A model generated the notes under the pieces. It saw nothing but the letters and a program-made list of their open reading frames with translations, searched no databases and was not told where the DNA came from. Positions 1 through 64,000 of a stretch of DNA of 64,000 nucleotides are shown piece after piece. How positions within the stretch are numbered: the first letter of the stretch is position 1; each line of letters begins with the position of its first letter. The DNA comes from Naegleria gruberi (Eukaryota). The translations under genes were made by a program, and so were the position numbers. The DNA lies in the NCBI GenBank assembly GCA_000004985.1, contig GG738857.1; one strand, written 5' to 3'.

Positions 1-48
1 GAATGATGACATTTTAAAATTTCTGTCAAGTTTCAAGAATAATAAAAA

Positions 49-3000
49 ATGACAACTCCAGCCTTGGAGACATTATCAGTGTTAGAAAACACCGAATCAG
101 CAGAACCCTCACCACAAACCACAGAAACTACCAATGACATCCCAACTCAACCACAAACTATCCCATCAACTGAAACTATTCCTTCCCAATCTTCATCTCT
201 CGAAATGAATAATAATGCACAAGCAGATGAAAATGATGACGATGAAGATGATGATGAATCCACCAGTACAACCACCTCCTCATCCACCACTTTAACTTCC
301 CCAAGAAATGATCCATCACAACCTTCGTTATCCTCATCACACCATTCTAATAATAATATTCAGAAGGCTCTCCCAACTAATACCTATCGTTTGAGTAGGG
401 ACATTAGACAAACCATTACCAATTCAAAGCAACGTAGTCAATCTCTACTCAATAACAACAACATCAATAATACCCAGAGTGGAATTACGAGAGCAAGTGC
501 TTCTTCATCATCCTCTTCTTCGAGTGGCGCCAATTTTTCTGACTCGACAACTACAAAAAATGTAAAACATAGCGCGGAGAATGATTACAAGTATTATGAG
601 AGTGGTAGTAGTGTTGGTGTATCATCATCATCGTTGGAGGATGGAAAGAATGATGATTTGAGGACTCTGATGAGTACTCATATTGTTAATTTGGTTAATG
701 GTGATTCCAATTCTGATGATATTGTGAATCATACTAATAATAATAACAATAATAATGGTGAACAATTGTGTAGGACATTGGAAATTGAAATTGAAAAATC
801 CAAGACTGTCAATAAGTTTTTCATTGAGAATAGAGATGATAGTGCCATCAAGGATTTATTCTCTCAAAATTGTTTGCATTTGTATAATGGAGAGTTTACA
901 GTGTTGAAACATAATGAGAAGGATTATGTTGAGGCTCAACAGGAAAATGTTGCTAACAATGTAAGTTTTCATTCGGAATAGTTGTATCCGATACAGATGA
1001 TGTTTCTTAACTTTCAATTTGTAGACTAAATGTTTAATGTATCACGAACAAGGAAAGGATATTATGGATTTGGCAACAAAGAGGATTACTTTCCACCCAA
1101 ATGATTTTATAGAGGAGTAAGTGTTGTAATATTGAATATTTAAAAACTAAACATAATTGGAAATATAGTCAATTGAATCTATTGACAAAGATTTATAGAT
1201 TCCGATTGGAAGCAGGTGAATTGGAGCCTTATTTCTTATCGCTTGAACTTGTCAATGCTAAAACAAGAGCTAAAATCAGTGAAAGATTTTACTTCCACAT
1301 GACATCTCATCAGCTCATCAATAGTTTTTATGATGAATTGGATGTTAAGAAACAATTACAAAAACAATTGGACCACCAACCAAAAGCATTGTTTTCTCTA
1401 TCACATTTCTTGAAGGGAGAACCTTTGTCTGATGTTTATGCAGTTGTTTTTGTATTTAAAACATTACAAGGAGTTTCTACTGATCAAACACTCAAACAAT
1501 ATCAAGCAGGAAAGAAAAATCATACACTCACAAGGGATACACAATCCGAATGTCTTTCAGGTTCACAAACCTTTGATGATTTCCAAGGACTTAAATATCA
1601 CAAGGAACCTTTCTTATTTTCATTCTGTCCTGTCAAGGAAAGTGGTATTCATGCTATGAGATACTTTTTACCTGTGGAAAGTTTGTTCCAACTCATGAGT
1701 AGCAGTGAATCTGATGTTACAGAAGGAAGTGTTGGAACAAAGAAATTATCACACATTGATGCAGTGTGTGAAATTATCTCACAACAATCAGAGACGTTAC
1801 TTCACTTTTACACACCTCACAATGTTCATGAACGTAGTGAGTTAAAAGAGCAATTAGTTGCAGAAAGTGAACTTGCAAAGAAGAATATCAAAAAGTACAA
1901 GCCAGTTCCTGGTTATTTAGTTTTTGAAACTTACAAATTTAATCCAAAGAAATTTGAATCAGATCCAGTGGAAAGAGTTTTACTCTTTGGATCTGAACAA
2001 GAAAAACCAATGTTTACTACCAGTTCAGCAATTTCACTCGAAGAAGTAATAATCAAAATCCAACATAGAAATGGTAGTATTTTGAATCCTAGAGATCTAA
2101 CTCAAGAAAAGGAACTGAAAAAATGTTTGGCAGCCTCTGATTCTATCAGTTATCAAAATTACAAGATAGAAGAACTCCATGAAAAGCTTCCAAAATTCCC
2201 TCATTTTGATTTCTCACACTTGTTATATATTTCCCCACTAACTCTAAATTTGGAGAAATTCAAGATTGATTCACTTTCGTGTTTGGATGCTGATCCAGCT
2301 CTTTTGGAAACACTTGCAATTAAGAAATTCAAACCAAAGAACGTTCTGGTAAAAGTAGAATATAGAGAATCTATCAAAAAGACAGCCCAAAGAATTATAT
2401 CTCCACATGGACAATCACTTGTATCTGAAATTTACTGTAATGTATTATTCGATGAAGAAAAGATGGTTCGATTCCTAGATGAAATCAAAATTGCCTTACC
2501 ACTTCCAATGGAAAAAGAAAACCACTTGGTCATTTCATTCTATCATTTAGTTATCGAAAAACAAGGTCCAAAGAGAAAAAAGACCCTAGATAGCAATGGA
2601 AATGTGCCAAAGATTTGTTTTGGTTATGCCGTTCTCCCTATCAAGGACATTGTTGAAAATCACTGCTCCAAGATGACAGATTTTACATACACTTACACAT
2701 TACCTATCTATCAAAAATTGAGTGGAGATTATCTTTCAGATTCTAAACGTTTGAGTATTAGTGCATCTGCTAATATTGGATCAATGTCTCAAAAACGATA
2801 CGATATTAAGAAGGTTTCCTTTGTTTGTAACACGAGAATTGTTTCAACTATTTACCCTAACGAAAAACTTCTCCTTCAATTCTTTGCCGATTGTGCTCCT
2901 TTTATTAGTATCACAAAGGAAGGTTCTGACTCGAAAGAATTGTCTAGAGCGGTTAAAGACTGTAGAAAATCAATTGAGAATCTTACAAAAGTTCCATTCT

Positions 3001-3886
3001 CTAAATTAGTAAGCCATTTCACACTCATCATGGATATGTTGCTTAGTGTAATGTGTCGTATTCCAGATGTGATTCACACTTTTGTGAGCGAATCTGAACA
3101 ACAAGAACAGTCTGCACTCTTTGGTGATACTTCACATGGTTTGAGTTTGACTGGTTCTAGTGGCGAAGATGAAATGCTTAAATCAATTAGTGCCAGATTT
3201 GGACTTGCAGAAAGTACTTCTCCTGTTTCTAACTCTGCTTCACTGGAACACAAATCTCTCAGCTCAATCCTTGCAGCTAAAAGAAAATCTGTTACTAACA
3301 GTGTTACCAATAGCACCTCCTCATCTTCACAACATCTCAGTTTTACTACTCCTAATAATCCTTCTTCTGCTACTACTCCTTCAAGTCCAGGCTCTTCTGG
3401 TGAATTGAAAAAGAGATTCTCCCTCAAGAATATTCTCAAGAGAAAATCAAAGGAAGTTGAACCAACTCCAACTGCTTTGCACACTGCACCAACAAATGCA
3501 AAGAAAATTGCTCAACCAGGTGAAGAGGGTTTCAATTTAATAGAATATCTTAAAGCTCAACAAGAACAACAAGAACAAACTCAACACACACCAGAAGTTG
3601 CAATCCCTTCAAAGGAAGACAAATCAAAGAATGAAAAAATCAAGAGAAGAATGTCTCTCACTGATAGATTATTCAATAGAAACAAATCTCTTGATCAATC
3701 CAGTGAAGAAAGTAATACATCTCCAGTTGCTGAGGCAAACAATTCATCTTCAGGTGCTGTAAGAAAGAGTATTACCTTCACTGCTTCTAATACAGACTCT
3801 CGTGGAAGTCAATCTGATTTTGGTGATTTCCTTGGTGTTACAGCAACTTTGTTCGAATTACAGAAAACCGTTTTCCAAGTTATTGT
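49..3886 (+). CDS. Large Ser/Thr/Asn-rich hypothetical protein. Three exons: 49-960, 1025-1116, and 1169 to at least 3886. The 3' end is lost in an assembly gap.
   Basis: ORF-track entries 49..981 and 1173..4001 join in frame through two introns. Intron 1 runs 961-1024 (GTAAGT to tttgtag) and intron 2 runs 1117-1168 (GTAAGT to atatag). Exon 1 ends in phase 0; exon 2 carries 2 nt, completed by t1169. The protein has low-complexity N/S/T tracts. A segment HLVISFYHLVIEKQG...FGYAVLPIKD faintly resembles a C2/DHR-1-like region, but I could not assign a domain. Confidence 0.45.
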
Positions 3887-3986
3887 NNNNNNNNNNNNNN
3901 NNNNNNNNNNNNNNNNNNNNNNNNNNNNNNNNNNNNNNNNNNNNNNNNNNNNNNNNNNNNNNNNNNNNNNNNNNNNNNNNNNNNNN
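3887..3986. other. Assembly gap (100 N)
   Basis: Run of n characters. The flanking ORF reads through it as X residues, so the continuity of the flanking genes is unknown. Confidence 0.95.
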
Positions 3987-4041
3987 TCTTTGAATCTTTA
4001 AATTCTGTTGGTTCTTCCTTGATTTAATTTTGAAATCTTAC

Positions 4042-6765
4042 ATGTTAACACAACGTGAAAAGTGCGAAAAGAGAAGTGCTATGAATGATGTGGAATTCAA
4101 CTTGCTTTCGGAAAGAGAAAGAGAGGCACTCACCACTGATCATGGGTACAAGTTCACACTTTTGTTGAAAGAATTGATTGGAGCTTTAGCAGAAAAGGCT
4201 GTTTTCTATAAGGACGATTTTGCTAACTTCTTTGTTTCATCTCAAATTAACAATCAACTTGCCTTCTTCTTTAGAGATTTACTTGGCTGTGGTGATTTAA
4301 TCAAACATGAATATGTTTTCGATTTGATGGAAAGTTACTTTAGAGAATTCACAGTCAAAAAGCCAGTCACCATTAACACTATCAAGCTTTGTATTGATTT
4401 CTTGCAAATTTTATCTGACCATCCACAATTTGCTGAATTGAACTTGTCAATCTTCCATCCAAAGGAATATATTTATCATGAATCAATTCTTTGTCCACCA
4501 GTCAAACTTTTGGTCAATCTTATTAGAGATTGTATCACCAAGTTTAAGAGTGAAATTGATGTACACAACAGTGCTATCAAAGTTCTCAGATATATTCTCA
4601 CTAAGGAGGAATATACTCATCTTTCAATTCCAAATGTAACAACAACAAGGGCTGAATTAATTGCTAGAATCTATTTCCCATATATTGTCATGTTGTTGAA
4701 GAATTTCCATGCCTTGGAATCTCTTCCTGAAATGACCACAAGACAGCACTTGAAATGCTCAGTTTGGATTTTATCTAATGTAAACTCTCAATTCTTTGAT
4801 GATTGGATCAAAACATCTGATCAAAATGTTGTTGATAACTTGGTCAAATTATTAGCTTTCTATTTGGACCATTTCGAAATCAAAGGAAGAGTTAAATACG
4901 AAACAAGTTCATTCAAAGCATTCCAACTCGTCTTTTCTAGACTTAGTAACCACCTCAAAGAAAGGGTTGTATCTATTATTGAACAGTTTAGCGATGACAT
5001 CAAGGTATTTGAACCTTCACACAGAGACTTGTCATCATTCATCAAGATGGACATTAGAGATTGTGAAGGTGCCAAATATCAAACAGATAACGGTATGAGC
5101 GAGAAAGATTTCATTGGCTACATTATGTTTACAATTGCAAAAATTATGCAAATTGTATCAATAGGAAGGCAAAAGAAAGTTAGTTTGGATATGGAAGAAA
5201 CTAGTATTGATTTAATTTCTTATTATGTCGAGCTTTTTACTCCAGTTTTCAGAGCTAATCCAAACAGTACTTACTGGAAATGGCTGTATGGAGCTCTTCT
5301 CTCTGGAAAGGAATTCTCTATGGCTACTGTAGAAGGTATCCTTGCAGGTGCAAGCGATACACTCTATGAAAAATTGATCAACATTTTGGAAAGAGTTTAC
5401 GAAAAAGATATCATCAATGTTGACAATCTATCAAAACTATTTGATGATTCAAGCGTCGCTGAAAGCGAAATTATTCTTGATGAGGAAAACAAAATCAAGG
5501 CATCCACTTTGAACAGACTTGTTGCACGTGTTTGTGATCAGAATAATAGTGGTGATTCCAAATTTACTGACACATTCTTAGTGACCTATCGTTCTTTCTG
5601 TACTCCTGAAACTCTACTCACATTAATGATGAGCTACTTTGAATATCATGTATTGCCTAAAGGTGATCAAGAAATTAATAGTAACAATAAGACTCTTGTT
5701 CTGAGAATGTTGAACACTATAAGATTATGGGTTCAAGATCACAGTTATGACTTTAATAATTGTCTCAATGCTTCAATGATGCACTTTATCTATCAACAAG
5801 TTGGTAGATTGTGTGTTATTGAAAAATCATCAAACTCTGGTTATATTAGTATTGCTAATAAGATTAAGGAAAGAATAGAAGCCAATCTTGTTTGTAATGG
5901 CGAATCTCGTGAAAAGTTGGAAAAGATGTTCAGTCGTGAAAGACCTCAACCAAAATATCCATCCAAATGGAGTGAAGCATACGAAAAGAAAGCATTCAGT
6001 ATCAAGCAATGGGATCCTCAAGAAATTGCCAAGCAAATCACTCTCTTGGACAGTGTAATTTTCACAGCCATTGAACCAAAAGAATTCTTTGGTCTTGGTT
6101 GGACAAAGAAGGACAAGATGATCAGAGCTCCAAACATTGTTCACCTCACTGATCAATTCAATAATTTATCAATGTTCGTTACCTCGGATATTGCCTGTGA
6201 GGAAAATCTTAAGAAGAGAGTAAGAAAAGTCAAACAATGGATCAATGTTGCTTGGGAATGCAAAAATCTTAATAATTTGAATGGTTGTAACTCTATTGTT
6301 TCTGCTTTCAACAATGCAGGTATTCACAGACTTAAAAAGACCTGGGATGCCATTCCAAAGAAAGACATTGAGAATGACAGATTAAGACAATTGAATGAGC
6401 TTGTCTCAATGACCAGTTCTTACAAGAATATGAGAGAACATATGTCCAGATCAGGTGAAGGTATTCCATACATTGGTATCTATTTAACTGATATGGTTTT
6501 CATTGAAGATGGTAATAAGGATTACATTACAAAGGAAAATTCCGATTTACAATTAATCAACTTTGCCAAGAGACGTAAAATTGCAGAAGTTATTCAAAGA
6601 ATCAAAACTCAACAACAAACTCTTTATGATTTCATTCCAATTCCATTTTTACAAAGAACTTTTGATTTCTCATCATTGACCGATGAAGAGAAGACTAAGA
6701 CATTATTATCCGATGACGTTATTTGGAACAAATCACTTGTAATTGAACCAAGAGAAAACAAATAA
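4042..6765 (+). CDS. Ras guanine-nucleotide exchange factor with a RasGEF N-terminal (REM) domain and a CDC25-homology domain
   Basis: Continuous ORF. The REM-like motif is FTDTFLVTYRSFCTPETLLTLMMSYF. The CDC25-domain signatures include WDPQEIAKQITLLDSVIF, RLKKTWDAIPKK and GIPYIGIYLTDMVFIEDGN, which matches the GNPD-loop region of RasGEFs. The first in-frame ATG is at 4042, with the nearest upstream in-frame stop at 3991. Confidence 0.8.
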   Translation: MLTQREKCEKRSAMNDVEFNLLSEREREALTTDHGYKFTLLLKELIGALAEKAVFYKDDFANFFVSSQINNQLAFFFRDLLGCGDLIKHEYVFDLMESYFREFTVKKPVTINTIKLCIDFLQILSDHPQFAELNLSIFHPKEYIYHESILCPPVKLLVNLIRDCITKFKSEIDVHNSAIKVLRYILTKEEYTHLSIPNVTTTRAELIARIYFPYIVMLLKNFHALESLPEMTTRQHLKCSVWILSNVNSQFFDDWIKTSDQNVVDNLVKLLAFYLDHFEIKGRVKYETSSFKAFQLVFSRLSNHLKERVVSIIEQFSDDIKVFEPSHRDLSSFIKMDIRDCEGAKYQTDNGMSEKDFIGYIMFTIAKIMQIVSIGRQKKVSLDMEETSIDLISYYVELFTPVFRANPNSTYWKWLYGALLSGKEFSMATVEGILAGASDTLYEKLINILERVYEKDIINVDNLSKLFDDSSVAESEIILDEENKIKASTLNRLVARVCDQNNSGDSKFTDTFLVTYRSFCTPETLLTLMMSYFEYHVLPKGDQEINSNNKTLVLRMLNTIRLWVQDHSYDFNNCLNASMMHFIYQQVGRLCVIEKSSNSGYISIANKIKERIEANLVCNGESREKLEKMFSRERPQPKYPSKWSEAYEKKAFSIKQWDPQEIAKQITLLDSVIFTAIEPKEFFGLGWTKKDKMIRAPNIVHLTDQFNNLSMFVTSDIACEENLKKRVRKVKQWINVAWECKNLNNLNGCNSIVSAFNNAGIHRLKKTWDAIPKKDIENDRLRQLNELVSMTSSYKNMREHMSRSGEGIPYIGIYLTDMVFIEDGNKDYITKENSDLQLINFAKRRKIAEVIQRIKTQQQTLYDFIPIPFLQRTFDFSSLTDEEKTKTLLSDDVIWNKSLVIEPRENK

Positions 6766-6909
6766 ATTTATGCTATTACTCAACCAACAATTTTATTTAG
6801 CAGATAACTCGTTTTCTCAAGTAAATTCTCACTCTCATTGATGAGATCCATGAAATATTAATAAACCAAGTCACTTCTAATCAATTCCGATAATTAATCA
6901 ATAAACAAA

Positions 6910-7977
6910 ATGAGTCAACAACCATTGCTAACCCAAGTCAATTCAATTACAAAGGAAGAAATTGAATCAATGAAATTTATGCTTCCTCCTAGAAAGTTAC
7001 TCGTCCAAAAATTAACTTCCTACATTGAGGAGGATATTCCAGCATTTGATGTGAGTGCAGCCATCGTTGGAGATTCCATCAAGACATCTACGATATTCTA
7101 CAAGAAATCGAATAATGATTTCAATTCCGATACTTTACCAATTATTATGAGTGGTATTCCAATTTTGACAGTTTTATTCGAAGATTGTTTTCCAAATTTG
7201 AAAGTAAATTGGCTTGTTGGAGAAGGTGATAATTTGAATGATGAGGCAACCATTTCGAATTTATTGAAATTATATGGAAGTCTTAAATATCCAACTCAGA
7301 GTCAATGTGAGAAGAAACTTAAAGTTCCAATTGCCATTGTGGAAGGTCCTGTTTATCAATTATTACAAGTGGAAAGATTATGTCTCAATATCTTGTCACA
7401 TTTGACAGGAATTTCCTCAATTTCCAGAAAAGTTCAAAATCTAGTCCTTTCAGAAATTGAAAAGAATGGAGCTAAATTCAGAGGAGAAATTGCTGCCACT
7501 AGAAAGACAACTCCTGGATTGAGACATTTCGAAAAGTATGCAGTGATGGTTGGTGGATGTAAGCCACACCGAATGGATCTATCCCAAATGGTCATGTTGA
7601 AGGATAATCATGTGGATGCATGTGGTGGATCAATTTCTAAATGTGTTAAAAGAGCAAGATCACTCTGTGGATGTAATACTCAGAAAATTGAAGTGGAATG
7701 CAGATCACTGCAAGATGCTAGGGAGGCAGCTCAAGCTGGAGCTGACATTGTCATGTTGGATAATTTCAATGCTGTGCAAGCTAGAGATGCTTCTGATGTG
7801 TTAGTTAAAGAATTTCCAAATCTTGTGATTGAAGTGAGTGGAGGATTGAATCCAGAAACAGTTTTGGAATATTTGAAGGAATGTTCGAATGTTCATGTTC
7901 TTTCGATGGGAATTTTAACAGAAGGAGGTGGAATTAAGGTTGATTTTTCAATGAAAATTACAGAAACAACACAATAA
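6910..7977 (+). CDS. QPRT: Quinolinate phosphoribosyltransferase (nicotinate-nucleotide pyrophosphorylase, carboxylating)
   Basis: A single ORF of 355 aa. Conserved QPRTase blocks are IAATRKTTPGLRHFEKYAVMVGGCKPHRMDLSQMVMLKDNH, IEVECRSLQDAREAAQAGADIVMLDNF and EVSGGLNPETVLEY. Confidence 0.85.
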   Translation: MSQQPLLTQVNSITKEEIESMKFMLPPRKLLVQKLTSYIEEDIPAFDVSAAIVGDSIKTSTIFYKKSNNDFNSDTLPIIMSGIPILTVLFEDCFPNLKVNWLVGEGDNLNDEATISNLLKLYGSLKYPTQSQCEKKLKVPIAIVEGPVYQLLQVERLCLNILSHLTGISSISRKVQNLVLSEIEKNGAKFRGEIAATRKTTPGLRHFEKYAVMVGGCKPHRMDLSQMVMLKDNHVDACGGSISKCVKRARSLCGCNTQKIEVECRSLQDAREAAQAGADIVMLDNFNAVQARDASDVLVKEFPNLVIEVSGGLNPETVLEYLKECSNVHVLSMGILTEGGGIKVDFSMKITETTQ

Positions 7978-8016
7978 ACTCTTTCAATGTAAATAAATTA
8001 GTTTGTTGTTTTTATT

Positions 8017-9207
8017 TTAGGTTTGGAAATCTTGGAGAGCATCATCAATATTCTTAATGAACCCCATTTGTTCGAGAATGAAACATTCCATACCAGTTCT
8101 AAAGCTTGAAGCAGTATCACTGGTCATTTCTCTTGTTAACCAATCAGCTGGAACATCTGAAGTAGTAGGATTGATAAAACCATTCAGTTCTCTATTGAAT
8201 GCTGATTGGAAAGCCAATCTAGAGACTGTCCACAAATCGAAGGACGAATCACGCATAGTTTTGAAAACTTCATCAACTGTCTGAATGTTTGAAAATTTCA
8301 TATTATTTTCCTCAGTGACATATTCAAAACCAGACTTTTCACCTCTAGGTGATGCCATTGGTGATGAAAGAGGGGAAGATGTAGCATAGAAAACAGACAA
8401 GTTTTCTGTAGATTCAAAACTAGAATGTGATCCAACAGATGGCAATGAAGTTGTTGAGTGAGTCTTCATAAGGACAGAGCTGGTGTTGGTCATTGATGAA
8501 TAATCAATAACACCACCAGGAGTATCATTTGATGTGAGAGCTGCCAATTGAATTGTCAAAATTTGCAAAGCATCGTTTTCATCTAAAATTCTCTCTTGTA
8601 AATTCTCAAATCTAATTCCAAAGAAATCCAATGGATCAACTCCATGTTCTTTCAATGTTTTCATTGCATCAATAGCAGACATTACTCCAGCATATTGACA
8701 ACTGCCATATTTACACTTTTGCAAAACACAAATACCTTTGTGATTAAGTAGGAAGGGATTTTCAAATTTGTAAATAAAGATATTTTTAATAAAAGAACTA
8801 AAAAAGGACTTACCAGAAACTCTTTGAAAGAAATCGGCTAGGTTCTTCGATTGACTAACAATATCAGACAACTTGTGAGTAATAGATGGAGTTTTCTCTT
8901 CCTTCTGTTGTTGAAGAGAATTGTTTTCAAAGGCAGTACTAGTACTCGCCGTTGTTGACACTTTGCTTGGTCTTCTACTGTCTATGATTGACCTCTTTCT
9001 CAATCCAGTTTTTATCATTACATGGCCATACTTCAATGAGGACCAAGATTTAAGTTTAAAGATCTTTATCACAATGAATATTGTCAATGCTAATAACGAC
9101 ACAAAGATGGGTATGATAATATCCTTATGTTGACGAAGGGATTCCTCCACAAGTGAATGTGGCAGTAAACTGTTAGCATGTGGTGCTGTTGATGGTTGCG
9201 AATTCAT
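8017..9207 (-). CDS. Hypothetical membrane-associated Ser-rich protein
   Basis: Continuous minus-strand ORF. ATG at 9207-9205. One predicted TM segment (DIIIPIFVSLLALTIFIVIKIF). A Cys-rich block reads GICVLQKCKYGSCQYAG. I could not recognise a family. Confidence 0.4.
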   Translation of the reverse strand: MNSQPSTAPHANSLLPHSLVEESLRQHKDIIIPIFVSLLALTIFIVIKIFKLKSWSSLKYGHVMIKTGLRKRSIIDSRRPSKVSTTASTSTAFENNSLQQQKEEKTPSITHKLSDIVSQSKNLADFFQRVSGKSFFSSFIKNIFIYKFENPFLLNHKGICVLQKCKYGSCQYAGVMSAIDAMKTLKEHGVDPLDFFGIRFENLQERILDENDALQILTIQLAALTSNDTPGGVIDYSSMTNTSSVLMKTHSTTSLPSVGSHSSFESTENLSVFYATSSPLSSPMASPRGEKSGFEYVTEENNMKFSNIQTVDEVFKTMRDSSFDLWTVSRLAFQSAFNRELNGFINPTTSDVPADWLTREMTSDTASSFRTGMECFILEQMGFIKNIDDALQDFQT

Positions 9208-10107
9208 TATATATTGAGGTTGCAGTTTGTATTTTCTCTCTCTTAAAACTCTCAAGATGATCACAAAATCACTCGGAATTTGATGTTACACAAAAAGGGG
9301 AAGACTGTACAGTAGGGGTTGTTGGTCAGGACCTTGTCTCAAAGCCTTGTTGTTGTATTTTTTTCTTGTGTTGTTTTTAGTCTTCTTCATGCTTGAGAAA
9401 AAGCCTATGGAAGTTTTCTACTCGTTTTTGTTGGATGCACATTTTCGGTACTTGAAAAGGTTTATTGATAGACTTTTTAGAGCGATGAAAAAGTAGACTT
9501 CGCCAAAAAAGTAGGCCATCAGGATAGTTTCCAAAAAATCTTTGTAGATAGCATAGAGTTGTTGAGCCTGGAGGATGATCATGGCATGATGACAATAAAT
9601 ATCAACTTTTTAATGTTATTATTGATTGGATTTGAGTGCAGTATCTCGAAGAGTAAAAAGGCGAATAGTTAATTGAGGAAGAAACATAACTTTCATGAAA
9701 TTCCAAATGACAATTGCACTCGTTGTAATAAAGATGAAGATCTTTACAATCATGACCCAAAAAGTAGTTTAGAGAGCCAGTTTCGTCCAGTTCCATTTTT
9801 GATGAATTCCAATTTTTGTATAAAAGATAGTTTTGAGTTGCAATCTGTGTTTGTCAAGACTTTTTTCAAGTACATTTATTCAAATTAAAATCAAATAAGA
9901 ATGGATTTTTGATCTGATTATGGTGTTGATAATTTCTTAATAAATTTTAAAGGTCTTATTTAGTAGTTCGACTATTTTGCTCGATTATCTCAGATACAGA
10001 TATTGCAATACTGTAGAGCTTGTTCATTGTATAATTTTAAATTGAAGAAAAATCAGCTGTCTATTTGGTTTTTATATGGAGTGAAAACGAGTCAAATGAA
10101 AAGGTTA

Positions 10108-10984
10108 CTATTTAGAGCTGTCATGATTGTAAGGCACATCCAAACAAAAACCAGTATCAAATCCACTCGTTACCTTGTCCTTTCTGTATCCCAACTGATT
10201 ACTCACAATGAGTGTCTTCTTCTTCATAAATTTACAATTGAAATGTGTGTGACCGAATGCCCAGAGATTGATATTACGATTTCTATCAATTAAATAGAGT
10301 AAATCACTGGAAAAGGCAGTTTTTAAATTGCAATTCTTGAATCTTGGATCAGAGGTTTGTTTGGTGAGAGGAGCATGATGAGTCAAGACAATTATTGTTT
10401 CATTTCTGGATTTGGATTCAATGATTTCCTTTGTGAGCCATTCCACTTCTTCCAAATGCATTTTGGTCACGTCTGTGGTTTTCAATGGACGTTGCTGACC
10501 ATCTTCTTGGTCAATTATGGTAATATTCTTGTAGTCGTTAACATTTTGTGAAATTTCCTCAGAATGTTTCTCATCAATATTAGTCCACAATGTACATCCC
10601 AATATTCTCAATGATTGACCATTTTCTTCATCAATCAATAATGATGTTTTATCAAGAAATGTCACATTTTCATATTGAGAACAAATGGATTTAATTCTCT
10701 CCTTTGTAGACAATATTTCACTTATAATTGTTTTAAAAATTACAATTCCAATTTCATAATATTTACCTTCCATAAAATTCATGATTTCCAGCAATTACAA
10801 AAATCCTTCCAAATCCGTAAACATTCACACATTTTCCAATAAATTCTTCATATTTATCACTTGATGCCAGTGCAATATCTCCCAATAATGCCAACGTTTT
10901 ATCATGATTTCCTTCGGAGGAGAAAACAGGCTCCAAACAATTGGCCTTCTCCAAGTGAATATCTGAGGCAATGACTAATTTCAT
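10108..10984 (-). CDS. Calcineurin-like metallophosphoesterase. Two exons: 10984-10767 and 10720-10108.
   Basis: Exon 1 carries the IASDIHLE and GNHEFY motifs. A 46-nt intron (10766-10721, GTAAAT to tataag) joins two ORFs that sit in different frames. 46 mod 3 equals 1, which fits the 190-nt offset between them. The downstream exon has LWAFGHTHFN, the GHxH motif. Confidence 0.6.
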
Positions 10985-11705
10985 TTTTTTAAAGTTTGGA
11001 TTTTCAATTTTGAAATGAACATTTTACAATCAATGACGAATTTGATTTTTTTCAAATCTTTCAATTATGAAATGAATTGTTGTACTTTAATTAGAATTGG
11101 TTCTAACAAACGTATTGAATTAAAAGTGATGAAATGTGTTAAATTTTCACAAGCACTTCATGAATAATGTTAAAAATTCACTCAACCACAAAACTGTAAA
11201 TATATCATTGTTACTTATTCACAAGTCCACTAATCATATCAAATATTTTAAATATCAAAACAAGATCTTACCTGCCGATTAGAACCTTTACAATAAATTC
11301 TTCAAAAAGCTCTTCAAAATCCTTTTCAGAATGTCTTTCCCACTTTCATCCGTCTCGTCCTTTTTCTAATTTCCAATCCGGTAACTTTTACTCGTGTTGT
11401 CTCTTGTCCAACACCTTTTTGCTGTTACAATCTGTCAATTGTTATTTGATTTTATTGACAATAAACCAGTACCCACCACTTCCGATCTATCAATGTATAT
11501 TGTATTGTGTTCATTCAGTGATCCTCAACACAATCTTCATAGCAAAGCCTTTGATGAACACTTGCAAAAAACAACACAGAAAAAAAAAGGCTTGCTTGAG
11601 GTTACGCACCGATTTTTATCTTATTATTGCACCAGGGGAAGAACAGAGAGCAAGAAGTTAATAACACTTGAAAAGTATAATAACAAACATAATCGGAGAA
11701 GTAAA

Positions 11706-12931
11706 ATGGTCATTGATATTAGTCCTAGTTCATTCAAGAGAGTTGGTGTTGTTTATAATCCAATTTCAAGAGGAGGTAAGTAAAATAATTAGATGGTGAT
11801 AATTAATATATGCGATGATCAAATTATCAATTAATAATAGGTCAATCTGGAGCCTTGTTTAAGAATACAATTCATCCACTTCTTGACAAATATTTGAAGG
11901 AACGTATGGTAAAATGTAGAGCCACTGAAAGTATGGGTGATGGCAGTAGATGTGCTTTTGAATTGGTTGTTGAAGATAAATGTGATTTGATTATCACACT
12001 TGGTGGTGATGGTTCTACACAAAATACTCTCAACGGTTTAGTGAGAGGTTGTTTGTATTTGGATCCTCAAGCTTTGGCAAAGGGTGCACCACTCCCAGTT
12101 GGTTTGGCAGTTATTCCAACAGGATCTGGTAATGATTTGCAAAAGACAATCGGAGGTGAACCAGTTGACGTTTATTCAGAAGCATTCTTTGAAAGAACTG
12201 TCAAAACTATTGCAGAATCAGGCAAAGTTGTTTATGCAGATATTGGTAAAGTTGAATATACCAAAGATAATACTGGTATTATTTTGCCAGCATTGAATGA
12301 CGAACATATTCCAAAACAATATTTGAGCAATGACAGTTCTAAGAAACTTGCTTATCAATTTGATAGTGAAAATACTGGTGTTAGATTCTTTATGAATGAA
12401 AGTAGCTTTGGTATCAGTACTTCAGTTTTGAATGCTGTCAACAATAGTACCATCAGCAAGGAGATCAATTATAATGTTCAAACTTTGTGGAAACAACTTA
12501 CCTTTGTTAATCCATCGATTGACGTTGAAGTTGATGGAGAGACTGTTTATAGTGGCATTTCTCAATTGGTTTGTGTTGGTAACGGCAAGGCCTTTGGTAA
12601 TGGCATGTATCCAAATCCTAATGCAACAATTACAAGTGAAAACTTGTCCGTCTGTATTTTACATAACATTAGATTGTGGAATGTATTTTCAGTTGTCTAT
12701 TCTTTGAAGGCCGGAACAATTGGTTCATATGCATTGGCATCTCTTCTTGAAGGAAAGAAATCTTTGAAAGCAAAGAGAAGTGAATCCGAAACTCAAGATG
12801 TTTATTTGGAATGTGATGGTGAAGTTGTTGGTAAATTGCCAGCTCAATATGATGTTGTTCCAGCAATTATTAAAATGATTGTTCCAGAAAGCTCACCAGA
12901 ATATGAACTCCATAGCAAGAAGAATCTCTAA
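11706..12931 (+). CDS. Lipid kinase of the diacylglycerol-kinase catalytic-domain family (sphingosine/ceramide/acylglycerol kinase-like). Two exons: 11706-11775 and 11841-12931.
   Basis: ATG at 11706. The intron runs 11776-11840 (GTAAGT to aataatag), with a split Gly codon (g|gt). DAGK_cat signatures are LIITLGGDGSTQNTLNGL and VIPTGSGNDLQKTIG. Confidence 0.7.
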
Positions 12932-13105
12932 ATTAGCACCATAACCTAGAGTTGTACAATATTCAAGAGAATACCAATTTTGACATCCAATTTGCGAAAA
13001 ACATTAATGTATTATAAAAACAACAATCTTATTTATTCTAAAAAAGTACTTGTTATTGTTTACGAAGATAATAAATAGATCAAAATGTTGCTGTAAAGAA
13101 AGTAT

Positions 13106-14707
13106 TTATTTCAGTAACACCTTGTACTCATCAATCTCTCCTTCACATAATTCCTCTAATTTTTCCTTTCTTTCTTTGTGATCCTCAAATGCACCTTCCA
13201 TATCGTATTCACTGTATAGTCTCTTCTTGATAAATAATTTCAATTCATTTCTGTCATTTTGGGTAGTATTTACATTGTCATTGAGATGTTTCAGCCACAG
13301 GACTTCAAAACATTTTCTGAGTTGAGTATCAGAGAGTTTTGTGAGTGGCTTAGCTCTAGCTTTAAATTCTTCAAATGTTTCTCCTTCCTTTTCGTCTGCC
13401 TTTCTCTTAGCTGCTTTAAATATTGGACCACATACTTCTACATCAACCTTATTTCTCATTAATTGGAATTCATCACCAGGGTTTTCCACAGTAACTTCAT
13501 AGCATTCTCTTGGTTCGTAGGTCTTTTCTTCCACATTTTGAAGAGCATTATATCCAATCAAACTCTTTTGTTCCTTGTAACCCTTGATGGCATATGTATA
13601 AATTGCAAGGAGGAGTTTTCTTCCATGTCCTTGACGTTGGAATGGAGGCAATATTAAAAATTGACTCACTCTCAATCTTCTCTTATCTTTTAATACACCA
13701 TCTTCTTTCTTCAGGGTAAAGAATGGATATATTGATGAGAAACCAACAGGTATATATTCGAAATTATTTTCATGATCCTTAATTTTTTCATATCTGAAAG
13801 AAGAGTCAATTTAAATTATTCATGTTGAAAACTTACACTAAAAAGAATTCCCATAGATTATCTTGATCATCAATATATGAAGTTCCTTCAATAAAGAATA
13901 GACACAAGAATTGCCATGGTTTGTGAAGTGCTGCAATTTGTGACATTGTACATTTGTAAATTTCAAAAACTTTTCCATCTCTATAATAAACATCAATTTG
14001 TTCTCCTTTTGGTGTATTTGGTTGATTTATCTTGGATTTAAATTCAGATAAATTTTCAGTATATGGGAAGTAGAGAGGGACTGCACTAAATTCCGAGAAT
14101 TGAAATTCCAACTCCTTTGCAGCAAAGATTGATTTAACATCTGTTGCGTCATCACTTTATAAAATCAGTTAAGTTATCCACTTTCCAATAAAACCTACCT
14201 CTTAGTGTCATACTGAACGTTAAACCAACAGTATAATGATTTAGTAAAATAGAAATTAATTCGGAGGTTCTCATAACCATCTAATACATTGTTATTATCA
14301 TATAACAATCAAAACATACCAATTTTTTCCTCTTCTCCAAATAATTGATAGGTGAATTGTGGATGGAATTCCATCAATTTATGATGATGTTCTACATCAT
14401 TTGTATCAATGTATTGTTGTTCAATATCGGATTCGTTTCTGACAAGACGGAAGCGAATAACATCGTTGGCACTACACGTTAATTCATCATCACGGCTTAC
14501 ATCTGATGCTTCATCTTGTTCTTCAAAATCTTCAAGATCATCTTCATGGGATTCAGCACCCTCCATCTCAACCATCTTGTTTAACTTGTTAAACTTTTTG
14601 GTTTCTTGTGAAGTATTGTGAATACTGCTTCCGCTATCGGTGAGTTGTTCTTCGTTGGTTGCTGTGCCAGAAATTGAGAGCTTCTTCTTCTTTGCAAATG
14701 GTTCCAT
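13106..14707 (-). CDS. HAT1: Histone acetyltransferase type B catalytic subunit (HAT1). Four exons on the minus strand.
   Basis: Exon 1 (14707 to about 14320) encodes VIRFRLV...FHPQFTYQLFGEEEKI, matching the HAT1 N-terminal domain. The last exon (13793-13106) has SQFLILPPFQRQGHGRKLL, the acetyl-CoA-binding motif. Intron 13836-13794 (43 nt, GTAAGT to tttcag) links the middle exon (EFQFSEF...EFFLV) to the last exon, with gt|a forming Val. The exon 1 / exon 2 junction lies somewhere in 14140-14320 and I could not resolve it. Confidence 0.75.
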
Positions 14708-14730
14708 TTTTTTTTGGTTTTTCAACAATA

Positions 14731-14762
14731 TTTGGCGCTAAACGATTTCATTTGGCGGGAAG
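14731..14762. promoter_or_regulatory. Two E2F-like sites, TTTGGCGC and TTTGGCGGGAAG, just 5' of the HAT1 start codon
   Basis: TTTGGCGC lies at 14731-14738 and TTTGGCGGGAAG at 14751-14762. Both are 24-55 nt upstream of the minus-strand HAT1 ATG at 14707. The TTTSSCGC E2F consensus is well established and HAT1 is S-phase regulated in other eukaryotes. This is motif-level evidence only. Confidence 0.3.
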
Positions 14763-14854
14763 AAATTCCTAAAATTTGTGTAATAATCCATTTCAACAAA
14801 ATTAAACTGAATTTGTTAGCTAATTGATTCAATAAATAATGAAATCTTTTATCT

Positions 14855-15570
14855 TTATCTTCTGAATCTTAAATTTGGCATGACAGCTGGCTTTAAATGT
14901 TGATAATGTTGAGAGCTAGTTCTTCCTTCTCTAATTCTTCTCATATGATCATTAGATCTTACTGGACTGCGTCTTGGAAATCTAATTGGTTCTCTACCAC
15001 CAATAGTAATTGGTTCAAGCACTCCACCAATTGGTTGAACAGATGGACTCCTTTTTATAGGATACTTTGGTTGGACCAAATTCTTTCTAATTTTCTTCAT
15101 AAAAGCGTCTGATCTCTTTGGTGACATGAATCCTCTTTGGCCAGCTCTTGGACTATTCTTTCTATTATATTCTTCTCTAATTCTCTTCATGAAGGAATCA
15201 GATCTCTTTGGGGACATGAATCCACGTCCTCTCTTAATAACTTTTGGATATCTTTCTCCAATTTCTCTTCCTGACCACTTTTTGGAATCGTTTGGCTTTT
15301 TGGTCAAAATATTTAGAATTTGATTTCTTCTTTTAATCTATGTTGAATATATTTCAGAATAAATTGTTATACTGTGAGATGAATAGTCCAAATTGATGAT
15401 CAACTTACCATTCCATTTCTTTCTCTCAATTGACTAACAATCTTTCCATCAAGGAAGAAGCCAAGACTTTCCCATCCTTGTTTTTCAAAACTGTCATCAG
15501 TTTGTTGTGCAAGAACGACAACATTCAACAAGGCGAAAAGGACAACCACAACTGCCACAGCAATCTTCAT
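14855..15570 (-). CDS. Secreted, highly basic repeat-containing protein that looks like a peptide precursor. Two exons: 15570-15409 and 15337-14855.
   Basis: Exon 1 is MKIAVAVVVVLFALLNVVVLAQQ..., a classic signal peptide; the ATG is at 15570, or possibly 15630. The intron runs 15408-15338 (71 nt, GTAAGT to caacatag). Exon 2 carries a duplicated unit, RGFMSPKRSD(S/A)FMK(R/K)IR, flanked by KR, RR and GR basic pairs. The theoretical pI is very high. The same nucleotide duplication is visible at 15065-15125 versus 15179-15240. Confidence 0.5.
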
Positions 15571-16662
15571 CTTGTTAATTTTTTTGCAATGGTGGTTACA
15601 ACCTTGCCATATCAAGATTGCTTCCTTCATTTCAACCTAATTGGAGTATTCGATTATAATGACTGTTCTTTGAGTGAAGAAATGGATATGATCTTTACAA
15701 TTTACAATTGCAAATAAATGGGTGATTTGGATGGACAAATTGTTTGGAAAAATGTCTTGCCCATCTGCTCATAGATTCAGTTTCAGTTTTTGTCAAGTGA
15801 ATTTAAGGGAGTGCCTTAGTGAACATCACCTGATACGTTCGCCTAACCTTCCCAATTCAATAGTGGAAGCATAAACTCTCTTCAATGGTTATTATCATTA
15901 TGCTCTTTTTTTGAAAACCCAATTATTTCAAAATGAAACAGTTCATCACTCTGATAAATGAAAACAAGGCGTTCGTTCTGTTGATTCAAGATGTTTTATT
16001 CAACACCAGATTCGTTTCTTAGAAGTGAATAGCATTGTTTGGAAGAAGCCAAAACCATCATCTGAAAAATTACAAATGAATCCCTAATCTCTATTCAAAA
16101 TCTCCATCTAGATTATTGTATCCATCACGTTTACAATTCACTACGGAAGCTCAAATCTTATTAATAACAACATCACCAAGAACCGAACAAATCTTTTATC
16201 TGACCGTTCCTTAACAATTTACAGTTCTTTTTTTTAGTATTTTGGGTTTGTCTCGCCATTTATTACAGCTGCTAAAACCTCAACTTCCGCAAGAAGCTAG
16301 GCCTTTGATTGGTCTCACCAAAGCAAAAATGCCCTTAAAAAAAAAGACACCCATTTCTTGTTACTTGGCTGCCCTTTTGCGCGTTTTTTTTGCAACTCAT
16401 CACCCTCTTGAGCCAGTGACTTTGTATTAATATATATTGGCGGAGAAGAATATAGCAATAATAATTTGATTCGGACTTTGTGTTCTTGTGTGATAGTAGT
16501 AGTATTTGTATTTTTTGATTGTAGTAGAATAGTCTCTCATTATCATTTTGACAAGTTTAAAGTGGACGTTATTTCATCATCAGCATCAGCATCAATAGAA
16601 AAGGTTTCGAACCTGTATAACTGTCATCTTGAATAATTATTTAATTACTGTATAATATAGAA

Positions 16663-18011
16663 ATGTTTTATGCCGCCGGAGCTAATGAACATGGTAGGTT
16701 ATTAGTAATAATTAAATAGTAAATTGATGGAATATCAAATTAATTTATAGGTCAATTGGGGAATGGTACTTACTCGAACGTTATGGATCTCTCTCCCATC
16801 AACATATCAGCTCATCACTATAGACAAAAAACCTATCGTCAGCTAGGTCCCAAATGTCTTGCTGATTTTGCATCACTCGATGAACGTTCATTGATTGGTC
16901 TTTGTAAAATTAAACAAATTGCTTGTGGTAAACGTCATACCATGATACTAACTGGTAAGTTATTGTATCACAGCATGTTCAAGCTAATTAAACTATTTAA
17001 ATAGAGGAAAATGATTTGTATGCTTGCGGAGATAATTCCAACTCTCAACTTGGAGTCTATGAAACAATATCCAATAATACTGTTGAATGGATAGATTTTG
17101 AACCCGCTAGGACGTCAAGAATTACCTCAATTGCTTGCAGCTCTAATTCTTCCTTTATATTTTTGGAAAATGGTGAAATGTACAAAACAAGTCCTAACAA
17201 AATCTCTAATTTATCCCACAAAAATTCATTTTTCAAACTTACCATCGATAGCAAGAGCCAAGTGAAGAATTTCTTTAGCTCACCAACAACGAGTAGATTC
17301 CACATACTAACCAATGATAATTCTGTATTTGTAGGAGGGGAAGATGAGCAAGGTTTTTGGTTGTCAAGACAAGACCAAGCTCTGAAACCGACATCATTCC
17401 CTATCATCACCAACCCAATTAAAATAATTTCAAGTGGAGGTTTCCATACAGTCATTATTACCGAGAAGAATGAATATTTCAGTTTGGGAGGAAATTATTT
17501 CTATCAACGAGGTGACACAGATGATAGAGCTGCCATTAGAGAAGGTACTAATTTACCATTCTCTGGAAAGGCTATTAGTCAAGTTTGTTGTGGACATTTC
17601 CACACACTAGTGTTGTGTGCAGATGGAAGCTTGTATGCTTGTGGTAAAAACAGTCATGGACAACTTGGAAGCCCAACCCTCAATGAAAAGAATCTCTACA
17701 TGAAAGTACCAATTAATGCCTATATACACTCAATGCTTTGTGGAACAGACCATACCGTATTATTATCAACTGATAAGAGAGTTATGAGATGTGGAAAAAA
17801 TGACAGAGGGCAAATCTTTATAGATTTCAAAAAGCAAAACTCATCATTTGAAATGCTGAAAGTCAAGGAGTTTGCCCATTTGGCTTGTGGTGCTCATTTT
17901 ACAATATGTTATGGAGACATGACCTATGTTATTAATCGTTTCCCAAAGATTGCTTCATTTCTGAAGAGAACAGAACTATCTGATGTGAGGATTAAGTGTT
18001 ATGACGATTAA
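16663..18011 (+). CDS. RCC1-repeat (regulator of chromosome condensation-like) protein. Three exons: 16663-16693, 16751-16954 and 17005-18011.
   Basis: Exon 1 is MFYAAGANEH plus g. Intron 16694-16750 (GTAGGT to tttatag) gives ...HGQLGNGTYS. Intron 16955-17004 (GTAAGT to aaatag) gives ...ILTG-E-NDLYACGDNSNSQLG. The GxNxxGQLG and CGxxHT motifs recur at least six times. Confidence 0.7.
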
Positions 18012-18216
18012 TCAATTTTGAGACATTCACAATAAAAATATTTGCAAACAAAAGAATTAGACTTCCGGAAAAACTTTATATTACATAATTATGGACTTAA
18101 TTTCTAAATTAATCAAATTAAATCAGTAAATTAATCAGCAGAATTAATATGCTTAATTATGATCACATACAAAAAAGTAAACGTAGCTCAGAGACTTTTT
18201 GTTATTTGTATTTCTT

Positions 18217-20256
18217 TTATTGTTGGTTGGTATTGAGAATATACGATAGTTTGTGTTTAGGTTGATCTGGTAAACTATCTGAAGATTTGGAAAATGTTGA
18301 GTGTTTTTGTTTTTCGGTAGTCCATCTCTTAAATGAATCGAAAATGATATTATTCACGACAATATCCTCCAAACCACTAAAAAGTTCCTGCTGTCCAATA
18401 CCACTATTAATTTTGTATCTATATGAATCCAATTCTGTGCTTGAAATATTCAGCAATTTTGGAGCGTTTGGAGCCAAATACTTTTGATACATTTCCTTCT
18501 GCAGTTCACTTCTTTGCTGTAAATTGTTCAGCATCTTGTAGAATTGAACATCTTCCAAGAAGAGTATGGATTCTTCATTGTGCTCCTTAATACAGAACTC
18601 TTTAAATTCATTTCTCTTGGTGTGGTTGTCGAACATTTCCTTAAATTCAATTTTTTCTACGAGTTTGTTGTATTGGGTTTCCTTTTCCTTCAAGTGCTTC
18701 AAGAGGGATGTTTTATCTGTATGGTTGTGGATGAGAAGGACGCAAACCAAAATATAATCAGAGATTTCTTCTGTTGACTTATCCTCTGATTGATGCTTGT
18801 TTGCCTCAGTTTTGAGCATTTTACAAAAGTTGATAGAAACTCTCACATTGAACTCAATGCCCACCTTACTAGAGGCAACAGTTTCAAGATCGTGGAATGA
18901 TGCTTCATCTCCTTCAGTGAGGGCTTTTTCAAACATTTCTTTCAAATTGAGTTTTGGTAGAATTGAATTAATGATAGTTGACCTATCCTTTTCACCTCTT
19001 CTCAAATCAATTTCTGTCAGTGAAAACATGTTGTAGAATGCATTATTACAGTGAATAATGGATCCATCAGTTAGAATTGTAATGACAGCATCATCGATGG
19101 TGTTCAAAATTCTTCTTGTTCTCTGCTCCTCGAGAGAAATCTTATCCAATAGCACAGATAATTGTTGATGACTCTGAGCTAGATCTTTCGTCCTCTCTGC
19201 CACCTTAATTTCTAATTTGTTTTGAATGATGAGGTATTCCTTCTTTCTAAAATAGTCCTGAACCAATTGGAAGACTGCCAGAATGACTAGAACTGCCAAA
19301 ATAAAATTCAAAACAATACCAAAAGCAATTTCCACATAGTAGGTATCTTCGTGGGTCCATCCTTGTAAAGGTTTTAACAAGAGTTTGTATTCGCTATTGA
19401 GAATGGTCATATTTACAGAGATTGCATCATCAATGCTAGTCAAGTTGGTAGTGATACCATTTGTTGTCATGTTGGTACCATTTCTGGCCTCTAAGAAAAT
19501 TCTATTTTGTTCATATTCATATAATTGATATTCATAACCTTTGAGAGTATCATGGAGGTTGATTCTGTTGAATAATGTTGTAAAATAGATGATTGAACTC
19601 GATAATCCCCAAAATGTTTGATTAGGATAAAACAATGGGTACTGTGTAATGAGAGCAGCTGTTGCTAATCTCTTAATATAGATTGGTCCAAAGATTGTAG
19701 TTTCCTTCAGTTCAATTGCTCTGTTGATGGCTCTCAAGTGAGCTGCTTCACTACCAACAACCTTTCCATAAACAAACGAAAGAACAAGTCCCTTGTCAAT
19801 TTCGAATTGTGCTAATTCCGGATAAATTACATTTAACCTCGAACCAAGGTCTGCAAATGAAGAATCCGTTATTGTATAATTTGATGAATAAATTACTTGA
19901 GCAATTGAAACTAAACTACTCATTGACAATTCTATTTGTCTTTTCATGGCCAAGTAGGCTGTTAATCCCACCTGTGTAACTTGTGCCTTCTTTGTTTCCA
20001 TTCTATTATCATCAACAGTTTTTAAAACGACAGACGTCACCGGCACAGTCACACACAAGGCAACCAATGCCAGAACTAAACCCAATATTATACTCAATAT
20101 ATAGACTCCTCGTTGTCTTTTCGATAATTCTTGTTTCAAATTTCCTACAACATTTTCACTTGTTGAAAGAGCTTGTTTAGATTGTTTTAATGTTGGAGTT
20201 GAATCTCCAGCCACAGTTGGCCCAATTTCTTCGTCTATTAGCGAATCCAGCACCAT
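18217..20256 (-). CDS. Two-TM sensor receptor. An extracellular CHASE/Cache-like domain sits between the TM helices, followed by a coiled coil, a PAS domain and a C-terminal RGS domain.
   Basis: Continuous 679-aa ORF with ATG at 20256. The TM helices are VYILSIILGLVLALVALCVTVPV and VEIAFGIVLNFILAVLVILAVFQLV, with about 250 aa between them. The PAS-like block is RILNTIDDAVITILTDGSIIHCNNAFYNMF. The C-terminal RGS box runs EFCIKEHNEESILFLEDVQFYK...YQKYLAPNAPKLLNISS...FDSFKRW. Confidence 0.6.
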   Translation of the reverse strand: MVLDSLIDEEIGPTVAGDSTPTLKQSKQALSTSENVVGNLKQELSKRQRGVYILSIILGLVLALVALCVTVPVTSVVLKTVDDNRMETKKAQVTQVGLTAYLAMKRQIELSMSSLVSIAQVIYSSNYTITDSSFADLGSRLNVIYPELAQFEIDKGLVLSFVYGKVVGSEAAHLRAINRAIELKETTIFGPIYIKRLATAALITQYPLFYPNQTFWGLSSSIIYFTTLFNRINLHDTLKGYEYQLYEYEQNRIFLEARNGTNMTTNGITTNLTSIDDAISVNMTILNSEYKLLLKPLQGWTHEDTYYVEIAFGIVLNFILAVLVILAVFQLVQDYFRKKEYLIIQNKLEIKVAERTKDLAQSHQQLSVLLDKISLEEQRTRRILNTIDDAVITILTDGSIIHCNNAFYNMFSLTEIDLRRGEKDRSTIINSILPKLNLKEMFEKALTEGDEASFHDLETVASSKVGIEFNVRVSINFCKMLKTEANKHQSEDKSTEEISDYILVCVLLIHNHTDKTSLLKHLKEKETQYNKLVEKIEFKEMFDNHTKRNEFKEFCIKEHNEESILFLEDVQFYKMLNNLQQRSELQKEMYQKYLAPNAPKLLNISSTELDSYRYKINSGIGQQELFSGLEDIVVNNIIFDSFKRWTTEKQKHSTFSKSSDSLPDQPKHKLSYILNTNQQ

Positions 20257-21743
20257 TTGAATGTTGTGAGAGTGAATCTACAAAATATATTAAAAAGTGA
20301 GAAGAAGAATCAGTGTTGGCTTCTTTTTTTCAAAATTGTGTTGGAAATGTGATGGATGCTTTTTGTATAACACAATGATATTCTCTTATCCACACTATTA
20401 AAAATACTACTACTACTATCAAATATATTCAAAAAACAACTCTAAAAGGCTAACTCCTTCGCTACTAGAAATATTATTGTTATCGGTTGGAGAGTTTGTT
20501 TTTTTGGCGCGAATTTTTCAAAGCGAAAAACCAACAGGTTTGTGTTCTTTTTTTCAGAGTTGAAAAGCGGTAACTTGTTCCAGCTGGAAAGGAGAGCTTG
20601 CACCTTCTTTGTTAGAAAAAGTAACATGAAAGTGTTGAATGAATGGGAATTATGAGAGACTATGAAAATGCATGGAGATGATTGGTTGACAATTTGGCAG
20701 TGATGTTGATTTTCGTGAACTCACGTCGTAGTGTTGATTCTGTCTGTGGTAACCAAGTTGAGAAGGTGGTTGGACAAATAGCCAGTTAAGAGAAAGAGTT
20801 ACCATTTCAATTATTATGGCAAAAAACATTGTTGTTTTTAACAAGATGTAAAAACTGTATCTGTAATGGAGTGAAAACATTGTATGCAAGGAAAATAGTG
20901 TTGTAGTCATTGAATTACTGTTGTAATAACATGTTGAAAGCCATGTTTTAATTTGCAATTGCTTACAGTCACTGTCGATTGGGAAGTCATTTTAGATGTA
21001 AAAATGCACAAGGTAGCTTACAATGTGGAAAATAAAAAGGTTAAAGAGAATAATTGCATGAACCCGTTGGATTTCCAAATGTGGTGTTTGTTACAGGTTC
21101 ATAACCACTATACATATTTGGATGATTTAAAAAACAATAAGGAAGGAATTCAATATTTGAGGAACGATATACTGTTTGATGTGGTTTACTGTAAACAGTT
21201 CGATATCGATTGCATGAGTCCAATTTATTGTATTGTTTCAATTTCTCATTCTTTCTAATAACCAGCAAAGCCAACCGATGAAAACGCCATGTTCAACCAA
21301 CTCGAATTTCACATCAAAAGTTTTTAGTAATCCCCCTCATCAAGACAAACAAGTCAACTCTTTTTTTCATATTTGAATATGAGTGCTCACGCCTCCATTG
21401 CCTCGTGCTTAATGGACCAACAGGAAGACACATCAGCTAAGGGCATCCTCAATTGTGAAAGAATTTTGCCTGTACGGATAAATATGGATGAATTTCTATT
21501 GAGCATAAGTCTCCAATTGGAGTGTATCCAAACAGAGATGATGCACGTACAGGAAGAGGCACAACAGATTCAAGCTTGGTCAAGGGCGAGTTGTGTGTGT
21601 GATTTGATGATGCCTCGAATCGAGAGCTCTTACATCAGCAACAGCTACTACTCTTGAGGATATAGGCAGCATCCTTTATATAGAGACCATCAAGAAAAAA
21701 ACAACAACAATCTCATACTCATTTACCTTAGATCTTGTTAAGA

Positions 21744-22292
21744 ATGGGTGGATGTGCCAGTATGTGTTCTAGTAATGTACACGTTCCATCATCAGTGAGA
21801 AGGGACTGTTATACTCAATTAACAAAGACTTGTAGTACTGGAAGCGTTTGTAAGGAGAGTTGCTTTTCTACAACAACATTCAAGATTAAACACATCAAAT
21901 CTTTGGATGATATGTCTTCGACAGCTAATTGTTGGGAAAATGTTAATCTGCTCTCTAATAGAAGTAGTCTGAATCAATCAGTAATGCTTACTAATCAAGG
22001 TGTTCCAGTTCTAATGCTCTCTTCATTTTCTTCATCCTACTCTCCATCTTCAAATGCTAGTGTTTGTTCTTTTAGATCTAAAATTGAAGAACTGCCTCCA
22101 ATCACATCTAAGAATACTCCAATTAAATTACCACCTCTTGCTCAATCAACTGTTGAAGAAGCATGCAATACATCTCCAATCAAGAAATCCCACATTCCTT
22201 TCATTCTCATTCATGAATCCTCAGCCTCTAAGTTAAGCCCACCAAATACGTTGCCTTCGTTGGACTATGATTTCCTAGTGCCTGAAAGTTGA
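21744..22292 (+). CDS. Hypothetical Ser-rich protein with an N-terminal MGGC motif, a candidate myristoylation/palmitoylation signal
   Basis: ATG at 21744 gives MGGCASMCSS.... The rest is low complexity and has no recognisable domain. Coding status rests only on ORF length and codon usage. Confidence 0.3.
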   Translation: MGGCASMCSSNVHVPSSVRRDCYTQLTKTCSTGSVCKESCFSTTTFKIKHIKSLDDMSSTANCWENVNLLSNRSSLNQSVMLTNQGVPVLMLSSFSSSYSPSSNASVCSFRSKIEELPPITSKNTPIKLPPLAQSTVEEACNTSPIKKSHIPFILIHESSASKLSPPNTLPSLDYDFLVPES

Positions 22293-23360
22293 ATGCAGTA
22301 ACCCTTAATCGGAAGGAAGAGTAAAGTTGCAACTTGAGAATAAGGAATGAGAAGAAGCCAAACGAGACCTCAACAATTTGGTAATGATAACTGTTGCTTG
22401 AGGACATACAAATAAGGTTCTAATATTTCTATGCTAGTATTTGAACATGCCTTTATTGAAAAGGCATTAATAAAGACACTAACTGTTTAACTGGAATGAT
22501 GAGTCAATTTGTGCCTTGATTTCATACTAGCAGAATACCAACAGTTGATTGTATAATTCAATCCCTCTCTTACGTTTGATGGAAATAATGTGATAAATGT
22601 TAAAATCCGAATTCGGTGCGTGGCTAAGGGTCATTGAAGTGTCGATTGACATTAAATACACGACAGAGAAAAGTAGATTCGTGGCTATATTCAATGGTTA
22701 TCAGAGTTGGATATTATTATACTCTCCATTTCGCTTATCTCTCCTATTCCGACTTAATGATGATTGGAATCTTAATTGTGTCCTTTCATTGTCTACGATA
22801 ATGTCTCTTCGCAACAAACAAATAAACAATATGAAACGACCCCTAAAACCCTATTTTCCTCAATGCCATTAATAACATAGCTCTTGTCTCTAGTCAATTA
22901 TTGCAATGTCACTTGACAAGATATTTTACCTCAATGAAATTAAAGTAAACTCATAGCATTCTAATAGGTCTATAATGAACCTTATCCCAAGCTTCACAAT
23001 TGTGCCTCTCAACATGTTGAGACGTTTAAATCAAGTTCTCTATTCCATCAACCACAACCATTTCCAAATCTAAATCCACAACAACAATCTGAACTGTGTA
23101 AATTGAAATCTTCCTCAACAAGCAACAACAACTCCTCAATATCAAAGCTTGCCAGCACAAACAAACTCGTCCAAGCAATCATCACCTCAAAACAAGGATG
23201 GAACTTGTAACTCATCAAAAAAAAATAGTGCACACTGAACTCACTCTACAGGTGTGTTCACACTTCCGTTAGCCTCCATAAAGACATCAACAACAAGCAT
23301 TTTCATTCATCACCATCATCATTCCGAGCCAATACAATAATAATTTTTCTGTGATTAGAG

Positions 23361-24884
23361 ATGAGTGAGAATAATACACCAAACTTTGACGCATTCTCTC
23401 CAATTGTATTTCCAATGGATCTGCCAACGGCAGGTGGTAGTAATCAAACATCATCATCAGCAGTCGGTGGTGGATCATCATCATTGGGTTTGAATACATC
23501 GAGCAATTTTCTAACACCTTCAGTCTTTGAAACGAATGTAAGAGTTGGCGTTAATCAAACTTCAAGTATTAAACCGATTAGAGCTGTGGGTCTTGATGCT
23601 TTTAATAATGATACTTCATCGGTGCCAATTTCTAATGAAGAATCACCACAAATATTTACACCAGGCATCACAGCTGAACTTTTAAATACACAAACACCAA
23701 GGATTCAACTTTTACCTCCAACTCCAACACCAAACGAAACTCCATTCGCAACCAAGATTGACAATCTTTATCCACAGCAGGTTGATCCATTGAGCAACTT
23801 TGATTTTGGACAAAAGAATCATAGACCTGTAGGTGCTGCAAATATTGTGACACAATATCCTGCCAATACTTTTAATATGCATGTCATGAAGGGTTTCTTT
23901 ATTGATCCAAGTCAAGTTGCCGCAGTTCCACAAGGTATGCCACAAATTCCAGGTCCCAGTAGTGATTCGCCATCGTCACCAACTGGTGAATGTCTTCCAA
24001 CTGGTACTTTACTTTCTGTTATTAGAGGATTTAGTATTGATGATGGAGTTCCAGAAGAACCTGGTGGCAGAGACAATAAGAAACCACTCACTTCACACAC
24101 TGTTCAAGTTAGAATTGCTGACCTAGTTGCCGAACATCCATTAGGTCCAAATCAAACCTACGTAATCAAATGTGTATTATTAGGTTATAAACGATATGAA
24201 AAGGAAGAATTATCAACATTAGAATCAATACCAATTGAAAATATTGATAACCCTGCAGAGTATGAAGAATTTGTCTTTAACAATCTGATTGTTAAACAAA
24301 CAAGTCACAGCAATGGTCAAAAGTTATTCTTGAGATTTAAACTTGAAATTAATTCTGATAGTGGAGAACAAGTATTGGAAGCTTTAGATACTACACACTT
24401 TAAAACAGTCACAAAGAGAGCTGTCATTAAAAGAGGTGTAACTAGGAAATTGAGCGAGCAAAAGAAGACAGCAACTGTATTGACAGGAGCAGAACCAAAA
24501 TACAGTGTCACTTCTGGTGGTCAATTGATAAAACTGGTAACAAATAACATGCCAGAAAAGGTCAGAGTTCAAACAATTGTAGTTAAATTTGGAGAAAAGA
24601 AAGCCAGAAGAGTTCACTCAGCTAGGGATAATGTAATTATTTGTGAAACACCTGAATATCCAAAATCTGACAATGTACCAATTTCTGTTTCATTAGATAG
24701 TGGAGCAACATTTTTCCATTCGTCTGGTGTTAAAATGTCGTTTATTGACCCAACTGATGGATTACCAGATATCACTCCTCACAGTCAAACATTTGTTGTG
24801 AACTTTGCTCAGGCTGCCAGTGACCTTAAACATGACAGAGATGAAGATACCGAACCAAATAATAAGAAAAAGTCTAAGAAATAA
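23361..24884 (+). CDS. Putative DNA-binding transcription factor with an IPT/TIG domain, resembling the Rel/NDT80/CSL family, plus a long low-complexity N-terminus
   Basis: ATG at 23361, continuous 507 aa. The C-terminal block EPKYSVTSGGQLIKLVTNNMPEKVRVQTIVVKFGEKKARRVHSARDNVIICETPEYPKSDNVPISVSLDSGATFF has IPT/TIG character. The upstream beta-rich segment (VQVRIADLV...YVIKCVLLGYKRYEKEEL...LFLRFKLEINSD) is compatible with a p53-like DNA-binding fold, but the family is uncertain. Confidence 0.45.
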   Translation: MSENNTPNFDAFSPIVFPMDLPTAGGSNQTSSSAVGGGSSSLGLNTSSNFLTPSVFETNVRVGVNQTSSIKPIRAVGLDAFNNDTSSVPISNEESPQIFTPGITAELLNTQTPRIQLLPPTPTPNETPFATKIDNLYPQQVDPLSNFDFGQKNHRPVGAANIVTQYPANTFNMHVMKGFFIDPSQVAAVPQGMPQIPGPSSDSPSSPTGECLPTGTLLSVIRGFSIDDGVPEEPGGRDNKKPLTSHTVQVRIADLVAEHPLGPNQTYVIKCVLLGYKRYEKEELSTLESIPIENIDNPAEYEEFVFNNLIVKQTSHSNGQKLFLRFKLEINSDSGEQVLEALDTTHFKTVTKRAVIKRGVTRKLSEQKKTATVLTGAEPKYSVTSGGQLIKLVTNNMPEKVRVQTIVVKFGEKKARRVHSARDNVIICETPEYPKSDNVPISVSLDSGATFFHSSGVKMSFIDPTDGLPDITPHSQTFVVNFAQAASDLKHDRDEDTEPNNKKKSKK

Positions 24885-24892
24885 ATGTAAAT

Positions 24893-26899
24893 TTAAACAA
24901 GATTTAAATTCTTCATATCATCGTCATATTTCTTCAATTCTCTAACCATGTCAATAAAGTTAGAGCTCAGAATAAATCTTGACCATGTATCTTGAACACA
25001 ATTTAAACAGGTTATTTCTACATTATCAAGGATGGTATTTAAAAGGTCAGTGTTGCTGGATTGCCATGATGAATCCCCTTTCTCTGTCATTTCTTGATCT
25101 CCACTTTTGTTGAGATGGGTTTCCACGAGTTGATTGAGTTGCTTAAGAGATCTATCAAACTCCTTCTTTACATTGGATGAAAGATTGAGCTCGAATGGTG
25201 CACCATTGACAATAAAGCTCTCGTTGAGTTTGTGTAATATTTGTGTTTTCTTTCTGATATCCTCAAAGGTATGAGTTGGAAGATTGTTGAAAACCTTATT
25301 GGAAAAGTACAAGAATAAAAAGTTCTCTGCTGAAAACTCCAATTCGCACCATTCTTTGAAATATTTCTGACAAACCTCCTCATTAAACATGACAAAGAGA
25401 ATGACACGAGTATCAACAATTCTTTCATCTTGCTCTTCTGCATTTTCCTTTGTAAGAAATCCAGCTTCAGTGTAGAGAATCTTTCTAATTCTATCATTTT
25501 CCATATCGGAGGATAAATCTCTGAACAAGTTGCTACTACCACTTCTATCAGCAGAATTATTCTTATTCTTGATTCCAATTTTCTTGCCGTCAGAGTTTTG
25601 CCATAAGAAACTTCTAATCAAAGGTATCCATACACTGATGATACTTGTAATGAAGAGAGGAATATTAACCATCCATGCAGCTGCAAAGTAATATTCAGGT
25701 TCTGCTTGGTATTGTGGAATGACACTCATTAAAATAAAGCCAATTAAGAAAATGGCCCAAATTACCACAACAGATACCAACTCTGCCTTGATGCCAAAGG
25801 ATTCCTTGGCATATCTCATTACCTTGTAGAAGAAGAATAGAATGAAAATACCATAGAATAGAATGAGAGAAATTGAACCTGCATATACAGGAATAGTAGC
25901 AGCACAACCCACATTCCAAGTTTCTTGACCTGTCAATCTATTCAAAAACACTCCACAATAAGCCAAAAAGATAATACTGTTCAAGAGGAAAGTGAATAAG
26001 AAAATTTTAGCAGTAAAGTCCTCTCTAGCCAATTTTCTCAATTGCTTCAATCTCTTTTGTCTCTTTTCTGACCATTTCTTACTCTTGGCTGTATTGTCAA
26101 CATTTCCACCTAAATGCAAAGCACTTTTCACTCTCTCCTTAAAACTCTTCGATGTAGAACTATCTCTTTTAAGGTGTGGAATGTTTTGTGAATTTTTTCT
26201 ATCCAGGGCAAGGTCGAATGAACCTGTTGTGGAGACAGTTGCTGGTGAAGCATCTGTTGTTATCTGTGAAAGTGAAGAATTTGCAGTCAACAAATGTATT
26301 TGAGAAGATGATTTGTCAAGCTTCTTTTCCGTTGTTGATGATGTTTCCAAAAGATCAACGCCCATGGAAACTAAATGACTCTTAAAACTATCACCCTGTA
26401 ATCTGTTCATTTCAGAAATATAGTACAATCTGATGCACAAGACAAGGTATGGAATGGCTATCAGTGGAAAGCCATAAAATTGAAAACTCAAATAGAATAT
26501 ACAAGGGAAGGCCTCTCTTTTCACAGCCAACCTCAGAGAAAGTATCGTAAAGGAAAAATAATGTGCAATAATTAATATAAATACAAATAGTGAGGATCTC
26601 GCCTTGACAGGTTGTTTGTTTCTTCTAAAGAAGAATGTTATGAGTGTTACGATTGTATATATTGTGAATGCTCCCCAAATTGCATATGATGTGTACCAAA
26701 CGTATGGTGGATCATCTCGTGTAATCTGTTGATTAAATTGGTCCTGTTGAATATCATAGATTTTTCCAATTTCTTCCAAATTATTCGAAAGTTGAAAATG
26801 ACTCGCCGATGCTGATGATGATGTACACGTGAACATATTCATTATCCTATTCACTATCGATTGTGAAAGGAAATCCATCGTGGTTAATAAATATCTCAT
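24893..26899 (-). CDS. Seven-transmembrane protein with a C-terminal RGS domain (7TM-RGS, AtRGS1-like topology)
   Basis: Continuous 668-aa ORF with ATG at 26899. It has seven hydrophobic helices; three come before and four after a roughly 150-aa Ser-rich loop. The C-terminal RGS box reads CQKYFKEWCELEFSAENFLFLYFSNKVF...ILHKLNESFIVNGAPFELNLSSNVKKEF...TWSRFILSSNFIDMV. Confidence 0.65.
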   Translation of the reverse strand: MRYLLTTMDFLSQSIVNRIMNMFTCTSSSASASHFQLSNNLEEIGKIYDIQQDQFNQQITRDDPPYVWYTSYAIWGAFTIYTIVTLITFFFRRNKQPVKARSSLFVFILIIAHYFSFTILSLRLAVKREAFPCIFYLSFQFYGFPLIAIPYLVLCIRLYYISEMNRLQGDSFKSHLVSMGVDLLETSSTTEKKLDKSSSQIHLLTANSSLSQITTDASPATVSTTGSFDLALDRKNSQNIPHLKRDSSTSKSFKERVKSALHLGGNVDNTAKSKKWSEKRQKRLKQLRKLAREDFTAKIFLFTFLLNSIIFLAYCGVFLNRLTGQETWNVGCAATIPVYAGSISLILFYGIFILFFFYKVMRYAKESFGIKAELVSVVVIWAIFLIGFILMSVIPQYQAEPEYYFAAAWMVNIPLFITSIISVWIPLIRSFLWQNSDGKKIGIKNKNNSADRSGSSNLFRDLSSDMENDRIRKILYTEAGFLTKENAEEQDERIVDTRVILFVMFNEEVCQKYFKEWCELEFSAENFLFLYFSNKVFNNLPTHTFEDIRKKTQILHKLNESFIVNGAPFELNLSSNVKKEFDRSLKQLNQLVETHLNKSGDQEMTEKGDSSWQSSNTDLLNTILDNVEITCLNCVQDTWSRFILSSNFIDMVRELKKYDDDMKNLNLV

Positions 26900-27640
26900 C
26901 TCCTACTATTATACGAAGTGATTTAAATCTATTTTGTTATTATATATATTATTCTACAGTTTGTTCGCTTCTCGAAAAGAAAGTTAGAGGTCAATCAAAA
27001 GGCTCTTTGCAAAAATTCCAACCTCCTCTAGCTATGGTTATAGACTCTTCGCGAAGGTTGTTGTGGGTTTTTTTTCTTGATCTTCTCTTGTTGAAAGATG
27101 AAGATGATAATCAAAGGCCTGGAATGCTGTGCAGCTTTGAATGGATGTTGTTTGGCGCGCAAATTTATGAATAAAAAAAAAGTTGTTTTTTATTATCCGT
27201 TAAAGGAAGCAGAGGCTGCTTTGTTTATATTGTATATTGCAAGGTTGAAGCCGACCGGTTAATTGGACCAATCATTTCATGCATTTTGTGTATTAGATTC
27301 CAATGAATTGAGGATTTTTGAATCAATTGTTGTAAACAGAAAGTAGTGGTTGAATATCGTTGTGTGTTCGGAAAGGAAAGAACAGAGTTGTTTTGATAGA
27401 AGAACTTTACGGAACGAAAATTGAAATTAAATTGAAAGAGATTTTTAAGAAGGTTTCAGGAGTTTGGAGAAGGAGTTTCCAGTAAGAAAGGTGTTGGAAA
27501 TTGAAGCTATTTGACGATTACCTAATTGAATATGATCTCTACAGTGCTTTTACAAAATTCTTATTATTTTTAATAATAATCTAATTCTAAATTATTAATT
27601 AATTATTGAATAATTTAACAAATTTTAAAAAAAAAGAAAA

Positions 27641-29146
27641 ATGATGGGAAATGTGATTTTGGAGTTGGATAGAAATATTTCATCGGAATTTCTAAAGGAT
27701 CAATTTTCAAGGACTTGCAAATTGAATTATTTAAAAACTATAATATTTCAACTTGTTGTGATTAGAGATAAGAAGTGCCTCCCTCTTGTTCAATTATTTA
27801 GTCATGATCGAGGATTTATTGAAAAGATGGTCGAATATCAGGCATTTGCTCTTGGCTATGCTTCAAAAGAAATTAAAAAAGACAAATCGATAGCAGTTAA
27901 GGCATTGAAAACAAGTGGACACTCAATATCTTGTGTCGATGAGTCGTTATATTCCGATCGAGAAATAGCTCTTATTGCACTATCAAGTCATTCCTATGCC
28001 ATTCGTTTCTTTATGGAACACTTTTCTAATGATAAGGAGATAATCATGAATGCAGTTTCGAAATGTGGTAACTTAATTCATTATGCTACATATTGTGATT
28101 TGGATATTATATTGGCTGCTGTGACAACGTACGAGCTTGCATTTGAGCTTGCCGACCCAAAATATTATTTTGATAGAGAAATAATGATGGTAGCGGTTAC
28201 AAGGAATGGAATAACTCTTAGATATGCAAGTGAAACATTACGAGAGGATAGAGAAATAGTTCTGAAAGCTGTGAAAAATGCTGGAGATGCTTTGAGATAT
28301 GCCTTAGTACAAGATAGAGAAATTGCCTTAGAGGCAGTAAAATCTTCTGGTACAGCGCTTCAGTTTGTTGACAAGAATTTCCTTAGCGACTCAGAAATAG
28401 TCATGATAGCTCTTCATTCAAATGGTTCTTCTTTACAGTATCTACCTAAAGAAATGAGAGAAATAAGGGAATATGTTGAAGCTGCAATTTCTGAAAATCC
28501 TCTGTCAATTCAATATGCTAGTGAGGTGTATAAATCAGATAGAGAGCTAGTTAAAAAGGCTATATCCGAAAAGGGAAATATTTTAGGATATGTTGACAAG
28601 AAATTTCTGAAAGATGAGCAAATTGTTTTTTTGGCTGCTTTAAACAATCCTATAACCTTCAAATACGCAGATGAAAGTTTACGGTCTAATCTGAATTTCA
28701 TATTGGACATTATAAGGACTTCAAAGAAAACAAATGTATTAATGAGCTATTTGCCGGCCCCTGGTAGCATTAACATTTATAATGATAGAGAGTTCTATTC
28801 AAAGATTCCTATCGATACACATTTTATTAAGGAGAAAATTAGACTTTGTGGATTCAAGGCTACATTTGAAGAGTTTAGTTACAGTAAGGAAATAATTACA
28901 GAGATGGTCAAAGATTACATGACACTTGCTTTTATTAATGAAGGACTTCAACAAGATAGAGAAATGCTTCGAACTGCTCTTAATCTTAATGGTGAGCTGA
29001 TTAGTGAAATGCCTTTCATTATTGACAACTTGGATATTGAACTGATTCAAGTATCATTAATTTCCCTTCTTTCTGGCAGCGATGATAAAGAAAAGGAAAT
29101 TATCCATCAAACTCTACAATTAATCCAACATTCACAACAACTTTAA
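27641..29146 (+). CDS. DUF4116-type repeat protein
   Basis: ATG at 27641. At least eight copies of an approximately 37-aa repeat occur, for example DREIVLKAVKNAGDALRYALVQDREIALEAVKSSGTALQFV. These match the DUF4116 repeat pattern (REIxLxAVxxNGxALxYA). Confidence 0.6.
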   Translation: MMGNVILELDRNISSEFLKDQFSRTCKLNYLKTIIFQLVVIRDKKCLPLVQLFSHDRGFIEKMVEYQAFALGYASKEIKKDKSIAVKALKTSGHSISCVDESLYSDREIALIALSSHSYAIRFFMEHFSNDKEIIMNAVSKCGNLIHYATYCDLDIILAAVTTYELAFELADPKYYFDREIMMVAVTRNGITLRYASETLREDREIVLKAVKNAGDALRYALVQDREIALEAVKSSGTALQFVDKNFLSDSEIVMIALHSNGSSLQYLPKEMREIREYVEAAISENPLSIQYASEVYKSDRELVKKAISEKGNILGYVDKKFLKDEQIVFLAALNNPITFKYADESLRSNLNFILDIIRTSKKTNVLMSYLPAPGSINIYNDREFYSKIPIDTHFIKEKIRLCGFKATFEEFSYSKEIITEMVKDYMTLAFINEGLQQDREMLRTALNLNGELISEMPFIIDNLDIELIQVSLISLLSGSDDKEKEIIHQTLQLIQHSQQL

Positions 29147-29202
29147 AAGGATACTCATTGTAATGGATAATAATCAACTATTATCAAAATATCAAAAAAA
29201 AA

Positions 29203-30006
29203 ATGAGCGCACAACCTTCACAAATTCTCTACAAGGATCTTTTATCAGGAGATGTGCTCGTTACCAATTATTATAAAATTGAAAAGGTATATCATGGATG
29301 TATCTATCAAGTAAAATCACATTTCATGATCCGAGAACCATCAGCCTTTGATGTATCATCACATTCCGAAGCATTAAAATCATCAGGATCATCAACTCCT
29401 TCATCTCCTTCACCTTCTTCCACCTTCTCTGATATTAAAAAATCTATTCGTTATTCTATTGTGGAAAAATTTGGATATCATGAATGCGCATTGAAAAAGA
29501 AGGAATTTCTCATGATTATGAATACCTACACAAGTACACTCAAATCAATTATTGAAGATACAGGAGATGAGGAGAAACAAAAAGCATTTCTAATGGGAAC
29601 AACACTTTTTATTCAAAGTGTACTGTCAAATTTCAATAATTATAGATTCTTTATTGGACCATCCAATCAAATGAATAAGGGAATGGTCATTGTACAAAAT
29701 TGTGCCAATGATTTACTGACACCAGAATTCTACTACTTTGTTGATGGCTTGAAAGAAGAAGTGTTCCACACCAAACCACATCAAACAAACACCACAACAA
29801 CCAACACAATTAGCCATAGTACTGTATCCTCTCAGAATCCAAACAATCCTCATCCCTATGCAACTCCATCCCCAACAGATTCCATTGACATTACTGGTTT
29901 AAAATCGCCCAATTTTGATGAACTCACCAATACAAGCGATAGCTTTGTTGGAAGTGCATCTAGTACTGGATCCATTCCAATCATTGATCACCATGAGAAT
30001 ATGTAA
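29203..30006 (+). CDS. Translationally controlled tumour protein (TCTP/Mss4-like fold) homologue with an internal Ser-rich insertion and a C-terminal extension
   Basis: The N-terminus ILYKDLLSGDVLVTNYYKIEKV parallels the TCTP start (MIIYKDIISGDEM...). The C-terminal core IGPSNQMNKGMVIVQNCANDLLTPEFYYFVDGLKEE parallels the TCTP GESMDPD...FV.WKHGL block. The match is moderate. Confidence 0.5.
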   Translation: MSAQPSQILYKDLLSGDVLVTNYYKIEKVYHGCIYQVKSHFMIREPSAFDVSSHSEALKSSGSSTPSSPSPSSTFSDIKKSIRYSIVEKFGYHECALKKKEFLMIMNTYTSTLKSIIEDTGDEEKQKAFLMGTTLFIQSVLSNFNNYRFFIGPSNQMNKGMVIVQNCANDLLTPEFYYFVDGLKEEVFHTKPHQTNTTTTNTISHSTVSSQNPNNPHPYATPSPTDSIDITGLKSPNFDELTNTSDSFVGSASSTGSIPIIDHHENM

Positions 30007-30248
30007 CCTATTGTAAAAACTCAAATTAACATGCACATGATGAACCATTTGAATATAAATTAAGGTTTTCCTTGCCATTTTCATCGAATATTCGAACCAT
30101 GTCTCCCCAACGTAACCACAAAACATTGTTGCACCAACATGAACAACTAGATCTTCCACATTGTGTGTTGTATTCCAAGCCTTCAACAACAACAAACATA
30201 AAAACTAACAACGTCCAAAATAAGTGAAATTGAAACCCCCTTTAAAAA

Positions 30249-32325
30249 ATGCACAAAAAAGAACATTCTTCATTCTTCACGGTGGTGCCGAGGAGAGAAG
30301 GCGAAAAACATGATAGTAATGATGATGATGGCTCATCAACGCCAAGCAGTATCATAACAAAGCCTTCATTGTTGACCACGGCTGATGAAGCAAGTAAAAC
30401 GGAATATATTAAATTACATAGTAGAAATTGGTTGGAAGAGAAAATGTTGAAGCTGTGCTCATCGAGAGGAGCTACAATGTTCATTGTTGTAATGGGCTAT
30501 GCATTGGCTTTAATGTATGGATATGCGTCGATGAGTTGGAATGAAAATTTGATTAATATTGGAATAATTTTAGGACAAATCGTGTTGAATCAGAATGTTT
30601 TCATGTTCTTGTTTAAAGTGGATCAATTCTTGAGGATTGAAAATGGAGATAGACTAAAGATGGGATGTTTATTGATCTTATTGACAATAAGGTTCTTTTT
30701 ATTTGAAAGAAATAAGATTCTCTTTGTGCCAACCATGTTAATGTATATATTTGGAGGAAATCTTGTTTATTTGGAATCAACATTCTATGGACTCTTACCA
30801 ACGTATTATTTGTGCTCGCTCTACGTTTTGACTGGATCTTGGCGTGGTTATTTTCATTATTTGGAACATGGATTGGATAAAGAGCTAGTTGATATTTTGA
30901 TTGAGTGTTTTGGGTTGGCTTCTTGTTTATGGATTGCAACATTTTATCTTGTAACAACTACAGGATACTTGACAATCAAAGTTTCAAAACTAGAAGAAAC
31001 TAGAGCAAAATTGGAGGATGCTTTGTCGATTAGAAATACTTTCATGAGCCATATTTCACACGAATTTAGGTAAGACTTTTCTTTTATTAAGTGCTTATTA
31101 ATATGTGAAATTATTGAAACAAGATGTCCAATTCAATCAAGTATGGGATGTCTTCAATTGCTGAAAGAGACTGAATTGACAAAGAAACAACAAGAACTTG
31201 TGGATACAGTCACATATTCCAATAGTGTATCACTACTTCTTATTGAGGATATTTTGCGCCTGGTTAAAATTGAACATGGAAGAGATGATAACCTTGAATG
31301 TCAACATATTTTTGATATCGGAAGAGCTGTAGGAGTGTTGGACAAAATGGTTTGTGGATATGCACACCAATTTGGAGTCAATTTGAAATTAACGTGTGAA
31401 TCGCTTAACAATCTAGTAGTTCGATCCAGTCAGTCTCAACTACTCCAGATATTGAGTAATTTATTAACAAACGGTATCAAGGTAAGTGTTCTAATGAATC
31501 AGAAATAGGCTCACTTAGTAAAGGCCTCAAATCCAGATAGTGCAGTAGAATTAGTAGCTAACATTGTTTCAAAAACAGATAATCTGGCAGTAGTTCAATT
31601 CAAAATTATTGATCATGGCAAGGGAATACCTGAAGCTTTGATACCGACCATATTTGAGCCATTTGTTCAATTAGGAAATGTTAATGAGTCCAAGGTTCCC
31701 TCTTCTGGACTAGGATTAACAACAGTTTCTCATCTAGTAAATTCAATGAAAGGAAAAATTGAAGTCAAATCAAAGACTAATATTGGAAGTGAATTTATTG
31801 TGGAATTGCCATTTGATTTGGCATCAACGGAAGCTCAGGAAGATATAGTTCAAGATCCTATTCTAGAACTACAGTTAGCAGTGCCTCAAGAGCAATTAAA
31901 AATAGGAAGTTCTTCAGTTAGCTTGGACGGTGAAATGGACACAACTAGCATTATTGTAGCAGAAGACAATTCAGTGAATAGAAAAGTTATCTTGAAGATG
32001 TTGGAAAGTCTAGGACATAAGGCAGATGCTGTATGTGATGGTGAAGAGTTGGTTCAGCAATTCGATCCACAAAGACACAAAATTGTGCTTACTGACTTGG
32101 TAAGTTTGTTGATTCAAATTTTTTTAACATTCTGAAAAATAGAATATGCCCAACTTGAATGGAATCAAAGCAGCACAAGAATTGAGAAAAAGATTTGGAA
32201 ATGATTTCAAAATTTATCTGCTCACAGGAAATGTCATGGCTTGTGAAGAAGACTATTCTTCAATTATTGACAAGGTGGTAATCAAGCCAGTTTCTAAAAC
32301 AAATTTAAAGCATTTAATATCGTAA
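30249..32325 (+). CDS. Hybrid sensor histidine kinase with a multi-TM sensor, HisKA, HATPase_c and a receiver domain. Four exons.
   Basis: Exon 1 (30249-31069) has at least six TM helices and ends in the H-box SHISHEF+ag. Intron 31070-31123 (54 nt) restores HEFR-CPIQSSMGCLQLL, which matches the HEFRTPL consensus. Exon 2 (31124-31481) ends in the N-box LLTNGIK. Exon 3 (about 31509-32099) carries the G1/G2 boxes (IIDHGKGIPEA..., SSGLGLTTV) and the receiver start IIVAEDNSVNRKVI...VLTDL. Intron 32100-32142 is followed by exon 4 (32143-32325), NMPNLNGIKAAQEL...YLLTGNV, with stop at 32323-32325. The intron 2/3 boundary (a roughly 27-33-nt candidate at 31482-31508) is uncertain. Confidence 0.75.
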
Positions 32326-32522
32326 ACCCACAAAACTAGTAATTCTATTATTGTAGAATGCAATTGGAAGTTTAAGATCTTGCGGAAAACATTGGTTGTT
32401 TATCATTACAGTGAAAGGTGAAATAAATCACCTCATCAAGGAACTCTATTTACAATATTAGCGTATTATACAATGTAATTATCTCAAAATTATTGACCTA
32501 ATAAAGTTGCAAAATTATAAAA

Positions 32523-34449
32523 TTATGGTGTAAGAGATGTTAGAGAAACAAAATCATCCTTCCAATCATTCTCATATTTCTCAATTAAGAATTTCCAACC
32601 TCCTGTCAAATCTACAAGAAGACTATTATATTTATCCGGACCTGCCACTCCATTCAAATCATTATGTCCATCCTTTCCTCTCCACTTGTATCCAAACGTT
32701 GGTGAAAAGTGTGGTGATTTAGCTGAGAGACTGTGATATCCTCCTGATTGATCGTATTTACTATATTCTGAACCCTCCACACCAACTATATAAAGATTAA
32801 TAAATTATTAAATTATATATATCACTTACTCAATAGTCCACCAAATCTTCCCTTCTTTGGTGATTGGTAATAAATATACATGTGGCCATGTTCTCCATTG
32901 GCCTCAATCTTCTTTCCTGTCAATGAACGATTCTCTGCTCCTCCTAAAGGTAAATTCATTCCCCAATCTTGAATAATGCTATTTTAATTGAATTGTGAAT
33001 GAAAACTTACGTCTGTGATGTTTCAAAAATCCATCAGTCGTTCCAAACAACTTGGTATCTCTGAAAGTTATTCCAATAGTTTTGGTTTCATGCAAAACCT
33101 TCTTCTTTCCCATTGGTAAGCTAAAATTGTACTTGTCGTCTATTATTTTCTTTGGCAGTTGTATTGGCGGTTCTTCCATCATTTTACTGACATCTCTCAT
33201 AACTCGTCGTTGTCTATAATGACCATTTGATTGTGATTCATTCTCTAGGAATTTATCTATCATATTGGTTGGTAATTCTTCATCATTAGTGATCTCTAGT
33301 TCGATTGGCTTATCCAAAATGAGTTGATCAGATGCTTGTGGCTTGTAGTAATCTAAAGCATGTGTAGCTCCCAATCTTCTAAAAATCACCTTTCCATCAA
33401 TTCTTGCCTCATCTAAAATTAAATGTTCACACAATTTAAATTCCATTAAAAACTTACTTCCACTCGTTTTGGTTGAAATTATCTTTGATAAATCTCCATC
33501 CACAGTTCCACTGAATTATTATTATAAAGTTATTAATCCTTCATTATTAATCAATTAGAAAACCTACGTAACGAGCCATTTCCAAAATGAATGTTCATCC
33601 TCTCCATGTGTTTTCCTATCCATACTGTCCAACTGTATTATCACTCTACTTCCATGTGACAGGACACTTGCAATTGGATATCTGGTAGTGTTCCACAATT
33701 TCCAATCCTCCACCTTTGCATCCTGTCTATACATTAATCCTCCATATCTCAACACACAAAATACTCTCCTCAGAATATTTCCTAGAGAGTCATACTCTGG
33801 ATTTTCCAAAGTTCTCCTCCACAGAATGGCATCTCTCTTACATTGTGAAATTACTCCACTCTCATTATATTCCTTTTCGATAATTTGTTTTAATCTCTCA
33901 ACTTGACTCAGAAAGAGAGGATCCGAATATTCAACATCATCTGGAATGAGTGCATATTCAAAATGATCAATAAATATCACTGATTTTGGATCNNNNNNNN
34001 NNNNNNNNNNNNNNNNNNNNNNNNNNNNNNNNNNNNNNNNNNTTCAGCTATTGTAGATTTGAAGGCAAACTTGTGCAAACTGTTGAGCTCCTCATACGGG
34101 TTATTACTACATAATCATCATAGTCATTGAGTGAAAGTGAATCAAAATTTTTCACACTCTGGCTGGTTTGATGATGGTAATGATGATTGGAAAGGTCTTC
34201 CGATAGAGTTGACCTTGTATTTGATGGTGATAGTGTTGCTTGATGATTATCACCAACATCAGCCGACAATGATGAGGTTGTTGATGAAGAGGAATTTCTA
34301 AAATATTCTTGTTGATGATGAGGAGAGGTTGTAGTGGTGGCGGATGAGTCAACAACCTTTGAAATTTGTGTGTCTGTTATTGTTTCTTCTCCACCTTCTG
34401 CCACATTAGTATCAACACCTGTCGAGTCAGTATTGTAATGAAATTCCAT
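32523..34449 (-). CDS. Hypothetical multi-exon protein. It has a Ser/Thr-rich N-terminus and a conserved C-terminal region of unknown family, and is interrupted by an assembly gap.
   Basis: Five minus-strand exons are joined by introns 33567-33511 (57 nt), 33010-32968 (43 nt) and 32829-32786 (44 nt), all GTAAGT/GTAGGT to AG. The reading frame is continuous from ...WKWLVT-GTVDGDLSK... through ...HHR-HWGMNLPLGG...GHMYIYYQSPKKGRFGGLL-IGVEGSEYSKYDQSGG...KWRGKDGHNDLNG...FLIEKYENDWKDD. The N-terminal exon (34449 to at least 34043) runs into the gap. Confidence 0.4.
33993..34042. other. Assembly gap (50 N)
   Basis: Run of n characters inside the hypothetical gene above. Confidence 0.95.
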
Positions 34450-34664
34450 TTTTTTGATTGATGACTGCCTTCCAAACAGTTAGCGGAAACGAAAGATAAT
34501 TGCCTAATGTAACGGTCGCTGATTGCTAGCCCTATTGTGAAAGACAATAAACTGAGTTTATTGTGAAATGTAATTAATGTTCATGTCCTCAACTGGGACA
34601 TAATTAGAGAACTCGAATTGTTAATGAATTGTTAATACTGTATAAATTAATTTTTTGGTGTTAT

Positions 34665-35519
34665 TTACACAACACATTGACACTTTTTAGAATCGTGTTG
34701 ATTTGGAGTTTGAGTTTGAGTTTTTGAGAGATTAATATTTGTAGAGGACCCATGATCTCGTTCTTTGGATTCTCTTTCAGCAAAGCAAACTACCAAAAAA
34801 AGAAATAGTTCAAAAATTAAAACCAATTTGGAATGCTAGTAATACTTACGAACTGCATTTAAAAAAGCTTCATTCACTCCATTATTTGTTGATACAGAAC
34901 ATTCGTAAAAGGCATCCAATTCCAATTCCTTCTTTAAAATTTCACCTTCCTCCCTGCTCACCACTCTTTGATCTCGCAAGTCCATTTTGTTCCCAACTAG
35001 TGTTATATAAGGAGGACATGTATCTGAATTGCTATATGTTTGAAAATCAAGTAACCAACTTTTAACACTCTCAAATGATTTCCTAGATGTTACATCATAG
35101 ACCAGAAATACCAAATGAGAAGCTCTATAGTAATTACTCGTAACTGTTCTGAATCGTTCCTGTCCAGCACTGTAAATATTTGGTGGTTGATATCATCAAT
35201 TCTAATAAAACATACGTATCGTAAATTGTTACTTTATACACTTTATCATCCTTTGTAATACTTTTAATTTTCATTTCCACTCCGATCGTTGGTTTTGTTT
35301 CCTTCTTTTCATTGGTAATACACATCATGAAACAACTCTTCCCAACCTGTGTATCTCCCAATACAATCGCTAATTAGTTTCATCATCCACATATTCATCA
35401 GAATTTAAATTCAATCCAATTAATAATAATTACAATAATAAATTTTTATAATTGATGATCAAAATTCCATCACGATCAAATTATTCCTATTTACCTTTAA
35501 AAACCCTCACTTCGCTCAT
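34665..35519 (-). CDS. Rab-family small GTPase with at least four exons
   Basis: Exon 1 (35519-35495) is MSEVRVFK plus g. After an intron reaching 35370, exon 2 reads AIVLGDTQVGKSCFMM (P-loop) ...KVTIYDT. The next exon reads AGQERFRTVTSNYYRASHLVFLVYDVTSRKSF (switch II and G3). The NKMD (G4) motif is present. A final small exon after the donor at 34830 encodes ...KKCQCVV, a Cys-containing prenylation-type tail. The 3' exon assignment is tentative. Confidence 0.65.
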
Positions 35520-36524
35520 ATTTCCTCAAGGTAATAATGATGATGATAATATCAATTCCAATGTATCTTTTCTCCACACAACACTGTCTTTTCAACAACC
35601 AACAGACACAAAACAATAACAAACTCTCCCAACCGACAAAATCAATTCTCGTTGTTGGCCAAACTAGAATGTTGTTGTGGTCGACCAATAATTTTTTTAA
35701 GAGAATTTTATTGCAGTGATGCTTAATATCAAAGGAGAAAGCGCGAAAAAAATACTGCACAACAAAGGCTTCATACAGTATGAAAGAGTTTTCCTTCTCG
35801 GAAGGGCGGTGTTTAGATGTTGATGGTTGAGAAACAAAATTGAGATTGGCATGACGAGGACGAGTATGAATGAGGGGTAGACTTTTGGGGAGTTTGTGCT
35901 ACATCCAACACAATTTAATGATGATTGCTTGTTTTAGATTGGTGAACATTCACGAATAGCCTTAATAATGGCTTCTATTAGGATTGGACATAGGAAATGA
36001 TCCAGATGAGGAACTCTTATGAAACTTTTCATAAGTACAGTCTGTATCTCGAAAGAAGCAAAATGATCCAACATTCCTTGTCAGATTTATTAAATGTGAA
36101 TTAACTTCTGACAAGTCATTGTCATAATATCATCATTCAACAACTGGTGGTACCAATACAGGATCAACTTCAAGCTACAATGATGAAATTATTGAAATGT
36201 TTGTTAAACACTTATGAAAATGATAGAAACACCAATAATAGCTAAAACGAGAAAGTGAACAAGTTAATAATGATTCTCGAAAATTGGTCAACCACAATAT
36301 TTCTTAACAAAGAAAATTTTAGATAATTGTTGTAAAAGTTTAATGTAATAAAAAGGATATTGGTCGGATTATGTTAATTGTTCAGTCATTCTCCGCCTTA
36401 AACTCCTTTTGGTCTCGATATCATTTTTGGCATGTCCATTACAATTTGCATAAGATGAGGGAACTGAATTGGCCAAGAATTGGTCAAAAAAACAAACAAA
36501 AAACCAAGCTTCTAAGAATCGGCA

Positions 36525-38045
36525 ATGATTTCGTCCACTTCTACTACACCAGACCAAATTTCTGGGACCACGGTCCCGGTCTTGAGCAAGACAGAAGTCT
36601 TTGAAGAAGCAACCAATTTTGTAACATTACTTTATACAGAGTTGAAGAAGAAACCAGAAGAAATTGATGAAAGATTGCAAATAATCAAGGCAGAGATTGA
36701 TAGGACTGGAACTTATGTTCATACCAGTGAAGAATTAACCTATGGCTGCAAGGTTGCTTGGAGAAATTCAGTGAGTTGGTAAGTTAAAAGTTTCGAATAA
36801 TGATAGTAACAAGAATTAAAGTATTGGAAAGGTTCACTGGCAAGTATTAGCCGTCCATGACAAGAGACATTGCAAAACAGAGGAAGAAATAGCTCAAGCA
36901 CTAAAGGAACATGCCAAATTTGCCTTCAATGATGGTAATGTGAGATCTAGTGTTACCCTCTTTCGTCAAGTTTCCAATCCAGATGGAAGTGATGAAATTC
37001 GTATTCACAATCCACAAATCATTCGTTATGCAGGTTATAAAAACAATGATGGAAGTGTTTTAGGTGATCCAGATCATGTTGCCTTGACTGAACATGCACT
37101 TTCTCTTGGTTGGAGGAAAGATCAACCAAAATCAAGATTTGACATTCTTCCACTCCTGATTCAAATTGGAGTTCAAGGAAAGACTAAATATTTCGATTTG
37201 GAACCTGAATACACAACTGAGGTTCATCTCGAACATCCAAAATATCCACAAACAAGTGACATGGCTTTACGTTGGCATGGATTGCCAGCTATTACCAATA
37301 TGAGATTCGAATTGGGAGGTGTTTTTTATACTGCAGCTGCATTCAATGGATGGTAAGTTTCTAAGAATTAATTGTTTGAATGAAAACAAAATATTCGAAT
37401 CAAAGGTACATGACAACTGAAATTACAAGAAACTTTTTGGATGATTTTAGATATAATCTCTTAGATGAATTTGGAAGAGTTATTGGTGTGCGGCCTGATT
37501 CAGATGCCGAATCAAAAAAGAATCCATTCTGGAAAGATATTGCCTCTGCCGAATTCAATGTCATGGTTCAACATTCATTCGATAAACAAAATGTCAAGAT
37601 GGTTGATCATCACACTGCAGGTAAACAATTTGTAAAGCATATGCAAAATGAGGAAAAGAAAGGAAGAGAATGTCCTGCACGTTACAGTTGGATTGTTCCA
37701 CCAAGTGCTGCTCACACAAATCCAGTTTTTCACACAAGGATGAAGGAAATTTGGTTGAAACCAACCATTTCTTATCAACCTGAGATTTTTGATGGAAGTT
37801 TTAGAAATGTTATGGCAAGAGGAGAGGTTTTACCTTCAGATCCTGATTGGAATGTTAAGGAAAGTGTTCCTTCCACACCAACTCAAAGGAGCAAGGCAAC
37901 CTCAAGTCAAAAATCAACGACAGCCAAATCATCCACAAAACAAGTAAGAAGTAATTCTAGTGATAGAGTTCTGGTTAAGATTTTGGCAATTCTTGTGGTC
38001 TTGTTAGCAATCTTATTGGCGTACAATTCTTCACAACACCAATAA
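36525..38045 (+). CDS. Nitric-oxide synthase oxygenase-domain protein (bacterial NOSoxy-like) with a C-terminal transmembrane anchor. Three exons: 36525-36778, 36822-37352 and 37406-38045.
   Basis: Exon 1 reads ...[24 protein letters not shown] plus tg. Intron 36779-36821 follows (GTAAGT to ttaaag). The split codon tg|t gives the heme-thiolate Cys in SCIGKVHW. Exon 2 carries IRYAGYKNNDGSVLGDP and WHGLPAITNMRFELGGVFYTAAAFNG plus tg. Intron 37353-37405 follows; tg|g gives W, and the sequence continues YMTTEITRNFLDDFRYN...DHHTAGKQFVKHMQNEE...WIVPPSAAHTNPVFH. There is no reductase (FMN/FAD/NADPH) domain. The protein ends in VLVKILAILVVLLAILLAY, a tail-anchor-like TM helix. Confidence 0.75.
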
Positions 38046-38145
38046 ATTTTAAGCAAATGCTTTTGAACATTTCAACTATTAATGTTTTCTAAATTTGTAA
38101 TATTGATTATGAACATACAATCAAATAAGCTTTACTATCAAGAAA

Positions 38146-41100
38146 TTATCTCTTTGTTAACTTTTTTGGTGGATCAATACTCTTATCAGATTCCTTTCTC
38201 TTTCTGTTGGCAGTATTAGTCGATGGAGATGATGAAGAACTTGCAGCCCTGTTTTGATTGGTATGTTTTGGAGCTGTTGAAGAGCTTGAACTTGCTTGTC
38301 CACTTTTAACAGATTGAACATTCTTTTCAATATTAGAAATTGATGAACTTGTTGCTTTCTTTCTATTTGATGTAGGATTTGATGTAGGGGTGTTTTCAAT
38401 AATTTCTTTTACCTTCTTTTCTTTTTTCACTGGTAACTTATTCAACTCTAACTTTACAATAGGTGATGAGGATGAAGAACTTGATGCTTGTTGTTTCTTA
38501 TTTCCCTTAACTTGTGGTGATTTTTGAGTAGGAGATTTAACCTTCTTATCTGTCAATTTTTTATGTGGAAATTGTCTATTTGCATTCTTTCTTAAACCTC
38601 CACTATATTTGAAAGCATAGATTTGGAATCCACCAATACCATATAATAACATTTGTCTGATAAAGTATTCATCTGAGGAATTGTTTCCTTCCTTGAATGA
38701 TTCATGATCTTTCTTAACAACATCCTTTGATGAAATACCATCGAATAGAACCATATCTGAGACTGGATGAATTCCAATCATATTAGGACCATAGAATGTA
38801 CTGATATTACCTCTTGCAGATGAAACAAAATGAGTTGTTTTTTGTAATTTGTCAACTTCATTACTAAGGAATTTTGATTGAGCAGTTCTAACATTCCACA
38901 ATGAGACATGACCTACATGATTTCTCTTATCAAACTTTTCATTATATAGCTTCTTATACTTTGAAAGAATTTGTTTACCTTCCTTTGTTAGATGTGCCTT
39001 GGTCTCCTCAAGAATAGTCCACAATTCTCTTGGATCTTCAATGCACTTTTTTCTGAATTCTTCAAAGGTTTTAAACATTCTCAATCGATCACTATCACCT
39101 ATTTTACCACAAGTATAATGTGATCTTATCAATGGATTTTCTTCCGTGACATAGGTTAGAAATTCCTTAATTACTTCTTCTTTTTGTTGATAATCATAAC
39201 TTGAATGTAATTCAAAGTAAATGATGGCCTCTGCAAATATGAGATATCTTGCCAATGCGTTATTGTGTCGAACAAAAATAGGTTTCTTATACTCTTCAGC
39301 ATGAATGAAATTATCTTCCATGACATGATAAATTTCCAATTCGAAATGTTCTGCCAATAACATACAAAGTTTCTTCTTCTTTCCAATATTGATAAATATT
39401 TCAGTATCAATACTGACAAATACATAGTTAGGTGCCTTTTCTACCTCATTCATGGCTTCATTTAGGAATGAACGAGCCTTTTCCAAAAATGCATTTTCAA
39501 CCATGATGAAAATTAAATAATCTTGACTTCCATTTTTGGAATGTTTAATACAACAATCATGAACATGTCTCTCTAAAAAGTTTGGAGATGTTTCTTCAAA
39601 ATATTCTGGAAGAGTTGTAATGAAAATTGGAGCAATTCGTTGTCGACTATGACTCTTATTACCACCCATAGTTCCAATTAAGGCATCAGTGGAGAGCAAG
39701 GATTTAAATTTTGCCAGTTTAGTTTCCTTCAATTCCTTTTCATAGGAAACAAGAACTTGTTTTTCATTTCTATCAATTTCCATGAGGACCAGTTGACCTT
39801 TTTGATATAATTTCTTTTGTTCTTCAGATAAACCTGCATCAATACTTTCCTTTTCAACTCTTGTCAAACTAATGCTACTTTTTGGTAATTTTTGAACATT
39901 ACCAAATTTTTCACTGGGTGAAAGAACTTTTGCTCTTTTAAGCTCTCTAATGGTGTTATATTCCTTATCAGGAATAATCATACAACCCTTTCCTGATTTA
40001 CATGCAGGTGATGGATAACGATTTGAAAGACCTAAATGTTCGGCTTTAAGAGGTTTAGTTTTTTCCTTTTTCAAAAGCACTCTCATATCATCAATTAACT
40101 TGAATTTCTCAATTGCTAATTTGAGATATTCTTCAGATTCTAATTGACCTCTAATATGTAAGAGTTCATCTGCACAATTACTCAAATACTCTTTCATTGA
40201 ATTCAAAATTGAGTAAAATATATCAAAACTTCCATAATCTTCAATGCGTTCATTTGGTGAAACAAAATTCATAGAGTGGAAAATATCATCAACAATTTCA
40301 ACTAATTCTCCCTTAAAAGTATTCATTTCTTCTTCCTTAGTTGCTAAATCCTTCTTTTGTTTTGCCATTAATGAATCAATCTTCTTTTCAATAAATTCAA
40401 ACATTTGATTCTTGTACATGTCAATTCTATATCTAATTTTTCTGTTTCTTTCATAGAAATAAGTTGTAAACTCAATCCAATTATCATATTCAATTAATTG
40501 ACTTTGAATATTACAATCTAAGGTTTCGTGAGGTGAAAATGTTTCAATGGGTTCTTCACTCTGTCTCTGTTCAATATTTCTACATTTCTTTTCAGTTCTT
40601 TTAATACTTTTCATCAATGTCTTGACACATGTTGATAATTCAAAGTAAGTTTCCTTGAGAATGGTTTTAATTGCTGCTCTTGCATCTACTGCTGCCTTGA
40701 TTGGAAATTGAGATTTGTAAAGAGTTGCAATTTGTAAAGCATATCTCAATCCCTGAAAAACTAAAAAATTAGTTTCAATAGTCTTTCTCATTTCAATTAT
40801 TTCACCAAGTTGTTTGAAGAATATATTCCATCTCTCCTTATCTGTTTTATGTGGGATTGTTAAATTAGTGGCTCGATTAGCTACTGCAACAACAAAATCA
40901 TACTTTCCAAAGAAATCAACATCCTTCCTCTTGGACTCTTCAATCTTTCCAAGTTGTGAAATATTTTCATTCAAGATCAACATCGAAGAAATCACTCAAA
41001 TTACTCTTAAAATCTGTTAAATATTTTTCATGAAGTTCTGTCAATTCTTTGTATGGATTCTTCTCTTTAGCTATTGTCTGACATAGTGATGTCAAAACAA

Positions 41101-42136
41101 TGGTTGGTGGATTATCAGTATTCTTTTCAAATACCTTGTAGGTCCATAAATCAGGGACACAATCAACACCAACAATTTGTCTTACACTTTCTAAACCCTT
41201 AAGAATGACATTACAATTAGAAATAACCTCTTCAATTAACATGGAAAGAATTTCACTATTATTCTGTTCACCATAACCAGGAATGTCCCATATTGCCACT
41301 TTACCATATCTACTTTTCAAGATTTCACTATTATAACAGAGAACAAATTTGTCAACCATCAAGAGTCTTTCCTTTGATTGAAGTCTTTCCTTCTCAAAGA
41401 CTGACATTACAGCTTTGTCATCTGAAACTTGAAATTCAATTTGTAAATCTCCTTCTTGTTCAAATTTTAAAAGTTCAGCATAACATGTCTTGAGTTCACT
41501 TTGATCGAGACCACAATTAGAAACTGGATTGGATTCTGCTTTTCTAGGTAGAATACATTCTTCTTGTTCATCATTGTAATCATCATCATCTGAACTTTCT
41601 TCATTAGAACCCAATGATGGACTCTCATCAGCAGCAACATCTTGATAATCATCAAGCAATTGATCTTCATTACGATCACTAGAGAGTAAATCAGCAATTA
41701 TCGTATTATCTTCATTCTTCTTTGAGAGACGAATAATTCTATCTACGTACTTCTTAGGTGAGCAATAAACCTTTAATAGACGTAATTTATCAGAATATTT
41801 AATCTCAGTACAAAACAAAGTTTCACCTGAACCAAATTTAGAAGATGCCTTCATTGGATAATCATCTTTTCCAGATAGTATCATATTCAATGTGCTTGTT
41901 TTACCAAATCCAGGTTCTGATAATAAACCTATTGAAATTTCAGGTCCTTTTTCAATCTTTTCATAAATCTTTTCATAATTGTCAAAGGCTTCTTTCACAA
42001 ACTTGTTAGACTGATTCTGCTTTGAAGAAGTTCCAAAATCCTTGACAATTTTATCAAGAAATTGTCTCTTGATTCTCTCTTCTTTAACAACATTGACGTG
42101 GTTAATCTTTGAGTCAGCAGGTGTTTGAGGAATCAT
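38146..42136 (-). CDS. Large P-loop (TRAFAC-class-like) GTPase with an acidic insert and a roughly 570-aa conserved C-terminal domain of unknown function. This is paralogue A.
   Basis: ATG at 42136. The N-terminal ORF (42136-40970) has the Walker A motif LLSEPGFGKTSTLNMILSG and the G3-like WDIPGYGEQN. The long C-terminal ORF (to 38146) is collinear with paralogue B (FFGKYDFVV..., SHSRQRIAPIFIT, NFLERHVHDCC, NIGKKKKLCML, HVGHVSLWN, GIGGFQIYAF). The two ORFs are out of frame by +1 at about 40960-41000. This implies either a 37-nt intron (gttgat...ggaaag) or a frameshift. Confidence 0.6.
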
Positions 42137-42347
42137 TTTTTTCTTTTTTCAATATTAACAAGCGTTGAGTTTTATGTGAGGTGATGGCAAAGGTTAAGAA
42201 GTGTTGGAGAAGTGAGAAATGACGTGTGGTGCATTTATCATGGTAAATTTGAAATTCAAAATTTAGAAGAGAAATTTGAATCCATGAAGCTTAACAAACA
42301 CGACGAGGTGTAACATTTTAAAAACTCGAATGACATGATGTAAAAAA
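42137..42347. promoter_or_regulatory. A 211-bp divergent intergenic region between the start codons of paralogues A and B, likely a shared bidirectional promoter
   Basis: The ATG of the minus-strand gene is at 42136 and that of the plus-strand gene at 42348. The spacer is AT-rich. No specific motif was identified. Confidence 0.3.
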
Positions 42348-45300
42348 ATGTCAACATCGCTATTGCCAAGTGCCTCCTTTGACCTATTCGATTCTGAATT
42401 ACATAATGTAATTGATGAAGAAAGGGATCGGAAACATATTTTGCAGCAATGTCTACATAAATTAAATGAAAATAATTATGTGACGAAAGCTTTTGCAAAA
42501 TATTCGAATATATTCGAAACTATTGACAAAGGACCTGAAGTTTCTGTTTGTTTATTATCAGAACCTGGATTTGGTAAAACAAGCACATTGAATATGATAC
42601 TATCTGGAAATGACAATTCTCCAATGAAGGCATCCGATAGATTAGGTTCAGGTGAAACTTTAGTCTGTACACAAATTAAATATTCGAAAGACATTCGAGT
42701 TACAAAAGTTTATTGTACAGCTGAAAAGTATGAAGAAAGAATTATGAAATTAATGAAAACAAAAGATTCAGAAGATGAACAAACATCACCAACGCCACTC
42801 ACAGATGGTTTAAGTTTAGTTTCGTCTTCAAGTTTCGAATTTCAAGACGATGATGATGATGAAGAAACTGATTGCGAAGATTCAGCATCAGATGAAGCAA
42901 ATTCACTTTTACTTCCAGAGAAATTAAATGTAGAAACTTCAAGTGTAAGATTAAGTGAAGATCATTTCGTATTTCTTAATGGAAAGGCAGATAGAAATGA
43001 ATTAGAAGAAACATTTACGTTTCAATCTGTTCATGATATTCATAACTATTTTGAAAAGGAAAGAAAAAGAGATGAATGCAATAGAGATGACATTTTAATG
43101 GTTGACAAATATATTTTATACTATCCGTGTGAATTACTTAAAAGTGAATATGGAGAAGTGATATTATGGGATATTCCTGGTTATGGTGAACAAAATTATG
43201 GTGATATTCAAGCTATGCTTGTTGAAGAAGTTGTTTCTAATTGTAATGTCATCTTAATGGCATTGACAGGTAACAGAAATATCCTATCTTTAAATTGTTC
43301 ATCTAATTTATGGAAATATAAGGCATTTGAAAAAAGAAAAGATAATCCACCTACTATTGTCTTAACTTCAAGATGTCCAATAGAAAATTCAAATCATTAT
43401 TCAGAATTAATCAAATGTCATAATTCCTATATTAGGGAATTTAAAGAAAATTTAAGTGATTTTTTCAATGTTGATTTTGAATCTAATCCAAAACCTAAAA
43501 AGAAAGAATTGAAAGAAGAAAATGAAGACGAACCTAAAATAATTGACTTTTTTGGAAAGTATGATTTTGTTGTAACAGTTTCAAATTATGCAACAAATAT
43601 TACAATACCACATTTAACGGATAAAAATAATTGGACTATATTTAAGGATGAATTTTCAAAAATAATTGAAATGAGAAAGAGAATTGAAACTGATTATTCA
43701 ATTTTTAAGGGATTGAGATATGCTTTACAAATTGTAACACTTTACAGAACTCAATTTCCTGTCAATTTTCAAAAATTATGTAAAACAGAGACAGATAAAA
43801 TTGCAGATGAAACTTTAAAAACTTTACTACAATATATTGAAACTTTGGAATCAAATATTCAAAGAGCAATTTCAAGAGGTGAAAAATTAGAGAAGAAAAT
43901 TGAAAATTCTTTCAGTTTTGGAAATGAAAATTCATTGACTGATAAAATTCAGAGAAGATTATTCGAATCACATACAAGAGATGTCATGATTGCTTACTAT
44001 AGTGAAAGAATGAAAAAAATCAGTACAAGAATTGAAATGTTCAGAATTCAATTACATTTTCTATTGGAAACTAAAATTTTAGCAGCACAAAGTCATGAAA
44101 AATGTTTTGATTTTACAAATTTTAAAAACATGTTGTCAGATCATATTGATGAGATATTCGATTCTTTAAAAGCAATTATTCCAAACGAAATGACAGATGA
44201 TTCTAGAATGAAACTTGATTCGTATCATGAATCTTTTAAATCAATGAAAGGAATTTCAGAACAATCTAAAATTTTATTGAAAACTTTAACTAAATCAGGA
44301 TTCAAAAAAATAACCAAAACAGATGATAAGGAACTTTCATTATATGAAAAAGCAGAGAGAGTGAAAAGAGATTTTAAAAAGAAGAACTTCAAGTCCTATG
44401 AAGATGAAATCAAAATTCCAAGTCTTTCTAATGCCTATATGAATCCTTCTCGTAGAACAGGTAATATTCTAATTCCACTAAAAGAATACGAAACTATTAA
44501 GGAATTGAAAGAAAATTTCATTTTACCATCAGTAGGTGAGAAATTTGAAGAAAATATTGGAAAAATAGAAAAACAATCAAAAAGTGAATTGGAATTGGTA
44601 TATCGTTCAGATGAAATTAGTGGAAATATCATTTCCTTACAAATCGACAAATCACAGAGAAGAATTACAGTTTCGTATAATGAAAGTTTGCAAAAATCAA
44701 TTCAAAGTTTTAAAAAACTATTGACCACTGATTCACTCATTGGAACTAAGGGTGGAAACAAGAGTCATAGCCGACAACGAATTGCTCCAATTTTCATTAC
44801 TGCAGTTCCAGAATATTTCAATGATTTCACTCCAAACTTTTTAGAGAGACATGTTCATGATTGTTGTGTTAAATCAGATGTCAATCATATCATTTTCATT
44901 ATGATTGAGTCAATTTATTTGGAAAAAGCTCAATCATTCCTTAATCAGAATTTAAGTTTGTTGAATAATGAATATTCAAAGAAAAAATTGAATTATGTAT
45001 TTATCAGTATTGATACTGAACTTCCTGTAAATATTGGAAAGAAGAAGAAACTTTGCATGTTGGTGGCAGAACATTTCGAATTGGAAATTTATCATGTCAT
45101 GGAAGATAACATACTTCACGTTGAGGAATATATCAAACCAATCTTTTTCAGACATAACAATGCATTGGCAAGATATCTCATCTATGCAGAGGCCATTCTC
45201 TATTTTGAACTTTATTCAAGCATGGATTACACTCAGAAAAAAGGAATTATTAAGGAATTGCATGATTTTTTCTTGGATGAACCTTTAACGAGACGATACT

Positions 45301-45953
45301 ATTTGGAAAACAAGATTTCAGATTCAGATCCACTCAGGAAATTTAACACAGATGAGAAGATTAGAGAGAAGTATATTCACGATCCGAGACAATTATTATT
45401 TGCTTTTAATTATTTGAAACCTAAACTAAATGAAGATGGATTACAAATCGTTCACCAATATGAGGTGAAATTTAATGAATTCTTTAATAGGAGAGATCAT
45501 GTAGGTCATATTTCATTGTGGAATACTCAAAGTTCTCAATCAAAATCACTGAGCTCATTTATTGACAGCACTCAAAAAACAACTCATTTTGTTTCACCTA
45601 TGAGAGGAAATATCAGTACATTTTATGGACCGAATACGAAAGGAATTCATCCAGTTTCGGATAATGTTCTATTTGATGGGATGGCAGAAACATCACCATC
45701 TCCATTGACTCCTACATCAAAAAGAAGAACTAAGTTCGATATGTTGGAATCTTTTTTATGTGGAAATAGTTTCTCTGATGATTACTTTATTAGGCAAATG
45801 TTATTGCATGGAATTGGTGGATTTCAAATTTATGCTTTTAGATATCTTGCTGGAAACAGAGCTAGAATTAAGGATCGCAAAAAGAATTCGAAACGAAAGG
45901 ATATGGAATCGATCAAAAATGTTTCCCAACAGAAAAAGAAGAAGAATAAATGA
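42348..45953 (+). CDS. Large P-loop (TRAFAC-class-like) GTPase with an acidic insert and a roughly 570-aa conserved C-terminal domain of unknown function. This is paralogue B.
   Basis: Continuous 1201-aa ORF with ATG at 42348. The Walker A motif is LLSEPGFGKTSTLNMILSG, with WDIPGYGEQN about 200 aa downstream across an Asp/Glu-rich insert. The C-terminal domain shares long identical blocks with paralogue A. Off-frame ORFs 45034..45288 and 39171..39425 are almost identical, which indicates patches of high nucleotide identity. Confidence 0.7.
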   Translation: MSTSLLPSASFDLFDSELHNVIDEERDRKHILQQCLHKLNENNYVTKAFAKYSNIFETIDKGPEVSVCLLSEPGFGKTSTLNMILSGNDNSPMKASDRLGSGETLVCTQIKYSKDIRVTKVYCTAEKYEERIMKLMKTKDSEDEQTSPTPLTDGLSLVSSSSFEFQDDDDDEETDCEDSASDEANSLLLPEKLNVETSSVRLSEDHFVFLNGKADRNELEETFTFQSVHDIHNYFEKERKRDECNRDDILMVDKYILYYPCELLKSEYGEVILWDIPGYGEQNYGDIQAMLVEEVVSNCNVILMALTGNRNILSLNCSSNLWKYKAFEKRKDNPPTIVLTSRCPIENSNHYSELIKCHNSYIREFKENLSDFFNVDFESNPKPKKKELKEENEDEPKIIDFFGKYDFVVTVSNYATNITIPHLTDKNNWTIFKDEFSKIIEMRKRIETDYSIFKGLRYALQIVTLYRTQFPVNFQKLCKTETDKIADETLKTLLQYIETLESNIQRAISRGEKLEKKIENSFSFGNENSLTDKIQRRLFESHTRDVMIAYYSERMKKISTRIEMFRIQLHFLLETKILAAQSHEKCFDFTNFKNMLSDHIDEIFDSLKAIIPNEMTDDSRMKLDSYHESFKSMKGISEQSKILLKTLTKSGFKKITKTDDKELSLYEKAERVKRDFKKKNFKSYEDEIKIPSLSNAYMNPSRRTGNILIPLKEYETIKELKENFILPSVGEKFEENIGKIEKQSKSELELVYRSDEISGNIISLQIDKSQRRITVSYNESLQKSIQSFKKLLTTDSLIGTKGGNKSHSRQRIAPIFITAVPEYFNDFTPNFLERHVHDCCVKSDVNHIIFIMIESIYLEKAQSFLNQNLSLLNNEYSKKKLNYVFISIDTELPVNIGKKKKLCMLVAEHFELEIYHVMEDNILHVEEYIKPIFFRHNNALARYLIYAEAILYFELYSSMDYTQKKGIIKELHDFFLDEPLTRRYYLENKISDSDPLRKFNTDEKIREKYIHDPRQLLFAFNYLKPKLNEDGLQIVHQYEVKFNEFFNRRDHVGHISLWNTQSSQSKSLSSFIDSTQKTTHFVSPMRGNISTFYGPNTKGIHPVSDNVLFDGMAETSPSPLTPTSKRRTKFDMLESFLCGNSFSDDYFIRQMLLHGIGGFQIYAFRYLAGNRARIKDRKKNSKRKDMESIKNVSQQKKKKNK

Positions 45954-45978
45954 ACAACTTGGTAAACAAAAATGCAAC

Positions 45979-46051
45979 CGCCCCACGTGGGGCTCGAACC
46001 CACGACCGTTGGATTAAAAGTCCAACGCTCTACCGACTGAGCTAGCGGGGC
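45979..46051 (-). tRNA. tRNA-Lys: tRNA-Lys (anticodon UUU)
   Basis: The minus-strand sequence GCCCCGCTAGCTCAGTCGGTAGAGCGTTGGACTTTTAATCCAACGGTCGTGGGTTCGAGCCCCACGTGGGGCG folds as a cloverleaf. The 7-bp acceptor stem has one G-U pair. The D-loop is AGCTCAGTCGGTAGAGC. The anticodon loop cTTTTaa gives anticodon TTT. The T-arm is GGTTCGAGCCC. CCA is not encoded. Confidence 0.85.
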
Positions 46052-46346
46052 TGCTAATGTAAAGTAATTGGTAATGGTTCTTGAGGCTATTGACGAAACT
46101 GTTTATTATGTACCTTTGTAAGTGATGATTACTCTGAAAATACAACTATTTTTGAAAATGTTAATTTGTTGGGATGGGCAGTATAAATAAGATTAGCCTT
46201 AACTGTTCAGATTTATAGTGACCGAGAAGCAACTTGGTAGTGTCAGAAGACCAACAAGCCTAAGCGAGGAATCATTTTTGCGAATGATTGGACTAACTAA
46301 CCTAAATATTATTTCGTTTCTAGAAAATTTTCTTGTTTAATTGAAA

Positions 46347-48488
46347 TTACAAGTCTTCATCACTCTCATCAAGTGTATATTCTTGGATGCCTTGAGGTTT
46401 GTTTTGACTTGGTTCTGTTTGTTGCTCTCTTTCTAAAAAGTGTGGTTCATCTTCTAATTCTTCATCTTCCCCCCCATTGATTGGATCATGATGAGAAATA
46501 ATTGATCTATCTCCATACAAAGCCAAATATTCCTTTCTGTGTCTTCCAAGGAAACAAAAAACAAGCATTAATAAACCAATAATTGTTACCAAGGAAATAA
46601 CACCATATGTAATCATGATTGGATAAAGTCCACGATCTGAAACTAAGGCATTTTCATAGTATTCGCAAATACTTCCACTATATCTATCTTCACATTTACA
46701 CTATTATTATGAATGAATAAATATGAGTTTCAAATCAACTTACTTCATTGTAATCTACGCATGCACCTTTACCTCCACAAACCTTGCCAGTTGTTGAAAT
46801 TGAAGGAACTCCAAAGCAATATGTATGTTCGCATTCATTTCCAAAATATTCAGCCTTACATTTACAAGTATTTTCTGACAAACATTCTCCCCTCTTTACA
46901 CCTCCACAAACACTTGATGAATTAGCTGGTAATCCATAACATTTGTGAACTATTCCGTGATTATGATAAATTGGTGAAATTAATTTTAGCCACTTACTCT
47001 TTAGGTCACTGCAATACTTTCCTTCAAATTTGGCAGTGCATTTCTCACATTTTTCTCCATCAAAATTACCTTTACATTTGCAAATATTCTCTGCAACACA
47101 CTCTCCATTACCACTACACACATCAGAGTCTGTGTTTTTAAAACCATGGCAACTGACAGGAGGCTTGAGTGCAAATTTCAGTAACATGGGATTACTGCTG
47201 TCGGCATGTACCAAAATTGCAAACTCAAAATCTTTATACTTCAATGGTAAGAGCATATAATCCCAATTGCCTTTATCGTCATTATCAGTGTCCTCAATTA
47301 GGGTAAAAACTTTTTCTTTTCCATCCATTCTTTTGACAGAACAGATACCGCCGAGAGTTGTACAAGTTTTGAATACCAAATTACCATTATTGAAAGTTAA
47401 AATATTTTGAGCATCTCCTCCAGTGTAGATAGTATCAACTTCATTAAAAGTATCTCTAACAACTGCAAATGAGATAATATTTCCATCCTTGATATAAAAT
47501 CCTAATCCATCATTAATAAACAAGCTCATTACTGCGTCATTGATTTTTTGGAGCTTGTCATTCAAATGTATGTAGAGAGACTTTTTGTTTCCAATAATAT
47601 TTTTTCCCATAACAGTAGTTTGGTAAGATGGTTTGCCATCGAATAAATTTGAGTACTTTCCATCATCTGAGGTGACAATAGTTTTGAGGCCATCAAAATA
47701 AAACGTAAGGGATGTTCCTTGAACCATTGAATCGGATTGATAAGTAAGGTTTTTTACCCAAGTAATATTCAATGCTAATGGATCCAATTTTCCAATAGAT
47801 AAGACCTCTCCATTTTGGTAAAGGACGTTGACATCTCCTTCATAATCTTTGGAAAATGTAAGAGGGAAATATACTTTGTCTCCTTTCCTTTCAAAATTTT
47901 CTTTAACATTGTAACTTTTGTCGACACTTAACAATCCTTCACTGTTTGCTCCAATGAATAAATTTTTTGTAAGAATTGATGAAAGGGTGTCTACTTCCTT
48001 GATTGATTTAATTGCATTTGCGTTAAAGTTAGCTTTGTATAATCCTTGCTTCCTGTCAGTACCGATGGCACCATCAAAAAGAAGATCATTTTCATTCAAG
48101 AAAATGAGTTGATTCATTTCAGATATTTCTGTGTCACTGATAATATTAGCAGAGTCGTCATTTTTCAAATAAACGAGTCTAACACCCTTATATCCATTAG
48201 TATTCTTTAACAACCATGATTAGTGAATATATTCATTTCAAAACATACTTGATTTGGAGCGTAGTGTGCTTTAAAGTAAACAGTGCTTCCATCGGGTTTA
48301 ACAATATAGTTTTTAAAATCATCTTGATCATTGTCTTCTTGTAAAACTGTAAAATTATCAGTATCTTTTCTTTCTTGTCTGTAAACGTTGTCTGTTGGTG
48401 TTGAAATTGAATAGACGAAACTAATTCCGGCCATCAAATTGACAACCAAAAAAACGGCAATCAACAAACTTGCCAGATTTTTAAACAT
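46347..48488 (-). CDS. Type-I membrane glycoprotein with tandem EGF-like Cys-rich repeats. Three exons: 48488-48249, 48204-46744 and 46700-46347.
   Basis: ATG at 48488 gives the signal peptide MFKNLASLLIAVFLVVNLMAG. Intron 48248-48205 (44 nt, GTATGT to ttaaag) and intron 46743-46701 (43 nt, GTAAGT to aataatag) are both phase 0. The ectodomain of about 330 aa is of unknown fold. Three to four EGF/tenascin-like repeats follow (CSGNGECVAENICKCKGNFDGEKC, CGGVKRGECLSENTCKCKAEYFGNEC, CGGKGACVDYNE-CKCEDRYSGSIC). A TM helix IMITYGVISLVTIIGLLMLVFCFL and an acidic cytoplasmic tail complete the protein. Confidence 0.65.
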
Positions 48489-48861
48489 TTTTTTTTAAAA
48501 TGAATAAAGAATTGATTGCGTCATTTCAATCCACAATCCATTGAGGGTTATGAAGGCGATTGAACAACGTGTTTAATGCCAATTTTCTTCCTTTTGATTA
48601 TGTTACTTATTCAAAACTCGCTAATATAGATCGAGAATCATTCTGTTGAAATCCAACACAATATTATTCCGACCATCAAATTAGTTGAACTAGTTGCATC
48701 GCCTTACATTAATCAGTATTTTCTCTCCACAAAAACTACAGCCAAACAGCTAGTTGATGAAGGTTGTTCCAAACACTGTGGTGAGCCATTTTTTTGATAA
48801 ATGTTCTTTAATATTTTGGCGCCAATCAAACTACAACACGTTATTGATACTTAATAAAAAA

Positions 48862-49536
48862 ATGTCTAAAAAACCAACCTCAGCAAAGAAACCCACCGAT
48901 CCAAAGAAAGCAGCAACACCAGTGATAAAGATAAATCCTCATTCATTCTTTCTATTTGAACAAGATGACGGAACAACACAAGAGGAAATAGGAAAGGTAA
49001 TATTTGAATTATATGAGGATAAGGTTCCTAAAACAGTGGCCAATTTTAAAAGTTTATGTTTAGGAGATAAGGGAAAAACCAAACCATTGAAGGAATTTAA
49101 TAATATTACAGCAACATTGCACTATAAAGGAACGAATGTAAATAGGATAGCTAGAGGATTTTTAATACAAGGAGGTGATGTTGTTTTAAATAATGGGAAT
49201 TCAGGTCATTCAGTGACAAGTAAGGTCTTGGAAGATGAAAATTTTGAATTGAAACATGAACCATTCGTGTTGACATGTCCAAATTATGGCCCAAATACTA
49301 ATACAAGTCAGTACGCCATTACACTTTCTAAATGTCCATGGCTCGATGACCAACATGTTGTATTTGGGAGAGTGAAAGAAGGATTTGAAGTGCTGAAGAA
49401 GATTGAATCGTTTGGGAGCGACTCAGGTAAGATAGTGATTGGAACGTTGAGGATCAAGGATTGTGGGTTATTAACAGAACAAGAGCTGCAAAAATATGCT
49501 CCTCCTTCCAGACCTCAAACACCTTCAAATCAATGA
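48862..49536 (+). CDS. Cyclophilin-type peptidyl-prolyl cis-trans isomerase
   Basis: ATG at 48862. Cyclophilin blocks are HSFFLFEQDDG...GKVIFELYEDKVPKTVANF, GFLIQGGDVV, SQYAITLSKCPWLDDQHVVFGRVKEGFEVLKKIE and IKDCG. Confidence 0.8.
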   Translation: MSKKPTSAKKPTDPKKAATPVIKINPHSFFLFEQDDGTTQEEIGKVIFELYEDKVPKTVANFKSLCLGDKGKTKPLKEFNNITATLHYKGTNVNRIARGFLIQGGDVVLNNGNSGHSVTSKVLEDENFELKHEPFVLTCPNYGPNTNTSQYAITLSKCPWLDDQHVVFGRVKEGFEVLKKIESFGSDSGKIVIGTLRIKDCGLLTEQELQKYAPPSRPQTPSNQ

Positions 49537-49647
49537 TGATTTATTGCTTGTCTTTCCGAAGGTACTCATCAATCAATTGTCATCCAATTGCAATTTTCAA
49601 TAAAAAAAATTAACAAATCACCACTCCATCAACAAAACCTGATAGAG

Positions 49648-50982
49648 ATGTCAACTAGAGACGAAATTTTGGATCAAATTGAATCCTTACAAAACCTTCT
49701 TGATGATGGTATCATGGACGAAGAACAATTCTCTGCTGCCAAAGATAAACTCCTCAAGAAATTAGAAGAACTCGAAAATGAAGAAGCTGAAGCCAATCAC
49801 CACAACGATGAAGATGATTATCCACCACGTGGTGCTAGTTCTCGTAATAATAGAGGAGGAGATGATGAAGAAGAAGGTGATCCATACGCAGATGCCTACG
49901 GTGATGAAGATATTGCAGGAGCAGGTGCTGAAGGTGATGATGTTGTTGAATCATACTTGGATACTCACGAAAGATTGTTGGCCACCATGAAGAATACAAA
50001 GGCTAATGAACAAACTAGATGGGGAAAGTCAGGTCAAATTTATGTAAGTATTGAAAAGGTCATTGATATTTATACTTTTTTACTTGTTTTTATATATGTT
50101 GATAATGATAATATTATTATGATTGTTATTGTTGTTCATATTGTTATAACACAACTAATAATGTGTGTATTAATACTTTTTGTATTGAATACATTGAATG
50201 GGTAATATTTATTATTATTATTACTACTACTACTATACTGCTGACGTCAAATTTAATATTTGTTGTTGTTGTTGATGTGCTGTTGTTGTGTTACTGTGTG
50301 TAATTACACTATTGTGTAATGATAATGTAACAATCTATTATTGTAAAATTACATTACAATGAATTCTAACACGTATTTATATTCGAATAGGATGAAAACA
50401 AACTCACTTGGGGTAGTTATTTGGACACTCACGAAAAGGACTCATCCAGCAGAAAGGAAACCAAATTCCGTTCTGGTGCTCAATGGGGTAAAAGTGCTGA
50501 TGTTGTCTATGTAAGTTTCTAACACTATTTAAACAAGTTTCTAATAATTTTAATTACTAATTACTACCACAATTTGTTGTTATCCACTTACAATTTAACA
50601 CAAATGTTCACACACTGCTACTATTGCTATTGTTCATATACTACAAAAAAAAACAGGATGAAACCAAGTTGACATTCGGTTCTTATCTCAAGAGTGAAGA
50701 AGAAAAGAAGAAGAAGATTGAAGAAGAAGAAGCCAAAAAGAAGATGGAAACCATTGATGCTATTAAGAAGAAGAAGGATGGTGAATTCTTAGATCCAAGA
50801 AATGCCAAGTTCAAGCTTGAAGAACTGCAAGGAAAGTTCCCTAAGGGAGTTGATCCAATTAAGAAGGAACTCTACTTGTCTTCTGAAGATTTCAAAAAGC
50901 ACTTTGGCATGACATTGACTGAATATGTTAAATTGGGTGCTTTCCAAAAGAAGAAGCTCAAGAAGCAACTTGATTTGTTCTA
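49648..50982 (+). CDS. Villin-headpiece (VHP) domain protein with internal repeats. Three exons: 49648-50043, 50391-50510 and 50647-50982.
   Basis: Introns 50044-50390 and 50511-50646 are both GTAAGT to AG and phase 0. The C-terminus LSSEDFKKHFGMTLTEYVKLGAFQKKKLKKQLDLF is a canonical VHP. Each exon ends with a repeat of the form KLT(W/F)GSYL....WGKSxxxxY. The N-terminal helix DEILDQIESLQNLLDDGIMDEEQFSAAKDKLL resembles a SHOCT-like motif. Confidence 0.65.
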
Positions 50983-51736
50983 AATTGACTTCAATGATTC
51001 CAAATCATTTCTTATATCAACCTTGTTTATCACTCAGGGTTTTCACAAATTGTACATTTTTTCAAGTTTTGTTAATTATTTCTATTATTCAATTCAAATC
51101 ATTGAATTTGACAAGTTATTTAATGACATTGTGATATTTCAATAAATGAAATGTCATGTAAAATTATAAATTAAAAATTATGTTAATCTTTTTGTTCATC
51201 TGTGGTTCCTAATAAGTCAGATTTTAATGTCAAGTGAAAAAATTGACTTTTATTGATGTCATCTCTCTGTCATCTTTGACAGGTCTTCAATCTACTTCTG
51301 TTACTTGATATTATTTAATGAATTCATCATGAATTTAATGACATTCTAAACTTTATGGGAACTTCACAATAAGCAAAACAACAACAACTCTGTCTCAAGT
51401 AATCAATTTTTACTCTAAAAATCTTGTCACTTGTTAGGTACAAAGAAACTGTTCAGTGTGGTTGTAGGTTGTTTTTTCTTCGCCTTTTTGAGCTTATTTC
51501 CTGTAAGGTAGGAATCTCGCCATTGAGGATTGTTGTCAGGCTCAAAATAGGCAGTAAAACAATTATGAAAGATGCCAATTTTTTAAAGACAACTGACACC
51601 AATTAGTCAATGAAAAGGACTAAAACCTATTAGGTCACTTTTCCCCTCATCATGCAAAATAGAGTCTCCAAGATAATCAACCAATTTGCCAGCTAAAGAA
51701 CTCTCCAACACCAAAAAAACGACAACACTCAAACTC

Positions 51737-52645
51737 ATGGGCCACAAGCATTCTCATCACAACAACAACTCCTCATCGACCATGATGATGAGCGAACACG
51801 AACAAGATTTCCATTCAAACTCTTCGCCGAATAGTGCAAGATTCAACCATTCATCCTCTTCTTCGCCACGAGCAAACAACTTTACATGTAATAGTCATGG
51901 ACAATTGGATACTTGTCAGACATGCAAGGATAGCAATACGAATTGCGTGAAGAGCAAGCAGGAGAGAAGATTCGCTCAGCTCTTAATGTTATGTCAGGCA
52001 TTTGAAGAGCAGTATCCTGAGGTGTGGAAACAATTTGTGATTCAATATTACTTGACTGCCAATTTCAAGTTTCCACAAAAGAGAAAGAGAAGGATGAGCT
52101 CTTCTATAGATTCAGCACCTGGAAAATTGGTGTCTTCTTCTTTGGATTCTCAAAATGTTATGTATTCGAATAGTGGCAATTCGTTCAAAGTGAGCTCGCT
52201 GCCTAGTGAGTCGAATCCTTCCACAAATCAAATTGCTCAGGTACCAACCACTTTTGTACATCATTCATACTCTTTGGGAAGTTTAAATGATAATCCAAAT
52301 TCGAATATAATGGTAAATTCGAATGATGCAATGATAACAGACAAGGTTGTCCATTTACCAGAATCAGCGAGGAAAGAAATTGAAAAGATTGATAGGAAAA
52401 TGTGTTGTACATCATCTCAGGATTTTGACCTTTCCTCTGACGATGAAATGTTTCCCAATGTTGATCTTGGAAACAATATAGCATGCGAGGGAGGAGATAG
52501 AAATCCACAATATGGTCAAGTGATGGATCAATTCATGAGGGAATTTATAGAATATAATCTTAAACACTGGAAAATACCAAACAAATTGGAAGATATTAAT
52601 ATGGTTAAAATATTTGAGGATTTTCTAAAGAATATCAATAAATGA
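51737..52645 (+). CDS. Hypothetical low-complexity protein with an N-terminal MGHKHS motif, a candidate N-myristoylation site
   Basis: The ORF-track entry 51686..52645 has its first ATG at 51737. The protein is rich in Ser/Asn/His tracts, with a Cys cluster CNSHGQLDTCQTCKDSNTNC. I could not recognise a domain. Confidence 0.3.
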   Translation: MGHKHSHHNNNSSSTMMMSEHEQDFHSNSSPNSARFNHSSSSSPRANNFTCNSHGQLDTCQTCKDSNTNCVKSKQERRFAQLLMLCQAFEEQYPEVWKQFVIQYYLTANFKFPQKRKRRMSSSIDSAPGKLVSSSLDSQNVMYSNSGNSFKVSSLPSESNPSTNQIAQVPTTFVHHSYSLGSLNDNPNSNIMVNSNDAMITDKVVHLPESARKEIEKIDRKMCCTSSQDFDLSSDDEMFPNVDLGNNIACEGGDRNPQYGQVMDQFMREFIEYNLKHWKIPNKLEDINMVKIFEDFLKNINK

Positions 52646-52715
52646 AAATGGAATTTTCTGAAAAAGCAATACTCCAAATTCGTCTTGTTCAATTTGCTTT
52701 GAATAATGATAAAAA

Positions 52716-53345
52716 ATGATTAGTTTGCAGAATAAGAGGTTGTATCTGTGGATATTCCTTGTGTTTTCCATTTCTTTCCTTTCTTTTTCCATGTTCTTAT
52801 TGGTTACTTCAACATTGTTAGTCAACCGAATTAATGATTTTCCTCCAATCAAGACAAGTGTTAAAACAACTTGTACCATTATCAATCCAAACATATATTG
52901 TGAAAAAACCTCTGTTCAAGATTACGTTGTTTTACACGGTACTTCCAAACAAGATCAAAGTGAAATCTTGAATTGCCATGCCTTACTCAAATACACCACT
53001 CAATCAGTTTACACACCAACTCTAGAGAGTGTTTCCTATTTTCCTCATTCATCCACCAGTTCCCAACATTCCTACAAGGAGGGAGAAGTGGTTGAATGTT
53101 TCTATGATCATCTTCGTCCTCAAATTGTCAGCTATTATCATACCATTGTAGTGGAGGATAAAACCACTTGGTACAAGGTTAAGGAAATTGGCTATGTTGG
53201 TTTGGCTGCTTGTGCTATCCTTGCACTCACTAGTGTCGTTTGTATGTTTGCTTCATGTTGGTGTTCCTTCTTGTATAATAGAGAGGTGAGGAGGTATGGT
53301 AATGCTGATGTTGGAGTTAAGGAGTTTCCGTACAGCAATGGATAA
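52716..53345 (+). CDS. Hypothetical small membrane protein with two TM helices
   Basis: ATG at 52716. The N-terminal TM helix is LYLWIFLVFSISFLSFSMFLLV and the C-terminal one is YVGLAACAILALTSVVCMFASCWC. The ectodomain between them is Cys-containing. I could not recognise a family. Confidence 0.35.
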   Translation: MISLQNKRLYLWIFLVFSISFLSFSMFLLVTSTLLVNRINDFPPIKTSVKTTCTIINPNIYCEKTSVQDYVVLHGTSKQDQSEILNCHALLKYTTQSVYTPTLESVSYFPHSSTSSQHSYKEGEVVECFYDHLRPQIVSYYHTIVVEDKTTWYKVKEIGYVGLAACAILALTSVVCMFASCWCSFLYNREVRRYGNADVGVKEFPYSNG

Positions 53346-53856
53346 CTAGATAATTCTAGTTTAGTAATATATTGTTGTTTTCTAATTGAAACATTCATCA
53401 TCATCTTCATCAATAAATAGATAAATTAATAATTTCTCAACTGATAATTTTGTTCAATCATTAAGGACACATATCGCAAAGAAATTCCTTCCAAATTTCA
53501 ATCCTTAATCATCAGCCAACATATTATGGCAAGAAGTATATTAGTAATTCAACTCAATTTTTTCATCATCAATTTTTCACCATTTATTAACAATAGCTGT
53601 TTATGAGCTTCTTCGAACGGACGGGATTATTGAATATTTTATGAATGGACATTCTTGTTCTAAATGAACCCAAATATGGATAATAAGCGTTCTTTGGTAT
53701 CAAATCCAATTCTTCTCTTGTAGTGATACTCCATCGAACTCTTCGAAGATTTGAAAAATCCCCTCATCCGAAGCTAAGAAATAAAAAAATATCGCATTGT
53801 GACTACTGGTATTACATAGCCGAACAAGAATCCAACTGTAAATAATCAAAGAAGTA

Positions 53857-54840
53857 ATGAAAAGTAAAAGGCAACAAGAATATTCTCTGAAGGGAATTCG
53901 AATAATTGTAGTTTTGATGATGGTGATGATAGGTTTCTTCGGAATAATATCTTGTAAGGATGATTTTCGGGAAACAAGTAATGAATTGGCTTTGGAGTTC
54001 TTTCCTCTTGATAAATTGATTATGAAGAGTATTGTATTGGATGAATACAATAATGAACTTGTTTATAATATGGTCAATTTGACGAATAATGATTCCATGA
54101 CAAATGGAACAGATAGTAACAATTCGAGTGGGATTGAAGATAATCTTTTTTGGGTTATTGTCAAGTCAATTTATTTCAATGCATTTGGAAGTGGAGTGTT
54201 TGCTGGTTTGGTGACAATTGCTATCACTGTCATTATTGAAAAGTTTGGACCTCAGGTTGGAGGTGTTATTGGTACGTTGTAAACCAATTAGTTCAATTTT
54301 TTTAAATCAACTTTTAAATCAATAATAGGCACCTTACCAAGTACAATTATTCCAGCAACAATTGGGTTCTCAATTGAGGCAGATAAGAATTACGGAACAG
54401 ATCCAGAATTGAGGAAACACATGCTCATCCAGCAATTCTTTGTGATACCTTTGGCTGTTTTCTGCAATTGTCTCTTTTTGGTTATTTGGAAATATTCGCC
54501 ACACATTATTGATAGGATTAAACTTTTAATTGATAGGAAGAGAGGGAAGAGCAAGCAAATCAATATTGTTGCTTCTCATGAGGCAAGCGTTCAAGAAATG
54601 AATGAGATTCCATTTGAAGAAAACCATGATATACACGATGCAGATGAGGGACATCATCGTCCTTCTGTTGAGCTCCTCACTGCTGCACAAGGCACTGATG
54701 AACATAGTACCACTGAGCTCCAAACAGAAAGCCAACCAAGCAGAAAGTACCTTGTTGGAAAAATGTTTATTGTAATGACATTGTCATTGGTGGTATGGTT
54801 TACATTGGCTATTGTGATTGTGACAGTTACTAAGGTCGAA
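53857..54840 (+). CDS. Polytopic membrane protein (two exons: 53857-54271 and 54329 to at least 54840), truncated at the 3' end by an assembly gap
   Basis: ATG at 53857. Intron 54272-54328 (57 nt, GTACGT to ataatag) joins ...GPQVGGVIG to GTLPSTIIPATIGFSIEADK..., so ORF-track entries 53857..54282 and 54409.. belong to the same gene. The protein has multiple hydrophobic helices and runs into the N gap at 54842. Confidence 0.45.
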
Positions 54841-54841
54841 A

Positions 54842-55128
54842 NNNNNNNNNNNNNNNNNNNNNNNNNNNNNNNNNNNNNNNNNNNNNNNNNNNNNNNNNNN
54901 NNNNNNNNNNNNNNNNNNNNNNNNNNNNNNNNNNNNNNNNNNNNNNNNNNNNNNNNNNNNNNNNNNNNNNNNNNNNNNNNNNNNNNNNNNNNNNNNNNNN
55001 NNNNNNNNNNNNNNNNNNNNNNNNNNNNNNNNNNNNNNNNNNNNNNNNNNNNNNNNNNNNNNNNNNNNNNNNNNNNNNNNNNNNNNNNNNNNNNNNNNNN
55101 NNNNNNNNNNNNNNNNNNNNNNNNNNNN
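54842..55128. other. Assembly gap (287 N)
   Basis: Run of n characters. It separates the membrane-protein gene from the PPR gene. The ORF-track entry 54409..58980 (1523 aa with X residues) is an artefact of reading through this gap. Confidence 0.95.
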
Positions 55129-58100
55129 AACATGATCAAACAGTCAAACATTTCCAGCGTAACACTTGATGGCATACTAATCAAGTTTTATACAAAGTGT
55201 GGACACGAGGAAATGGCAATAGAGCTCTATAGAGATATCATTTCACAAAATAAGCCAATAGATGTCATAACTTTTACTTGTGTCATTCAAGCATTTGCTC
55301 AACAAAAACAAATAGAACAAGCAATAGGCGCTTTGGAGGAAATGAAAAAGAGAAATATTAACCCAAATAGTGTAACATTTACTATATTAATTAGGTTGTG
55401 TGCAGAAAATCAATATTACAAAGAAGGTGTGAAATTACATGAAATGATCAAAATATCGAAAATTTCGAGTTTAGAATTGAGTAACTCATTAATGAATTTT
55501 TACACAAAATGTGGTAAACCTGATGTTGCCCTTCAACTATTTGAACAACTCAAAGTTGGCAAAATGAAATTGAATGTAGCTTCTTGGTCATGTGCAATTC
55601 AGGCCCTTGGAGAGAAAAAAGACATCAGAGGAGCAATTGGTTTATTGGAAGAAATGCAAGCCAATAATATCAAAGCAGATTCTATTCTATTTACCATATT
55701 ATTATCTCTATGTGCAGACAATCAACTTTATGAAGAAGGAGTGAAATTACATGAAATTATCAACGTATTGAAAATTTCTAGTTTAGGATTGTCGAACACA
55801 TTAATGAATTTTTATAACAAATGTGATCAAACCAGTATATCACTTGAAATATTTGAAGAACTTAAAAAAGAAAACAAGACAAATGTTGTATCATGGAATT
55901 GTGCAATTCAAGCTCTTGCTAAACAGAAACATTTCAAAAAAGCTATTGATTTATTGGAAGAAATGGAATCAAACAAAGTCAAACCAGACACTATTACATT
56001 CACAATACTTATTAGTTTCTGCGCGGAAAATCAGCTCTATGAGGAAGGTGTAAAATTGCATGAGTTCATACAAAGGTTAAATGTATCGAGTTTGGAATTG
56101 AGCAATACATTGATGACCTTTTACACCAAATGTCACAAACCTGAAGTTTCACTCGCGATGTTTGAACATCTTACAAAAGAAAACAAAGCTGATAACGTAT
56201 CTTGGAATTGTGTAATTCAAGCACTTATCCAAAAAGAAGATATAACAAAGGTAACCGAGCTACTGGATAGTATGGCAAAAACCAATATTATGGTTGATGT
56301 TTCCATGTTAGTAGCTGTAGTGAATAAGTGCACAGAACGAAAATTGTTAAAGGAGGGAGTTTTGTTTCACAAGCAGATGAGAATACACAAAATTGAAAAT
56401 GTAGAATTGAGTAATTCCTTAATGAATTTTTACACTAAGTCTGGCCAACCTAATTTATCACTTGAAATATTTGAAGAACTTAAAAAAGAAAACAAGACGA
56501 ATGTTATATCATGGAATTGTGCAATCCAAGCTCTTGGACAAAAAAAAGACATCAACAAAGCTATTGATTTGTTAAAGGATATGCAAATCAATTCTGTTAA
56601 ACCAGACTTCGTAACATTTACTACATTAGTTAGTTTATGCGCAAAGAATCAGCTCTATAGCGAAGGAGTAACATTACATACAATTATCAAAAGCCTTGGT
56701 ATGGAAAATATAGAATTGTCAAACACATTAATGAATTTTTACACAAAATGTGGTAAACCTGATGTTGCCCTTCAACTATTTGAACAGCTCAAAATTGGCA
56801 AAATGAAATTGAATGTAGCTTCTTGGTCATGTGCAATTCAGGCCCTTGGAGAGAAAAAAGATATCAGAGGAGCAATTGGTTTATTGGAGGAAATGCAAGC
56901 CAATAATATCAAAGCAGATTCTATTTTATTTACCATATTATTATCTCTATGTGCAGACAATCAACTTTATGAAGAAGGAGTGAAATTACATGAAATAATC
57001 AAAGTATTGAAAATTTCTAGTTTGGAATTGTCACACACATTAATGAATTTTTACACAAAATGTGGCCACACTAACGTTGCGCTTCAGCTATTTGAGGACT
57101 TGAAAAAAGAAAATAATACCAATGCTATTTCTTGGAACAGTGCTATTCAAGCCTTAGTGCTAGCTAAAGACACCCAGAAAGCAATAGACCTTCTTGCAGA
57201 AATGCAATTGCTCAATGTTAAACCAGATACTATTACGTTCACTATATTAATTGGTCTGTGTGCAGAAAATCAATATTACAAAGAAGGAGTGAAATTACAT
57301 GAAATGATCAAAGTATTGAACATTTCAAGTTTAGAATTGAGTAATTCATTAATGAATTTTTACACAAAATGTGGTCAACCTGATGTTGCACTTCAACTAT
57401 TTGAACAGCTTAAAATTGACAAGATGAAAATGAATGTAGTTTCTTGGTCATGTGCAATTCAGGCCCTTGGAGAGAAAAAAGACATCAGAGGAGCAATTGG
57501 TTTATTGGAAGAAATGCAAGCCAATAATATCAAAGCAGATACTATTTTATTTACTATTTTACTAACTTTATGTGCAGACAATCAACTTTATGAAGAAGGA
57601 GTGAAATTACATGAAATAATCAAAGTATTGAAAATTTCAAGTTTGGAATTGTCAAATACATTAATGAATTTTTACACAAAATGTGGACAAACCAGTATAT
57701 CACTTGAAATATTTGAAGAACTTAAAAAAGAAAACAAGACAAATGTTGTATCATGGAATAGTGCAATCCAAGCTCTGCGATCTAGGAAAGATATTACAAG
57801 AGCCTTTGAATTGCTAGAGGAAATGAAAAAACTCAACATTGAACCAGATGAAATAACATATGTTAGCCTTCTTACTCTATGTGCAGACAGTGTTGCCATT
57901 AAGCAGGGAGAGGAGGTGGTGCAGCAGTTCAAAACAAAACATATAGCAAAAAGTGTCTTTTGGATTGGTGCAACTATAAGCTTTCATGCAAAAGTTGGAA
58001 GATTGGAAAGAGCAGAATCAGTATTCAATGAATATTTATCTAACAACCCACCATTTGATCCAATCTTGACAAGTGTTATGATAGATGCTTATGCCAAACA

Positions 58101-58980
58101 TGGAAAAGGAAAAGAGGCTGTTTATTTGTATCAACAAATAATTGATAGAAACCAACTCCCAAGTGCAGAGGCTGTTACAAGTGTTTTAACCGCTTGTAGT
58201 CATGCAGGGTTAGTTGATGAGGCAAGAAGAATTTACAAGTCAATTGAAAATACACAAGTATGTACACCAAGTCACAAAGCTTGTATGGTAGATGTTTTGG
58301 CCAGAAGTGGATATTTGGAGGAGGCTGAACAATTTATTGGTTCATCAAGAGATGTAGTTAGTTGGGTAACACTACTGGGAGCATGCAGAATTCATACGAA
58401 TGTTGAAATAGCTGAAAGAACGTTTGATATTCTCTTAGAAATAGACAATGAACAAGCTTCCCACTATGTACAAATGTCACATATTTACAATCAAATGGGA
58501 CAAATTGACAAGGCAAACGAAGTAAGGGAATTAATGAAACGTAATAATGCAACGAAAATTCCTGGAATTACCACTATTGAGGTTGATGGTGAGACCCATA
58601 ATTTTGTGTCAGATGATTCATACCACCCTAGAATGCAAGAAATTAACCAAGAGTTAGAAAAGCTGAATAAGGAAATGTTAGATGCTGGTTATGCTCCAGA
58701 TACTAGATGGGTAACAAGGTTAGATGTTGATCCAAATGATGAAAAAAAGAAGAAAGAATTATTATGTAGACACTCCGAAAGAATAGCAATGGCATTTGCT
58801 TTTATTTCATTACCAAAAGATGAACCAATTGTGATGAGAAAGAATTTGAGAGTGTGTGGCGATTGCCATACAGCTACCAAATTCATTTCCAAAATAAGAA
58901 AAAGGGAAATAATTGTGAGAGATGCCAGTAGGCATCATCATTTTAAAGATGGCAAATGCTCATGTGGTGACTTCTTCTAA
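55129..58980 (+). CDS. PLS-class pentatricopeptide-repeat protein with C-terminal E1/E2 motifs and a DYW-type cytidine-deaminase domain (plant-type organellar RNA-editing factor). The 5' end is missing in the gap.
   Basis: Nine tandem units of about 104 aa, each three helical-hairpin (PLS-like) motifs, are followed by HAKVGRLERAESVF, MIDAYAKHGKGKEA, VTSVLTACSHAGLVDEA and HKACMVDVLARSGYLEEA. Then come the E motifs (WVTLLGACRIHTNVEIAE...HYVQMSHIYNQ) and PGITTIEVDGETHNFVSDDSYHP. The DYW domain reads LLCRHSERIAMAFAFISLPKDEPIVMRKNLRVCGDCHTATKFISKIRKREIIVRDASRHHHFKDGKCSCGDFF. The zinc-binding deaminase motifs HSE and CGDCH are both present. The terminal tripeptide is DFF rather than DYW. Confidence 0.85.
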   Translation, partial: NMIKQSNISSVTLDGILIKFYTKCGHEEMAIELYRDIISQNKPIDVITFTCVIQAFAQQKQIEQAIGALEEMKKRNINPNSVTFTILIRLCAENQYYKEGVKLHEMIKISKISSLELSNSLMNFYTKCGKPDVALQLFEQLKVGKMKLNVASWSCAIQALGEKKDIRGAIGLLEEMQANNIKADSILFTILLSLCADNQLYEEGVKLHEIINVLKISSLGLSNTLMNFYNKCDQTSISLEIFEELKKENKTNVVSWNCAIQALAKQKHFKKAIDLLEEMESNKVKPDTITFTILISFCAENQLYEEGVKLHEFIQRLNVSSLELSNTLMTFYTKCHKPEVSLAMFEHLTKENKADNVSWNCVIQALIQKEDITKVTELLDSMAKTNIMVDVSMLVAVVNKCTERKLLKEGVLFHKQMRIHKIENVELSNSLMNFYTKSGQPNLSLEIFEELKKENKTNVISWNCAIQALGQKKDINKAIDLLKDMQINSVKPDFVTFTTLVSLCAKNQLYSEGVTLHTIIKSLGMENIELSNTLMNFYTKCGKPDVALQLFEQLKIGKMKLNVASWSCAIQALGEKKDIRGAIGLLEEMQANNIKADSILFTILLSLCADNQLYEEGVKLHEIIKVLKISSLELSHTLMNFYTKCGHTNVALQLFEDLKKENNTNAISWNSAIQALVLAKDTQKAIDLLAEMQLLNVKPDTITFTILIGLCAENQYYKEGVKLHEMIKVLNISSLELSNSLMNFYTKCGQPDVALQLFEQLKIDKMKMNVVSWSCAIQALGEKKDIRGAIGLLEEMQANNIKADTILFTILLTLCADNQLYEEGVKLHEIIKVLKISSLELSNTLMNFYTKCGQTSISLEIFEELKKENKTNVVSWNSAIQALRSRKDITRAFELLEEMKKLNIEPDEITYVSLLTLCADSVAIKQGEEVVQQFKTKHIAKSVFWIGATISFHAKVGRLERAESVFNEYLSNNPPFDPILTSVMIDAYAKHGKGKEAVYLYQQIIDRNQLPSAEAVTSVLTACSHAGLVDEARRIYKSIENTQVCTPSHKACMVDVLARSGYLEEAEQFIGSSRDVVSWVTLLGACRIHTNVEIAERTFDILLEIDNEQASHYVQMSHIYNQMGQIDKANEVRELMKRNNATKIPGITTIEVDGETHNFVSDDSYHPRMQEINQELEKLNKEMLDAGYAPDTRWVTRLDVDPNDEKKKKELLCRHSERIAMAFAFISLPKDEPIVMRKNLRVCGDCHTATKFISKIRKREIIVRDASRHHHFKDGKCSCGDFF
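55440..57700 (+). repeat. Near-identical tandem repeats of about 312-330 nt (PLS triplet units) inside the PPR gene
   Basis: Units at about 55440-55790, 56690-57040 and 57300-57660 share roughly 95-98% nucleotide identity. An example is aaatgtggtaaacctgatgttgcccttcaactatttgaaca...gaaattatcaa. A second repeat class with ccagtatatcacttgaaatatttgaagaacttaaaaaagaaaacaagac occurs at about 55830, 56455 and 57690. Confidence 0.7.
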
Positions 58981-59200
58981 TTTGATATGAAATTATATTG
59001 CTGGAAATAATTTGGATACTTTTTGTGGATAAAATTCTTAAATAGTTTCAAAATTGACTAATTTTAATTTATTCTTATTAGAAAAATAAAATTCGAAATC
59101 TTAATAAATGGTGCACAGAATTATTGCTTGTGAACATTTCAGTTTGAGTCATTAGTGCTTTTTGATTATTGTAAACAGTTGACTCTTTTGGTTCGATCTG

Positions 59201-59663
59201 TCAACTTGAACCATTTTTCACAAGGTCACCATCTTTCGAATAGATTGCAGAACTCAAACTACTCATCCATTCCAAATTCCTCTCTCTTTTGATAAAATCC
59301 ATCCTTTGGATGATTTCTGTGCCACTTCTTATGATTAGTATCTCTATTATGATCATGTCTATAATGTTTCCACTTTTGTTGGTGATGTTCCTCTGCTGTT
59401 TTAATATATTCAACTCTTCTATATCCCTTCTCACTATTATACTTGTGATAGGAATTTGTAATGACCTCTTCCGATGATGAAGTGGCACTTGTCTTGTGCA
59501 ATCGATAGGCTCCACTCTTATATTGTAAATTGGTCGATGATTTAATTCGGAATTTACATCTTCCCTGTTGTGAGTAGGAATGATCAGTGTTGGTTTTATT
59601 GACTCGTGGAGTCATGCTGAATTTTACTAAACCAGCACGACATAGGGAACCCATCATCTTCAT
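59201..59663 (-). CDS. Hypothetical basic His/Lys-rich protein
   Basis: The ORF-track entry 59259..59663 encodes 134 aa and is joined by a possible short exon around 59201-59258. There is no recognisable domain and the coding status is weak. Confidence 0.25.
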
Positions 59664-59852
59664 GATTATTTGTTTTTTTCTTCTTGATTTTTATTATTAG
59701 ATTTCAGAAGATGTGGAGAAATTTAGAGAAAATGTTCGGAAGAGTTCTTGTTTTTGTAATGTTGTGGAAAATTACAAAGAAATACAGTGTTAAATCCAAT
59801 ACTCTTCATCTTGATCCTATTGAATGTGTTACTACTAGTATTACACGAAAAA

Positions 59853-61474
59853 AATGTCCCAACATCAAGTGTATGATGAGTTGAAGAAGGTAAGGACATG
59901 ATGAATAAGCTTATCTCTAAAAAAGCAAATTGCAACACATACGGAAGAAGAGTAGAGATAATCAAAAGTGGGAAGAAAATCGTAAAATATTGAGAAATTC
60001 GTTCATTCCGATCGAGTTTAGAAATGATCGTGATTATGTAAAGAGGAATGTCGAAATGTACAGTAGAACCTTTGAATGGGCTTCTGAGGAATTGAGATCC
60101 GATAAGAAATTAATCATGGAAGCATTGGTAAAGATGAGTTCCTTTCCGGCGTTGGAATTCATCTCTGATTCATTGAAGAAGGATCAGGAATTTATTAGTA
60201 AGATGATTGAACAAAATCCAATCTTGATGGATGGAGCCAGTGAATATAACATTAATTTTATTAAGGAGGCAATTAGAAAGGGGTTGAAGAAATTTCCTCC
60301 AAAGAAAGTAGCAGTTGTGGATAGGAAAGAAATGTTGGAAAAGTTCAAAAAGAAGGAGATTGAATTTTGGGATTTACCTGAAAAGTTTAAAAAGGATGAT
60401 GAATTTTGCTTGATTGCAATTCAGAGGAGTTTGAATATAATGCAGGAAATTGGGCCAAATCTGAGTAGAGAAATGATTATTAAGGCAGTGAGGGAAGCAT
60501 CGTTCCTTGCATTCTATCATGCTGATGAAAATTTAAAGAAGGATAAGTTGCTTATTGGAAGATTGATTAAAATAGATCCTCATGTATTATTATTTGCTGA
60601 TAAGGAGGTAAGAAAAGATAGAACAATTATATCAGATGCTGTTAAATTGGATGTTGAAACATTGAATTATGCCACAAATGATATTTTGAAAGATGTCCAA
60701 TTTGTACAGAAAATCAAGTCAACTGGAGGTTCAAAAGACTCTAAAAATCACAAAGAAGTCATTTTGTTAGCACTCTCTTATGCTCCAGAAATTGCTGCCA
60801 TCATACCCCTTTCTTTGAAGAAGAATAAGGAATTCATGCTTCAAGCAATCAATGCTGGAGGTTCAGAGGTGCTACATCATCTTCACGAATCATTGAAGGA
60901 TGATAAGGAATTCATACTAAAAGCAATCAAATCAATTGAATATTGTTCAATGTTGGCAGAATGCCTCCCAGAAAGTTTACTCTCAGATAAGGAAATTGTT
61001 TTGGCAGTTGTAGAGAAGGATCCAGGAAGTTTCAATCACTTTAAAAACTTGTCAGACATTCCATTCACTAGAGAGATGATTCTAAAAGTTGTGAAAGAAA
61101 GTGCAAGTGCATACAAGGGAATTCCAGAAGAATTCAAAAAAGATAAGGAAATTGCTTTAGAAACAATGAAGGGAGGCCTAGCCTACCTTATCAGTAAAGT
61201 ACCTGATGAATTAAAGAAAGATAGAGAATTTATTTTGAAATGTTCACAAGAGAATCCTGAAGTGGTTAGATATTGCATTGATGATTTCAGATTCGATTCA
61301 GAATTTTGTTTGCAAGCTATACGATTGAATGGATGTGTTCTTGGTAAGGTCCTGATAGACAAGACAAGAGAAATGGAAATTGAGGCTGTAAAACAGAATG
61401 GGTTCTTTCTTCCATCTAGTGAAATTCTGGGCGAATTGCTAAAGATTAGAATGGAACATTTCAACAGTATTTAA
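59853..61474 (+). CDS. DUF4116-type repeat protein (paralogue of 27641-29146). Two exons: 59853-59888 and 59948-61474.
   Basis: The candidate first exon MSQHQVYDELKK has a GTAAGG donor at 59889. A 59-nt intron reaches the acceptor aag at 59946-59947, in phase 0 with the long ORF. The DUF4116-like repeats include KDKLLIGRLIKIDPHVLLFADKEVRKDRTIISDAVKLDVETLNYA and KEFMLQAINAGGSEVLHHLHESLKDDKEFILKAIKS. Confidence 0.55.
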
Positions 61475-61674
61475 CCAGCTCTCTTCATCCTATTATTACA
61501 TGTGACAATGTTCCAAATCTGTGTGATATGCGAAATATGCCAAACTTGTCAATGGATGAATATAAACCACTCCTGGAGTTATAGGTCCTATCTTATTATT
61601 GTAATCTCAATCTTTTCTGAACAATGCTGAACTAGTAGCTGTAATAATAAATTAGACCATTGTAACAAGACCCT

Positions 61675-62532
61675 TTATTTTCTCATCAATGTTCCATAAA
61701 TAATGTCTCCAACAAAAGAAACAGGAGTACAAAGAATTGAATAAGTCATAGAGGCAGCAAAACCAGAATAGAATCTACGTAAACCTTCACTCTTAATGGC
61801 CTTTACAGTTTCTGGTACTGATTGTTGTTCTGATTTCTTTTGAGCTTGTATACGTCTGGTAACTGTTAATAAAGGATAGGTAATAAGGCTTGTCAAAATA
61901 GTTGTCAATGTTCCACAAATTAATTCATCAGTAAATGAAGAACCTGTTGCAAGTGATTTACGTTTCAATAGTGGAGCCAAGGCACTATGAATAATAAGAT
62001 AAAATACAGAATGAATTTCGTTACCAATAACTTGAAGAAGGAAACCCCTATATAATCCTAATAATCCTTCTTCATTAAATACCTTCTTTAATCCAGTAAA
62101 AACATTATCATTAGTCATTGATGGATCGGAAACCAATTTTACATAAACTGTACTGAATGGTAAAGATAACAATGGACTAATTACATGTCCCAAGAAATTA
62201 TTATTTGGTACAATAGCAGAACAAAGACGTTTTCCTAAAACCTTTGCCCAAGCGTTCAGCAAACTTGCATCAAGTCCTCTATACAAAGCCAAACCATTAA
62301 TAACTTTCTTTTCCGAAGCTACAGTAGTAGATGTTGAATTATTCGTCGATGATGATAAAGATGATGTTGAATCATCAGTCTTTTTAGTGGTAACAATTTT
62401 AATCAGAACATGAAAGGCATTTCCCTGTACGGTACGTGTTTGTTGGGCAACTTGAATACGCTGTATTGGAGAACAAACAACTCGGGCCAGTGTTTGAGTA
62501 AAGACTTCTCTAGTGATGGAAATATCCTGCAT
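61675..62532 (-). CDS. Mitochondrial carrier family (SLC25-like) protein
   Basis: ATG at 62532. Three tandem carrier repeats carry the signatures PIQRIQVAQQ, GLALYRGLDASLL, GLLGLYRGFLLQV, PLLTVTRRIQAQ and GLRRFYSGFAASM, each associated with hydrophobic helices. Confidence 0.7.
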   Translation of the reverse strand: MQDISITREVFTQTLARVVCSPIQRIQVAQQTRTVQGNAFHVLIKIVTTKKTDDSTSSLSSSTNNSTSTTVASEKKVINGLALYRGLDASLLNAWAKVLGKRLCSAIVPNNNFLGHVISPLLSLPFSTVYVKLVSDPSMTNDNVFTGLKKVFNEEGLLGLYRGFLLQVIGNEIHSVFYLIIHSALAPLLKRKSLATGSSFTDELICGTLTTILTSLITYPLLTVTRRIQAQKKSEQQSVPETVKAIKSEGLRRFYSGFAASMTYSILCTPVSFVGDIIYGTLMRK

Positions 62533-62788
62533 CTTTTGTTTTTGAATATTTTTTTAAATATAAAGTGCGCCAATTTTAAATCAAAATCAATTTCTTTTTT
62601 AGCCCTCAGTCAATAGTTCAATTCTGTGTTATGATGATTGTTTTATTATTAAGATGAGTATTAGTACTGATTGTTGTTGATTTTTAATGTTGTACAGGTA
62701 ATAGTGGGTAGGAAATGAATTTTTGAAAGTCCGATTTCAATGTCCTCTCTTAAGGATTACAATAAGGAATTCATGATATTGTGTGGAT

Positions 62789-63976
62789 TTATTGGATTGG
62801 ACATGTGGAATGAGGTAAAACAGAGTTACAGGAAGAAGGAAGTGTTGCACATCTAATGCTAGATGATGGATGGAAAGTTTGATCACATTCTCCACTTTCT
62901 GAATTCCACACTCGAATGGTATTATCATCTGAAAAACTAATAATACTGAGATTATTGACAATTACCTCATAGACAAAGTTTTTGTGACTTCTCAATGCCT
63001 TTGATTGTTGTCCATCAAATTTGGCGATGGTAACTTGTCTATCTGTTGAACCAGTTACTATATAGTTCATACTCAAATCTGATGAGAGCAACATGACATC
63101 AACGGCATAAACAAATCCATTGGATACTTCAATTTTCTTGACTTGTACAAAATGGGCATCAGAAATATCCCACAAAACTACAGACCTATCGCATGAGGCA
63201 CTCAATAAATAATCCTTATGATCAATAGTGACCCGTTTTAAATAGAGTACAGCATCCGTGTGTGATCTTTTTACATCCCATTCCTCCGATAAGTTTCCAG
63301 CATACCACATCTTTACTGCACCATTAACTAGACCTGCAATTAAATAATCTCCAAAGAGACAAACACAACGAACATTTGAAGTATCTGCCTTTCTTTCGAA
63401 TTGCACTTCCTTAAATATTGGAGTAGGATCTGTTGGTGAGCTAATCGAAATATCAAAAATATGAATAGACCCTACACTTGAGTTTACAACCAAAAAATTA
63501 TCATTCAAGTCCATGGTGAGGACTGGCGATTCTAATTTAAAACTGGTCAATTGTTCCAATATTGAATGATCATTAGAACATCGGGAAAGTATAACATGAC
63601 CATCCTCTCCACATGTGAAAATATAATTTTGATTCTCCCTTTTAAAGGTTTTGATATCGTGTATAATATTGGAATGCACTTTCAATGAGGTGACGCATTT
63701 TTCTCTGTAGAGATCCCAAACTTCGATATATCCACTTATAGATCCACAATACACAATCGATTGAATGTAGGTTCGTGGCTCCAATTCTGAATAGTTCTTG
63801 AGTCGGTTGTTTTGCATTTCATTTTTTAAATTTTCACTTATGGTTGAATTGCTCATGAGCTCCTCAAATTCCTGATTACTAAGACTACAAACTCTCAATG
63901 ATTTCCACAAATTATCCCTTTCAACTTGATTAATCTCTGGATGTGATTCGATGAACCAAGAAATAGCTCGATACAC
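62789..63976 (-). CDS. WD40-repeat protein. The N-terminal assignment is uncertain because the window ends at 64000.
   Basis: Minus-strand ORF of 395 aa with repeated WD signatures: LSASCDRSVVLWD, VTGSTDRQVTIAKFD, FSDDNTIRVWNSESGEC and GEDGHVILSRC. The start at 63976 may be an alternative in-frame start, and the true 5' end may lie beyond the window. Confidence 0.6.
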   Translation of the reverse strand: MYRAISWFIESHPEINQVERDNLWKSLRVCSLSNQEFEELMSNSTISENLKNEMQNNRLKNYSELEPRTYIQSIVYCGSISGYIEVWDLYREKCVTSLKVHSNIIHDIKTFKRENQNYIFTCGEDGHVILSRCSNDHSILEQLTSFKLESPVLTMDLNDNFLVVNSSVGSIHIFDISISSPTDPTPIFKEVQFERKADTSNVRCVCLFGDYLIAGLVNGAVKMWYAGNLSEEWDVKRSHTDAVLYLKRVTIDHKDYLLSASCDRSVVLWDISDAHFVQVKKIEVSNGFVYAVDVMLLSSDLSMNYIVTGSTDRQVTIAKFDGQQSKALRSHKNFVYEVIVNNLSIISFSDDNTIRVWNSESGECDQTFHPSSSIRCATLPSSCNSVLPHSTCPIQ

Positions 63977-64000
63977 TTGATATTCCGAATAAATTCCTAT

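Follow-up and report, generated by a model that had tools for sequence, protein, structure and literature searches.

The locus described here lies in AT-rich Naegleria gruberi nuclear DNA (~34% GC across the window, the whole 64-kb stretch that was analyzed) and holds a two-exon gene on the minus strand, NAEGRDRAFT_65262, next to the gene for HAT1. Splicing of NAEGRDRAFT_65262 gives a 214-aa product with 100% identity to the N. gruberi protein deposited as XP_002679598.1, EFC46854.1 and D2V8S5, whose public annotation reads "predicted protein" and nothing more. The two-exon model put forward in an earlier note on this DNA is the public model, with exactly the same coordinates and an identical product. 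The gene and its features are as follows.

14855-15570, minus strand: whole two-exon gene NAEGRDRAFT_65262
15628..15630, minus strand: alternative in-frame upstream ATG, which would add MKEAILIWQGCNHHCKKINK (ORF 15400-15630)
15409..15570, minus strand: exon 1, ATG at 15570, 54 codons, phase 0; encodes the signal sequence and the pro-region
15508..15570, minus strand: predicted signal peptide MKIAVAVVVVLFALLNVVVLA, aa 1-21; expected cut after VLA, or alternatively an uncleaved type II signal anchor
15409..15507, minus strand: mildly acidic pro-region QQTDDSFEKQGWESLGFFLDGKIVSQLRERNGM, aa 22-54, net charge -2
15338..15408, minus strand: intron, 71 nt, GTAAGT...ACATAG, 26.8% GC
14855..15337, minus strand: exon 2, 160 codons and TAA; Cys-free basic chain
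15176..15226, minus strand: motif copy 1, RGFMSPKRSDSFMKRIR, aa 92-108; predicted helix 97-115
15086..15136, minus strand: motif copy 2, RGFMSPKRSDAFMKKIR, aa 122-138; predicted helix 127-142
14930..14968, minus strand: motif copy 3, diverged, SPVRSNDHMRRIR, aa 178-190; predicted helix 182-190

The two exons join in frame across canonical splice sites. An in-frame TGA lies in the intron three codons past the donor, and the TAG of the acceptor directly precedes exon 2, closing the exon 2 frame at that point. Coding potential was scored as a codon log-odds value, in bits per codon, trained on 19 long ORFs from the same window. Exon 1 scores 0.534, where windows of 54 codons average 0.355 in frame and reach at most 0.394 off frame, and its pro-region, counted without the signal part, scores 0.588. 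The portion of exon 2 ahead of its first ATG (aa 55-93) scores 0.541 against an off-frame maximum of 0.435, the remainder of exon 2 scores 0.481, and the intron scores -0.57. With off-frame maxima running from 0.39 to 0.58 for windows of 54 to 33 codons, exon 1 and aa 55-93 outscore all off-frame control windows of their own size, and every exonic segment beats the average gene of the window. Exon 2 carries no ATG upstream of Met94. Because it is coding ahead of that residue, and because R-G-F is kept there between motif copies through the synonymous codons CGT and AGA, an upstream exon is required, and exon 1 is the sole in-frame, well-scoring and canonically spliced partner nearby. The 71-nt intron is unremarkable beside those of the neighboring HAT1 gene, of which there are three, 39-47 nt long, with GTATGT, GTAGGT and GTAAGT donors and AG acceptors. 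We conclude that the gene is real and protein-coding in the structure given above, and that exon 1 belongs to it, as the earlier note had it. No ncRNA match was found around the gene in an Rfam search of positions 13000-18000 (E<=0.1). The orphan ORF was also considered as a 5' exon of HAT1 and rejected; its TAA stop comes 145 nt before the HAT1 start codon, and with the ORF left out N. fowleri HAT1 (488 aa) still aligns with N. gruberi HAT1 (491 aa) over 100% of the latter's length.

The protein begins with MK, followed by 19 apolar residues (aa 3-21, mean Kyte-Doolittle hydropathy 3.15) and then V-L-A before QQ. Read from the sequence, the cleavage context has Val at -3 and Ala at -1, the N-flank is positive and the C-flank (QQTDDSFE) is acidic. 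On this heuristic reading the hydrophobic N-terminus looks like an ER signal, which bears out the signal peptide claimed previously as a prediction. Signal and anchor segments are oriented in the membrane by the positive-inside rule, under which a positive N-flank and an acidic C-flank would leave the C-terminal chain on the lumenal side of the ER with either ATG. The 20 codons that the ATG at 15630, 60 nt upstream, would add score only 0.11 bits per codon, which favors the ATG at 15570. The apolar stretch is long, at 19 residues, so that an uncleaved type II anchor is possible. The product could then be an anchored or structural lumenal protein that presents its basic repeats at the cell surface, in a vesicle lumen or at the cyst wall, where they would bind acidic polymers. 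A 19-residue stretch of this hydropathy is enough to span a membrane, typical signal-peptide h-regions are shorter than 19 residues, and use of the ATG at 15630 would lengthen the N-flank by 20 residues and make it more positive, which would favor an anchor. Against this stand the good V-L-A / QQ cleavage context that follows the apolar stretch, the poor codon score of the upstream extension, and the want of any other membrane- or wall-protein feature, given zero Pfam matches and a single N-x-S sequon in the entire protein; we judge an anchored protein of this type distinctly unlikely.

The basic chain carries a repeated motif. A 16-mer, GFMSPKRSD(S/A)FMK(R/K)IR, had been noticed twice, and we find it at aa 92-108 and 122-138 as part of the 17-residue unit RGFMSPKRSD(S/A)FMK(R/K)IR. 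The further statement that each copy is followed by basic residues holds for copy 2 (KN...) and fails for copy 1, where the next residues are EEY. A third, diverged copy, which the earlier note did not contain, has a BLOSUM62 score of 44 against copies 1 and 2, a value equalled in 0/5000 shuffles of the C-terminal part, and the consensus over the three copies is S-P-x-R-S-(D/N)-x-(F/H)-M-(K/R)-(R/K)-I-R. Copies 1 and 2 differ at 11/54 nucleotides and in 8 codons, 5 of them synonymous and 3 with replacements (S/A, R/K and E/K), where the same number of random substitutions gives a mean of 7.6 residue changes (P=0.0007). The two remaining frames give 7 residue differences between the copies and are interrupted by stops. 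A conserved Ser is encoded by AGT in copy 3 and by TCC in copy 1, a switch between Ser codon families. The predominance of synonymous differences at P=0.0007, together with the Ser codon switch, argues from sequence comparison that the motif peptide is under purifying selection in this frame.

An AF2 single-sequence model, with a mean pLDDT of 54, places helices at the signal (3-23), at low confidence in the pro-region (27-66), and at the three motif copies (97-115, 127-142 and 182-190). The motif copies have the best local pLDDT within the basic region, with block means of 69 for residues 101-110 (copy 1) and 65 for residues 131-140 (copy 2), and of 61-69 over the helices of all three copies. 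Coming from a single-sequence model with a mean pLDDT of 54, these helices are to be read as no more than a propensity. Three of the five S-P dipeptides in the protein head a motif copy, just before the predicted helix. Ser at the N-cap and Pro at N1 form a well-known helix start, and the position of these dipeptides in the model fits an N-cap. By inspection of the sequence, F, M, I and Y/L occupy positions i, i+1, i+4 and i+8, which would give an Arg/Lys-rich helix a thin strip of apolar residues. The hydrophobic face is narrow, with ~32-36% apolar residues by hand count, acidic residues also occur inside the helix, and the motif windows have a moderate hydrophobic moment (0.64-0.69), which is exceeded elsewhere in the protein. 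In the model, all three copies have the look of cationic helices capped by Ser-Pro.

The chain that carries these copies is strongly basic. The whole protein has a pI of 11.55, which rises to 11.86 for the part encoded by exon 2 (160 aa), in agreement with the Lys/Arg-rich chain of roughly 160 aa and pI above 11 described before. The 193 residues of the mature chain include 29 Arg and 19 Lys (25% K+R) and zero Cys. The net charge of aa 55-214 is +33, and the -2 of the pro-region (aa 22-54) falls far short of neutralizing it. Certain dipeptides and motifs are enriched, with 5 S-P against 1.3 expected (P=0.005) and 3 occurrences of [ST]-P-x-[KR] against 0.4 expected (P=0.007), or 2 against 0.36 (P=0.047) with one motif copy removed. 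Such a composition raises the question of a nuclear, nucleic-acid-binding protein of the SPKK or H1-tail type, phosphorylated at S-P-x-K/R, with exon 1 bypassed or outside the mature mRNA. The basic, SPKK-bearing tails of histone H1 and sperm H2B, reportedly described by Suzuki in 1989, have in common with the orphan the enrichment of sequences such as S-P-K-R and S-P-V-R in a Lys/Arg-rich disordered chain. The high K+R content, the pI above 11, the lack of Cys and the disorder are all like those of nuclear basic proteins, and the junction of exons 1 and 2 is itself predicted. SPKK proteins, however, are nuclear and lack a hydrophobic signal, whereas the orphan has a signal-like N-terminus and its S-P heads a conserved helix motif, so that helix N-capping explains the S-P enrichment equally well. 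The codon score of aa 55-93 ahead of the first exon 2 ATG (0.541 against 0.435), the synonymous conservation of R-G-F ahead of Met94, and the TAG that closes the exon 2 frame exactly at the acceptor all speak for an upstream exon, and the only fitting partner nearby, exon 1, encodes the hydrophobic signal. We consider a nuclear protein highly improbable.

The gene has no catalogued relative. A word-indexed search of 5.8 billion protein clusters returned only the self-match, a full HMMER scan of 1.84 billion representatives returned only the query itself, and there were zero matches in Pfam at E<=10 (and so no saposin, histone-fold or H1 domain) and in a PDB sequence search at E<=1. A protein-guided scan of JGI metagenomes found no relative, and eight JGI matches to a degenerate GFMSPKRSD DNA pattern were dismissed as chance, being stop-interrupted or in unrelated contexts. 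Across the 64-kb window, tblastn and a six-frame motif search recovered only the three copies within this gene and no paralogue. Exact-product look-ups in assemblies gave no match for the 214-aa product, for the exon 2 ORFs (150 and 120 aa), for the exon 1 ORFs (76 and 56 aa) or for the adjacent first-exon ORFs of HAT1. One metagenome contig is 98.6% identical to this DNA and ends ~1 kb before reaching the gene. The suggestion that this might be a new protein is in keeping with these searches. The protein databases searched include the proteomes of N. fowleri and Willaertia magna, in which the neighboring HAT1 finds orthologues at 70% and 57% identity, respectively. The order of genes in N. 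gruberi is RGS/PAS, RCC1-like, a 1.09-kb gene-free gap, the orphan gene, HAT1 and DAGK; in N. fowleri it is RGS, RCC1-like, SET, GT15, HAT1 and DAGK, and in W. magna RCC1-like, SET, HAT1 and DAGK. No match to the orphan was found by tblastn against the N. fowleri and W. magna loci. The syntenic flanks, together with the absence of the orphan from the corresponding slot in both relatives, indicate from sequence comparison that this orphan is confined to the N. gruberi lineage and lies where the local gene order has been rearranged. An origin from the SET or GT15 genes was rejected after tblastn and blastn of positions 14700-16700 found no remnant of either.

A young, lineage-specific gene at a rearranged locus could be spurious or have little or no function, its repeat being a recent internal duplication. 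It is an orphan in all searches and sits at a synteny break where its relatives carry a SET-domain gene; we found no paper that cites any of its accessions, and the supplements of two N. gruberi omics papers do not list it. Its codon usage, on the other hand, is better than that of the average window gene in all segments, and there is no SET or GT15 remnant from which it might derive. The duplication is also old enough to have accumulated 11/54 nucleotide differences with the peptide preserved (P=0.0007), and a third, older copy retains the same key residues. We think it fairly improbable that the gene is of this kind.

A second question is whether the protein is a precursor from which small repeated peptides are freed. 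Under this explanation, removal of the signal would be followed by cutting at KR, RR or KK, or at single Arg, by a basic-residue-specific endoprotease, and the products (xGFMSP, SD(S/A)FM or the whole 16-mer) would serve as secreted signals or antimicrobial peptides. The signal-like N-terminus, zero Cys, the repeated conserved units and the neutral to acidic N-terminal stretch are all as such a precursor would have them, KRGR precedes copy 1, and full dibasic cutting would yield the near-identical pairs GRGFMSP(KR)/...GFMSP(KR) and SDSFM(KR)/SDAFM(KK). It was claimed previously that KR and RR pairs occur throughout the chain in a pattern resembling a kexin- or furin-processed prohormone. The pairs are literally there throughout, but their number is what the composition predicts; the chain has 15 adjacent basic pairs where 20,000 shuffles give 11.7 +/- 2.6 (P=0.14), and with one motif copy removed it has 12 where 9.8 are expected (P=0.24). 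They also sit within the conserved 17-mer rather than at its borders (SPKR|SD and FMK[RK]|IR), conservation runs across them, and the edges of the unit itself are a single Arg and IR. Cutting in silico at every dibasic pair accordingly splits the unit into xGFMSP, SD(S/A)FM and IR...; copy 3 keeps the motif yet lacks the first internal dibasic site (SPVR-S) and would give different products. Only two or three copies are present. The typical Kex2/furin precursors, such as yeast alpha-factor MFalpha1, FMRFamide-type precursors and fungal Kex2 repeat proteins, likewise have a signal, a pro-region, short repeats and many Lys/Arg pairs, a general polyprotein-precursor logic that is summarized in PMC5850478. 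The orphan differs from them in having its dibasic pairs inside the unit and not enriched, in its low copy number, in showing no alternation of spacer and peptide, and in having no sequence similarity to them; nor is a kexin-type convertase documented in Naegleria. The only survey we found that covers N. gruberi, from 2009, sampled it and Leishmania major from the Discicristata and assigned the P-domain of convertases to Excavata (Trichomonas), Heterokonta and Opisthokonta; by implication the P-domain convertase is absent from the sampled Discicristata, N. gruberi included (PMC2770060). Our literature search found no paper linking Naegleria to a kexin, furin or proprotein convertase of its own. 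The hormone-precursor reading is left without specific support and is weak. Processing by some protease other than the kexin type is possible, and antimicrobial polyprotein precursors occur in the genus, with naegleriapores as the example cited in PMC5850478. On balance we regard a multi-peptide precursor as a fairly unlikely explanation. Its more far-reaching form is a long shot; here the lineage would have evolved its own secreted peptide system since the split from N. fowleri, with a non-kexin, basic-directed protease freeing xGFMSP, SD(S/A)FM or the 16-mer as signals or antibacterials. Such a system, if true, would be a convergent, lineage-specific counterpart of the polyprotein precursors of animals and fungi.

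The explanation that we favor, at a probability of roughly 0.35, is that NAEGRDRAFT_65262 encodes a Cys-free polycation of the secretory pathway that binds a polyanionic target through its three capped cationic helices, in a defense, prey-handling or matrix role, with the protein acting whole or trimmed. Passage into the ER, helix formation, the target and the function are all inferred from the features set out above. The hydrophobic N-terminus would take the chain into the ER, with a probable cut after Ala21, and the remaining chain would be a Cys-free, largely disordered polycation with a net charge of about +31, in which the mildly acidic N-terminal stretch possibly serves as a propiece. 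The functional elements would be the three helices, each with a Ser-Pro N-cap and an apolar stripe of F/M/I (and Y, L) on an Arg/Lys-rich surface. They would most likely bind electrostatically to a polyanion that lies extracellularly or in the lumen of a phagosome or vesicle; bacterial envelopes, nucleic acid and cyst-wall or matrix polysaccharide are candidates. The narrow apolar face, unlike that of classical membrane-lytic peptides, counts against this explanation, and orphan genes without measurable function are common in protist genomes.

By analogy, the orphan would seem to work most like secreted cationic repeat proteins and precursors of the antimicrobial polyprotein or silaffin type. 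The silaffin precursor Sil1p of the diatom Cylindrotheca fusiformis, reportedly described by Kroger and colleagues in 1999, has a signal peptide, an acidic stretch and basic Ser/Lys/Arg-rich repeats that are cut at basic sites, and it binds a polyanionic or mineral phase. The orphan shares with it the signal, the acidic stretch, the basic repeat region and the character of a protist secretory polycation. This is an analogy only, in that there is no sequence similarity between the two, silaffin has seven Ser/Lys-rich repeats ending in RRIL or RRNL, and Naegleria makes no silica. Linear cationic alpha-helical precursors of the magainin type, or the multi-copy apidaecin type, also combine a signal and a less basic propiece with several Cys-free cationic segments of helical propensity. 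The orphan departs from them in the narrowness of its apolar face (F, M, I, Y/L), the acidic residues in its helix, its moderate hydrophobic moment (0.64-0.69), its undefined flanking processing sites and, when set against cationic antimicrobial precursors, the lack of a neutralizing propiece (-2 against +33). Naegleriapores have saposin-like, Cys-rich, disulfide-bonded folds of about 80-100 aa. With no Cys at all, where the saposin fold has six, with no Pfam match and with units of 13-17 aa, the orphan is unlike them in architecture. It is like them in belonging to the same genus, in which a secretory precursor with several related antimicrobial units is established; those of Naegleria fowleri are multipeptide antimicrobial precursors (Herbst et al. 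2004, as cited in PMC5850478). Having no kexin layout, no saposin fold and no neutralizing propiece, the orphan is filed in none of these families.

In summary, the sequence family is new but belongs to a familiar kind, that of orphan, basic, secreted repeat proteins; the gene was already annotated and is uncharacterized. As things stand it is one among the many uncharacterized orphan models of the N. gruberi genome. The locus is a clean case of gene gain, with both flanks syntenic in N. fowleri and Willaertia and the slot holding a SET-domain gene there, and the triplicated internal motif, which is under purifying selection, defines the functional element. The only characterized secreted defense molecules in the group are, to our knowledge, the saposin-like naegleriapores. 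If it is expressed and secreted, the protein would be a concrete example of a secreted effector of restricted taxonomic range in a free-living heterolobosean that feeds on bacteria.

The orphan gene (NAEGRDRAFT_65262, minus strand), which encodes a basic, putatively secreted product, is separated at its ATG from the RCC1-like gene, transcribed divergently from position 16663, by 1.09 kb without genes (window 15571-16662). Such a gap is long given the compact genome of N. gruberi. Codon scores across this interval are those of non-coding DNA, and nothing in Rfam matched within it. The corresponding position is occupied by a SET-domain gene in both Willaertia magna and N. fowleri, with a glycosyltransferase gene of the GT15 family additionally present in N. 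fowleri; a search of the N. gruberi gap for remnants of either the SET-domain or the GT15 gene detected none. The same gap holds, on the minus strand and upstream of the favoured orphan start codon (15570), a further in-frame ATG at 15630, together with a four-codon, out-of-frame mini-ORF (ATG GCA AGG TTG TAA) within 15608-15630. Both elements would influence the choice of start codon, if they lie inside the 5' UTR.

On the other side of the orphan gene lies HAT1:

13100-14710, minus strand: histone acetyltransferase HAT1 gene with three introns

All three introns are very short (39-47 nt). The best matches to the spliced 491-aa product were from N. fowleri (70%) and Willaertia (57%), and no N. 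gruberi entry appeared among the matches in the protein search. The public annotation of N. gruberi may lack the HAT1 gene or contain a faulty model of it.

A 3.85-kb contig assembled from metagenomic data (k127_15641, ENA ERZ929261) is 98.6% identical to window 10018-13863. The run behind it, ERR1078381, also yields a Logan contig with 99.7% identity across 1066 nt; that sample therefore contained an N. gruberi-like amoeba. Contig k127_15641 stops approximately 1 kb before the orphan gene.

A group of long reading frames falls where AT content peaks along the window (29-31% GC versus about 34% elsewhere):

38146-45953: three long ORFs of 949, 389 and 1201 aa

A Pfam scan of two of the three, the 949-aa and 1201-aa ORFs, returned no match.

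Three further genes, all on the plus strand, encode repeat proteins:

27641-29146, plus strand: DUF4116-repeat protein, 8 matched stretches (E 9e-89)
59930-61474, plus strand: DUF4116-repeat protein, 10 matched stretches (E 2e-68)
54409-58980, plus strand: PPR protein, a single 1523-aa ORF carrying a DYW deaminase domain at its C-terminus in addition to E and E+ motifs

In both DUF4116 proteins the repeats make up nearly the entire length, and these repeats constitute an expanded family to which no function is assigned. The PPR-E/E+-DYW arrangement is the architecture of plant-type RNA-editing factors, one that has previously been described in N. gruberi. Inside this ORF, a tandem array (55375-57734) comprises 7.6 copies of a 309-nt unit with 67% matches, a pattern that indicates recent amplification within the ORF in blocks of about three PPRs.

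What the first reader, a model, noticed from the sequence alone, without database searches (positions are those of the whole stretch)
18217..20256. An unusual architecture: 2TM extracellular sensor, PAS domain and RGS domain
The N-terminal half looks like the input module of a CHASE/Cache-type sensor kinase. It has TM1, an extracellular domain of about 250 aa, TM2 and a coiled coil. But the output is a PAS domain followed by an RGS domain, not a kinase. If this is right, an extracellular ligand would directly control G-alpha GTP hydrolysis. I do not recall this domain combination being described.
Basis: inference. Interest (0 to 1): 0.65.

Follow-up and report, generated by a model that had tools for sequence, protein, structure and literature searches.

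The report
CHASE-sensor receptor with RGS output
This Naegleria gruberi gene encodes a membrane receptor that joins a bacterial-style extracellular CHASE ligand sensor to an intracellular RGS domain instead of a kinase, so an outside signal could directly switch off G proteins; the design is real, conserved in related amoebae, and apparently undescribed.

Summary
Window 18217-20256 (-) is one uninterrupted 679-codon ORF, identical to the NCBI Naegleria gruberi "RGS domain-containing protein".

Its layout is: cytosolic tail, TM1 (51-78), a 231-aa extracellular domain (79-309), TM2 (310-332), a signalling helix with the ERT signature (354-356), PAS (~387-511) and RGS (538-656). There is no kinase domain.

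Three lines of evidence show the extracellular domain is a divergent CHASE domain:
- A profile of the domain searched against 1.84 billion proteins. 65 of 74 of the next-best hits outside the top 15 proteins carry Pfam CHASE, mostly in histidine kinases or GGDEF/EAL proteins.
- Close family members in Willaertia magna and in metagenomes pass the Pfam CHASE threshold at the same position.

The whole architecture is collinear in N. fowleri, N. lovaniensis and three Willaertia paralogues. It also occurs in a second N. gruberi paralogue clade and in environmental eukaryotic contigs, so it is not a gene-model artefact.

The RGS domain keeps the G-alpha contact residues (Asn603, Asp640, Arg644). The most likely function is a ligand-regulated receptor-GAP, analogous to 7TM-RGS proteins. 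That function is inferred, not shown. I rate it a new variant of a known kind.

The parts
18217..20256 (-). Complete single-exon CDS (679 aa plus stop) of the CHASE-PAS-RGS receptor
   Evidence: ORF list. It is 100% identical to the NCBI N. gruberi protein. In-frame stops lie directly upstream.
20107..20256 (-). Cytosolic N-terminal tail, residues 1-50. It is disordered, variable between species, and ends in the basic KRQRG.
   Evidence: pLDDT is below 50 for residues 1-34. The ortholog alignment is poorly conserved here.
20023..20106 (-). Transmembrane helix 1, residues 51-78
   Evidence: Hydropathy maximum of 3.02. Translation checked. The segment is part of the continuous helix 30-124 in the model.
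19330..20022 (-). Extracellular divergent CHASE domain, residues 79-309. It consists of a long stalk helix followed by two PAS-like alpha/beta lobes and carries 6 N-glycosylation sequons.
19261..19329 (-). Transmembrane helix 2, residues 310-332
   Evidence: Hydropathy maximum of 3.01. Translation checked.
19099..19260 (-). Cytosolic signalling helix (S-helix-like coiled coil), residues 333-386. The ERT signature is at residues 354-356 (nt 19189-19197).
   Evidence: Continuous helix 304-386 in the model. ERT falls at heptad positions c, d, e with hydrophobic a/d neighbours. The signature is defined in PMC1592074. E354, R355 and T356 are invariant in the four close orthologues.
18724..19098 (-). 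PAS domain, residues 387-511, with a variable low-complexity insertion at about 484-503
   Evidence: Pfam PAS_8 at 27.8 bits, above its cut-off, and PAS_9 and PAS below theirs. The model has five beta strands (389-394, 399-403, 455-462, 468-481, 501-511) plus helices. Foldseek matches LOV/PAS proteins.
18646..18723 (-). Helical linker between PAS and RGS, residues 512-537
   Evidence: Helix 516-543 in the model.
18289..18645 (-). RGS domain, residues 538-656. Asn603, Asp640 and Arg644 occupy the positions of RGS4 Asn128, Asp163 and Arg167.
   Evidence: Pfam RGS E 1.4e-12. PDB sequence hits to RGS10, RGS6, RGS5, RGS7 and RGS17. Foldseek matches RGS17 and RGS1 with TM-score 0.75.
18217..18288 (-). 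Disordered C-terminal tail, residues 657-679, plus the stop codon
   Evidence: pLDDT below 50 for residues 656-679.

Best explanation
The gene encodes a type of receptor-GAP. It is a (probably dimeric) two-pass membrane protein whose extracellular CHASE domain binds an unknown small ligand.

The proposed signal path is as follows. The conformational change passes through TM2 and an ERT-type signalling helix to a cytosolic PAS domain. The PAS domain then changes the availability or activity of the C-terminal RGS domain towards membrane-bound G-alpha-GTP. In this way an outside cue would set the rate of G-protein inactivation.

Shown here:
- the domain order, the membrane topology signals, the CHASE identity of the sensor and the intact RGS contact residues;
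- conservation of the whole arrangement across heterolobosean amoebae.

Inferred:
- plasma-membrane location and dimerisation;
- that the RGS domain is an active GAP on a Naegleria G-alpha;
- that ligand binding modulates it, and in which direction.

In evolutionary terms it looks like a bacterial-type CHASE-PAS-histidine kinase receptor in which the kinase was replaced by an RGS domain.
For: Architecture:
- Pfam RGS and PAS are above their cut-offs, and there is no kinase.
- Two TM helices are present, and sequons are enriched in the loop.

CHASE identity:
- The sensor profile finds 426 proteins at E<=1e-3 in 1.84 billion.
- Of the 74 hits ranked 16-89, 65 carry Pfam CHASE, 39 HATPase_c, 32 HisKA, 11 GGDEF and 7 EAL.
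- Family members P0007, P0008, P0011 and P0006 score 34.9, 28.0, 38.7 and 27.6 bits on CHASE against a cut-off of 25.
- The N. lovaniensis orthologue gives a sub-threshold CHASE hit at the homologous position.
- An extracellular-only profile without the TM segments still recovers the CHASE proteins.

Transmission:
- ERT lies at heptad c, d, e.
- An NCBIfam match to the TM2-PAS region of the kinase AtoS has E 1.2e-7.
- The closest non-family homologue examined, P0019, is CHASE-PAS-HisKA-HATPase next to a LytTR response regulator.

RGS competence:
- Asn603, Asp640 and Arg644 are invariant in the four close orthologues. They align with the 'qvN' and 'DSYxRF' motifs of RGS10.

Conservation:
- Orthologues at 59-62% identity over the full length occur in N. 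lovaniensis and N. fowleri.
- Three Willaertia magna paralogues share the architecture.
- A second N. gruberi paralogue, P0158, is collinear with E 1e-26.

Biological context (PMC9283941):
- Several N. fowleri G-alpha subunits are self-activating.
- Hydrolysis on some of them is accelerated by RGS domains.
- 28 of these RGS proteins are 7TM-RGS, 79 others carry RGS domains, and only one candidate GPCR was found.
Against: - There is no experimental evidence for GAP activity, for a ligand or for localisation.
- The N. gruberi protein itself does not reach any Pfam CHASE score, so CHASE membership rests on transitive profile and fold evidence.
- The RGS4 Asn88 position is Ser563 in the three Naegleria orthologues.
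- The second paralogue clade (P0158, P0011) has Asp at the Asn128 position and lacks ERT, so not all family members need be GAPs.
- How a PAS domain would gate an RGS domain has no studied precedent.
- The monomer AF2 model gives low confidence for the helix-PAS junction (374-386) and no inter-domain information (pTM 0.42).
- CHASE receptors such as AHK4 are largely in the ER (from memory), so the sensor could face an organelle lumen.
Confidence: 0.6

Rival explanations
1. The RGS domain is not a GAP. Instead it acts as a G-alpha-GTP docking or effector module, as in RGS-RhoGEFs, GRKs, Axin or sorting nexins. On this view the protein is a membrane scaffold or an effector of G-alpha: G-alpha binding would modulate the receptor, or simply localise it, rather than the receptor switching G-alpha off.
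For: - De Mendoza et al. 2014 (PMC3971589) state that some RGS domains have lost GAP activity and act as scaffolds.
- The paralogue clade with P0158 and P0011 has Asp in place of the catalytically important Asn. It also scores weakly on Pfam RGS (18.2 and 25.8 bits).
- The Naegleria trio has Ser at the RGS4 Asn88 position.
- N. fowleri RGS-RhoGEF binds G-alpha as an effector.
Against: - In the clade that contains the window gene, the Asn128, Asp163 and Arg167 equivalents are invariant.
- The best sequence and fold matches are canonical GAP-active R4, RZ and R7 family RGS domains: RGS10, RGS17, RGS1, RGS5, RGS6 and RGS7.
- There is no other output domain that a docked G-alpha could regulate.
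Confidence: 0.17
2. The cytosolic PAS domain is the real sensor, for example of a metabolite, redox state, oxygen or light. The CHASE domain would then be a degenerate or merely structural/dimerising ectodomain, making the protein an intracellular-signal-regulated membrane RGS.
For: - PAS domains often bind cofactors or ligands.
- The N. gruberi CHASE domain is too divergent for the Pfam model and has a deletion in the 'P..GNE.aiG' segment relative to its relatives.
- The column aligned with the cytokinin-binding Asp262 of AHK4 is His or variable in the family.
Against: - The ectodomain is as well conserved as the rest of the protein (63% identity between Naegleria species).
- It folds with high confidence into a complete CHASE fold.
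- It keeps the motifs shared with bacterial CHASE domains: GP, WG, GY.Y and P..GW.
- The PAS domain is the weakest-scoring and least confidently modelled domain. It carries a variable low-complexity insertion, and I saw no LOV-type Cys motif (reading of the sequence).
- PAS domains placed between a TM sensor and an output commonly act as transmitters (established knowledge of sensor kinases).
Confidence: 0.12
3. The architecture is a gene-model artefact: two adjacent genes (a sensor and an RGS protein) read as one, or a chance ORF.
For: None was found.
Against: - The 679 codons are continuous, with a chance probability of about 2e-23.
- The NCBI gene model is identical.
- The same collinear order, without breaks, is found in N. 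lovaniensis, N. fowleri, three Willaertia paralogues, P0158 and metagenomic or read-assembly contigs on independent assemblies.
- TM2, the S-helix and PAS form one continuous conserved block that bridges the two halves.
Confidence: 0.01

Closest known systems
Seven-transmembrane RGS proteins (Arabidopsis AtRGS1; the 28 N. fowleri 7TM-RGS proteins)
   Same: These are receptor-like membrane proteins with a C-terminal cytosolic RGS domain. They are thought to let an extracellular cue control GTP hydrolysis on self-activating G-alpha subunits. Isolated RGS domains of four N. fowleri 7TM-RGS proteins accelerate hydrolysis on specific G-alpha subunits (PMC9283941).
   Different: The window protein has two TM helices, not seven. 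Its sensing is done by a globular extracellular CHASE domain rather than a 7TM bundle. An S-helix and a PAS domain lie between the membrane and the RGS domain.
CHASE-domain sensor histidine kinases (Arabidopsis AHK4/CRE1, Xanthomonas PcrK, Dictyostelium DhkA, many bacterial kinases and GGDEF/EAL proteins)
   Different: Their output is HisKA/HATPase, GGDEF, EAL or cyclase, whereas here it is an RGS domain. The sequence is very divergent: the AHK4 profile E-value is only 0.058. The cytokinin-contact Asp262 column of AHK4 is not conserved, so cytokinin binding cannot be assumed.
[quoted passage not shown]
   Same: They have a helix of roughly 40-50 residues between the membrane or sensor and the output, with the ERT signature at heptad c, d, e (PMC1592074).
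   Different: RGS does not occur in that paper's text (0 occurrences). Here the helix feeds a PAS domain and then an RGS domain.
dCache sensor domains (B. subtilis KinD, Pseudomonas PctA/PctC and similar)
   Different: The sequence profile evidence points to CHASE and not to dCache families. No dCache Pfam hit was obtained.
Sorting nexin 13/14/25 (RGS-PX proteins)
   Same: These are membrane-anchored RGS-domain proteins with N-terminal TM helices (from memory). De Mendoza et al. list them as conserved opisthokont RGS architectures.
   Different: They have no extracellular sensor domain. They carry PXA/PX domains and have an endosomal function.

Membership tests
CHASE domain (Pfam PF03924) | An extracytoplasmic domain of about 200-230 aa flanked by two transmembrane helices at the N-terminus of a signalling protein | tested here: met
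   The 231-aa loop (79-309) lies between TM1 (51-78) and TM2 (310-332).
CHASE domain (Pfam PF03924) | A direct match of this protein to the Pfam CHASE model above its gathering score (25 bits) | tested here: not met
   No CHASE hit was found for the N. gruberi protein or for its isolated loop, even at E<=10. The N. lovaniensis orthologue gives 15 bits (E 0.021) at the homologous position. This is an operational threshold rather than a biological feature. The next two rows address homology.
CHASE domain (Pfam PF03924) | Sequence homology to bona fide CHASE domains, shown by profile search | tested here: met
   The orthologue profile hits 426 proteins (36 at E<=1e-10). 65 of 74 of the hits ranked 16-89 carry Pfam CHASE (best E 1.4e-33). 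Same-architecture relatives P0007, P0008, P0011 and P0006 exceed the CHASE cut-off. The collinear alignment shows shared motifs.
CHASE domain (Pfam PF03924) | The CHASE fold: a long N-terminal stalk helix followed by membrane-distal and membrane-proximal PAS-like lobes | tested here: met
CHASE domain (Pfam PF03924) | Binding of an extracellular ligand | not testable with these tools
   The column aligned with AHK4 Asp262 is His or variable. No ligand can be inferred.
RGS domain (Pfam PF00615) | A match to the RGS model above its gathering score, and the all-helical RGS fold | tested here: met
   48.4 bits against 23.9, E 1.4e-12, residues 538-646. The model shows a helical bundle over 516-656. 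Foldseek matches RGS17 and RGS1 at TM-score 0.75 with 22-24% identity.
RGS domain (Pfam PF00615) | Conserved G-alpha switch-contact residues (RGS4 Asn128, Asp163, Arg167; Glu87/Asn88) | tested here: met
   Asn603, Asp640, Arg644 and Glu562 are invariant in the four close orthologues. The Asn88 position is Ser563 in Naegleria but Asn in Willaertia and environmental members. The residue mapping to RGS4 is from my knowledge of the RGS4 sequence.
RGS domain (Pfam PF00615) | GTPase-accelerating activity on a G-alpha subunit | not testable with these tools
   This needs biochemistry, with assays as in PMC9283941.
PAS domain | A match to a PAS model above its cut-off, and a five-stranded antiparallel sheet with flanking helices | tested here: met
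   PAS_8 scores 27.8 bits against 21.8. The strands are 389-394, 399-403, 455-462, 468-481 and 501-511. Foldseek matches LOV-PAS and PpsR PAS proteins.
S-helix (signalling helix) | A coiled-coil segment of about 40 residues between input and output, with an ERT signature at heptad positions c, d, e | tested here: met
   E354-R355-T356 fall at c, d, e, with L348, V352, L359, L366, L369 and I373 at a/d. The definition comes from PMC1592074. No dedicated HMM was available.
7TM-RGS receptors (AtRGS1 type) | Seven transmembrane helices N-terminal to the RGS domain | tested here: not met
   Only two hydrophobic segments are present. The protein works like this class but is not a member.
Sensor histidine kinases / two-component receptors | HisKA (or equivalent) and HATPase_c catalytic domains | tested here: not met
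   No such Pfam or NCBIfam domain was found. The AtoS match covers only the TM2-PAS region.

The most novel reading that the evidence does not exclude
Heterolobosean amoebae took a bacterial-type one-polypeptide sensor (CHASE, TM, S-helix, PAS) and wired it to an RGS domain. This would create a ligand-gated GAP receptor, a second and structurally unrelated solution (besides 7TM-RGS) for controlling self-activating G-alpha subunits from outside the cell without a GPCR. If so, prokaryotic transmembrane signalling mechanics (piston or rotation through an ERT signalling helix and a PAS dimer) can allosterically gate a eukaryotic RGS domain. The family would also give a tractable system for finding environmental ligands that Naegleria, including the pathogen N. 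fowleri, senses.
Probability: 0.45. Interest if true: 0.72.

Novelty: new variant of a known kind. Interest (0 to 1): 0.55.

Why it matters
Receptor-like RGS proteins are the proposed main route by which organisms with self-activating G-alpha subunits, such as plants and Naegleria, sense the outside. So far this idea rests on 7TM-RGS proteins, whose ligands and gating are poorly understood.

A CHASE-S-helix-PAS-RGS receptor would show that the GAP output can also be driven by the well-studied bacterial sensor-kinase input machinery. It would add RGS to the list of CHASE outputs (kinase, cyclase, GGDEF/EAL).

It would also offer modules that can be swapped with reporter enzymes for ligand discovery. 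The orthologue in the lethal pathogen N. fowleri (FDP41_001120) makes the ectodomain a potentially accessible surface target.

The finding remains a domain-architecture inference without experiments, and Naegleria has about a hundred RGS proteins of varied design. The surprise for a specialist is therefore moderate rather than large.

Tried and rejected
1. A direct Pfam or NCBIfam scan of the N. gruberi ectodomain found no sensor family, even at E<=10. A PDB sequence search with the four-orthologue profile gave only noise, such as cyclodipeptide synthase and monellin at E>0.03. With the 30-sequence profile, AHK4 was the top PDB hit but only at E 0.058, and PcrK at 0.69. This is suggestive but not significant on its own.

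2. The word-indexed homologue search was of little use. With the single protein, and again with the 16-sequence family alignment, it returned only the same four proteins. It did not recover even the Willaertia sequences in the query alignment. The second search was effectively wasted. The exhaustive representative search was what opened up the family.

3. A Foldseek search against the AlphaFold database, meant to survey other taxa for the full architecture, was not possible because the library is not installed.

4. Anantharaman et al. 2011 (Gene 475:63) is the survey most likely to have listed unusual RGS architectures in Naegleria. It is not held under its DOI or its PMC id, so prior description there cannot be excluded.

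5. Literature searches for RGS with CHASE, Naegleria with CHASE, and Naegleria with RGS and PAS found nothing relevant. Another search returned only 'pulse-chase' papers.

6. I considered inferring cytokinin binding, because both solved CHASE structures are cytokinin sensors. I rejected this because the AHK4 Asp262 column is not conserved and the identity is about 12-13%.

7. I considered a dCache assignment. Fold scores are nearly as high as for CHASE, but the sequence profiles point to CHASE.

8. I considered gene fusion or a missed intron and rejected it (see the rival explanations).
Full report
**What is there**

The finding's coordinates match exactly one ORF on the minus strand, 18217..20256. 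It is 679 codons long and starts with ATG. The window is 33% G+C, so a random reading frame hits a stop about every 14 codons. The chance of 679 stop-free codons is about 2e-23, and in-frame stops lie immediately upstream of the ATG.

The protein is 100% identical, end to end, to a database entry named 'RGS domain-containing protein [Naegleria gruberi]'. Full-length orthologues exist in N. lovaniensis (59% identity, 99% coverage) and N. fowleri FDP41_001120 (62%). There is also a 478-aa environmental fragment at 43%. The window is therefore N. gruberi nuclear DNA. Its neighbours are typical eukaryotic signalling genes. Being eukaryotic, they say nothing about function by operon logic.

**Checking the observation**

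- Hydropathy gives two strong transmembrane segments, V51-L78 and I310-V332, in all three Naegleria orthologues.
- The 231-aa loop between them carries 6 of the protein's 9 N-x-S/T sequons. By my reading of the positions listed, four of these are conserved in position in the three species.
- Basic residues flank the cytosolic sides (KRQRG before TM1, RKK after TM2).
- Pfam finds RGS at 538-646 (E 1.4e-12, 48.4 bits against a cut-off of 23.9) and PAS_8 at 379-425 (27.8 against 21.8), and no kinase, cyclase or other output domain.
- NCBIfam's best match is to the TM2-to-PAS stretch of the bacterial kinase AtoS (E 1.2e-7), far below that model's full-length cut-off.

The only adjustment is that the ectodomain is about 230 aa rather than about 250.

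**What the ectodomain is**

Direct scans failed. The N. gruberi loop matches no Pfam family even at E<=10, although the N. lovaniensis orthologue gives a sub-threshold CHASE hit (15 bits, E 0.021) in the right place. A four-sequence profile finds nothing in PDB sequences.

The decisive step was an exhaustive HMMER search with the orthologue profile of residues 40-345 against 1.84 billion representative proteins. It returned 426 hits at E<=1e-3, 36 at <=1e-10 and 11 at <=1e-30.

The top 15 or so proteins are of similar length and form a family.
- Pfam shows CHASE+PAS+RGS in P0007 (CHASE 34.9 bits), P0008 (28.0 bits) and P0011 (38.7 bits).
- It shows PAS+RGS in P0005, P0010 and P0015, and CHASE+PAS in P0006.
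- The CHASE cut-off is 25 bits, so four relatives pass it at the position homologous to the window protein's loop.

Of the next 74 hits, 65 carry Pfam CHASE (best E 1.4e-33). Their outputs are typically bacterial: HATPase_c in 39, HisKA in 32, receiver domains in 16, GGDEF in 11 and EAL in 7. A profile restricted to the extracellular residues, with no TM segments, still recovers them. The alignment is collinear, with shared motifs (..GP.., FWG, GY.Y.L, W.L...P..GW).

Structure prediction gives independent support.
- The 16-sequence full-length model has pLDDT 80-94 over the ectodomain.
- A 30-sequence ectodomain model reaches pLDDT 88 and pTM 0.84. It shows a 46-residue stalk helix followed by two alpha/beta lobes.
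- Foldseek with the full model gives the same classes, plus RGS17 and RGS1 for the C-terminus.

I conclude that the sensor is a divergent CHASE domain within the Cache-like fold class. Its ligand cannot be inferred. The column that aligns with the cytokinin-binding Asp262 of AHK4 is His or variable in this family, and identity to AHK4 is only about 13%.

**The transmitter**

TM2 continues as one helix to about residue 386 in the model. Within it, E354-R355-T356 is invariant in the four close orthologues, and R355 is nearly invariant across the wider family. With R355 placed at heptad position d, the triplet occupies c, d, e, and L348, V352, L359, L366, L369 and I373 fall on a/d.

This is the defining 'ERT' signature of the signalling helix of Anantharaman, Balaji and Aravind (PMC1592074). 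Mutations of its R or T lock Sln1p or guanylyl cyclase outputs on. That paper does not list RGS among S-helix partners.

The PAS domain that follows has the canonical strand order. It is the least confident domain and contains a species-variable low-complexity insertion (about 484-503). I saw no cofactor motif, and I regard it as a transmitter rather than a sensor. This is an inference.

**The output**

The RGS domain aligns with RGS10, RGS6, RGS5, RGS7 and RGS17 in PDB sequences. It superposes on RGS17 and RGS1 at TM-score 0.75.

Using my knowledge of the RGS4-G-alpha-i1 contacts, the key residues map as follows:
- Asn128 corresponds to Asn603.
- Asp163 and Arg167 correspond to Asp640 and Arg644.
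- Glu87 corresponds to Glu562.

All are invariant in the close orthologues. The Asn88 position is Ser563 in Naegleria but Asn in the Willaertia and environmental members. This pattern fits an active GAP but does not prove one.

**Distribution**

Named members are Naegleria (three species) and Willaertia magna, which has three paralogues: KAL9649680, KAL9656577 and KAL9646184.

A second, deeper clade exists.
- N. gruberi NAEGRDRAFT_81188 (P0158, 960 aa) is collinear with the window protein from the CHASE domain to the RGS domain (21% identity, E 1e-26).
- It is 32% identical to the metagenomic P0011, which sits on a 9.8-kb contig of long intron-free genes at 36-39% GC.
- This clade lacks ERT and has Asp at the Asn128 position.

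Another relative, P0009, lies on a contig next to ATG9 and is therefore eukaryotic. Some short relatives (P0012, P0014, P0017) have no detectable RGS (for P0012 and P0014, for P0017; alignment). They may be truncated or different.

No RGS appeared among the listed families of the 74 more distant CHASE hits. That list shows only 25 of 26 families.

The closest non-family hit examined, P0019, is CHASE-PAS-HisKA-HATPase, followed 113 bp downstream by a LytTR response regulator. This is a bacterial two-component pair. Its N-terminal two-thirds mirror the Naegleria protein, which suggests that the kinase was replaced by RGS.

A survey of eukaryotic histidine kinases reported no CHASE domain among the 24 N. 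gruberi kinases (PMC6324907). In this lineage CHASE therefore seems to be coupled to RGS rather than to phosphorelay.

**How it most likely works**

Bosch et al. (PMC9283941) report the following for N. fowleri:
- Several G-alpha subunits exchange nucleotide spontaneously, so hydrolysis is rate-limiting.
- The isolated RGS domains of 7TM-RGS proteins accelerate that hydrolysis selectively.
- The genome has 28 7TM-RGS proteins, 79 other RGS proteins and only one candidate GPCR.

In that setting a membrane receptor whose cytosolic end is an RGS domain is best read as a receptor-GAP. Ligand occupancy of the CHASE domain would be relayed by TM2, the S-helix and PAS, and would raise or lower GAP action on a membrane-bound G-alpha.

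The architecture, the CHASE identity, the conserved contact residues and the evolutionary conservation are shown here. Localisation, dimerisation, GAP activity, ligand and the sign of regulation are inferred. I put 0.6 on this explanation as a whole.

The rivals are:
- an RGS domain used for docking or effector binding rather than as a GAP (0.17), favoured for the second clade;
- PAS as the true sensor (0.12);
- a gene-model artefact (0.01).

**Comparison with what is known, and novelty**

The protein works like 7TM-RGS receptors but fails their defining feature of seven helices. It has the input of CHASE sensor kinases but lacks their catalytic domains. It contains an S-helix like receptor cyclases and Sln1p.

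I found no description of a CHASE-RGS or CHASE-PAS-RGS protein in the searchable literature. The databases label the N. gruberi protein only as RGS- or PAS-containing. The 2011 survey by Anantharaman et al. could not be read, so prior mention there is possible.

I classify it as a new variant of a known kind: a receptor-GAP and a CHASE receptor in a new combination. Interest is moderate, at 0.55. The design is real, conserved and testable, and it links bacterial-style transmembrane signalling to heterotrimeric G-protein control. However, it is an inference from architecture in an organism already known for an exuberant and varied RGS repertoire.

Noticed in passing
window 54409-58980 (+): A 1523-aa ORF made of many PPR repeats, ending in an E motif and a DYW deaminase domain (Pfam E 3.4e-36). 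This is a plant-type RNA-editing factor. From memory, DYW-PPR proteins are already known from N. gruberi.
   Followed up: partly
window 1173-4001 (+), 4030-6765 (+), 11855-12931 (+), 17016-18011 (+): The neighbourhood is rich in signalling genes. It holds a DOCK-C2 protein, a RasGEF_N+RasGEF protein, a DAG-kinase/YegS-like lipid kinase and an RCC1-repeat protein. The RCC1-repeat gene is convergent with the RGS gene, and their 3' ends lie about 200 bp apart.
   Followed up: partly
window 27641-29146 (+): A 501-aa ORF built from seven DUF4116 repeats (E 8.8e-89), of unknown function.
   Followed up: no
window 23361-24884 (+), 24893-26899 (-), 38146-40995 (-), 42348-45953 (+): Four long ORFs (507-1201 aa) have no Pfam match at E<=1e-4.
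   Followed up: no
P0158 (N. gruberi NAEGRDRAFT_81188, elsewhere in the genome) and L001 4050-6485: This is a second, deeply diverged clade of CHASE-TM-PAS-RGS proteins with a long low-complexity N-terminus. It has no ERT signature and has Asp at the RGS4 Asn128 position. Its RGS domain may not be a conventional GAP.
   Followed up: partly
L004 3199-5058 and 5439-6923: On an unidentified eukaryotic contig with an ATG9 neighbour, the CHASE-PAS relative P0009 sits next to a separate gene with a weak RGS hit on the opposite strand.
   Followed up: no
window 18745-18807 (-), residues ~484-503: The PAS domain carries a charged, low-complexity insertion between its last two beta strands. The insertion varies in length and sequence between species: it is much longer in the environmental members P0004 and P0010 and absent in P0011.
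   Followed up: no
window 19744-19770 (-), around residues 163-171: Relative to its N. lovaniensis, N. fowleri and bacterial homologues, the N. gruberi CHASE domain has a 5-7 residue deletion in the 'YP..GNE.aiG' segment. This probably explains why the Pfam CHASE model misses it entirely.
   Followed up: partly

What the first reader, a model, noticed from the sequence alone, without database searches (positions are those of the whole stretch)
24893..26899. A seven-TM receptor fused to an RGS domain
Seven predicted helices are followed by a canonical RGS box. This is the same topology as the plant AtRGS1-type receptor-GAP, which self-activates G-alpha regulation without a classical GPCR-GEF. 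An unusual feature is a roughly 150-aa Ser-rich cytoplasmic loop between helices 3 and 4. A second membrane RGS protein lies only 4.6 kb away at 18217-20256. Together they suggest a local concentration of G-protein regulatory genes.
Basis: partly seen in the sequence, partly recalled or inferred. Interest (0 to 1): 0.6.

Follow-up and report, generated by a model that had tools for sequence, protein, structure and literature searches.

The report
Naegleria seven-helix receptor fused to RGS
This Naegleria gruberi gene encodes a GPCR-like seven-helix membrane protein fused to a divergent RGS domain, the module that switches G proteins off; it is a real but unsurprising member of the already described "7TM-RGS" receptor class known from plants and many protists.

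Summary
ORF 24893-26899 (-) is an intronless 668-aa Naegleria gruberi gene, conserved in N. fowleri, N. lovaniensis and Willaertia. It has seven membrane helices (N-out, C-in), a 135-aa intracellular TM3-TM4 loop and a C-terminal RGS domain.

"Canonical RGS box" is overstated. Pfam RGS scores 17.6 bits, below the 23.9 cut-off, because a variable insertion of about 27 aa splits the domain between helices 6 and 7. With the insertion removed, all 27 PDB hits are RGS domains. The G-alpha contact motifs (EFSAEN, ELNL, DTWSRF) are invariant in the orthologues.

The long loop is typical of the family (median 75 aa, maximum 330). The "RGS cluster" is weak: N. gruberi has 229 RGS genes, the neighbour is only 28% identical in the RGS box, and it is absent from the N. 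fowleri locus. GAP activity and self-activating G-alpha were not tested.

Verdict: a new member of a known kind, of modest interest.

The parts
24893..26899 (-). Complete intronless gene for the 7TM-RGS protein. The ORF is 668 aa; the annotated N. gruberi model starts at M8 (26876-26878) and is 661 aa.
   Evidence: ORF listing. 100% identity to the N. gruberi predicted protein P0001, and orthologues in N. lovaniensis, N. fowleri (57 and 59% identity) and Willaertia magna (two copies, 46 and 40%).
25604..26707 (-). Seven-helix GPCR-fold domain (residues 65-432), closest to class C GPCRs. It includes the conserved Cys pair: C133 at the top of TM3 (26501-26503) and C332 in extracellular loop 2 (25904-25906).
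26015..26419 (-). Expanded intracellular loop 2 (residues 161-295). Conserved helical extensions of TM3 and TM4 flank a disordered Ser/Thr/Lys-rich core (residues 185-251; 26147-26347).
   Evidence: AlphaFold pLDDT below 50 for 185-251, with helices 133-178 and 269-328. Composition. The membrane-proximal parts are invariant in five orthologues. Loop length distribution in the family.
25412..25603 (-). Cytoplasmic linker between TM7 and the RGS domain (residues 433-496), partly disordered.
   Evidence: AlphaFold pLDDT below 50 for 439-445 and 452-463. Poorly conserved in the orthologue alignment.
24899..25411 (-). Divergent RGS domain (residues 497-667). G-alpha contact motifs are EFSAEN 521-526 (25322-25339), N572 (25184-25186) and DTWSR 637-641 (24977-24991). 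The protein ends directly after the last helix, with no C-terminal tail.
   Evidence: Pfam RGS 17.6 bits, below the cut-off. 4 of 5 orthologues hit RGS, best 4.8e-7. 25 of 26 PDB profile hits are RGS, and 27 of 27, spanning the whole box, after the insertion is removed. Foldseek TM-score 0.62-0.83 (normalised to the target) for the single RGS-domain chains.
25055..25135 (-). Lineage-variable insertion inside the RGS domain (residues 589-615), between helices 6 and 7. It is longer in N. lovaniensis, N. fowleri and Willaertia.
   Evidence: Orthologue alignments. Low pLDDT around residues 600-610. Removing it restores alignments over the whole RGS box.
18217..20256 (-). Neighbouring, unrelated membrane RGS protein: TM, an ectodomain of about 235 aa, TM, PAS, RGS. 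It is not part of a functional unit with the target as far as the evidence shows.
   Evidence: Pfam RGS 1.4e-12 and PAS_8 2.1e-6. Two hydrophobic helices at 53-71 and 310-328. Only 28% identity over 74 aa to the target RGS. No match in the N. fowleri locus.

Best explanation
The gene encodes a plasma-membrane 7TM-RGS protein, a 'receptor-GAP'. An N-out, C-in GPCR-fold domain of the class C type, without a large ectodomain, holds a cytoplasmic RGS domain next to membrane-bound G-alpha subunits. The RGS domain binds the switch regions of G-alpha-GTP through its conserved EFSAEN, ELNL and DTWSRF surfaces and accelerates GTP hydrolysis, which turns signalling off.

The 7TM domain and its large intracellular loop 2 most likely control when and where this GAP acts. 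Control could come from a conformational change, or from phosphorylation-dependent removal from the membrane. The Ser/Thr-rich loop would then play the role that the phosphorylated C-terminal tail plays in AtRGS1, because this protein has no tail.

Shown here: the gene, the topology, the GPCR fold, the RGS fold, the conserved contact residues, and co-inheritance of the two domains. Inferred: GAP activity, the partner G-alpha, ligand or phosphorylation control, and plasma-membrane location.
For: Gene and organism: (100% identity to the N. gruberi protein; orthologues in 3 other heteroloboseans).

Seven TM helices and topology.

RGS domain. The contact motifs are invariant in the orthologues and align to the EFSEEN, EVN and DSYPRF motifs of RGS8 and of the RGS-domain chain 4igu_A (CG5036).

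Family: a profile made from the 7TM region alone found 139 relatives in 1.84 billion representatives. 73 of the 94 long relatives carry Pfam RGS. They include other heteroloboseans (Acrasis, Pharyngomonas, and Naegleria and Willaertia paralogues), an amoebozoan (Clastostelium) and Anaeramoeba.

Precedent for mechanism: AtRGS1 and Trichomonas TvRGS2 accelerate the GTPase of their G-alpha (PMC3718340, PMC3865004). 7TM-RGS proteins are reported in many bikonts (PMC3971589).
Against: No biochemical data exist for this protein or for any heterolobosean 7TM-RGS.

The RGS domain is divergent (below the Pfam cut-off) and carries an insertion. Some RGS-homology domains bind G-alpha without GAP activity.

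The link to the plant RGS1 7TM domain is weak at sequence level: hhalign E=0.073, and an HMM score of 18 bits against at most 6.3 for reversed controls.

Naegleria has many conventional GPCR-pathway parts, so the plant-style 'GAP-only' logic need not apply. The role proposed for loop 2 is pure inference.
Confidence: 0.75

Rival explanations
1. Bifunctional receptor. The class C-like 7TM domain is a true GPCR that activates G-alpha as a GEF when it binds ligand. The tethered RGS domain sharpens the kinetics or confers selectivity on the same G protein, acting as a built-in 'kinetic scaffold'.
For: The 7TM domain has a full GPCR fold, nearest to G-protein-coupling class C receptors, with the conserved TM3-ECL2 cysteines. 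Heteroloboseans possess most components of the GPCR signalling system, so GEF-type signalling exists there (PMC3971589). 7TM-RGS and canonical GPCRs coexist in several lineages (PMC3971589).
Against: No GEF activity has been shown for any 7TM-RGS protein. In class C receptors, loop 2 is a main G-protein contact (my own knowledge). Here it is interrupted by an insert of about 100 aa that varies greatly in length across the family.
Confidence: 0.12
2. The 7TM domain is only a membrane anchor or trafficking module, and the RGS domain is a constitutive, unregulated GAP.
For: There is no recognisable ligand-binding ectodomain: the N-terminus is about 64 aa and low confidence. Many RGS proteins across eukaryotes carry one or more TM helices simply for membrane placement (PMC3971589).
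Against: Conservation inside the bundle and in the loops is strong: invariant residues across TM2-TM7 in five orthologues, and family-wide R101, C133, C332, E373 and P426. This exceeds what a passive anchor needs.
Confidence: 0.08
3. The C-terminal domain is an RGS-homology domain that has lost GAP function. It would serve as a G-alpha effector or adaptor module, as in GRK, axin or RhoGEF-type RH domains.
For: The Pfam RGS score is below the cut-off. The insertion lies within the domain. Three relatives also touch the Pfam RGS-like (PF09128) model.
Against: All residues equivalent to RGS4 E83, S85, E87, N88, N128, D163, S164 and R167 are present and invariant (the residue mapping rests on my knowledge of RGS4). 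The insertion lies between helices 6 and 7, at the end of the bundle opposite the G-alpha face (structural knowledge of RGS4; inference). The best structural matches are GAP-active R4, RZ and R7 RGS domains.
Confidence: 0.05

Closest known systems
AtRGS1-type plant 7TM-RGS proteins (Arabidopsis RGS1 and its orthologues)
   Same: Both have an N-terminal 7TM domain without a large ectodomain, followed by a linker and a cytoplasmic RGS box. Both 7TM domains are structurally closest to class C GPCRs (this protein; AtRGS1: PMC11580166). Many plant RGS1 proteins carry precomputed Pfam 7tm_3 hits, as do relatives of this protein. The family 7TM HMM aligns to plant RGS1 from TM3 to TM7 in register, including the ECL2 Cys and the TM7 Pro.
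   Different: Sequence similarity of the 7TM domains is marginal. This protein has a 135-aa loop 2 and a split RGS domain. It lacks the phosphorylated C-terminal tail that drives AtRGS1 endocytosis. It belongs to a multi-paralogue family in an organism with 44 G-alpha subunits (PMC8584482) and 229 RGS genes (PMC3971589), whereas plants have one RGS and a self-activating G-alpha.
Trichomonas vaginalis TvRGS (7TM- and 5TM-RGS) proteins
   Same: Both are TM-RGS fusions from protists classed as excavates in the cited papers, and TvRGS2 has demonstrated GAP activity on TvG-alpha5 (PMC3865004).
   Different: Trichomonas lacks G-beta/gamma and GPCRs, whereas Naegleria has both (PMC3971589). Direct homology to the TvRGS 7TM domain was not tested here.
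Class C GPCRs lacking a Venus-flytrap domain (GPR158, GPR156, GPRC5D)
   Different: There is no significant sequence similarity. Pfam 7tm_3 is not matched by this protein. The only PDB sequence hits of the family profile are GABA-B2 at E of about 1.2. Here the RGS is covalently fused.
Fungal 7TM RGS-domain proteins (e.g. Magnaporthe MoRgs7)
   Same: These are membrane-embedded proteins with an RGS or RGS-like domain that are internalised on stimulation (PMC10184898, abstract).
   Different: Not compared here. The domain order and the origin of the 7TM domain may differ.

Membership tests
7TM-RGS receptor-GAP family (AtRGS1 type) | Seven transmembrane helices N-terminal to the RGS domain, with an N-out, C-in topology | tested here: met
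   Seven hydropathy peaks. Seven high-confidence helices. 230-283 residues superpose on class C GPCR bundles. Positive-inside counts.
7TM-RGS receptor-GAP family (AtRGS1 type) | Cytoplasmic C-terminal RGS box | tested here: met
   Profile hits are RGS only, apart from one weak non-RGS hit. Foldseek TM-score 0.62-0.83, normalised to the target, for the single RGS-domain chains. 4 of 5 orthologues match Pfam RGS at E up to 1. The window protein alone is below the Pfam cut-off.
7TM-RGS receptor-GAP family (AtRGS1 type) | Conserved G-alpha contact residues (RGS4 E83, S85, E87, N88, N128, D163, S164, R167 equivalents) | tested here: met
   E521, S523, E525, N526, N572, D637, T638 and R641 are invariant in the orthologues. 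The motifs align with those of RGS8 and of the RGS-domain chain 4igu_A (CG5036). The RGS4 numbering comes from my own knowledge.
7TM-RGS receptor-GAP family (AtRGS1 type) | 7TM domain homologous to that of plant RGS1 (common origin rather than convergent fusion) | tested here: inconclusive
   hhalign E=0.073 over ECL2-TM5 only. The family HMM scores up to 18.2 bits on plant 7TM regions against at most 6.3 on reversed controls, aligned in register from TM3 to TM7. Both are class C-like (PMC11580166). No plant sequence was among the 139 hits of the orthologue profile.
7TM-RGS receptor-GAP family (AtRGS1 type) | Ser-cluster C-terminal tail whose phosphorylation triggers endocytosis | tested here: not met
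   The protein ends at the last RGS helix (H646-667 of 668) with a conserved ...MKNLNLV end. Ser/Thr-rich disorder lies in loop 2 instead.
7TM-RGS receptor-GAP family (AtRGS1 type) | GAP activity on a cognate, self-activating G-alpha | not testable with these tools
   Needs biochemistry. No G-alpha gene was found among the window ORFs scanned against Pfam.
Pfam RGS (PF00615) | Score at or above the gathering threshold (23.9 bits) | tested here: not met
   17.6 bits, E=0.005, covering profile positions 6-83 of 117 only. The cause is the insertion at residues 589-615.
Class C GPCR (Pfam 7tm_3, PF00003) | 7TM bundle structurally nearest to class C receptors | tested here: met
Class C GPCR (Pfam 7tm_3, PF00003) | Sequence match to 7tm_3 above the gathering threshold (33.5 bits) | tested here: not met
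   The window protein has no hit, even with loop 2 deleted. 15 of 94 relatives hit at E below 1e-3; the four relatives inspected individually score 18-29 bits, below the cut-off.
Class C GPCR (Pfam 7tm_3, PF00003) | Large extracellular ligand-binding domain (Venus flytrap, with or without a Cys-rich domain) | tested here: not met
   Only about 64 residues precede TM1. They have no Pfam match and low pLDDT.

The most novel reading that the evidence does not exclude
Heterolobosean, amoebozoan, Anaeramoeba and plant 7TM-RGS proteins would all descend from one ancient fusion of a class C-type GPCR bundle with an RGS domain. Within that family, this Naegleria/Willaertia orthogroup would have moved the phospho-regulatory 'tail' function into a greatly expanded intracellular loop 2 with conserved helical stalks. 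That would make it a distinct regulatory variant of the receptor-GAP.
Probability: 0.3. Interest if true: 0.5.

Novelty: new member of a known kind. Interest (0 to 1): 0.3.

Why it matters
7TM-RGS proteins are central to the debate on whether ancestral eukaryotic G-protein signalling was controlled by receptor-GAPs rather than by receptor-GEFs.

This gene shows that such proteins can escape domain-based censuses. Its RGS domain falls below the Pfam threshold, and the N. gruberi entry is still an unnamed 'predicted protein'.

The result also adds a heterolobosean example in which the 7TM part is clearly class C-like, as reported for AtRGS1. That gives modest support to a single ancient origin of the fusion. 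It offers a free-living, culturable protist in which receptor-GAP and receptor-GEF signalling coexist and could be compared.

It does not change current understanding.

Tried and rejected
1. AlphaFold with only the five orthologues gave an unusable model (pLDDT 42). It was replaced by a 109-sequence alignment.

2. Fold search against afdb50, which would have allowed direct comparison with the AtRGS1 model, was unavailable.

3. A single-sequence search of the PDB found nothing. The 5-orthologue 7TM profile against the PDB gave only spurious ribosomal and Sm hits through the Lys-rich loop.

4. The search for homologous proteins with the 109-sequence alignment returned only the known orthologues. 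Taxonomy of the wider family therefore rests on 20 cluster look-ups.

5. Tandem duplication of the two RGS genes is rejected: 28% identity over 74 aa, different architectures.

6. A conserved RGS gene cluster is rejected. The N. fowleri locus keeps the convergent 507-aa neighbour but not the PAS-RGS gene.

7. The idea that TM3 R157 and TM6 E373 form a class C-type ionic lock was considered and dropped. The alignment to GABA-B2 puts the K3.50 equivalent at L154 in this orthogroup, and model coordinates could not be inspected.

8. The ectodomain of the neighbouring PAS-RGS protein has no Pfam match.

9. No phylogeny was built.

Full report
WHAT IS THERE

The window is Naegleria gruberi DNA. The ORF at 24893-26899 on the minus strand (668 aa) is 100% identical to an annotated 661-aa 'predicted protein' of N. 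gruberi, which starts at M8 of the ORF. It has full-length orthologues in N. lovaniensis (57% identity), N. fowleri (59%) and Willaertia magna (two copies, 46% and 40%). The gene is intronless and uninterrupted. G+C content is uniform at about 34% across the window.

TOPOLOGY

Kyte-Doolittle analysis gives seven hydrophobic segments at 72-92, 101-126, 131-164, 294-322, 330-364, 366-399 and 403-433.

An AlphaFold model from the five orthologues alone was useless (pLDDT 42). With a 109-sequence family alignment, the model reached pLDDT 79 and pTM 0.77. It has seven long helices above pLDDT 90 and disordered stretches at 1-37, 185-251 and 439-463.

Lys+Arg counts are 4, 24, 3 and 5 on the predicted inside loops and tail, against 2, 1 and 0 on the outside loops. 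This fits an N-out, C-in topology, so the TM3-TM4 loop is intracellular loop 2 and the RGS domain is cytoplasmic.

THE RGS DOMAIN

'Canonical' is too strong. Pfam RGS scores 17.6 bits (E=0.005), below the gathering score of 23.9, and covers only model positions 6-83.

Other evidence shows it is nevertheless an RGS domain:
- Four of the five orthologues match Pfam RGS at E up to 1, the best at 4.8e-7.
- A profile of the C-terminal region hits 26 PDB sequences, of which 25 are RGS domains.
- The orthologue alignment shows a lineage-variable insertion between two conserved blocks, at residues 589-615 here and much longer in the other species.
- With the insertion deleted, all 27 PDB hits at E of 0.1 or below are RGS domains. 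Most of these alignments span essentially the whole box, for example RGS4 residues 67-177 in 1agr_E.
- Foldseek places the modelled domain on RGS16, RGS8, RGS1, RGS4 and RGS9 with target-normalised TM-scores of 0.62-0.83.

The motifs EFSAEN (521-526), ELNL (570-573) and QDTWSRF (636-642) align with EFSEEN, EVN and KDSYPRF of RGS8 and of the RGS-domain chain 4igu_A, CG5036. By my knowledge of the RGS4-Gi-alpha1 complex, these motifs contain the G-alpha contacts E83, S85, E87, N88, N128, D163, S164 and R167. All equivalents are invariant in the orthologues. The second refutation criterion is therefore not met either.

The insertion lies between helices 6 and 7. In RGS4 that is the end of the four-helix bundle opposite the G-alpha face (established structure; inference for this protein).

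THE 7TM DOMAIN AND THE FAMILY

A profile built only from residues 55-440, with no RGS sequence, was scored against 1.84 billion representative proteins. It found 139 relatives at E of 1e-3 or below.
- Of the 94 relatives of at least 300 aa that were scanned, 73 carry a Pfam RGS domain and 15 give hits to 7tm_3, the class C GPCR transmembrane family. The four 7tm_3 hits inspected individually are below the gathering score.
- Named members include further Naegleria and Willaertia paralogues, Acrasis kona and Pharyngomonas kirbyi (Heterolobosea), Clastostelium recurvatum (Amoebozoa) and Anaeramoeba flamelloides.

The two domains are therefore inherited together in a widespread protist family. This agrees with published surveys that find 7TM-RGS architectures in many bikonts and in some early-branching opisthokonts (PMC3971589).

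Family-wide conserved positions:
- C133, at the extracellular end of TM3, in 103 of 109 sequences.
- C332, in extracellular loop 2, in 108 of 109. Together these make the classical GPCR disulfide pair.
- R101, E373 and P426.

At sequence level the class C affinity is only hinted at. The relatives inspected score 18-29 bits on 7tm_3, below the 33.5 cut-off, and one covers positions 12-241 of 251. The only PDB sequence hits of a 21-member 7TM profile are GABA-B2 at E of about 1.2, with matching loop 1 and TM3 motifs. The window protein itself does not hit 7tm_3, even with loop 2 deleted.

RELATION TO AtRGS1

Plant RGS1 orthologues were retrieved with the 7TM part of an AtRGS1 sequence recalled from memory. 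It was 93% identical to the Camelina cluster representative. Many of them carry precomputed 7tm_3 plus RGS annotations.

The comparisons gave the following:
- Profile-profile comparison of the protist and plant 7TM domains is weak: hhalign E=0.073, covering ECL2 and TM5.
- The protist family HMM scores plant 7TM regions up to 18.2 bits, against at most 6.3 bits for the same sequences reversed. The alignment runs in register from the end of TM3 to TM7 and matches the ECL2 Cys and the TM7 Pro.

Common ancestry is therefore plausible but not proven.

There are clear differences from AtRGS1. This protein has no C-terminal tail, since the chain ends at the last RGS helix with a conserved MKNLNLV. 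The tail is the site of the phosphorylation that triggers AtRGS1 endocytosis (PMC3718340). This protein also has a split RGS domain and a 135-aa loop 2.

THE LOOP

Loop 2 is 135 aa (residues 161-295). It is 17% Ser and 12.5% Lys. Its disordered core (185-251) is 37% Ser+Thr.

The membrane-proximal parts are helical extensions of TM3 and TM4 and are almost invariant among the orthologues.

Across 100 full-length relatives, this loop has a median of 75 aa, an interquartile range of 38-130 and a maximum of 330. Its expansion is a family trait, not a peculiarity of this gene. A phospho-regulatory role replacing the missing tail is my inference.

THE 'CLUSTER'

The protein at 18217-20256 (-) is a genuine membrane RGS protein: two TM helices, an ectodomain of about 235 aa with no Pfam match, PAS_8, and RGS at 1.4e-12.

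Its RGS box is only 28% identical over 74 aa to the target. No other RGS-like ORF is in the window.

N. gruberi has 229 RGS genes (PMC3971589, PMC5784254). For a genome of about 41 Mb (size from my own knowledge), about 7% of RGS genes would have another within 6.6 kb by chance, and 30% would have one within 64 kb.

In N. fowleri the orthologous locus retains the convergent downstream neighbour, the orthologue of the 507-aa ORF at 23361-24884. It has no match to the PAS-RGS gene within 10 kb.

None of the other window ORFs scanned is a G-protein subunit. They include DOCK-C2, RasGEF, QPRTase, RCC1-like, DUF4116 (two genes), TCTP and a PPR-DYW protein.

MECHANISM AND VERDICT

The best reading is a membrane receptor-GAP. 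A class C-like heptahelical domain positions, and probably gates, a GAP-competent RGS domain acting on some of the many Naegleria G-alpha subunits.

GAP activity, the ligand, the regulation and the localisation are all inferred.

The plant-style claim of G-protein control 'without a GPCR-GEF' cannot be transferred. Heteroloboseans have most GPCR-pathway components (PMC3971589), and no G-alpha kinetics could be tested.

The architecture is already known, and GAP activity of this kind has been demonstrated biochemically for AtRGS1 and for Trichomonas TvRGS2 (PMC3718340, PMC3865004). This is a new, previously unlabelled member of a known kind, and interest is modest.

Noticed in passing
window 18217-20256 (-): A 679-aa protein built like a bacterial sensor but with an RGS output: TM helix (53-71), an ectodomain of about 235 aa with no Pfam match, TM helix (310-328), PAS_8, then a clear RGS domain (1.4e-12). 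The ectodomain was not identified.
   Followed up: partly
window 54409-58980 (+): A 1523-aa ORF with many PPR repeats, an E motif and a C-terminal DYW deaminase domain (3.4e-36). This is a plant-type organellar RNA-editing factor architecture in a heterolobosean. From my own knowledge it has been reported for Naegleria before; I did not check.
   Followed up: no
window 27641-29146 (+) and 59930-61474 (+): Two proteins made largely of DUF4116 repeats (E=8.8e-89 and 2e-68). The first is transcribed divergently from the 7TM-RGS gene.
   Followed up: no
window 23361-24884 (+): A 507-aa ORF with no Pfam match, convergent with the 7TM-RGS gene. Only 8 bp separate the two stop codons. This neighbour pairing is conserved in N. 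fowleri (49% identity, L001 12687-14081).
   Followed up: partly
window 1173-6765 (+) and 17016-18011 (+): Several small-GTPase regulators lie in the same window: DOCK-C2 (1.5e-27), RasGEF with RasGEF_N (4.5e-56), and an RCC1-like repeat protein. This probably reflects the signalling-rich Naegleria genome rather than a functional cluster.
   Followed up: no
window 24893-24916 (-), residues 662-668: The extreme C-terminus, M-K-N/K-L/I-N-L-V/R, is conserved in all five orthologues, directly after the last RGS helix. It could be a short docking or sorting motif. No function was assigned.
   Followed up: no
L001 (N. fowleri VFQX01000022.1) 10001-12525: The N. fowleri gene model P0003 lacks about 27 residues of RGS helix 6 that are present in N. 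lovaniensis and N. gruberi. It also has an N-terminal extension of about 70 aa. These are probably gene-model errors, such as a wrongly called intron or start.
   Followed up: partly
window 29203-30006 (+): A TCTP (translationally controlled tumour protein) homologue (1.2e-25) with a C-terminal extension of about 80 aa.
   Followed up: no

What the first reader, a model, noticed from the sequence alone, without database searches (positions are those of the whole stretch)
30249..32325. Hybrid histidine kinase whose sensor is a compact polytopic membrane domain
The H-box sits immediately after the last TM helix, with no HAMP, PAS or GAF linker. This recalls membrane-embedded sensing as in ethylene-receptor-like or LytS/5TM-type kinases. 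The conserved HEFR(T/C)P motif is split by intron 1, and the DL|NMPxxNG receiver motif is split by intron 3. One junction, after the N-box LLTNGIK at 31482-31508, appears to need an intron of only about 27 nt. That would be exceptionally short even for this short-intron genome.
Basis: partly seen in the sequence, partly recalled or inferred. Interest (0 to 1): 0.5.

Follow-up and report, generated by a model that had tools for sequence, protein, structure and literature searches.

The report
Annotated Naegleria membrane histidine kinase gene
This is an already annotated Naegleria gruberi gene for a hybrid histidine kinase with a six-helix membrane sensor joined directly to the kinase, and the "27-base intron" is best read as an ordinary 42-base intron.

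Summary
The window is Naegleria gruberi NEG-M. The + strand gene at 30249-32325 has four exons. Spliced with introns of 54, 42 and 43 nt, it encodes exactly RefSeq XP_002679490.1 / UniProt D2V8T3 (645 aa).

Confirmed:
- HisKA, HATPase_c and Response_reg domains are present.
- There are six TM helices with very short outer loops.
- No HAMP, PAS or GAF domain is found. TM6 is modelled as one helix running into the DHp helix that carries His271.
- Intron 1 splits HEFR|CP and intron 3 splits DL|NMP.

Not supported: the 27-nt intron. The same GTAAGT donor paired with the AAAG acceptor at 31523 gives a 42-nt in-frame intron.
- That reading restores the family-invariant N(A/G)(V/I)KAS motif with no indel. 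The 27-nt reading inserts AHLVK and costs 10 bits against a family HMM.
- 42 nt sits in the window's 43-nt intron size mode.
- It is the annotated model.
- No transcript data were available.

The sensor domain matches no Pfam family and no solved fold. It has only 48 relatives among 1.84 billion representative proteins. All named relatives are from Naegleria or Willaertia. It is not homologous to the ethylene-receptor or LytS sensor domains. The stimulus is unknown. Overall this is an ordinary catalogued gene with a mildly interesting orphan sensor family.

The parts
30249..31069 (+). Exon 1: disordered N-terminus (residues 1-44), two short amphipathic helices, the 6-TM sensor, the linker helix and the start of the H-box (…SHISHEF + 2 nt of the Arg274 codon).
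   Evidence: exact match to XP_002679490.1.
30465..30968 (+). Six-TM sensor domain (residues 73-240). Arg148 is invariant. Pro161, Pro184 and Gly208 are at least 90% conserved. Tyr84, Asn114, Lys156, Asn171 and Tyr233 are less strictly conserved (about 70-76%).
   Evidence: AF2 pLDDT 90.6, pTM 0.80. Conservation in 29 relatives. Hydropathy. No Pfam match.
30969..31034 (+). Linker (signalling) helix, residues 241-262. It continues TM6 and shows a heptad pattern: L241/L248/L255 and K244/T251/A258.
   Evidence: single helix 211-288.
31070..31123 (+). Intron 1, 54 nt, GTAAGA…CAAG, phase 2. It splits HEFR|CP and contains an in-frame stop.
   Evidence: Splicing restores the family-conserved HEFRCP motif (H271, E272, R274 and P276 invariant).
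31124..31481 (+). Exon 2: the rest of the DHp (HisKA) domain and the first part of the ATP-binding domain up to the N-box …LLTNGIK.
31482..31523 (+). Intron 2, 42 nt, GTAAGT…AAAG, phase 0. The remaining 15 nt (31509-31523) would encode AHLVK if the 27-nt acceptor were used.
   Evidence: Ten homologues show no indel here. The family HMM scores 696.9 vs 686.9 bits. Pfam HATPase_c scores 76.2 vs 73.4 bits. The 645-aa product equals the RefSeq protein and the 650-aa product is not in the collection. Size mode 43 nt and AAAG acceptors in the window. A validated neighbouring intron bypasses an ATAG at +28.
31524..32099 (+). Exon 3: the rest of HATPase_c (G1 box D423xG425xG427, F box F437, G2 box G455LGL), a poorly conserved linker, and the first half of the receiver (E540, D541, phospho-acceptor D584).
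32100..32142 (+). Intron 3, 43 nt, GTAAGT…ATAG, phase 0, between DL and NMPNLNG. The position is conserved in homologue L001. A 99%-identical contig of the same locus (L003) has rearranging indels here (net +3 nt).
32143..32325 (+). Exon 4: second half of the receiver domain (T613, K633) and the TAA stop.

Best explanation
The locus is the annotated Naegleria gruberi gene NAEGRDRAFT_65270 (XP_002679490.1, D2V8T3). It is one of at least eight N. gruberi paralogues of a hybrid histidine-kinase family whose named members are all from Naegleria or Willaertia.

Shown:
- The gene has four exons and three short introns of 54, 42 and 43 nt.
- The protein has a six-helix membrane bundle with almost no extramembrane loops. 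TM6 is modelled as one helix into DHp helix 1, which carries His271.
- It has a complete HisKA-type catalytic core (N, G1, F and G2 boxes) and a complete receiver (E540, D541, D584, T613, K633).

Inferred mechanism:
- A cue is perceived inside or at the face of the membrane by the six-helix bundle. Invariant Arg148 and the conserved TM3-TM4 hairpin are the best candidate site.
- The cue changes the position or rotation of TM6.
- The change is passed along the ~30-residue coiled-coil linker to the DHp, switching autophosphorylation of His271.
- The phosphoryl group moves to Asp584 of the fused receiver and then to downstream phosphorelay proteins.

The stimulus is not known. Intron 2 is 42 nt, not 27 nt.
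For: - Organism: three flanking ORFs are identical to N. gruberi NEG-M proteins on one 573-kb scaffold.
- Gene model: the 645-aa product with the 42-nt intron is identical to XP_002679490.1/D2V8T3. The 650-aa product is not in the collection.
- Domains.
- Intron 2: all ten homologues read LLTN-x-(V/I)KAS plus 5 residues plus V with no length variation. At least one of them (P0001) is an uninterrupted ORF through this region. The family HMM favours the 42-nt model by 10 bits.
- Intron sizes: other introns inferred in the window are 43, 43, 43, 44, 53 and 65 nt, several with AAAG acceptors. The NOS-gene intron 36779-36821 (43 nt) is validated by a 25.6-bit Pfam gain. It bypasses an ATAG at +28.
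- Sensor: AF2 pLDDT 90.6, six TM helices, and helix 211-261 continuous. The full-length model has one helix 211-288.
- Family: 48 hits in 1.84e9 representatives. All named ones are N. gruberi, N. fowleri, N. lovaniensis or Willaertia magna.
- Literature: Kabbara et al. 2018 (PMC6324907) list 24 N. gruberi HKs, mostly multi-TM with no known sensor domain.
Against: - No transcript evidence could be obtained. The spliced protein is not found in any assembly on record. The 99.4%-identical second haplotype has no variant inside 31482-31523.
- A CTAAT branch-point-like motif at 31491-31495 lies 14 nt upstream of the 27-nt acceptor. Some use of that acceptor is therefore mechanistically conceivable.
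- The signalling mechanism is inferred from architecture and from general knowledge of histidine kinases. No experiment exists for any family member.
- The AF2 models are monomers, whereas the working unit should be a dimer.
- I did not check whether N. gruberi has an HPt protein for the relay.
Confidence: 0.88

Rival explanations
1. The junction after LLTNGIK uses the ATAG acceptor at 31508. Intron 2 is then a 27-nt mini-intron and the kinase carries five extra residues (AHLVK) after the N-box. This could be the only splice form, or an alternative form produced from tandem in-frame acceptors 15 nt apart.
For: - The 27-nt splice is in frame and has canonical GTAAGT…TAG ends.
- It is the first AG downstream of a CTAAT branch-like motif (sequence).
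- N-x-x-K-A is still retained, and Pfam HATPase_c still scores 73.4 bits.
Against: - It creates a 5-residue insertion where ten relatives show none.
- It costs 10 bits against the family HMM and 2.8 bits against Pfam.
- Its product is not in the protein collection, whereas the 42-nt product is the RefSeq protein.
- 27 nt lies far below the 42-44 nt size mode of introns in this window.
- A validated neighbouring intron skips an ATAG at +28 for an AAAG at +43.
Confidence: 0.07
2. The sensor is a diverged member of a known membrane sensor family: the ethylene-binding domain, 5TMR-LYT, a MASE domain or a DesK-type sensor. The protein would then be a eukaryotic homologue of one of those receptors.
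For: - The general architecture is shared: a polytopic membrane domain with short loops that drives a kinase.
Against: - None of 29 members matches a Pfam sensor family at E<=1, and the query matches none either.
- The family profile hits nothing meaningful among PDB sequences.
- The best Foldseek E-value against PDB is 0.87, with TM <= 0.33.
- A profile search of 1.84e9 proteins found 48 hits. All those inspected are heterolobosean-type HKs, and all named ones are Naegleria or Willaertia.
- There is no conserved Cys/His copper site.
- There are six TM helices rather than three or five, and no GAF domain.
Confidence: 0.04
3. The in-frame stops at 31070-31123 and 31482-31508 are real, and the locus is a pseudogene or two or three separate small genes.
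For: Prokaryote-style gene callers split the locus into separate ORFs, for example P0167 (121 aa) and a 165-aa HATPase_c ORF.
Against: - Each interruption starts with GTAAG and ends in AG, and its removal restores invariant motifs exactly.
- Within the gene, the only indels in either 99%-identical contig fall inside intron 3 (L003); the L002 contig differs there only by point substitutions.
- Homologue P0001 is one continuous ORF across both positions.
Confidence: 0.01

Closest known systems
Naegleria gruberi hybrid histidine kinases catalogued by Kabbara et al. 2018 (Excavata groups II-IV; PMC6324907). The gene itself is XP_002679490.1 / D2V8T3_NAEGR.
   Same: The sequence is identical to the RefSeq/UniProt entry. 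The paper describes most of the 24 N. gruberi HKs as hybrid, multi-TM, lacking known sensor domains and unrelated to other described HK groups.
   Different: The paper does not define the TM region as a domain family.
- six helices modelled with high confidence
- invariant Arg148
- at least eight N. gruberi paralogues, plus members in N. fowleri, N. lovaniensis and Willaertia
- no relatives elsewhere at HMMER sensitivity

I could not confirm which numbered NgrubHK this gene is, because the supplement is not held.
DesK of Bacillus subtilis and other kinases that sense through their membrane helices (the class defined by Mascher, Helmann and Unden 2006; cited from my own knowledge).
   Same: Both have a polytopic membrane region with minimal external loops. 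In both, the last TM helix runs straight into the DHp helix with no HAMP, PAS or GAF domain. The signal must therefore be read in the bilayer and passed on by helix motion.
   Different: DesK has five TM helices, a HisKA_3 DHp and no fused receiver. No sequence or fold relationship was detected. The analogy concerns how the protein works, not family membership.
Ethylene receptors (ETR1 family).
   Same: Both are eukaryotic, membrane-embedded and histidine-kinase-linked, and often hybrid with a receiver.
   Different: ETR1 has three TM helices with a Cys65/His69 copper site followed by a GAF domain (own knowledge). Here there are six TM helices, no conserved Cys or His in the membrane and no GAF domain.
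LytS / 5TMR-LYT kinases (PF07694).
   Same: Both have a multi-helix membrane sensor.
   Different: No PF07694 match appears in any of 29 members. LytS has a GAF domain and a His_kinase (PF06580) core (own knowledge). This protein has a HisKA core. Its closest solved cores are hybrid kinase 6qrj and HK853 3dge/2c2a.

Membership tests
HisKA-type (class I) hybrid histidine kinase | DHp domain with an H-box phospho-acceptor His. | tested here: met
   PF00512 scores 45.7 bits against a cutoff of 26.9. SHISH271EFRCP is present, with H271, E272 and R274 invariant in 20 relatives.
HisKA-type (class I) hybrid histidine kinase | GHKL ATP-binding domain with N, G1, F and G2 boxes. | tested here: met
   PF02518 scores 76.2 bits. 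N390, D423xG425xG427, F437xxF440 and G455LGL are conserved.
HisKA-type (class I) hybrid histidine kinase | Fused receiver with an acidic pair, a phospho-acceptor Asp, and conserved Thr/Ser and Lys. | tested here: met
   PF00072 scores 58.5 bits. E540, D541, D584, T613 and K633 were located.
HisKA-type (class I) hybrid histidine kinase | Autokinase and phosphotransfer activity. | not testable with these tools
   This needs biochemistry.
Ethylene receptor (ETR1-like) | Three-TM ethylene-binding domain with conserved Cys and His copper ligands. | tested here: not met
   Six TM helices are predicted. No conserved Cys or His appears among columns with >=60% conservation.
Ethylene receptor (ETR1-like) | GAF domain between the membrane and the kinase. 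| tested here: not met
   No GAF hit at E<=1. A single helix runs from 211 to 288.
LytS / 5TMR-LYT | Match to PF07694 (5TMR-LYT). | tested here: not met
   0 of 29 members match at E<=1.
LytS / 5TMR-LYT | His_kinase (PF06580) type DHp. | tested here: not met
   The DHp is HisKA PF00512.
Kinases sensing through membrane helices (Mascher 2006 class; DesK-like way of working) | Multiple TM helices, negligible extracytoplasmic loops, and no cytoplasmic sensor domain before the DHp. | tested here: met
   The putative outer loops are 2-4 residues long. No Pfam domain occurs in residues 1-261. TM6 and DHp form a continuous helix. This is an architectural class, not a homology family.
Naegleria/Willaertia 6-TM sensor HK family (defined here) | Match to the 209-position sensor profile, with the invariant Arg in TM3 and conserved Pro in TM4 and TM5. 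| tested here: met
   The query is the first row of the profile alignment. Relatives score up to 297 bits. R148 is present in 29 of 29, P161 in 27 of 29 and P184 in 27 of 29.

The most novel reading that the evidence does not exclude
The six-helix module is a previously undefined sensor-domain class, so far seen only in Naegleria and Willaertia. It has no Pfam model, no solved structural relative, and 48 clusters in 1.84 billion representatives. In this reading it reads a membrane-borne or membrane-partitioning cue through the invariant Arg148 and the TM3-TM4 hairpin, and it drives the kinase directly through TM6. Members occur in the pathogen N. fowleri and have no human counterpart, so the family would be a lineage-specific signalling input worth characterising.

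A smaller additional possibility is that the tandem acceptors at +27 and +42 are both used. That would give two isoforms differing by AHLVK next to the ATP-binding N-box.
Probability: 0.3. Interest if true: 0.4.

Novelty: already known. Interest (0 to 1): 0.15.

Why it matters
As a gene it adds little. It is in RefSeq and UniProt, and the N. gruberi histidine-kinase repertoire has been surveyed in print. Three practical points come out of the check.
- The supposed record-short intron is a mis-chosen acceptor. The window shows a tight ~43-nt minimal intron class in which earlier AGs are skipped.
- Several database relatives look non-hybrid only because the conserved receiver intron was not spliced.
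- About a third or more of N. gruberi's kinases share one orphan six-helix sensor. It also occurs in N. fowleri, and nobody has defined or studied it. For researchers working on Naegleria sensing or looking for amoeba-specific targets, this is a concrete domain with testable residues.

Tried and rejected
- Self-hit in the first homology search: absent. This first suggested an unannotated gene. An exact look-up showed the gene is annotated but hidden behind a 121-aa fragment that serves as the cluster representative.
- The look-up of encoding contigs for P0122 and for the full protein P0166: nothing on record, so no transcript contigs were available to settle the junction.
- The 99.4%-identical haplotype L002/L003: no variant inside 31482-31523, so it is uninformative for intron 2.
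- Alternative donor at 31474 (GTATCA) with the acceptor at 31518 (45 nt): it gives LLTN-VKAS, one residue short of the family motif, with a weak donor. Rejected by inspection.
- Acceptor at 31540 (59 nt): it shifts the frame into a stop. Rejected (sequence).
- Profile search with alignment A3 in the word-indexed database: it returned only one protein and was uninformative.
- afdb50 fold search: the library was unavailable.
- Literature on N. gruberi intron length: no figures found. The Fritz-Laylin 2010 paper is not held.
- Kabbara supplement: not held, so the NgrubHK number and group of this gene were not established.

Full report
**What is at the coordinates**

The window has about 34% G+C. 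The region 30249-32325 holds a + strand reading frame interrupted three times by short GTAAG…AG segments. Three long ORFs flanking the region are residue-for-residue identical to Naegleria gruberi NEG-M proteins on one 573-kb scaffold (XP_002679599, XP_002679487, XP_002679604). The window is therefore N. gruberi nuclear DNA.

Removing 31070-31123 (54 nt), 31482-31523 (42 nt) and 32100-32142 (43 nt) gives a 645-residue protein. That protein is exactly RefSeq XP_002679490.1 / GenBank EFC46746.1 / UniProt D2V8T3 (NAEGRDRAFT_65270), which UniRef names 'histidine kinase'.

The first homology search did not return this entry. The cause is that its 90% cluster is represented by a 121-residue fragment, P0167. 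That fragment is exon 2 read through into intron 2.

**Checking the observation**

Pfam finds HisKA (residues 262-326), HATPase_c (377-491) and Response_reg (536-644), all well above their curated cut-offs. It finds nothing in residues 1-251.

The catalytic and receiver motifs are complete:
- The H-box is SHISH271EFRCP.
- The N box (N390), G1 (D423xGxG), F (F437) and G2 (G455LGL) boxes are present.
- The receiver has E540/D541, the phospho-acceptor D584, T613 and K633.

Hydropathy analysis and an AlphaFold2 model of residues 55-262 (29-sequence alignment, mean pLDDT 90.6, pTM 0.80) describe the sensor. Hydropathy shows five clear TM peaks and a weaker one for TM5; the model resolves six transmembrane helices. 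They span residues 73-94, 97-113, 133-151, 156-174, 178-207 and 211 onward. The loops on the presumed outer side are 2-4 residues long.

In the full-length model one helix runs from 211 to 288. It comprises TM6, a ~30-residue linker with heptad-spaced conserved Leu (241/248/255), and DHp helix 1 with His271.

Intron 1 splits the Arg codon of HEFR|CP. The intron 3 position is conserved in a 45%-identical homologue from an environmental assembly. There a 57-nt GT…AG segment separates TDM from NMPNMNG (L001).

**The 27-nt intron**

The donor GTAAGT at 31482 is not in doubt. Two acceptors keep the frame:
- ATAG at 31508 gives a 27-nt intron and the product …LLTNGIK-AHLVK-ASNPDS….
- AAAG at 31523 gives a 42-nt intron and the product …LLTNGIK-ASNPDS….

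Five lines of evidence favour 42 nt.
1. All ten closest relatives read LLTN-x-(V/I)-K-A-S, then five residues, then Val, with no length variation. At least one of them, P0001, is an uninterrupted ORF through this region. The 27-nt model is the only sequence with an insertion there.
2. An HMM built from 19 relatives, without the query, scores the 42-nt product at 696.9 bits and the 27-nt product at 686.9 bits. Pfam HATPase_c gives 76.2 against 73.4 bits.
3. The 42-nt product is the deposited RefSeq protein. The 27-nt product is not in a collection of 15 billion sequences.
4. Other introns I could infer in the window from strong donors joining long open frames are 43, 43, 43, 44, 53 and 65 nt. 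With the kinase's own 43 and 54 nt, this points to a size mode at 42-44 nt. Several use AAAG or CAAG acceptors.
5. The neighbouring NO-synthase-oxygenase gene offers a validated precedent.
   - Its intron 36779-36821 is 43 nt and ends in AAAG. It contains an ATAG at +28 that is not used, because using it would give an in-frame TAA.
   - The 43-nt splice restores the CIG heme-ligand motif. It raises the Pfam NO_synthase score from 450.7 bits (rival 61-nt splice) to 476.3 bits.

I could not obtain transcript evidence. The spliced protein is in no assembly on record. A second haplotype or strain, 99.4% identical, carries no variant in 31482-31523.

A CTAAT motif at 31491-31495 could serve as a branch point for the 27-nt acceptor. 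I therefore leave about 7% for some use of that site, most plausibly as a minor alternative form.

**What the sensor is**

A profile of the sensor region was scored against 1.84 billion representative proteins. It found 48 hits with E<=0.001. Every full-length hit I inspected carries the same HEFRxP-type (in a few members HELRTP) kinase behind the sensor. Every hit that has a name is from N. gruberi, N. fowleri, N. lovaniensis or Willaertia magna.

N. gruberi alone has at least eight paralogues: D2V8T3, D2VLN2, D2V4J9, D2VA62, D2VDJ6, and the entries P0002, P0003 and P0008.

Conservation across the 29 aligned relatives is as follows:
- Arg148 near the outer end of TM3 is invariant.
- Pro161 (TM4), Pro184 (TM5) and Gly208 are at least 90% conserved.
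- Tyr84, Asn114, Lys156, Asn171 and Tyr233 are less strictly conserved (about 70-76%).
- There is no conserved Cys/His pair, so an ethylene-receptor-type copper site is excluded.

The resemblance to ethylene receptors or LytS is only that sensing is membrane-embedded. The better functional analogy is DesK and other kinases that read the bilayer through their helices. It remains an analogy, because no homology was detected.

**How it most likely works**

Shown: the domain set, the intact catalytic and receiver residues, the six-helix bundle with negligible external loops, and the continuous TM6-DHp helix.

Inferred:
- The topology is N-in/C-in. Six helices, a cytoplasmic kinase, and positively charged N-terminal and TM2-TM3 segments fit this.
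- The working unit is a dimer.
- A cue is perceived within or at the membrane.
- The signal passes by displacement or rotation of TM6 through the coiled-coil linker.
- His271 is autophosphorylated, and the phosphoryl group is relayed to Asp584 and onward.

The stimulus is unknown. The invariant Arg148 and the TM3-TM4 hairpin are the obvious first target for mutation.

**Comparison with what is known, and verdict**

Kabbara et al. 2018 (PMC6324907) reported 24 N. gruberi histidine kinases. Most have several hydrophobic helices, lack known sensor domains and are unrelated to described HK groups. No functional study of any Naegleria HK turned up.

The gene and its general architecture are therefore already known. 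The one unusual claim in the finding, a 27-nt intron, is not supported. What remains mildly interesting is that the membrane module is a coherent, narrowly distributed domain family that has not yet been defined.

Interest is 0.15.

Noticed in passing
window 36500-38045 (+): This is a gene for a nitric-oxide-synthase oxygenase domain (Pfam NO_synthase, 476 bits when spliced) with a C-terminal hydrophobic tail. It has two short introns, 36779-36821 (43 nt) and 37353-37405 (53 nt), both ending in AAAG. The first intron skips internal ATAG and CAAG sites.
   Followed up: partly
L001 3330-3400; P0001 and P0002 C-termini (alignment A1, columns 830-870): Family members that appear to lack a receiver end in 'TDMV…'. 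Examples are the N. gruberi RefSeq model P0002 and the metagenome ORF P0001. That ending is read-through of the conserved intron at the D(L/M)|NMP position. In L001, splicing a 57-nt intron restores a complete receiver. Some 'non-hybrid' kinases of this family are therefore probably gene-model artefacts.
   Followed up: partly
L002 1-3020 and L003 1-1461, matching window 30649-33670: An ENA/Logan 'metagenome' (ERR1078381 / ERZ929261, PRJEB11402) contains DNA 99.4% identical to this N. gruberi locus. There are 16 substitutions and one 2-nt deletion, all substitutions or intergenic/intronic. The same sample also holds the 45%-identical paralogue P0001. The sample evidently includes a N. gruberi-like amoeba.
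   Followed up: partly
window 31143-31508 (+): In the 90%-identity protein clustering, the full-length RefSeq protein D2V8T3 is represented by a 121-residue fragment. The fragment is exon 2 read into intron 2 and ends …NGIKVSVLMNQK. Homology searches therefore do not show the self-hit, which can make an annotated gene look unannotated.
   Followed up: yes
window 27641-30006 (+) and 32979-34449 (-): The neighbours are unrelated to two-component signalling. Upstream are a DUF4116-repeat protein (27641-29146) and a TCTP homologue (29203-30006). Downstream on the other strand is an ORF with a weak-to-moderate Ntox11 (novel toxin 11) match (33564-33980), inside what looks like a multi-exon gene.
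   Followed up: no
window-wide (introns listed): Introns inferred in this window cluster tightly at 42-44 nt: six of about eleven, including two in the kinase. This suggests a minimal-intron size class in N. gruberi. Acceptors are often AAAG or CAAG rather than YAG.
   Followed up: partly

Follow-up and report, generated by a model that had tools for sequence, protein, structure and literature searches.

The 64,000-nucleotide stretch of Naegleria gruberi DNA analysed here (contig GG738857.1, hereafter the window) contains a gene for a nitric oxide synthase (NOS) oxygenase that resembles the stand-alone enzymes of bacteria, although it is interrupted by introns and its product ends in a hydrophobic helix. 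This raises the question of whether such a gene belongs to the nuclear genome of Naegleria, from where it was acquired, and how its product could work. NOS evolution beyond animals is patchy and disputed, and the electron supply to oxygenase-only NOS is understood for only a few bacteria.

Gene Structure and Nuclear Context

The NOS oxygenase gene NAEGRDRAFT_65272 extends from ATG to TAA at positions 36525-38045 on the plus strand and encodes 474 amino acids once spliced. The spliced product is identical to XP_002679491.1/EFC46747.1 (NAEGRDRAFT_65272, UniProt D2V8T5, N. gruberi), and the splice sites of the public annotation are those derived here. The gene itself is therefore already annotated and has been publicly available since the genome was released. 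Exon 1 (36525-36778) encodes residues 1-84 and ends two bases into the Cys85 codon, and the tblastn match to NOS proteins in this exon covers 36588-36773. Intron 1 (36779-36821; 43 nt, GT-AG, phase 2) lies within the codon of the haem-thiolate Cys85, between TG and T, and its retention leads to a stop after amino acid 85. Exon 2 (36822-37352) runs from the third base of Cys85 to the first two bases of Trp262 and includes the Ile242 codon (37291-37293). Intron 2 (37353-37405; 53 nt, GT-AG, phase 2) lies within the Trp262 codon of the FNGWYMTTEI block and is the sole GT-AG pair that restores both the frame and the conserved motif. Exon 3 (37406-38045) encodes residues 262-474, including the substrate-binding Glu267 (codon 37419-37421), and ends with the stop codon (38043-38045). 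All of these features lie on the plus strand. Both introns begin with GTAAGTT and finish with AAAG; their removal restores the frame and the conserved sequence, whereas their retention breaks the frame. The GC content is 23% in the introns versus 38% in the exons. A preliminary description of this DNA had proposed two introns of 43 and 53 nt with GTAAGT donors, one splitting the haem-thiolate Cys codon, and the gene model bears this out.

Intron 1 is found at the identical position in N. gruberi, N. lovaniensis (L001), and a metagenomic Naegleria-like contig (L003), with a different sequence in each and lengths of 43, 134, and ~39 nt, respectively. Intron 2 is absent from N. lovaniensis and L003 and occurs in N. 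gruberi only, among the genomes compared. The codon usage of the NOS gene correlates with that of the neighbouring genes (r 0.87), and its GC3 of 0.28 matches these neighbours. The genes flanking it are eukaryotic and interrupted by introns. The N. gruberi NOS gene and its counterparts in N. lovaniensis and L003 have no conserved gene order within 10 kb on each side. The locus is a genuine eukaryotic nuclear gene with spliceosomal-type introns, as the preliminary description had suggested, and not contamination, because it has introns, host-like composition and codon usage, and eukaryotic intron-bearing neighbours. A bacterial contaminant, which the same description had considered, or an assembly artefact would fit only the bacterial-like architecture and can safely be dismissed, since it explains neither two GT-AG introns whose retention breaks the frame, nor the conservation of intron 1 in N. 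lovaniensis and L003, nor the host-like composition, codon usage, and surroundings.

The Oxygenase Domain

A Pfam search, which had been put forward as a check in the preliminary description, detects a complete NO_synthase domain (PF02898) at residues 22-389 with an E-value of 7.4e-143. The match scores 476 bits, where the curated cut-off is 22.7 bits, and covers positions 2-360 of the 362 in the profile. The coding span of the domain is 36588-37787 on the plus strand, with the two introns within it. The haem-thiolate Cys85 and the proximal Trp79 are present in the sequence AW79RNSVSC85IGK, which fits the WRNxxxC(I/V)G motif. The substrate-binding Glu267 of the GWYMxTE motif (GW262YMTTE267I) is invariant across the clade of close relatives described below. 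Of the motif blocks listed previously, the 31-letter block shared with Bacillus subtilis, IRYAGY, and LGW are present, but the last one reads FNGWYMTTEI and not FNGWYMGTEI. The haem-pocket Val/Ile switch (LPAITNM) is occupied by Ile242, and Ile is found here in 71 of 89 oxygenase-only proteins. Of the 58 positions with a conservation of at least 90% among 194 other NOS domains, 48 are preserved in every clade member. The NOS oxygenase fold is complete and well conserved.

Two near-universal residues are changed throughout the clade. Residue 88, three positions past the haem Cys, is Lys in every member and Arg in 98% of other NOS domains. At residue 355, within the ADWxW motif of the pterin site, the clade has Tyr or Ile, where 95% of other NOS domains have Trp; the N. 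gruberi motif reads ARY355SW357, so that the second Trp (Trp357) is retained. In viral-like clade members, Arg270 is lost as well. Because Arg88 and Trp355 are nearly universal elsewhere and changed clade-wide, the R88K and W355Y/I substitutions may mean that cofactor use or chemistry differs from that of canonical NOS.

Absent Modules, Linker, and C-Terminal Helix

Animal NOS proteins carry a CxxxxC zinc motif ~30 residues upstream of the domain, and the alignments to PDB structures begin past this zinc region. No CxxxxC motif precedes the domain in the Naegleria protein, in which the upstream stretch consists of 23 Cys-free residues; the absence of the metazoan N-terminal Zn/pterin hook is thus confirmed. 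When six full-length NOS proteins were searched against the whole 64-kb window by tblastn, only the three oxygenase exons were matched, and no flavodoxin, FAD, NAD, calmodulin, or reductase module was found within the window. A convergent ORF of 949 amino acids (38146-40995, minus strand) begins 100 nt past the NOS stop codon, and therefore there is no space for downstream reductase exons. Missed exons for an upstream hook or a downstream reductase are rejected on the basis of the tblastn result. The earlier view that the protein ends before any calmodulin-binding or reductase module is correct, and the overlooked reductase exon that it had allowed for does not occur in the window.

Just past a clade-specific RGE[IV] motif, the domain gives way to a Ser/Thr/Lys-rich disordered linker (residues 393-444; 37797-37952, plus strand), for which the AlphaFold2 pLDDT is below 50. 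Its length and sequence are variable among relatives. The linker is followed by a C-terminal helix, a putative tail anchor, at residues 446-473 (37956-38039, plus strand; AlphaFold2 pLDDT ~95). The hydrophobic core of the helix, VLVKILAILVVLLAILLAY, comprises residues 450-468, is encoded by 37968-38024, has a Kyte-Doolittle mean of 3.0, and is followed by only six residues before the C-terminus. It is the only hydrophobic segment in the protein; the next-best 19-residue window reaches 0.79 on the same scale and lies within the folded domain. Hydropathy windows, in which no second hydrophobic segment appears, give no indication of a signal peptide. A single hydrophobic helix located 2-8 residues from the C-terminus was found by hydropathy in five clade members, and an equivalent helix was judged by eye in P0126 and P0431, so that 7/7 clade relatives have it. 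Every clade member, Naegleria or viral-like, combines the RGE[IV] motif with the C-terminal helix. Hydropathy, AlphaFold2, and conservation in the clade uphold the Ser/Thr-rich linker and C-terminal hydrophobic helix of the preliminary description.

Relationship to Bacterial and Animal NOS

Bacterial stand-alone NOS oxygenases (B. subtilis bsNOS, PDB 4d3v; Staphylococcus, Deinococcus, and Streptomyces) resemble the Naegleria protein in having no Zn site or hook, no fused reductase, and Ile at the Val/Ile switch, and both would be expected to receive electrons in trans. In contrast to them, the Naegleria gene is nuclear and intron-bearing, and its product has R88K and W355Y, a ~50-residue linker, RGE[IV], and a C-terminal putative transmembrane helix; the protein is only 40-48% identical to them and has no supported place within any bacterial group. 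The oxygenase domains of animal nNOS, iNOS, and eNOS share the fold and the catalytic residues and score equally with bacterial proteins (E 1e-95, 39-44% identity; 321-324 bits for animal NOS versus 309-322 for Bacillus NOS). However, the Naegleria protein is without the CxxxxC zinc site, the hook, the calmodulin-binding helix, and the FMN/FAD/NADPH reductase of animal NOS, has Ile and not Val at the switch, and lies outside the animal clade. The Sorangium reductase-oxygenase NOS and the globin-containing syNOS of cyanobacteria (PDB 9q05) show comparable similarity (41-48%, 317-329 bits), but they carry fused redox or globin modules, whereas the Naegleria protein has none. The whole-length alignment with bacterial NOS oxygenases reported previously is therefore real, but animal oxygenase domains align equally well. 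The Naegleria protein is bacterial-like by architecture and equidistant from bacterial and animal NOS by sequence, with identities of 41-48% to the former and 41-44% to the latter.

The protein belongs to its own tiny clade of 7 clusters among 5.8 billion. Clade members score 616-728 bits in the profile search, and the next match scores 481. When 200 domains (355 columns) were placed in a neighbour-joining tree with 100 bootstraps, the clade was recovered with a bootstrap of 100, but its sister group has a bootstrap of 20 or less. An animal-anchored NOS clade of 28-29 sequences (bootstrap 69-72) excludes the Naegleria protein; this clade was delimited by named anchor sequences, as a zinc-motif regex caught too few. 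The phylogeny proposed in the preliminary description thus places the protein outside animal full-length NOS, but gives it no supported sister. Among family profiles, that of bacterial-type oxygenase-only proteins gives a score of 469 bits, that of the oxygenase-reductase clade 460, that of the reductase-oxygenase type 441, and the animal profile, the lowest, 414. Held-out controls preferred their own group by ~13-250 bits. No N. fowleri orthologue was found among the matches of two protein searches.

Relatives on Giant-Virus-Like Contigs

Clade members beyond Naegleria are intronless. Three of them lie on intronless, AT-rich contigs, and for two of these the neighbouring genes match giant-virus genome bins. 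P0003 is located on contig L002, which is intronless and densely packed with a GC content of 26%. Its NOS neighbours form a four-gene block, which is collinear with the giant-virus bin GVMAG-M-3300027892-73 at 56-67% identity and encodes a 411-aa protein, a short XPG/FEN1-like nuclease, a 97-aa protein, and a metacaspase-like protein. The nuclease is encoded at 584 IMG/VR loci. The P0126/P0431 lineage is represented by contigs L005-L008 and L092-L093, which have a GC content of 25-31% and many ORFs without known relatives. A 510-aa neighbour in this lineage has 134 IMG/VR relatives, the best of which are in giant-virus bins. An IMG/VR scan with one L005 neighbour gave no match, nor did a scan with a single NOS protein; a scan with the clade alignment found only L009, an ordinary bacterial-type gene. 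The presence of genes on giant-virus-like contigs among the nearest relatives was overlooked in the preliminary description.

Origin of the Gene

The gene is part of a deep, separate NOS lineage common to Naegleria species and giant-virus-like contigs. It gained its introns within the Naegleria lineage. The preliminary description had regarded it as a horizontally acquired bacterial NOS oxygenase. The bacterial-like architecture agrees with this, but identity and profile scores show no preference and the sister bootstrap is 20 or below. Virus-host exchange is as plausible as direct bacterial transfer, because the genes neighbouring clade members match giant-virus genome bins. The ultimate source may have been bacterial, viral, or an ancient NOS of eukaryotes.

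Passage of a tail-anchored NOS oxygenase from a nucleocytoplasmic large DNA virus to the Naegleria lineage or the reverse, without direct uptake from a bacterium, is a credible but tentative reading. It is favoured by the inclusion of P0003 in the fully supported clade, by the collinear block and widespread nuclease of L002, by the giant-virus relatives of the 510-aa neighbour, and by the helix and RGE[IV] motif common to viral-like and Naegleria members. However, the viral assignment comes from neighbouring genes on short metagenomic contigs of 2-8 kb, on which no capsid or polymerase gene was found, and the NOS gene is absent from IMG/VR matches apart from the bacterial-type L009. In addition, the clade is unrooted and gives no direction of transfer, and the Naegleria-plus-P0004 and viral-like groups are reciprocally separate (bootstrap 82 and 100).

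Direct transfer of a bacterial stand-alone oxygenase into a heterolobosean ancestor, followed by gain of the linker, tail anchor, and introns, is possible but somewhat doubtful. The absent hook and reductase, Ile242, and a fold match to B. subtilis NOS that covers 361 of its 362 residues suit this origin, and later intron gain fits the intronless members beyond Naegleria. The best-scoring proteins beyond the clade are also bacterial, namely P0005, encoded in an NRPS/P450 cluster, and P0007, encoded next to an H-NOX gene, and mean identity is slightly higher to oxygenase-only proteins (42.2%) than to oxygenase-reductase proteins (39.1%). Nevertheless, no bacterial sister has support in the tree, the bacterial-type and oxygenase-reductase profile scores are tied, and animal NOS scores on par with Bacillus NOS.

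Reduction of an ancestral full-length eukaryotic NOS, with loss of the hook and reductase and addition of a membrane anchor, is quite improbable. The best representative match beyond the clade, P0124 (47% identity), is an oxygenase-flavodoxin-FAD-NAD protein that likewise starts without a hook, and the oxygenase-reductase profile, which represents a clade of 51 members, scores level with the bacterial-type profile. These points are opposed by the exclusion of the Naegleria protein from the animal-anchored clade, the lack of any reductase remnant downstream by tblastn, and the Ile at the switch and domain boundaries, which suit the bacterial type.

Proposed Function

The locus is probably a functional nuclear gene, in whose predicted product a stand-alone haem-thiolate NOS oxygenase domain is joined through a ~50-residue disordered linker to a single C-terminal transmembrane helix. 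The protein would be inserted post-translationally as a tail-anchored protein, with its catalytic domain on the cytosolic side, and would dimerise as bacterial NOS oxygenases do. It would oxidise L-arginine to NO with electrons delivered in trans, and it is reasonable to infer, as was done before, that a separate reductase is required. Bacterial NOS oxygenases draw on flavodoxins or reductases that are not dedicated to them, and NADPH-cytochrome P450 reductase is a homologue of the NOS reductase domain. The likeliest electron donor would be a membrane-resident diflavin reductase (NADPH-cytochrome P450 reductase), or else a flavodoxin or cytochrome b5 system. Confinement to a shared membrane would then stand in for the covalent fusion of animal NOS. 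Microsomal cytochrome P450 with NADPH-P450 reductase offers a functional analogy only, in which a haem-thiolate oxygenase is held in the membrane by a single helix and served by a separate membrane-bound diflavin reductase, as is proposed here for the Naegleria protein. The P450 fold is unrelated, and the P450 anchor is N-terminal, whereas the putative Naegleria anchor is C-terminal.

It is unlikely that the NOS fold has been kept while arginine-to-NO activity was lost, leaving a haem enzyme for nitration or oxidation, or an NO/O2 sensor. Such a change would agree with the substitutions at residues 88 and 355 and the additional loss of Arg270 in viral-like members. The NRPS/P450 setting of P0005 points the same way, as bacterial NOS relatives are known to serve nitration chemistry. 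However, the substitutions are conservative (Arg to Lys, Trp to Tyr), and the GWYMxxE glutamate, Trp79, Cys85, Trp357, and most conserved positions are retained. An NO-producing enzyme is the preferred reading. NOS-like activity has been reported in Naegleria, and this gene could account for it.

The full-text literature searched contained no description of this Naegleria gene, of any tail-anchored NOS, or of a NOS from a giant virus; reviews of NOS diversity in subscription journals may list the Naegleria sequence. The novelty is not that the gene exists, but that its product has a tail-anchor architecture and belongs to a separate clade with a viral association. The protein, a eukaryotic oxygenase-only NOS whose putative anchor is conserved, offers a concrete model, open to testing, of how NO could be made when no reductase is fused. 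The wider proposal is plausible, although it falls somewhat short of an even chance: tail-anchored, reductase-less NOS oxygenases would constitute an undescribed lineage of Naegleria and giant viruses, in which the gene moved between virus and host and encodes a 'split NOS' with a membrane shared with a diflavin reductase replacing fusion. From the link to giant-virus-like contigs it would follow that NO-producing enzymes are carried by viruses and spread by them among protists. If this is true, the viral copies would be the first example of a NOS encoded by viruses, and NO chemistry would join the host functions encoded by giant viruses.

Gene structure and protein architecture

The Naegleria gruberi gene encodes a complete, conserved haem-thiolate NOS oxygenase domain, followed by a flexible tether and a single C-terminal transmembrane helix, with no fused redox partner. 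It lies at 36525-38045 (+) as three open segments, in DNA of about 34% GC over the whole window. Removal of 36779-36821 and 37353-37405 (both +) leaves a single frame of 474 codons. Both introns (43 and 53 nt) are in phase 2, start with GTAAGTT, and end with AAAG. The first is located inside the haem-Cys codon (TG before it, T after it), and the second inside the Trp codon of FNGWYMTTEI, where no other GT-AG pair in range restores the frame. GC is 23% in the introns and 38% in the exons, and intron retention would stop translation after residue 85. The spliced product is identical at every residue to XP_002679491.1/EFC46747.1 (NAEGRDRAFT_65272). Therefore, the gene model of the preliminary description, with its two introns, GTAAGT donors and split haem-Cys codon, equals the public one. 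The gene is already annotated in public databases, and UniProt D2V8T5, the same protein, carries the automatic name nitric-oxide synthase.

Pfam NO_synthase matches residues 22-389 (E 7.4e-143), and a PDB sequence search returns the nNOS, iNOS, and eNOS oxygenase domains at E about 1e-95, in alignments that start downstream of the mammalian zinc/hook segment. Animal NOS has a CxxxxC zinc motif approximately 30 residues ahead of the first domain helix, whereas only 23 residues, all Cys-free, precede this helix in N. gruberi. In the AlphaFold2 model (mean pLDDT 86.5), the folded oxygenase domain (residues ~20-392, pLDDT above 90) is followed by a linker (393-444, below 50) and a C-terminal helix (446-473, about 95). 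The hydrophobic core of this helix, VLVKILAILVVLLAILLAY (residues 450-468), averages 3.0 on the Kyte-Doolittle scale, and six residues come after it; every other segment scores 0.8 or less. Six full-length NOS proteins (animal, myxobacterial, cyanobacterial, deltaproteobacterial, and metagenomic) were used as tblastn queries against the 64 kb. They matched the three oxygenase exons only, and no flavodoxin, FAD, or NAD module was detected in the window. These results bear out the earlier claims that the protein lacks the metazoan Zn/hook N-terminus and a fused reductase and ends in a hydrophobic helix.

A clade of putatively tail-anchored NOS oxygenases

N. lovaniensis C9374_007822 (495 aa) ranks first among the homologues, with 62% identity at 97% coverage. 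When a profile built from the relatives was run against 5.8 billion protein clusters, scores of 616-728 bits were reached by six of them: N. lovaniensis (P0001), P0002, P0003, P0004, P0126, and P0431. With that of N. gruberi itself, the clade comprises seven clusters. Below it, the score falls sharply to 481 bits, where ordinary oxygenase-only NOS begin, bacterial wherever named or checked. Neighbour joining of 200 NOS oxygenase domains gave bootstrap support of 100 for the whole clade, 100 for the three Naegleria-type sequences, 82 for these with P0004, and 100 for P0003 with P0126.

Every clade member carries one hydrophobic helix that stops 2-8 residues short of the C-terminus, together with an RGE[IV] motif directly after the domain, and the linker before the helix varies in length and sequence. 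Of 58 positions at least 90% conserved elsewhere, 48 are kept in every member. Residue 88 is Lys in the clade (CIGK instead of CIGR following the haem Cys) and Arg in 98% of other NOS; residue 355 is Tyr or Ile, against Trp in 95% of other NOS. The pterin-pocket motif ADWxW becomes A[RK]YSW, and viral-like members have Gln in place of Arg270. From these sequences, the changes at residues 88, 355, and 270 may indicate altered cofactor use. The Val/Ile switch is Ile242, and Ile is found in 71 of 89 oxygenase-only proteins. Unlike its sister species N. lovaniensis, the pathogen N. fowleri gave no orthologue in the protein searches, owing perhaps to gene loss or to incomplete annotation.

Possible relationship with giant viruses

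The closest non-Naegleria relatives of the gene are NOS genes on AT-rich metagenomic contigs (25-31% GC). P0003 is encoded by an intronless gene at L002:3214-4566; this contig is 6.3 kb long, has 26% GC, and is densely packed with genes that lack introns. The neighbours of the NOS gene encode a short XPG/FEN1-like nuclease, a metacaspase-like protein, and proteins of 411, 97, and 86 aa. For each of them, 29-80 of the 80 retrieved IMG/VR loci have a homologue no more than 3 kb from the XPG gene. Many of these loci carry the label GVMAG (giant-virus genome bins), and in GVMAG-M-3300027892-73 four of the neighbouring genes are in collinear order, at 56-67% identity. P0126 (L005:876-2108, also on L006-L008) and P0431 (L092:2204-3439 and L093:610-1845) are likewise intronless, tail-anchored genes on contigs of 25-31% GC with many ORFs without known relatives. 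A 510-aa neighbour in this lineage has 134 IMG/VR relatives, the best in giant-virus bins at 30-42% identity. If the match of the L002 and L092 neighbours to such bins holds, these NOS genes would be virus-encoded.

With clade relatives on intronless, giant-virus-like contigs, exchange of the gene between giant viruses and heteroloboseans has to be taken seriously beside direct transfer from bacteria. No NOS gene occurs in any of the 80 giant-virus loci that were retrieved around the nuclease gene. The Cys-codon intron is absent from P0003, the P0126/P0431 lineage, and P0004, so either the Naegleria lineage gained it or other lineages lost it.

Bacterial or animal affinity

The N. gruberi protein is 41-48% identical to bacterial oxygenase-only proteins (309-355 bits), 46-48% to myxobacterial and cyanobacterial multidomain NOS, and 41-44% to vertebrate NOS (316-324 bits); sequence similarity does not discriminate among the three. 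Outside the clade, the proteins with the highest scores have gene contexts that mark them as bacterial. P0005 (L090:6001-7143) is located in an NRPS and two-P450 cluster, a setting that looks like nitration chemistry, and P0007 (L091:2709-3953) adjoins an H-NOX sensor gene. The domain was also scored against profiles of four NOS groups: oxygenase-only (469 bits), a 51-member oxygenase-reductase clade (460), the reductase-oxygenase type (441), and the animal-anchored clade (414). The test is able to discriminate, since held-out controls scored about 13-250 bits higher with their own group, and for N. gruberi it ends in a tie. Bootstrap for the sister group of the clade is 20 or less. Thus, of the proposed bacterial acquisition, the bacterial-like architecture stands, and the tied profiles and sister-group bootstrap do not establish the origin; the lineage is separate and deep. 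In the tree, the protein falls outside the animal-anchored clade (bootstrap 69-72), which goes against the refuting case of a placement inside eukaryotic full-length NOS.

Bacterial contamination, raised in the preliminary description as a refuting case, is excluded by the conserved position of intron 1, by neighbour-like codon usage (r 0.87) and GC3 (0.28, the top of the neighbouring range of 0.21-0.28), and by the short introns with similar GTAAG donors in the neighbouring hybrid histidine kinase/response-regulator gene (HATPase_c, Response_reg; 30249-32135, +). N. lovaniensis (L001) has one intron of 134 nt at the same point in the Cys codon (AAT TG, then GTAAGT...AG, then T ATT GG), and a relative on metagenomic contig L003 (69% identity) shares it at about 39 nt; both lack intron 2.

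Proposed function and novelty

Tail-anchor insertion would leave the catalytic domain in the cytosol. Bacterial NOS oxygenases receive electrons via non-dedicated flavodoxins and reductases, and by analogy, electrons would be supplied in trans. Conservation of the anchor suggests that the partner itself is membrane-bound. NADPH-cytochrome P450 reductase, to which the NOS reductase domain is homologous, would be the obvious candidate. R88K and W355Y may shift thiolate tuning or pterin choice.

In the full-text literature, a scope outside which subscription-journal reviews fall, no paper was found on the Naegleria gene, tail-anchored NOS, or viral NOS. Among stand-alone NOS oxygenases, this one is set apart by its eukaryotic or viral setting, its putative tail anchor, and its separate phylogenetic position.

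Other genes

A convergent 949-aa ORF starts 100 nt past the NOS stop codon. It is part of a pair of large paralogues of unknown function, without Pfam hits, that lie head to head at 38146-42136 (-) and 42348-45953 (+). On the minus strand, two overlapping ORFs (389 and 949 aa) share 45-47% identity with the 1201-aa ORF of the plus strand and probably make up a single gene interrupted by an intron or a frame change.

The metagenomic relatives include NOS proteins of unusual architecture, namely NOS-GGDEF (diguanylate cyclase) fusions (P0144 and P0038), a 998-aa NOS-Ras/Roc GTPase fusion (P0182), and a full-length 1037-aa NOS with a CPR-type reductase and no Zn hook at its start (P0124). At L009:9917-11754, on the virus-labelled 134-kb IMG/VR UViG 3300027857_000012, the gene for an ordinary bacterial-type NOS oxygenase (396 aa, no anchor) is directly followed by an ORF that overlaps it and encodes a globin domain.
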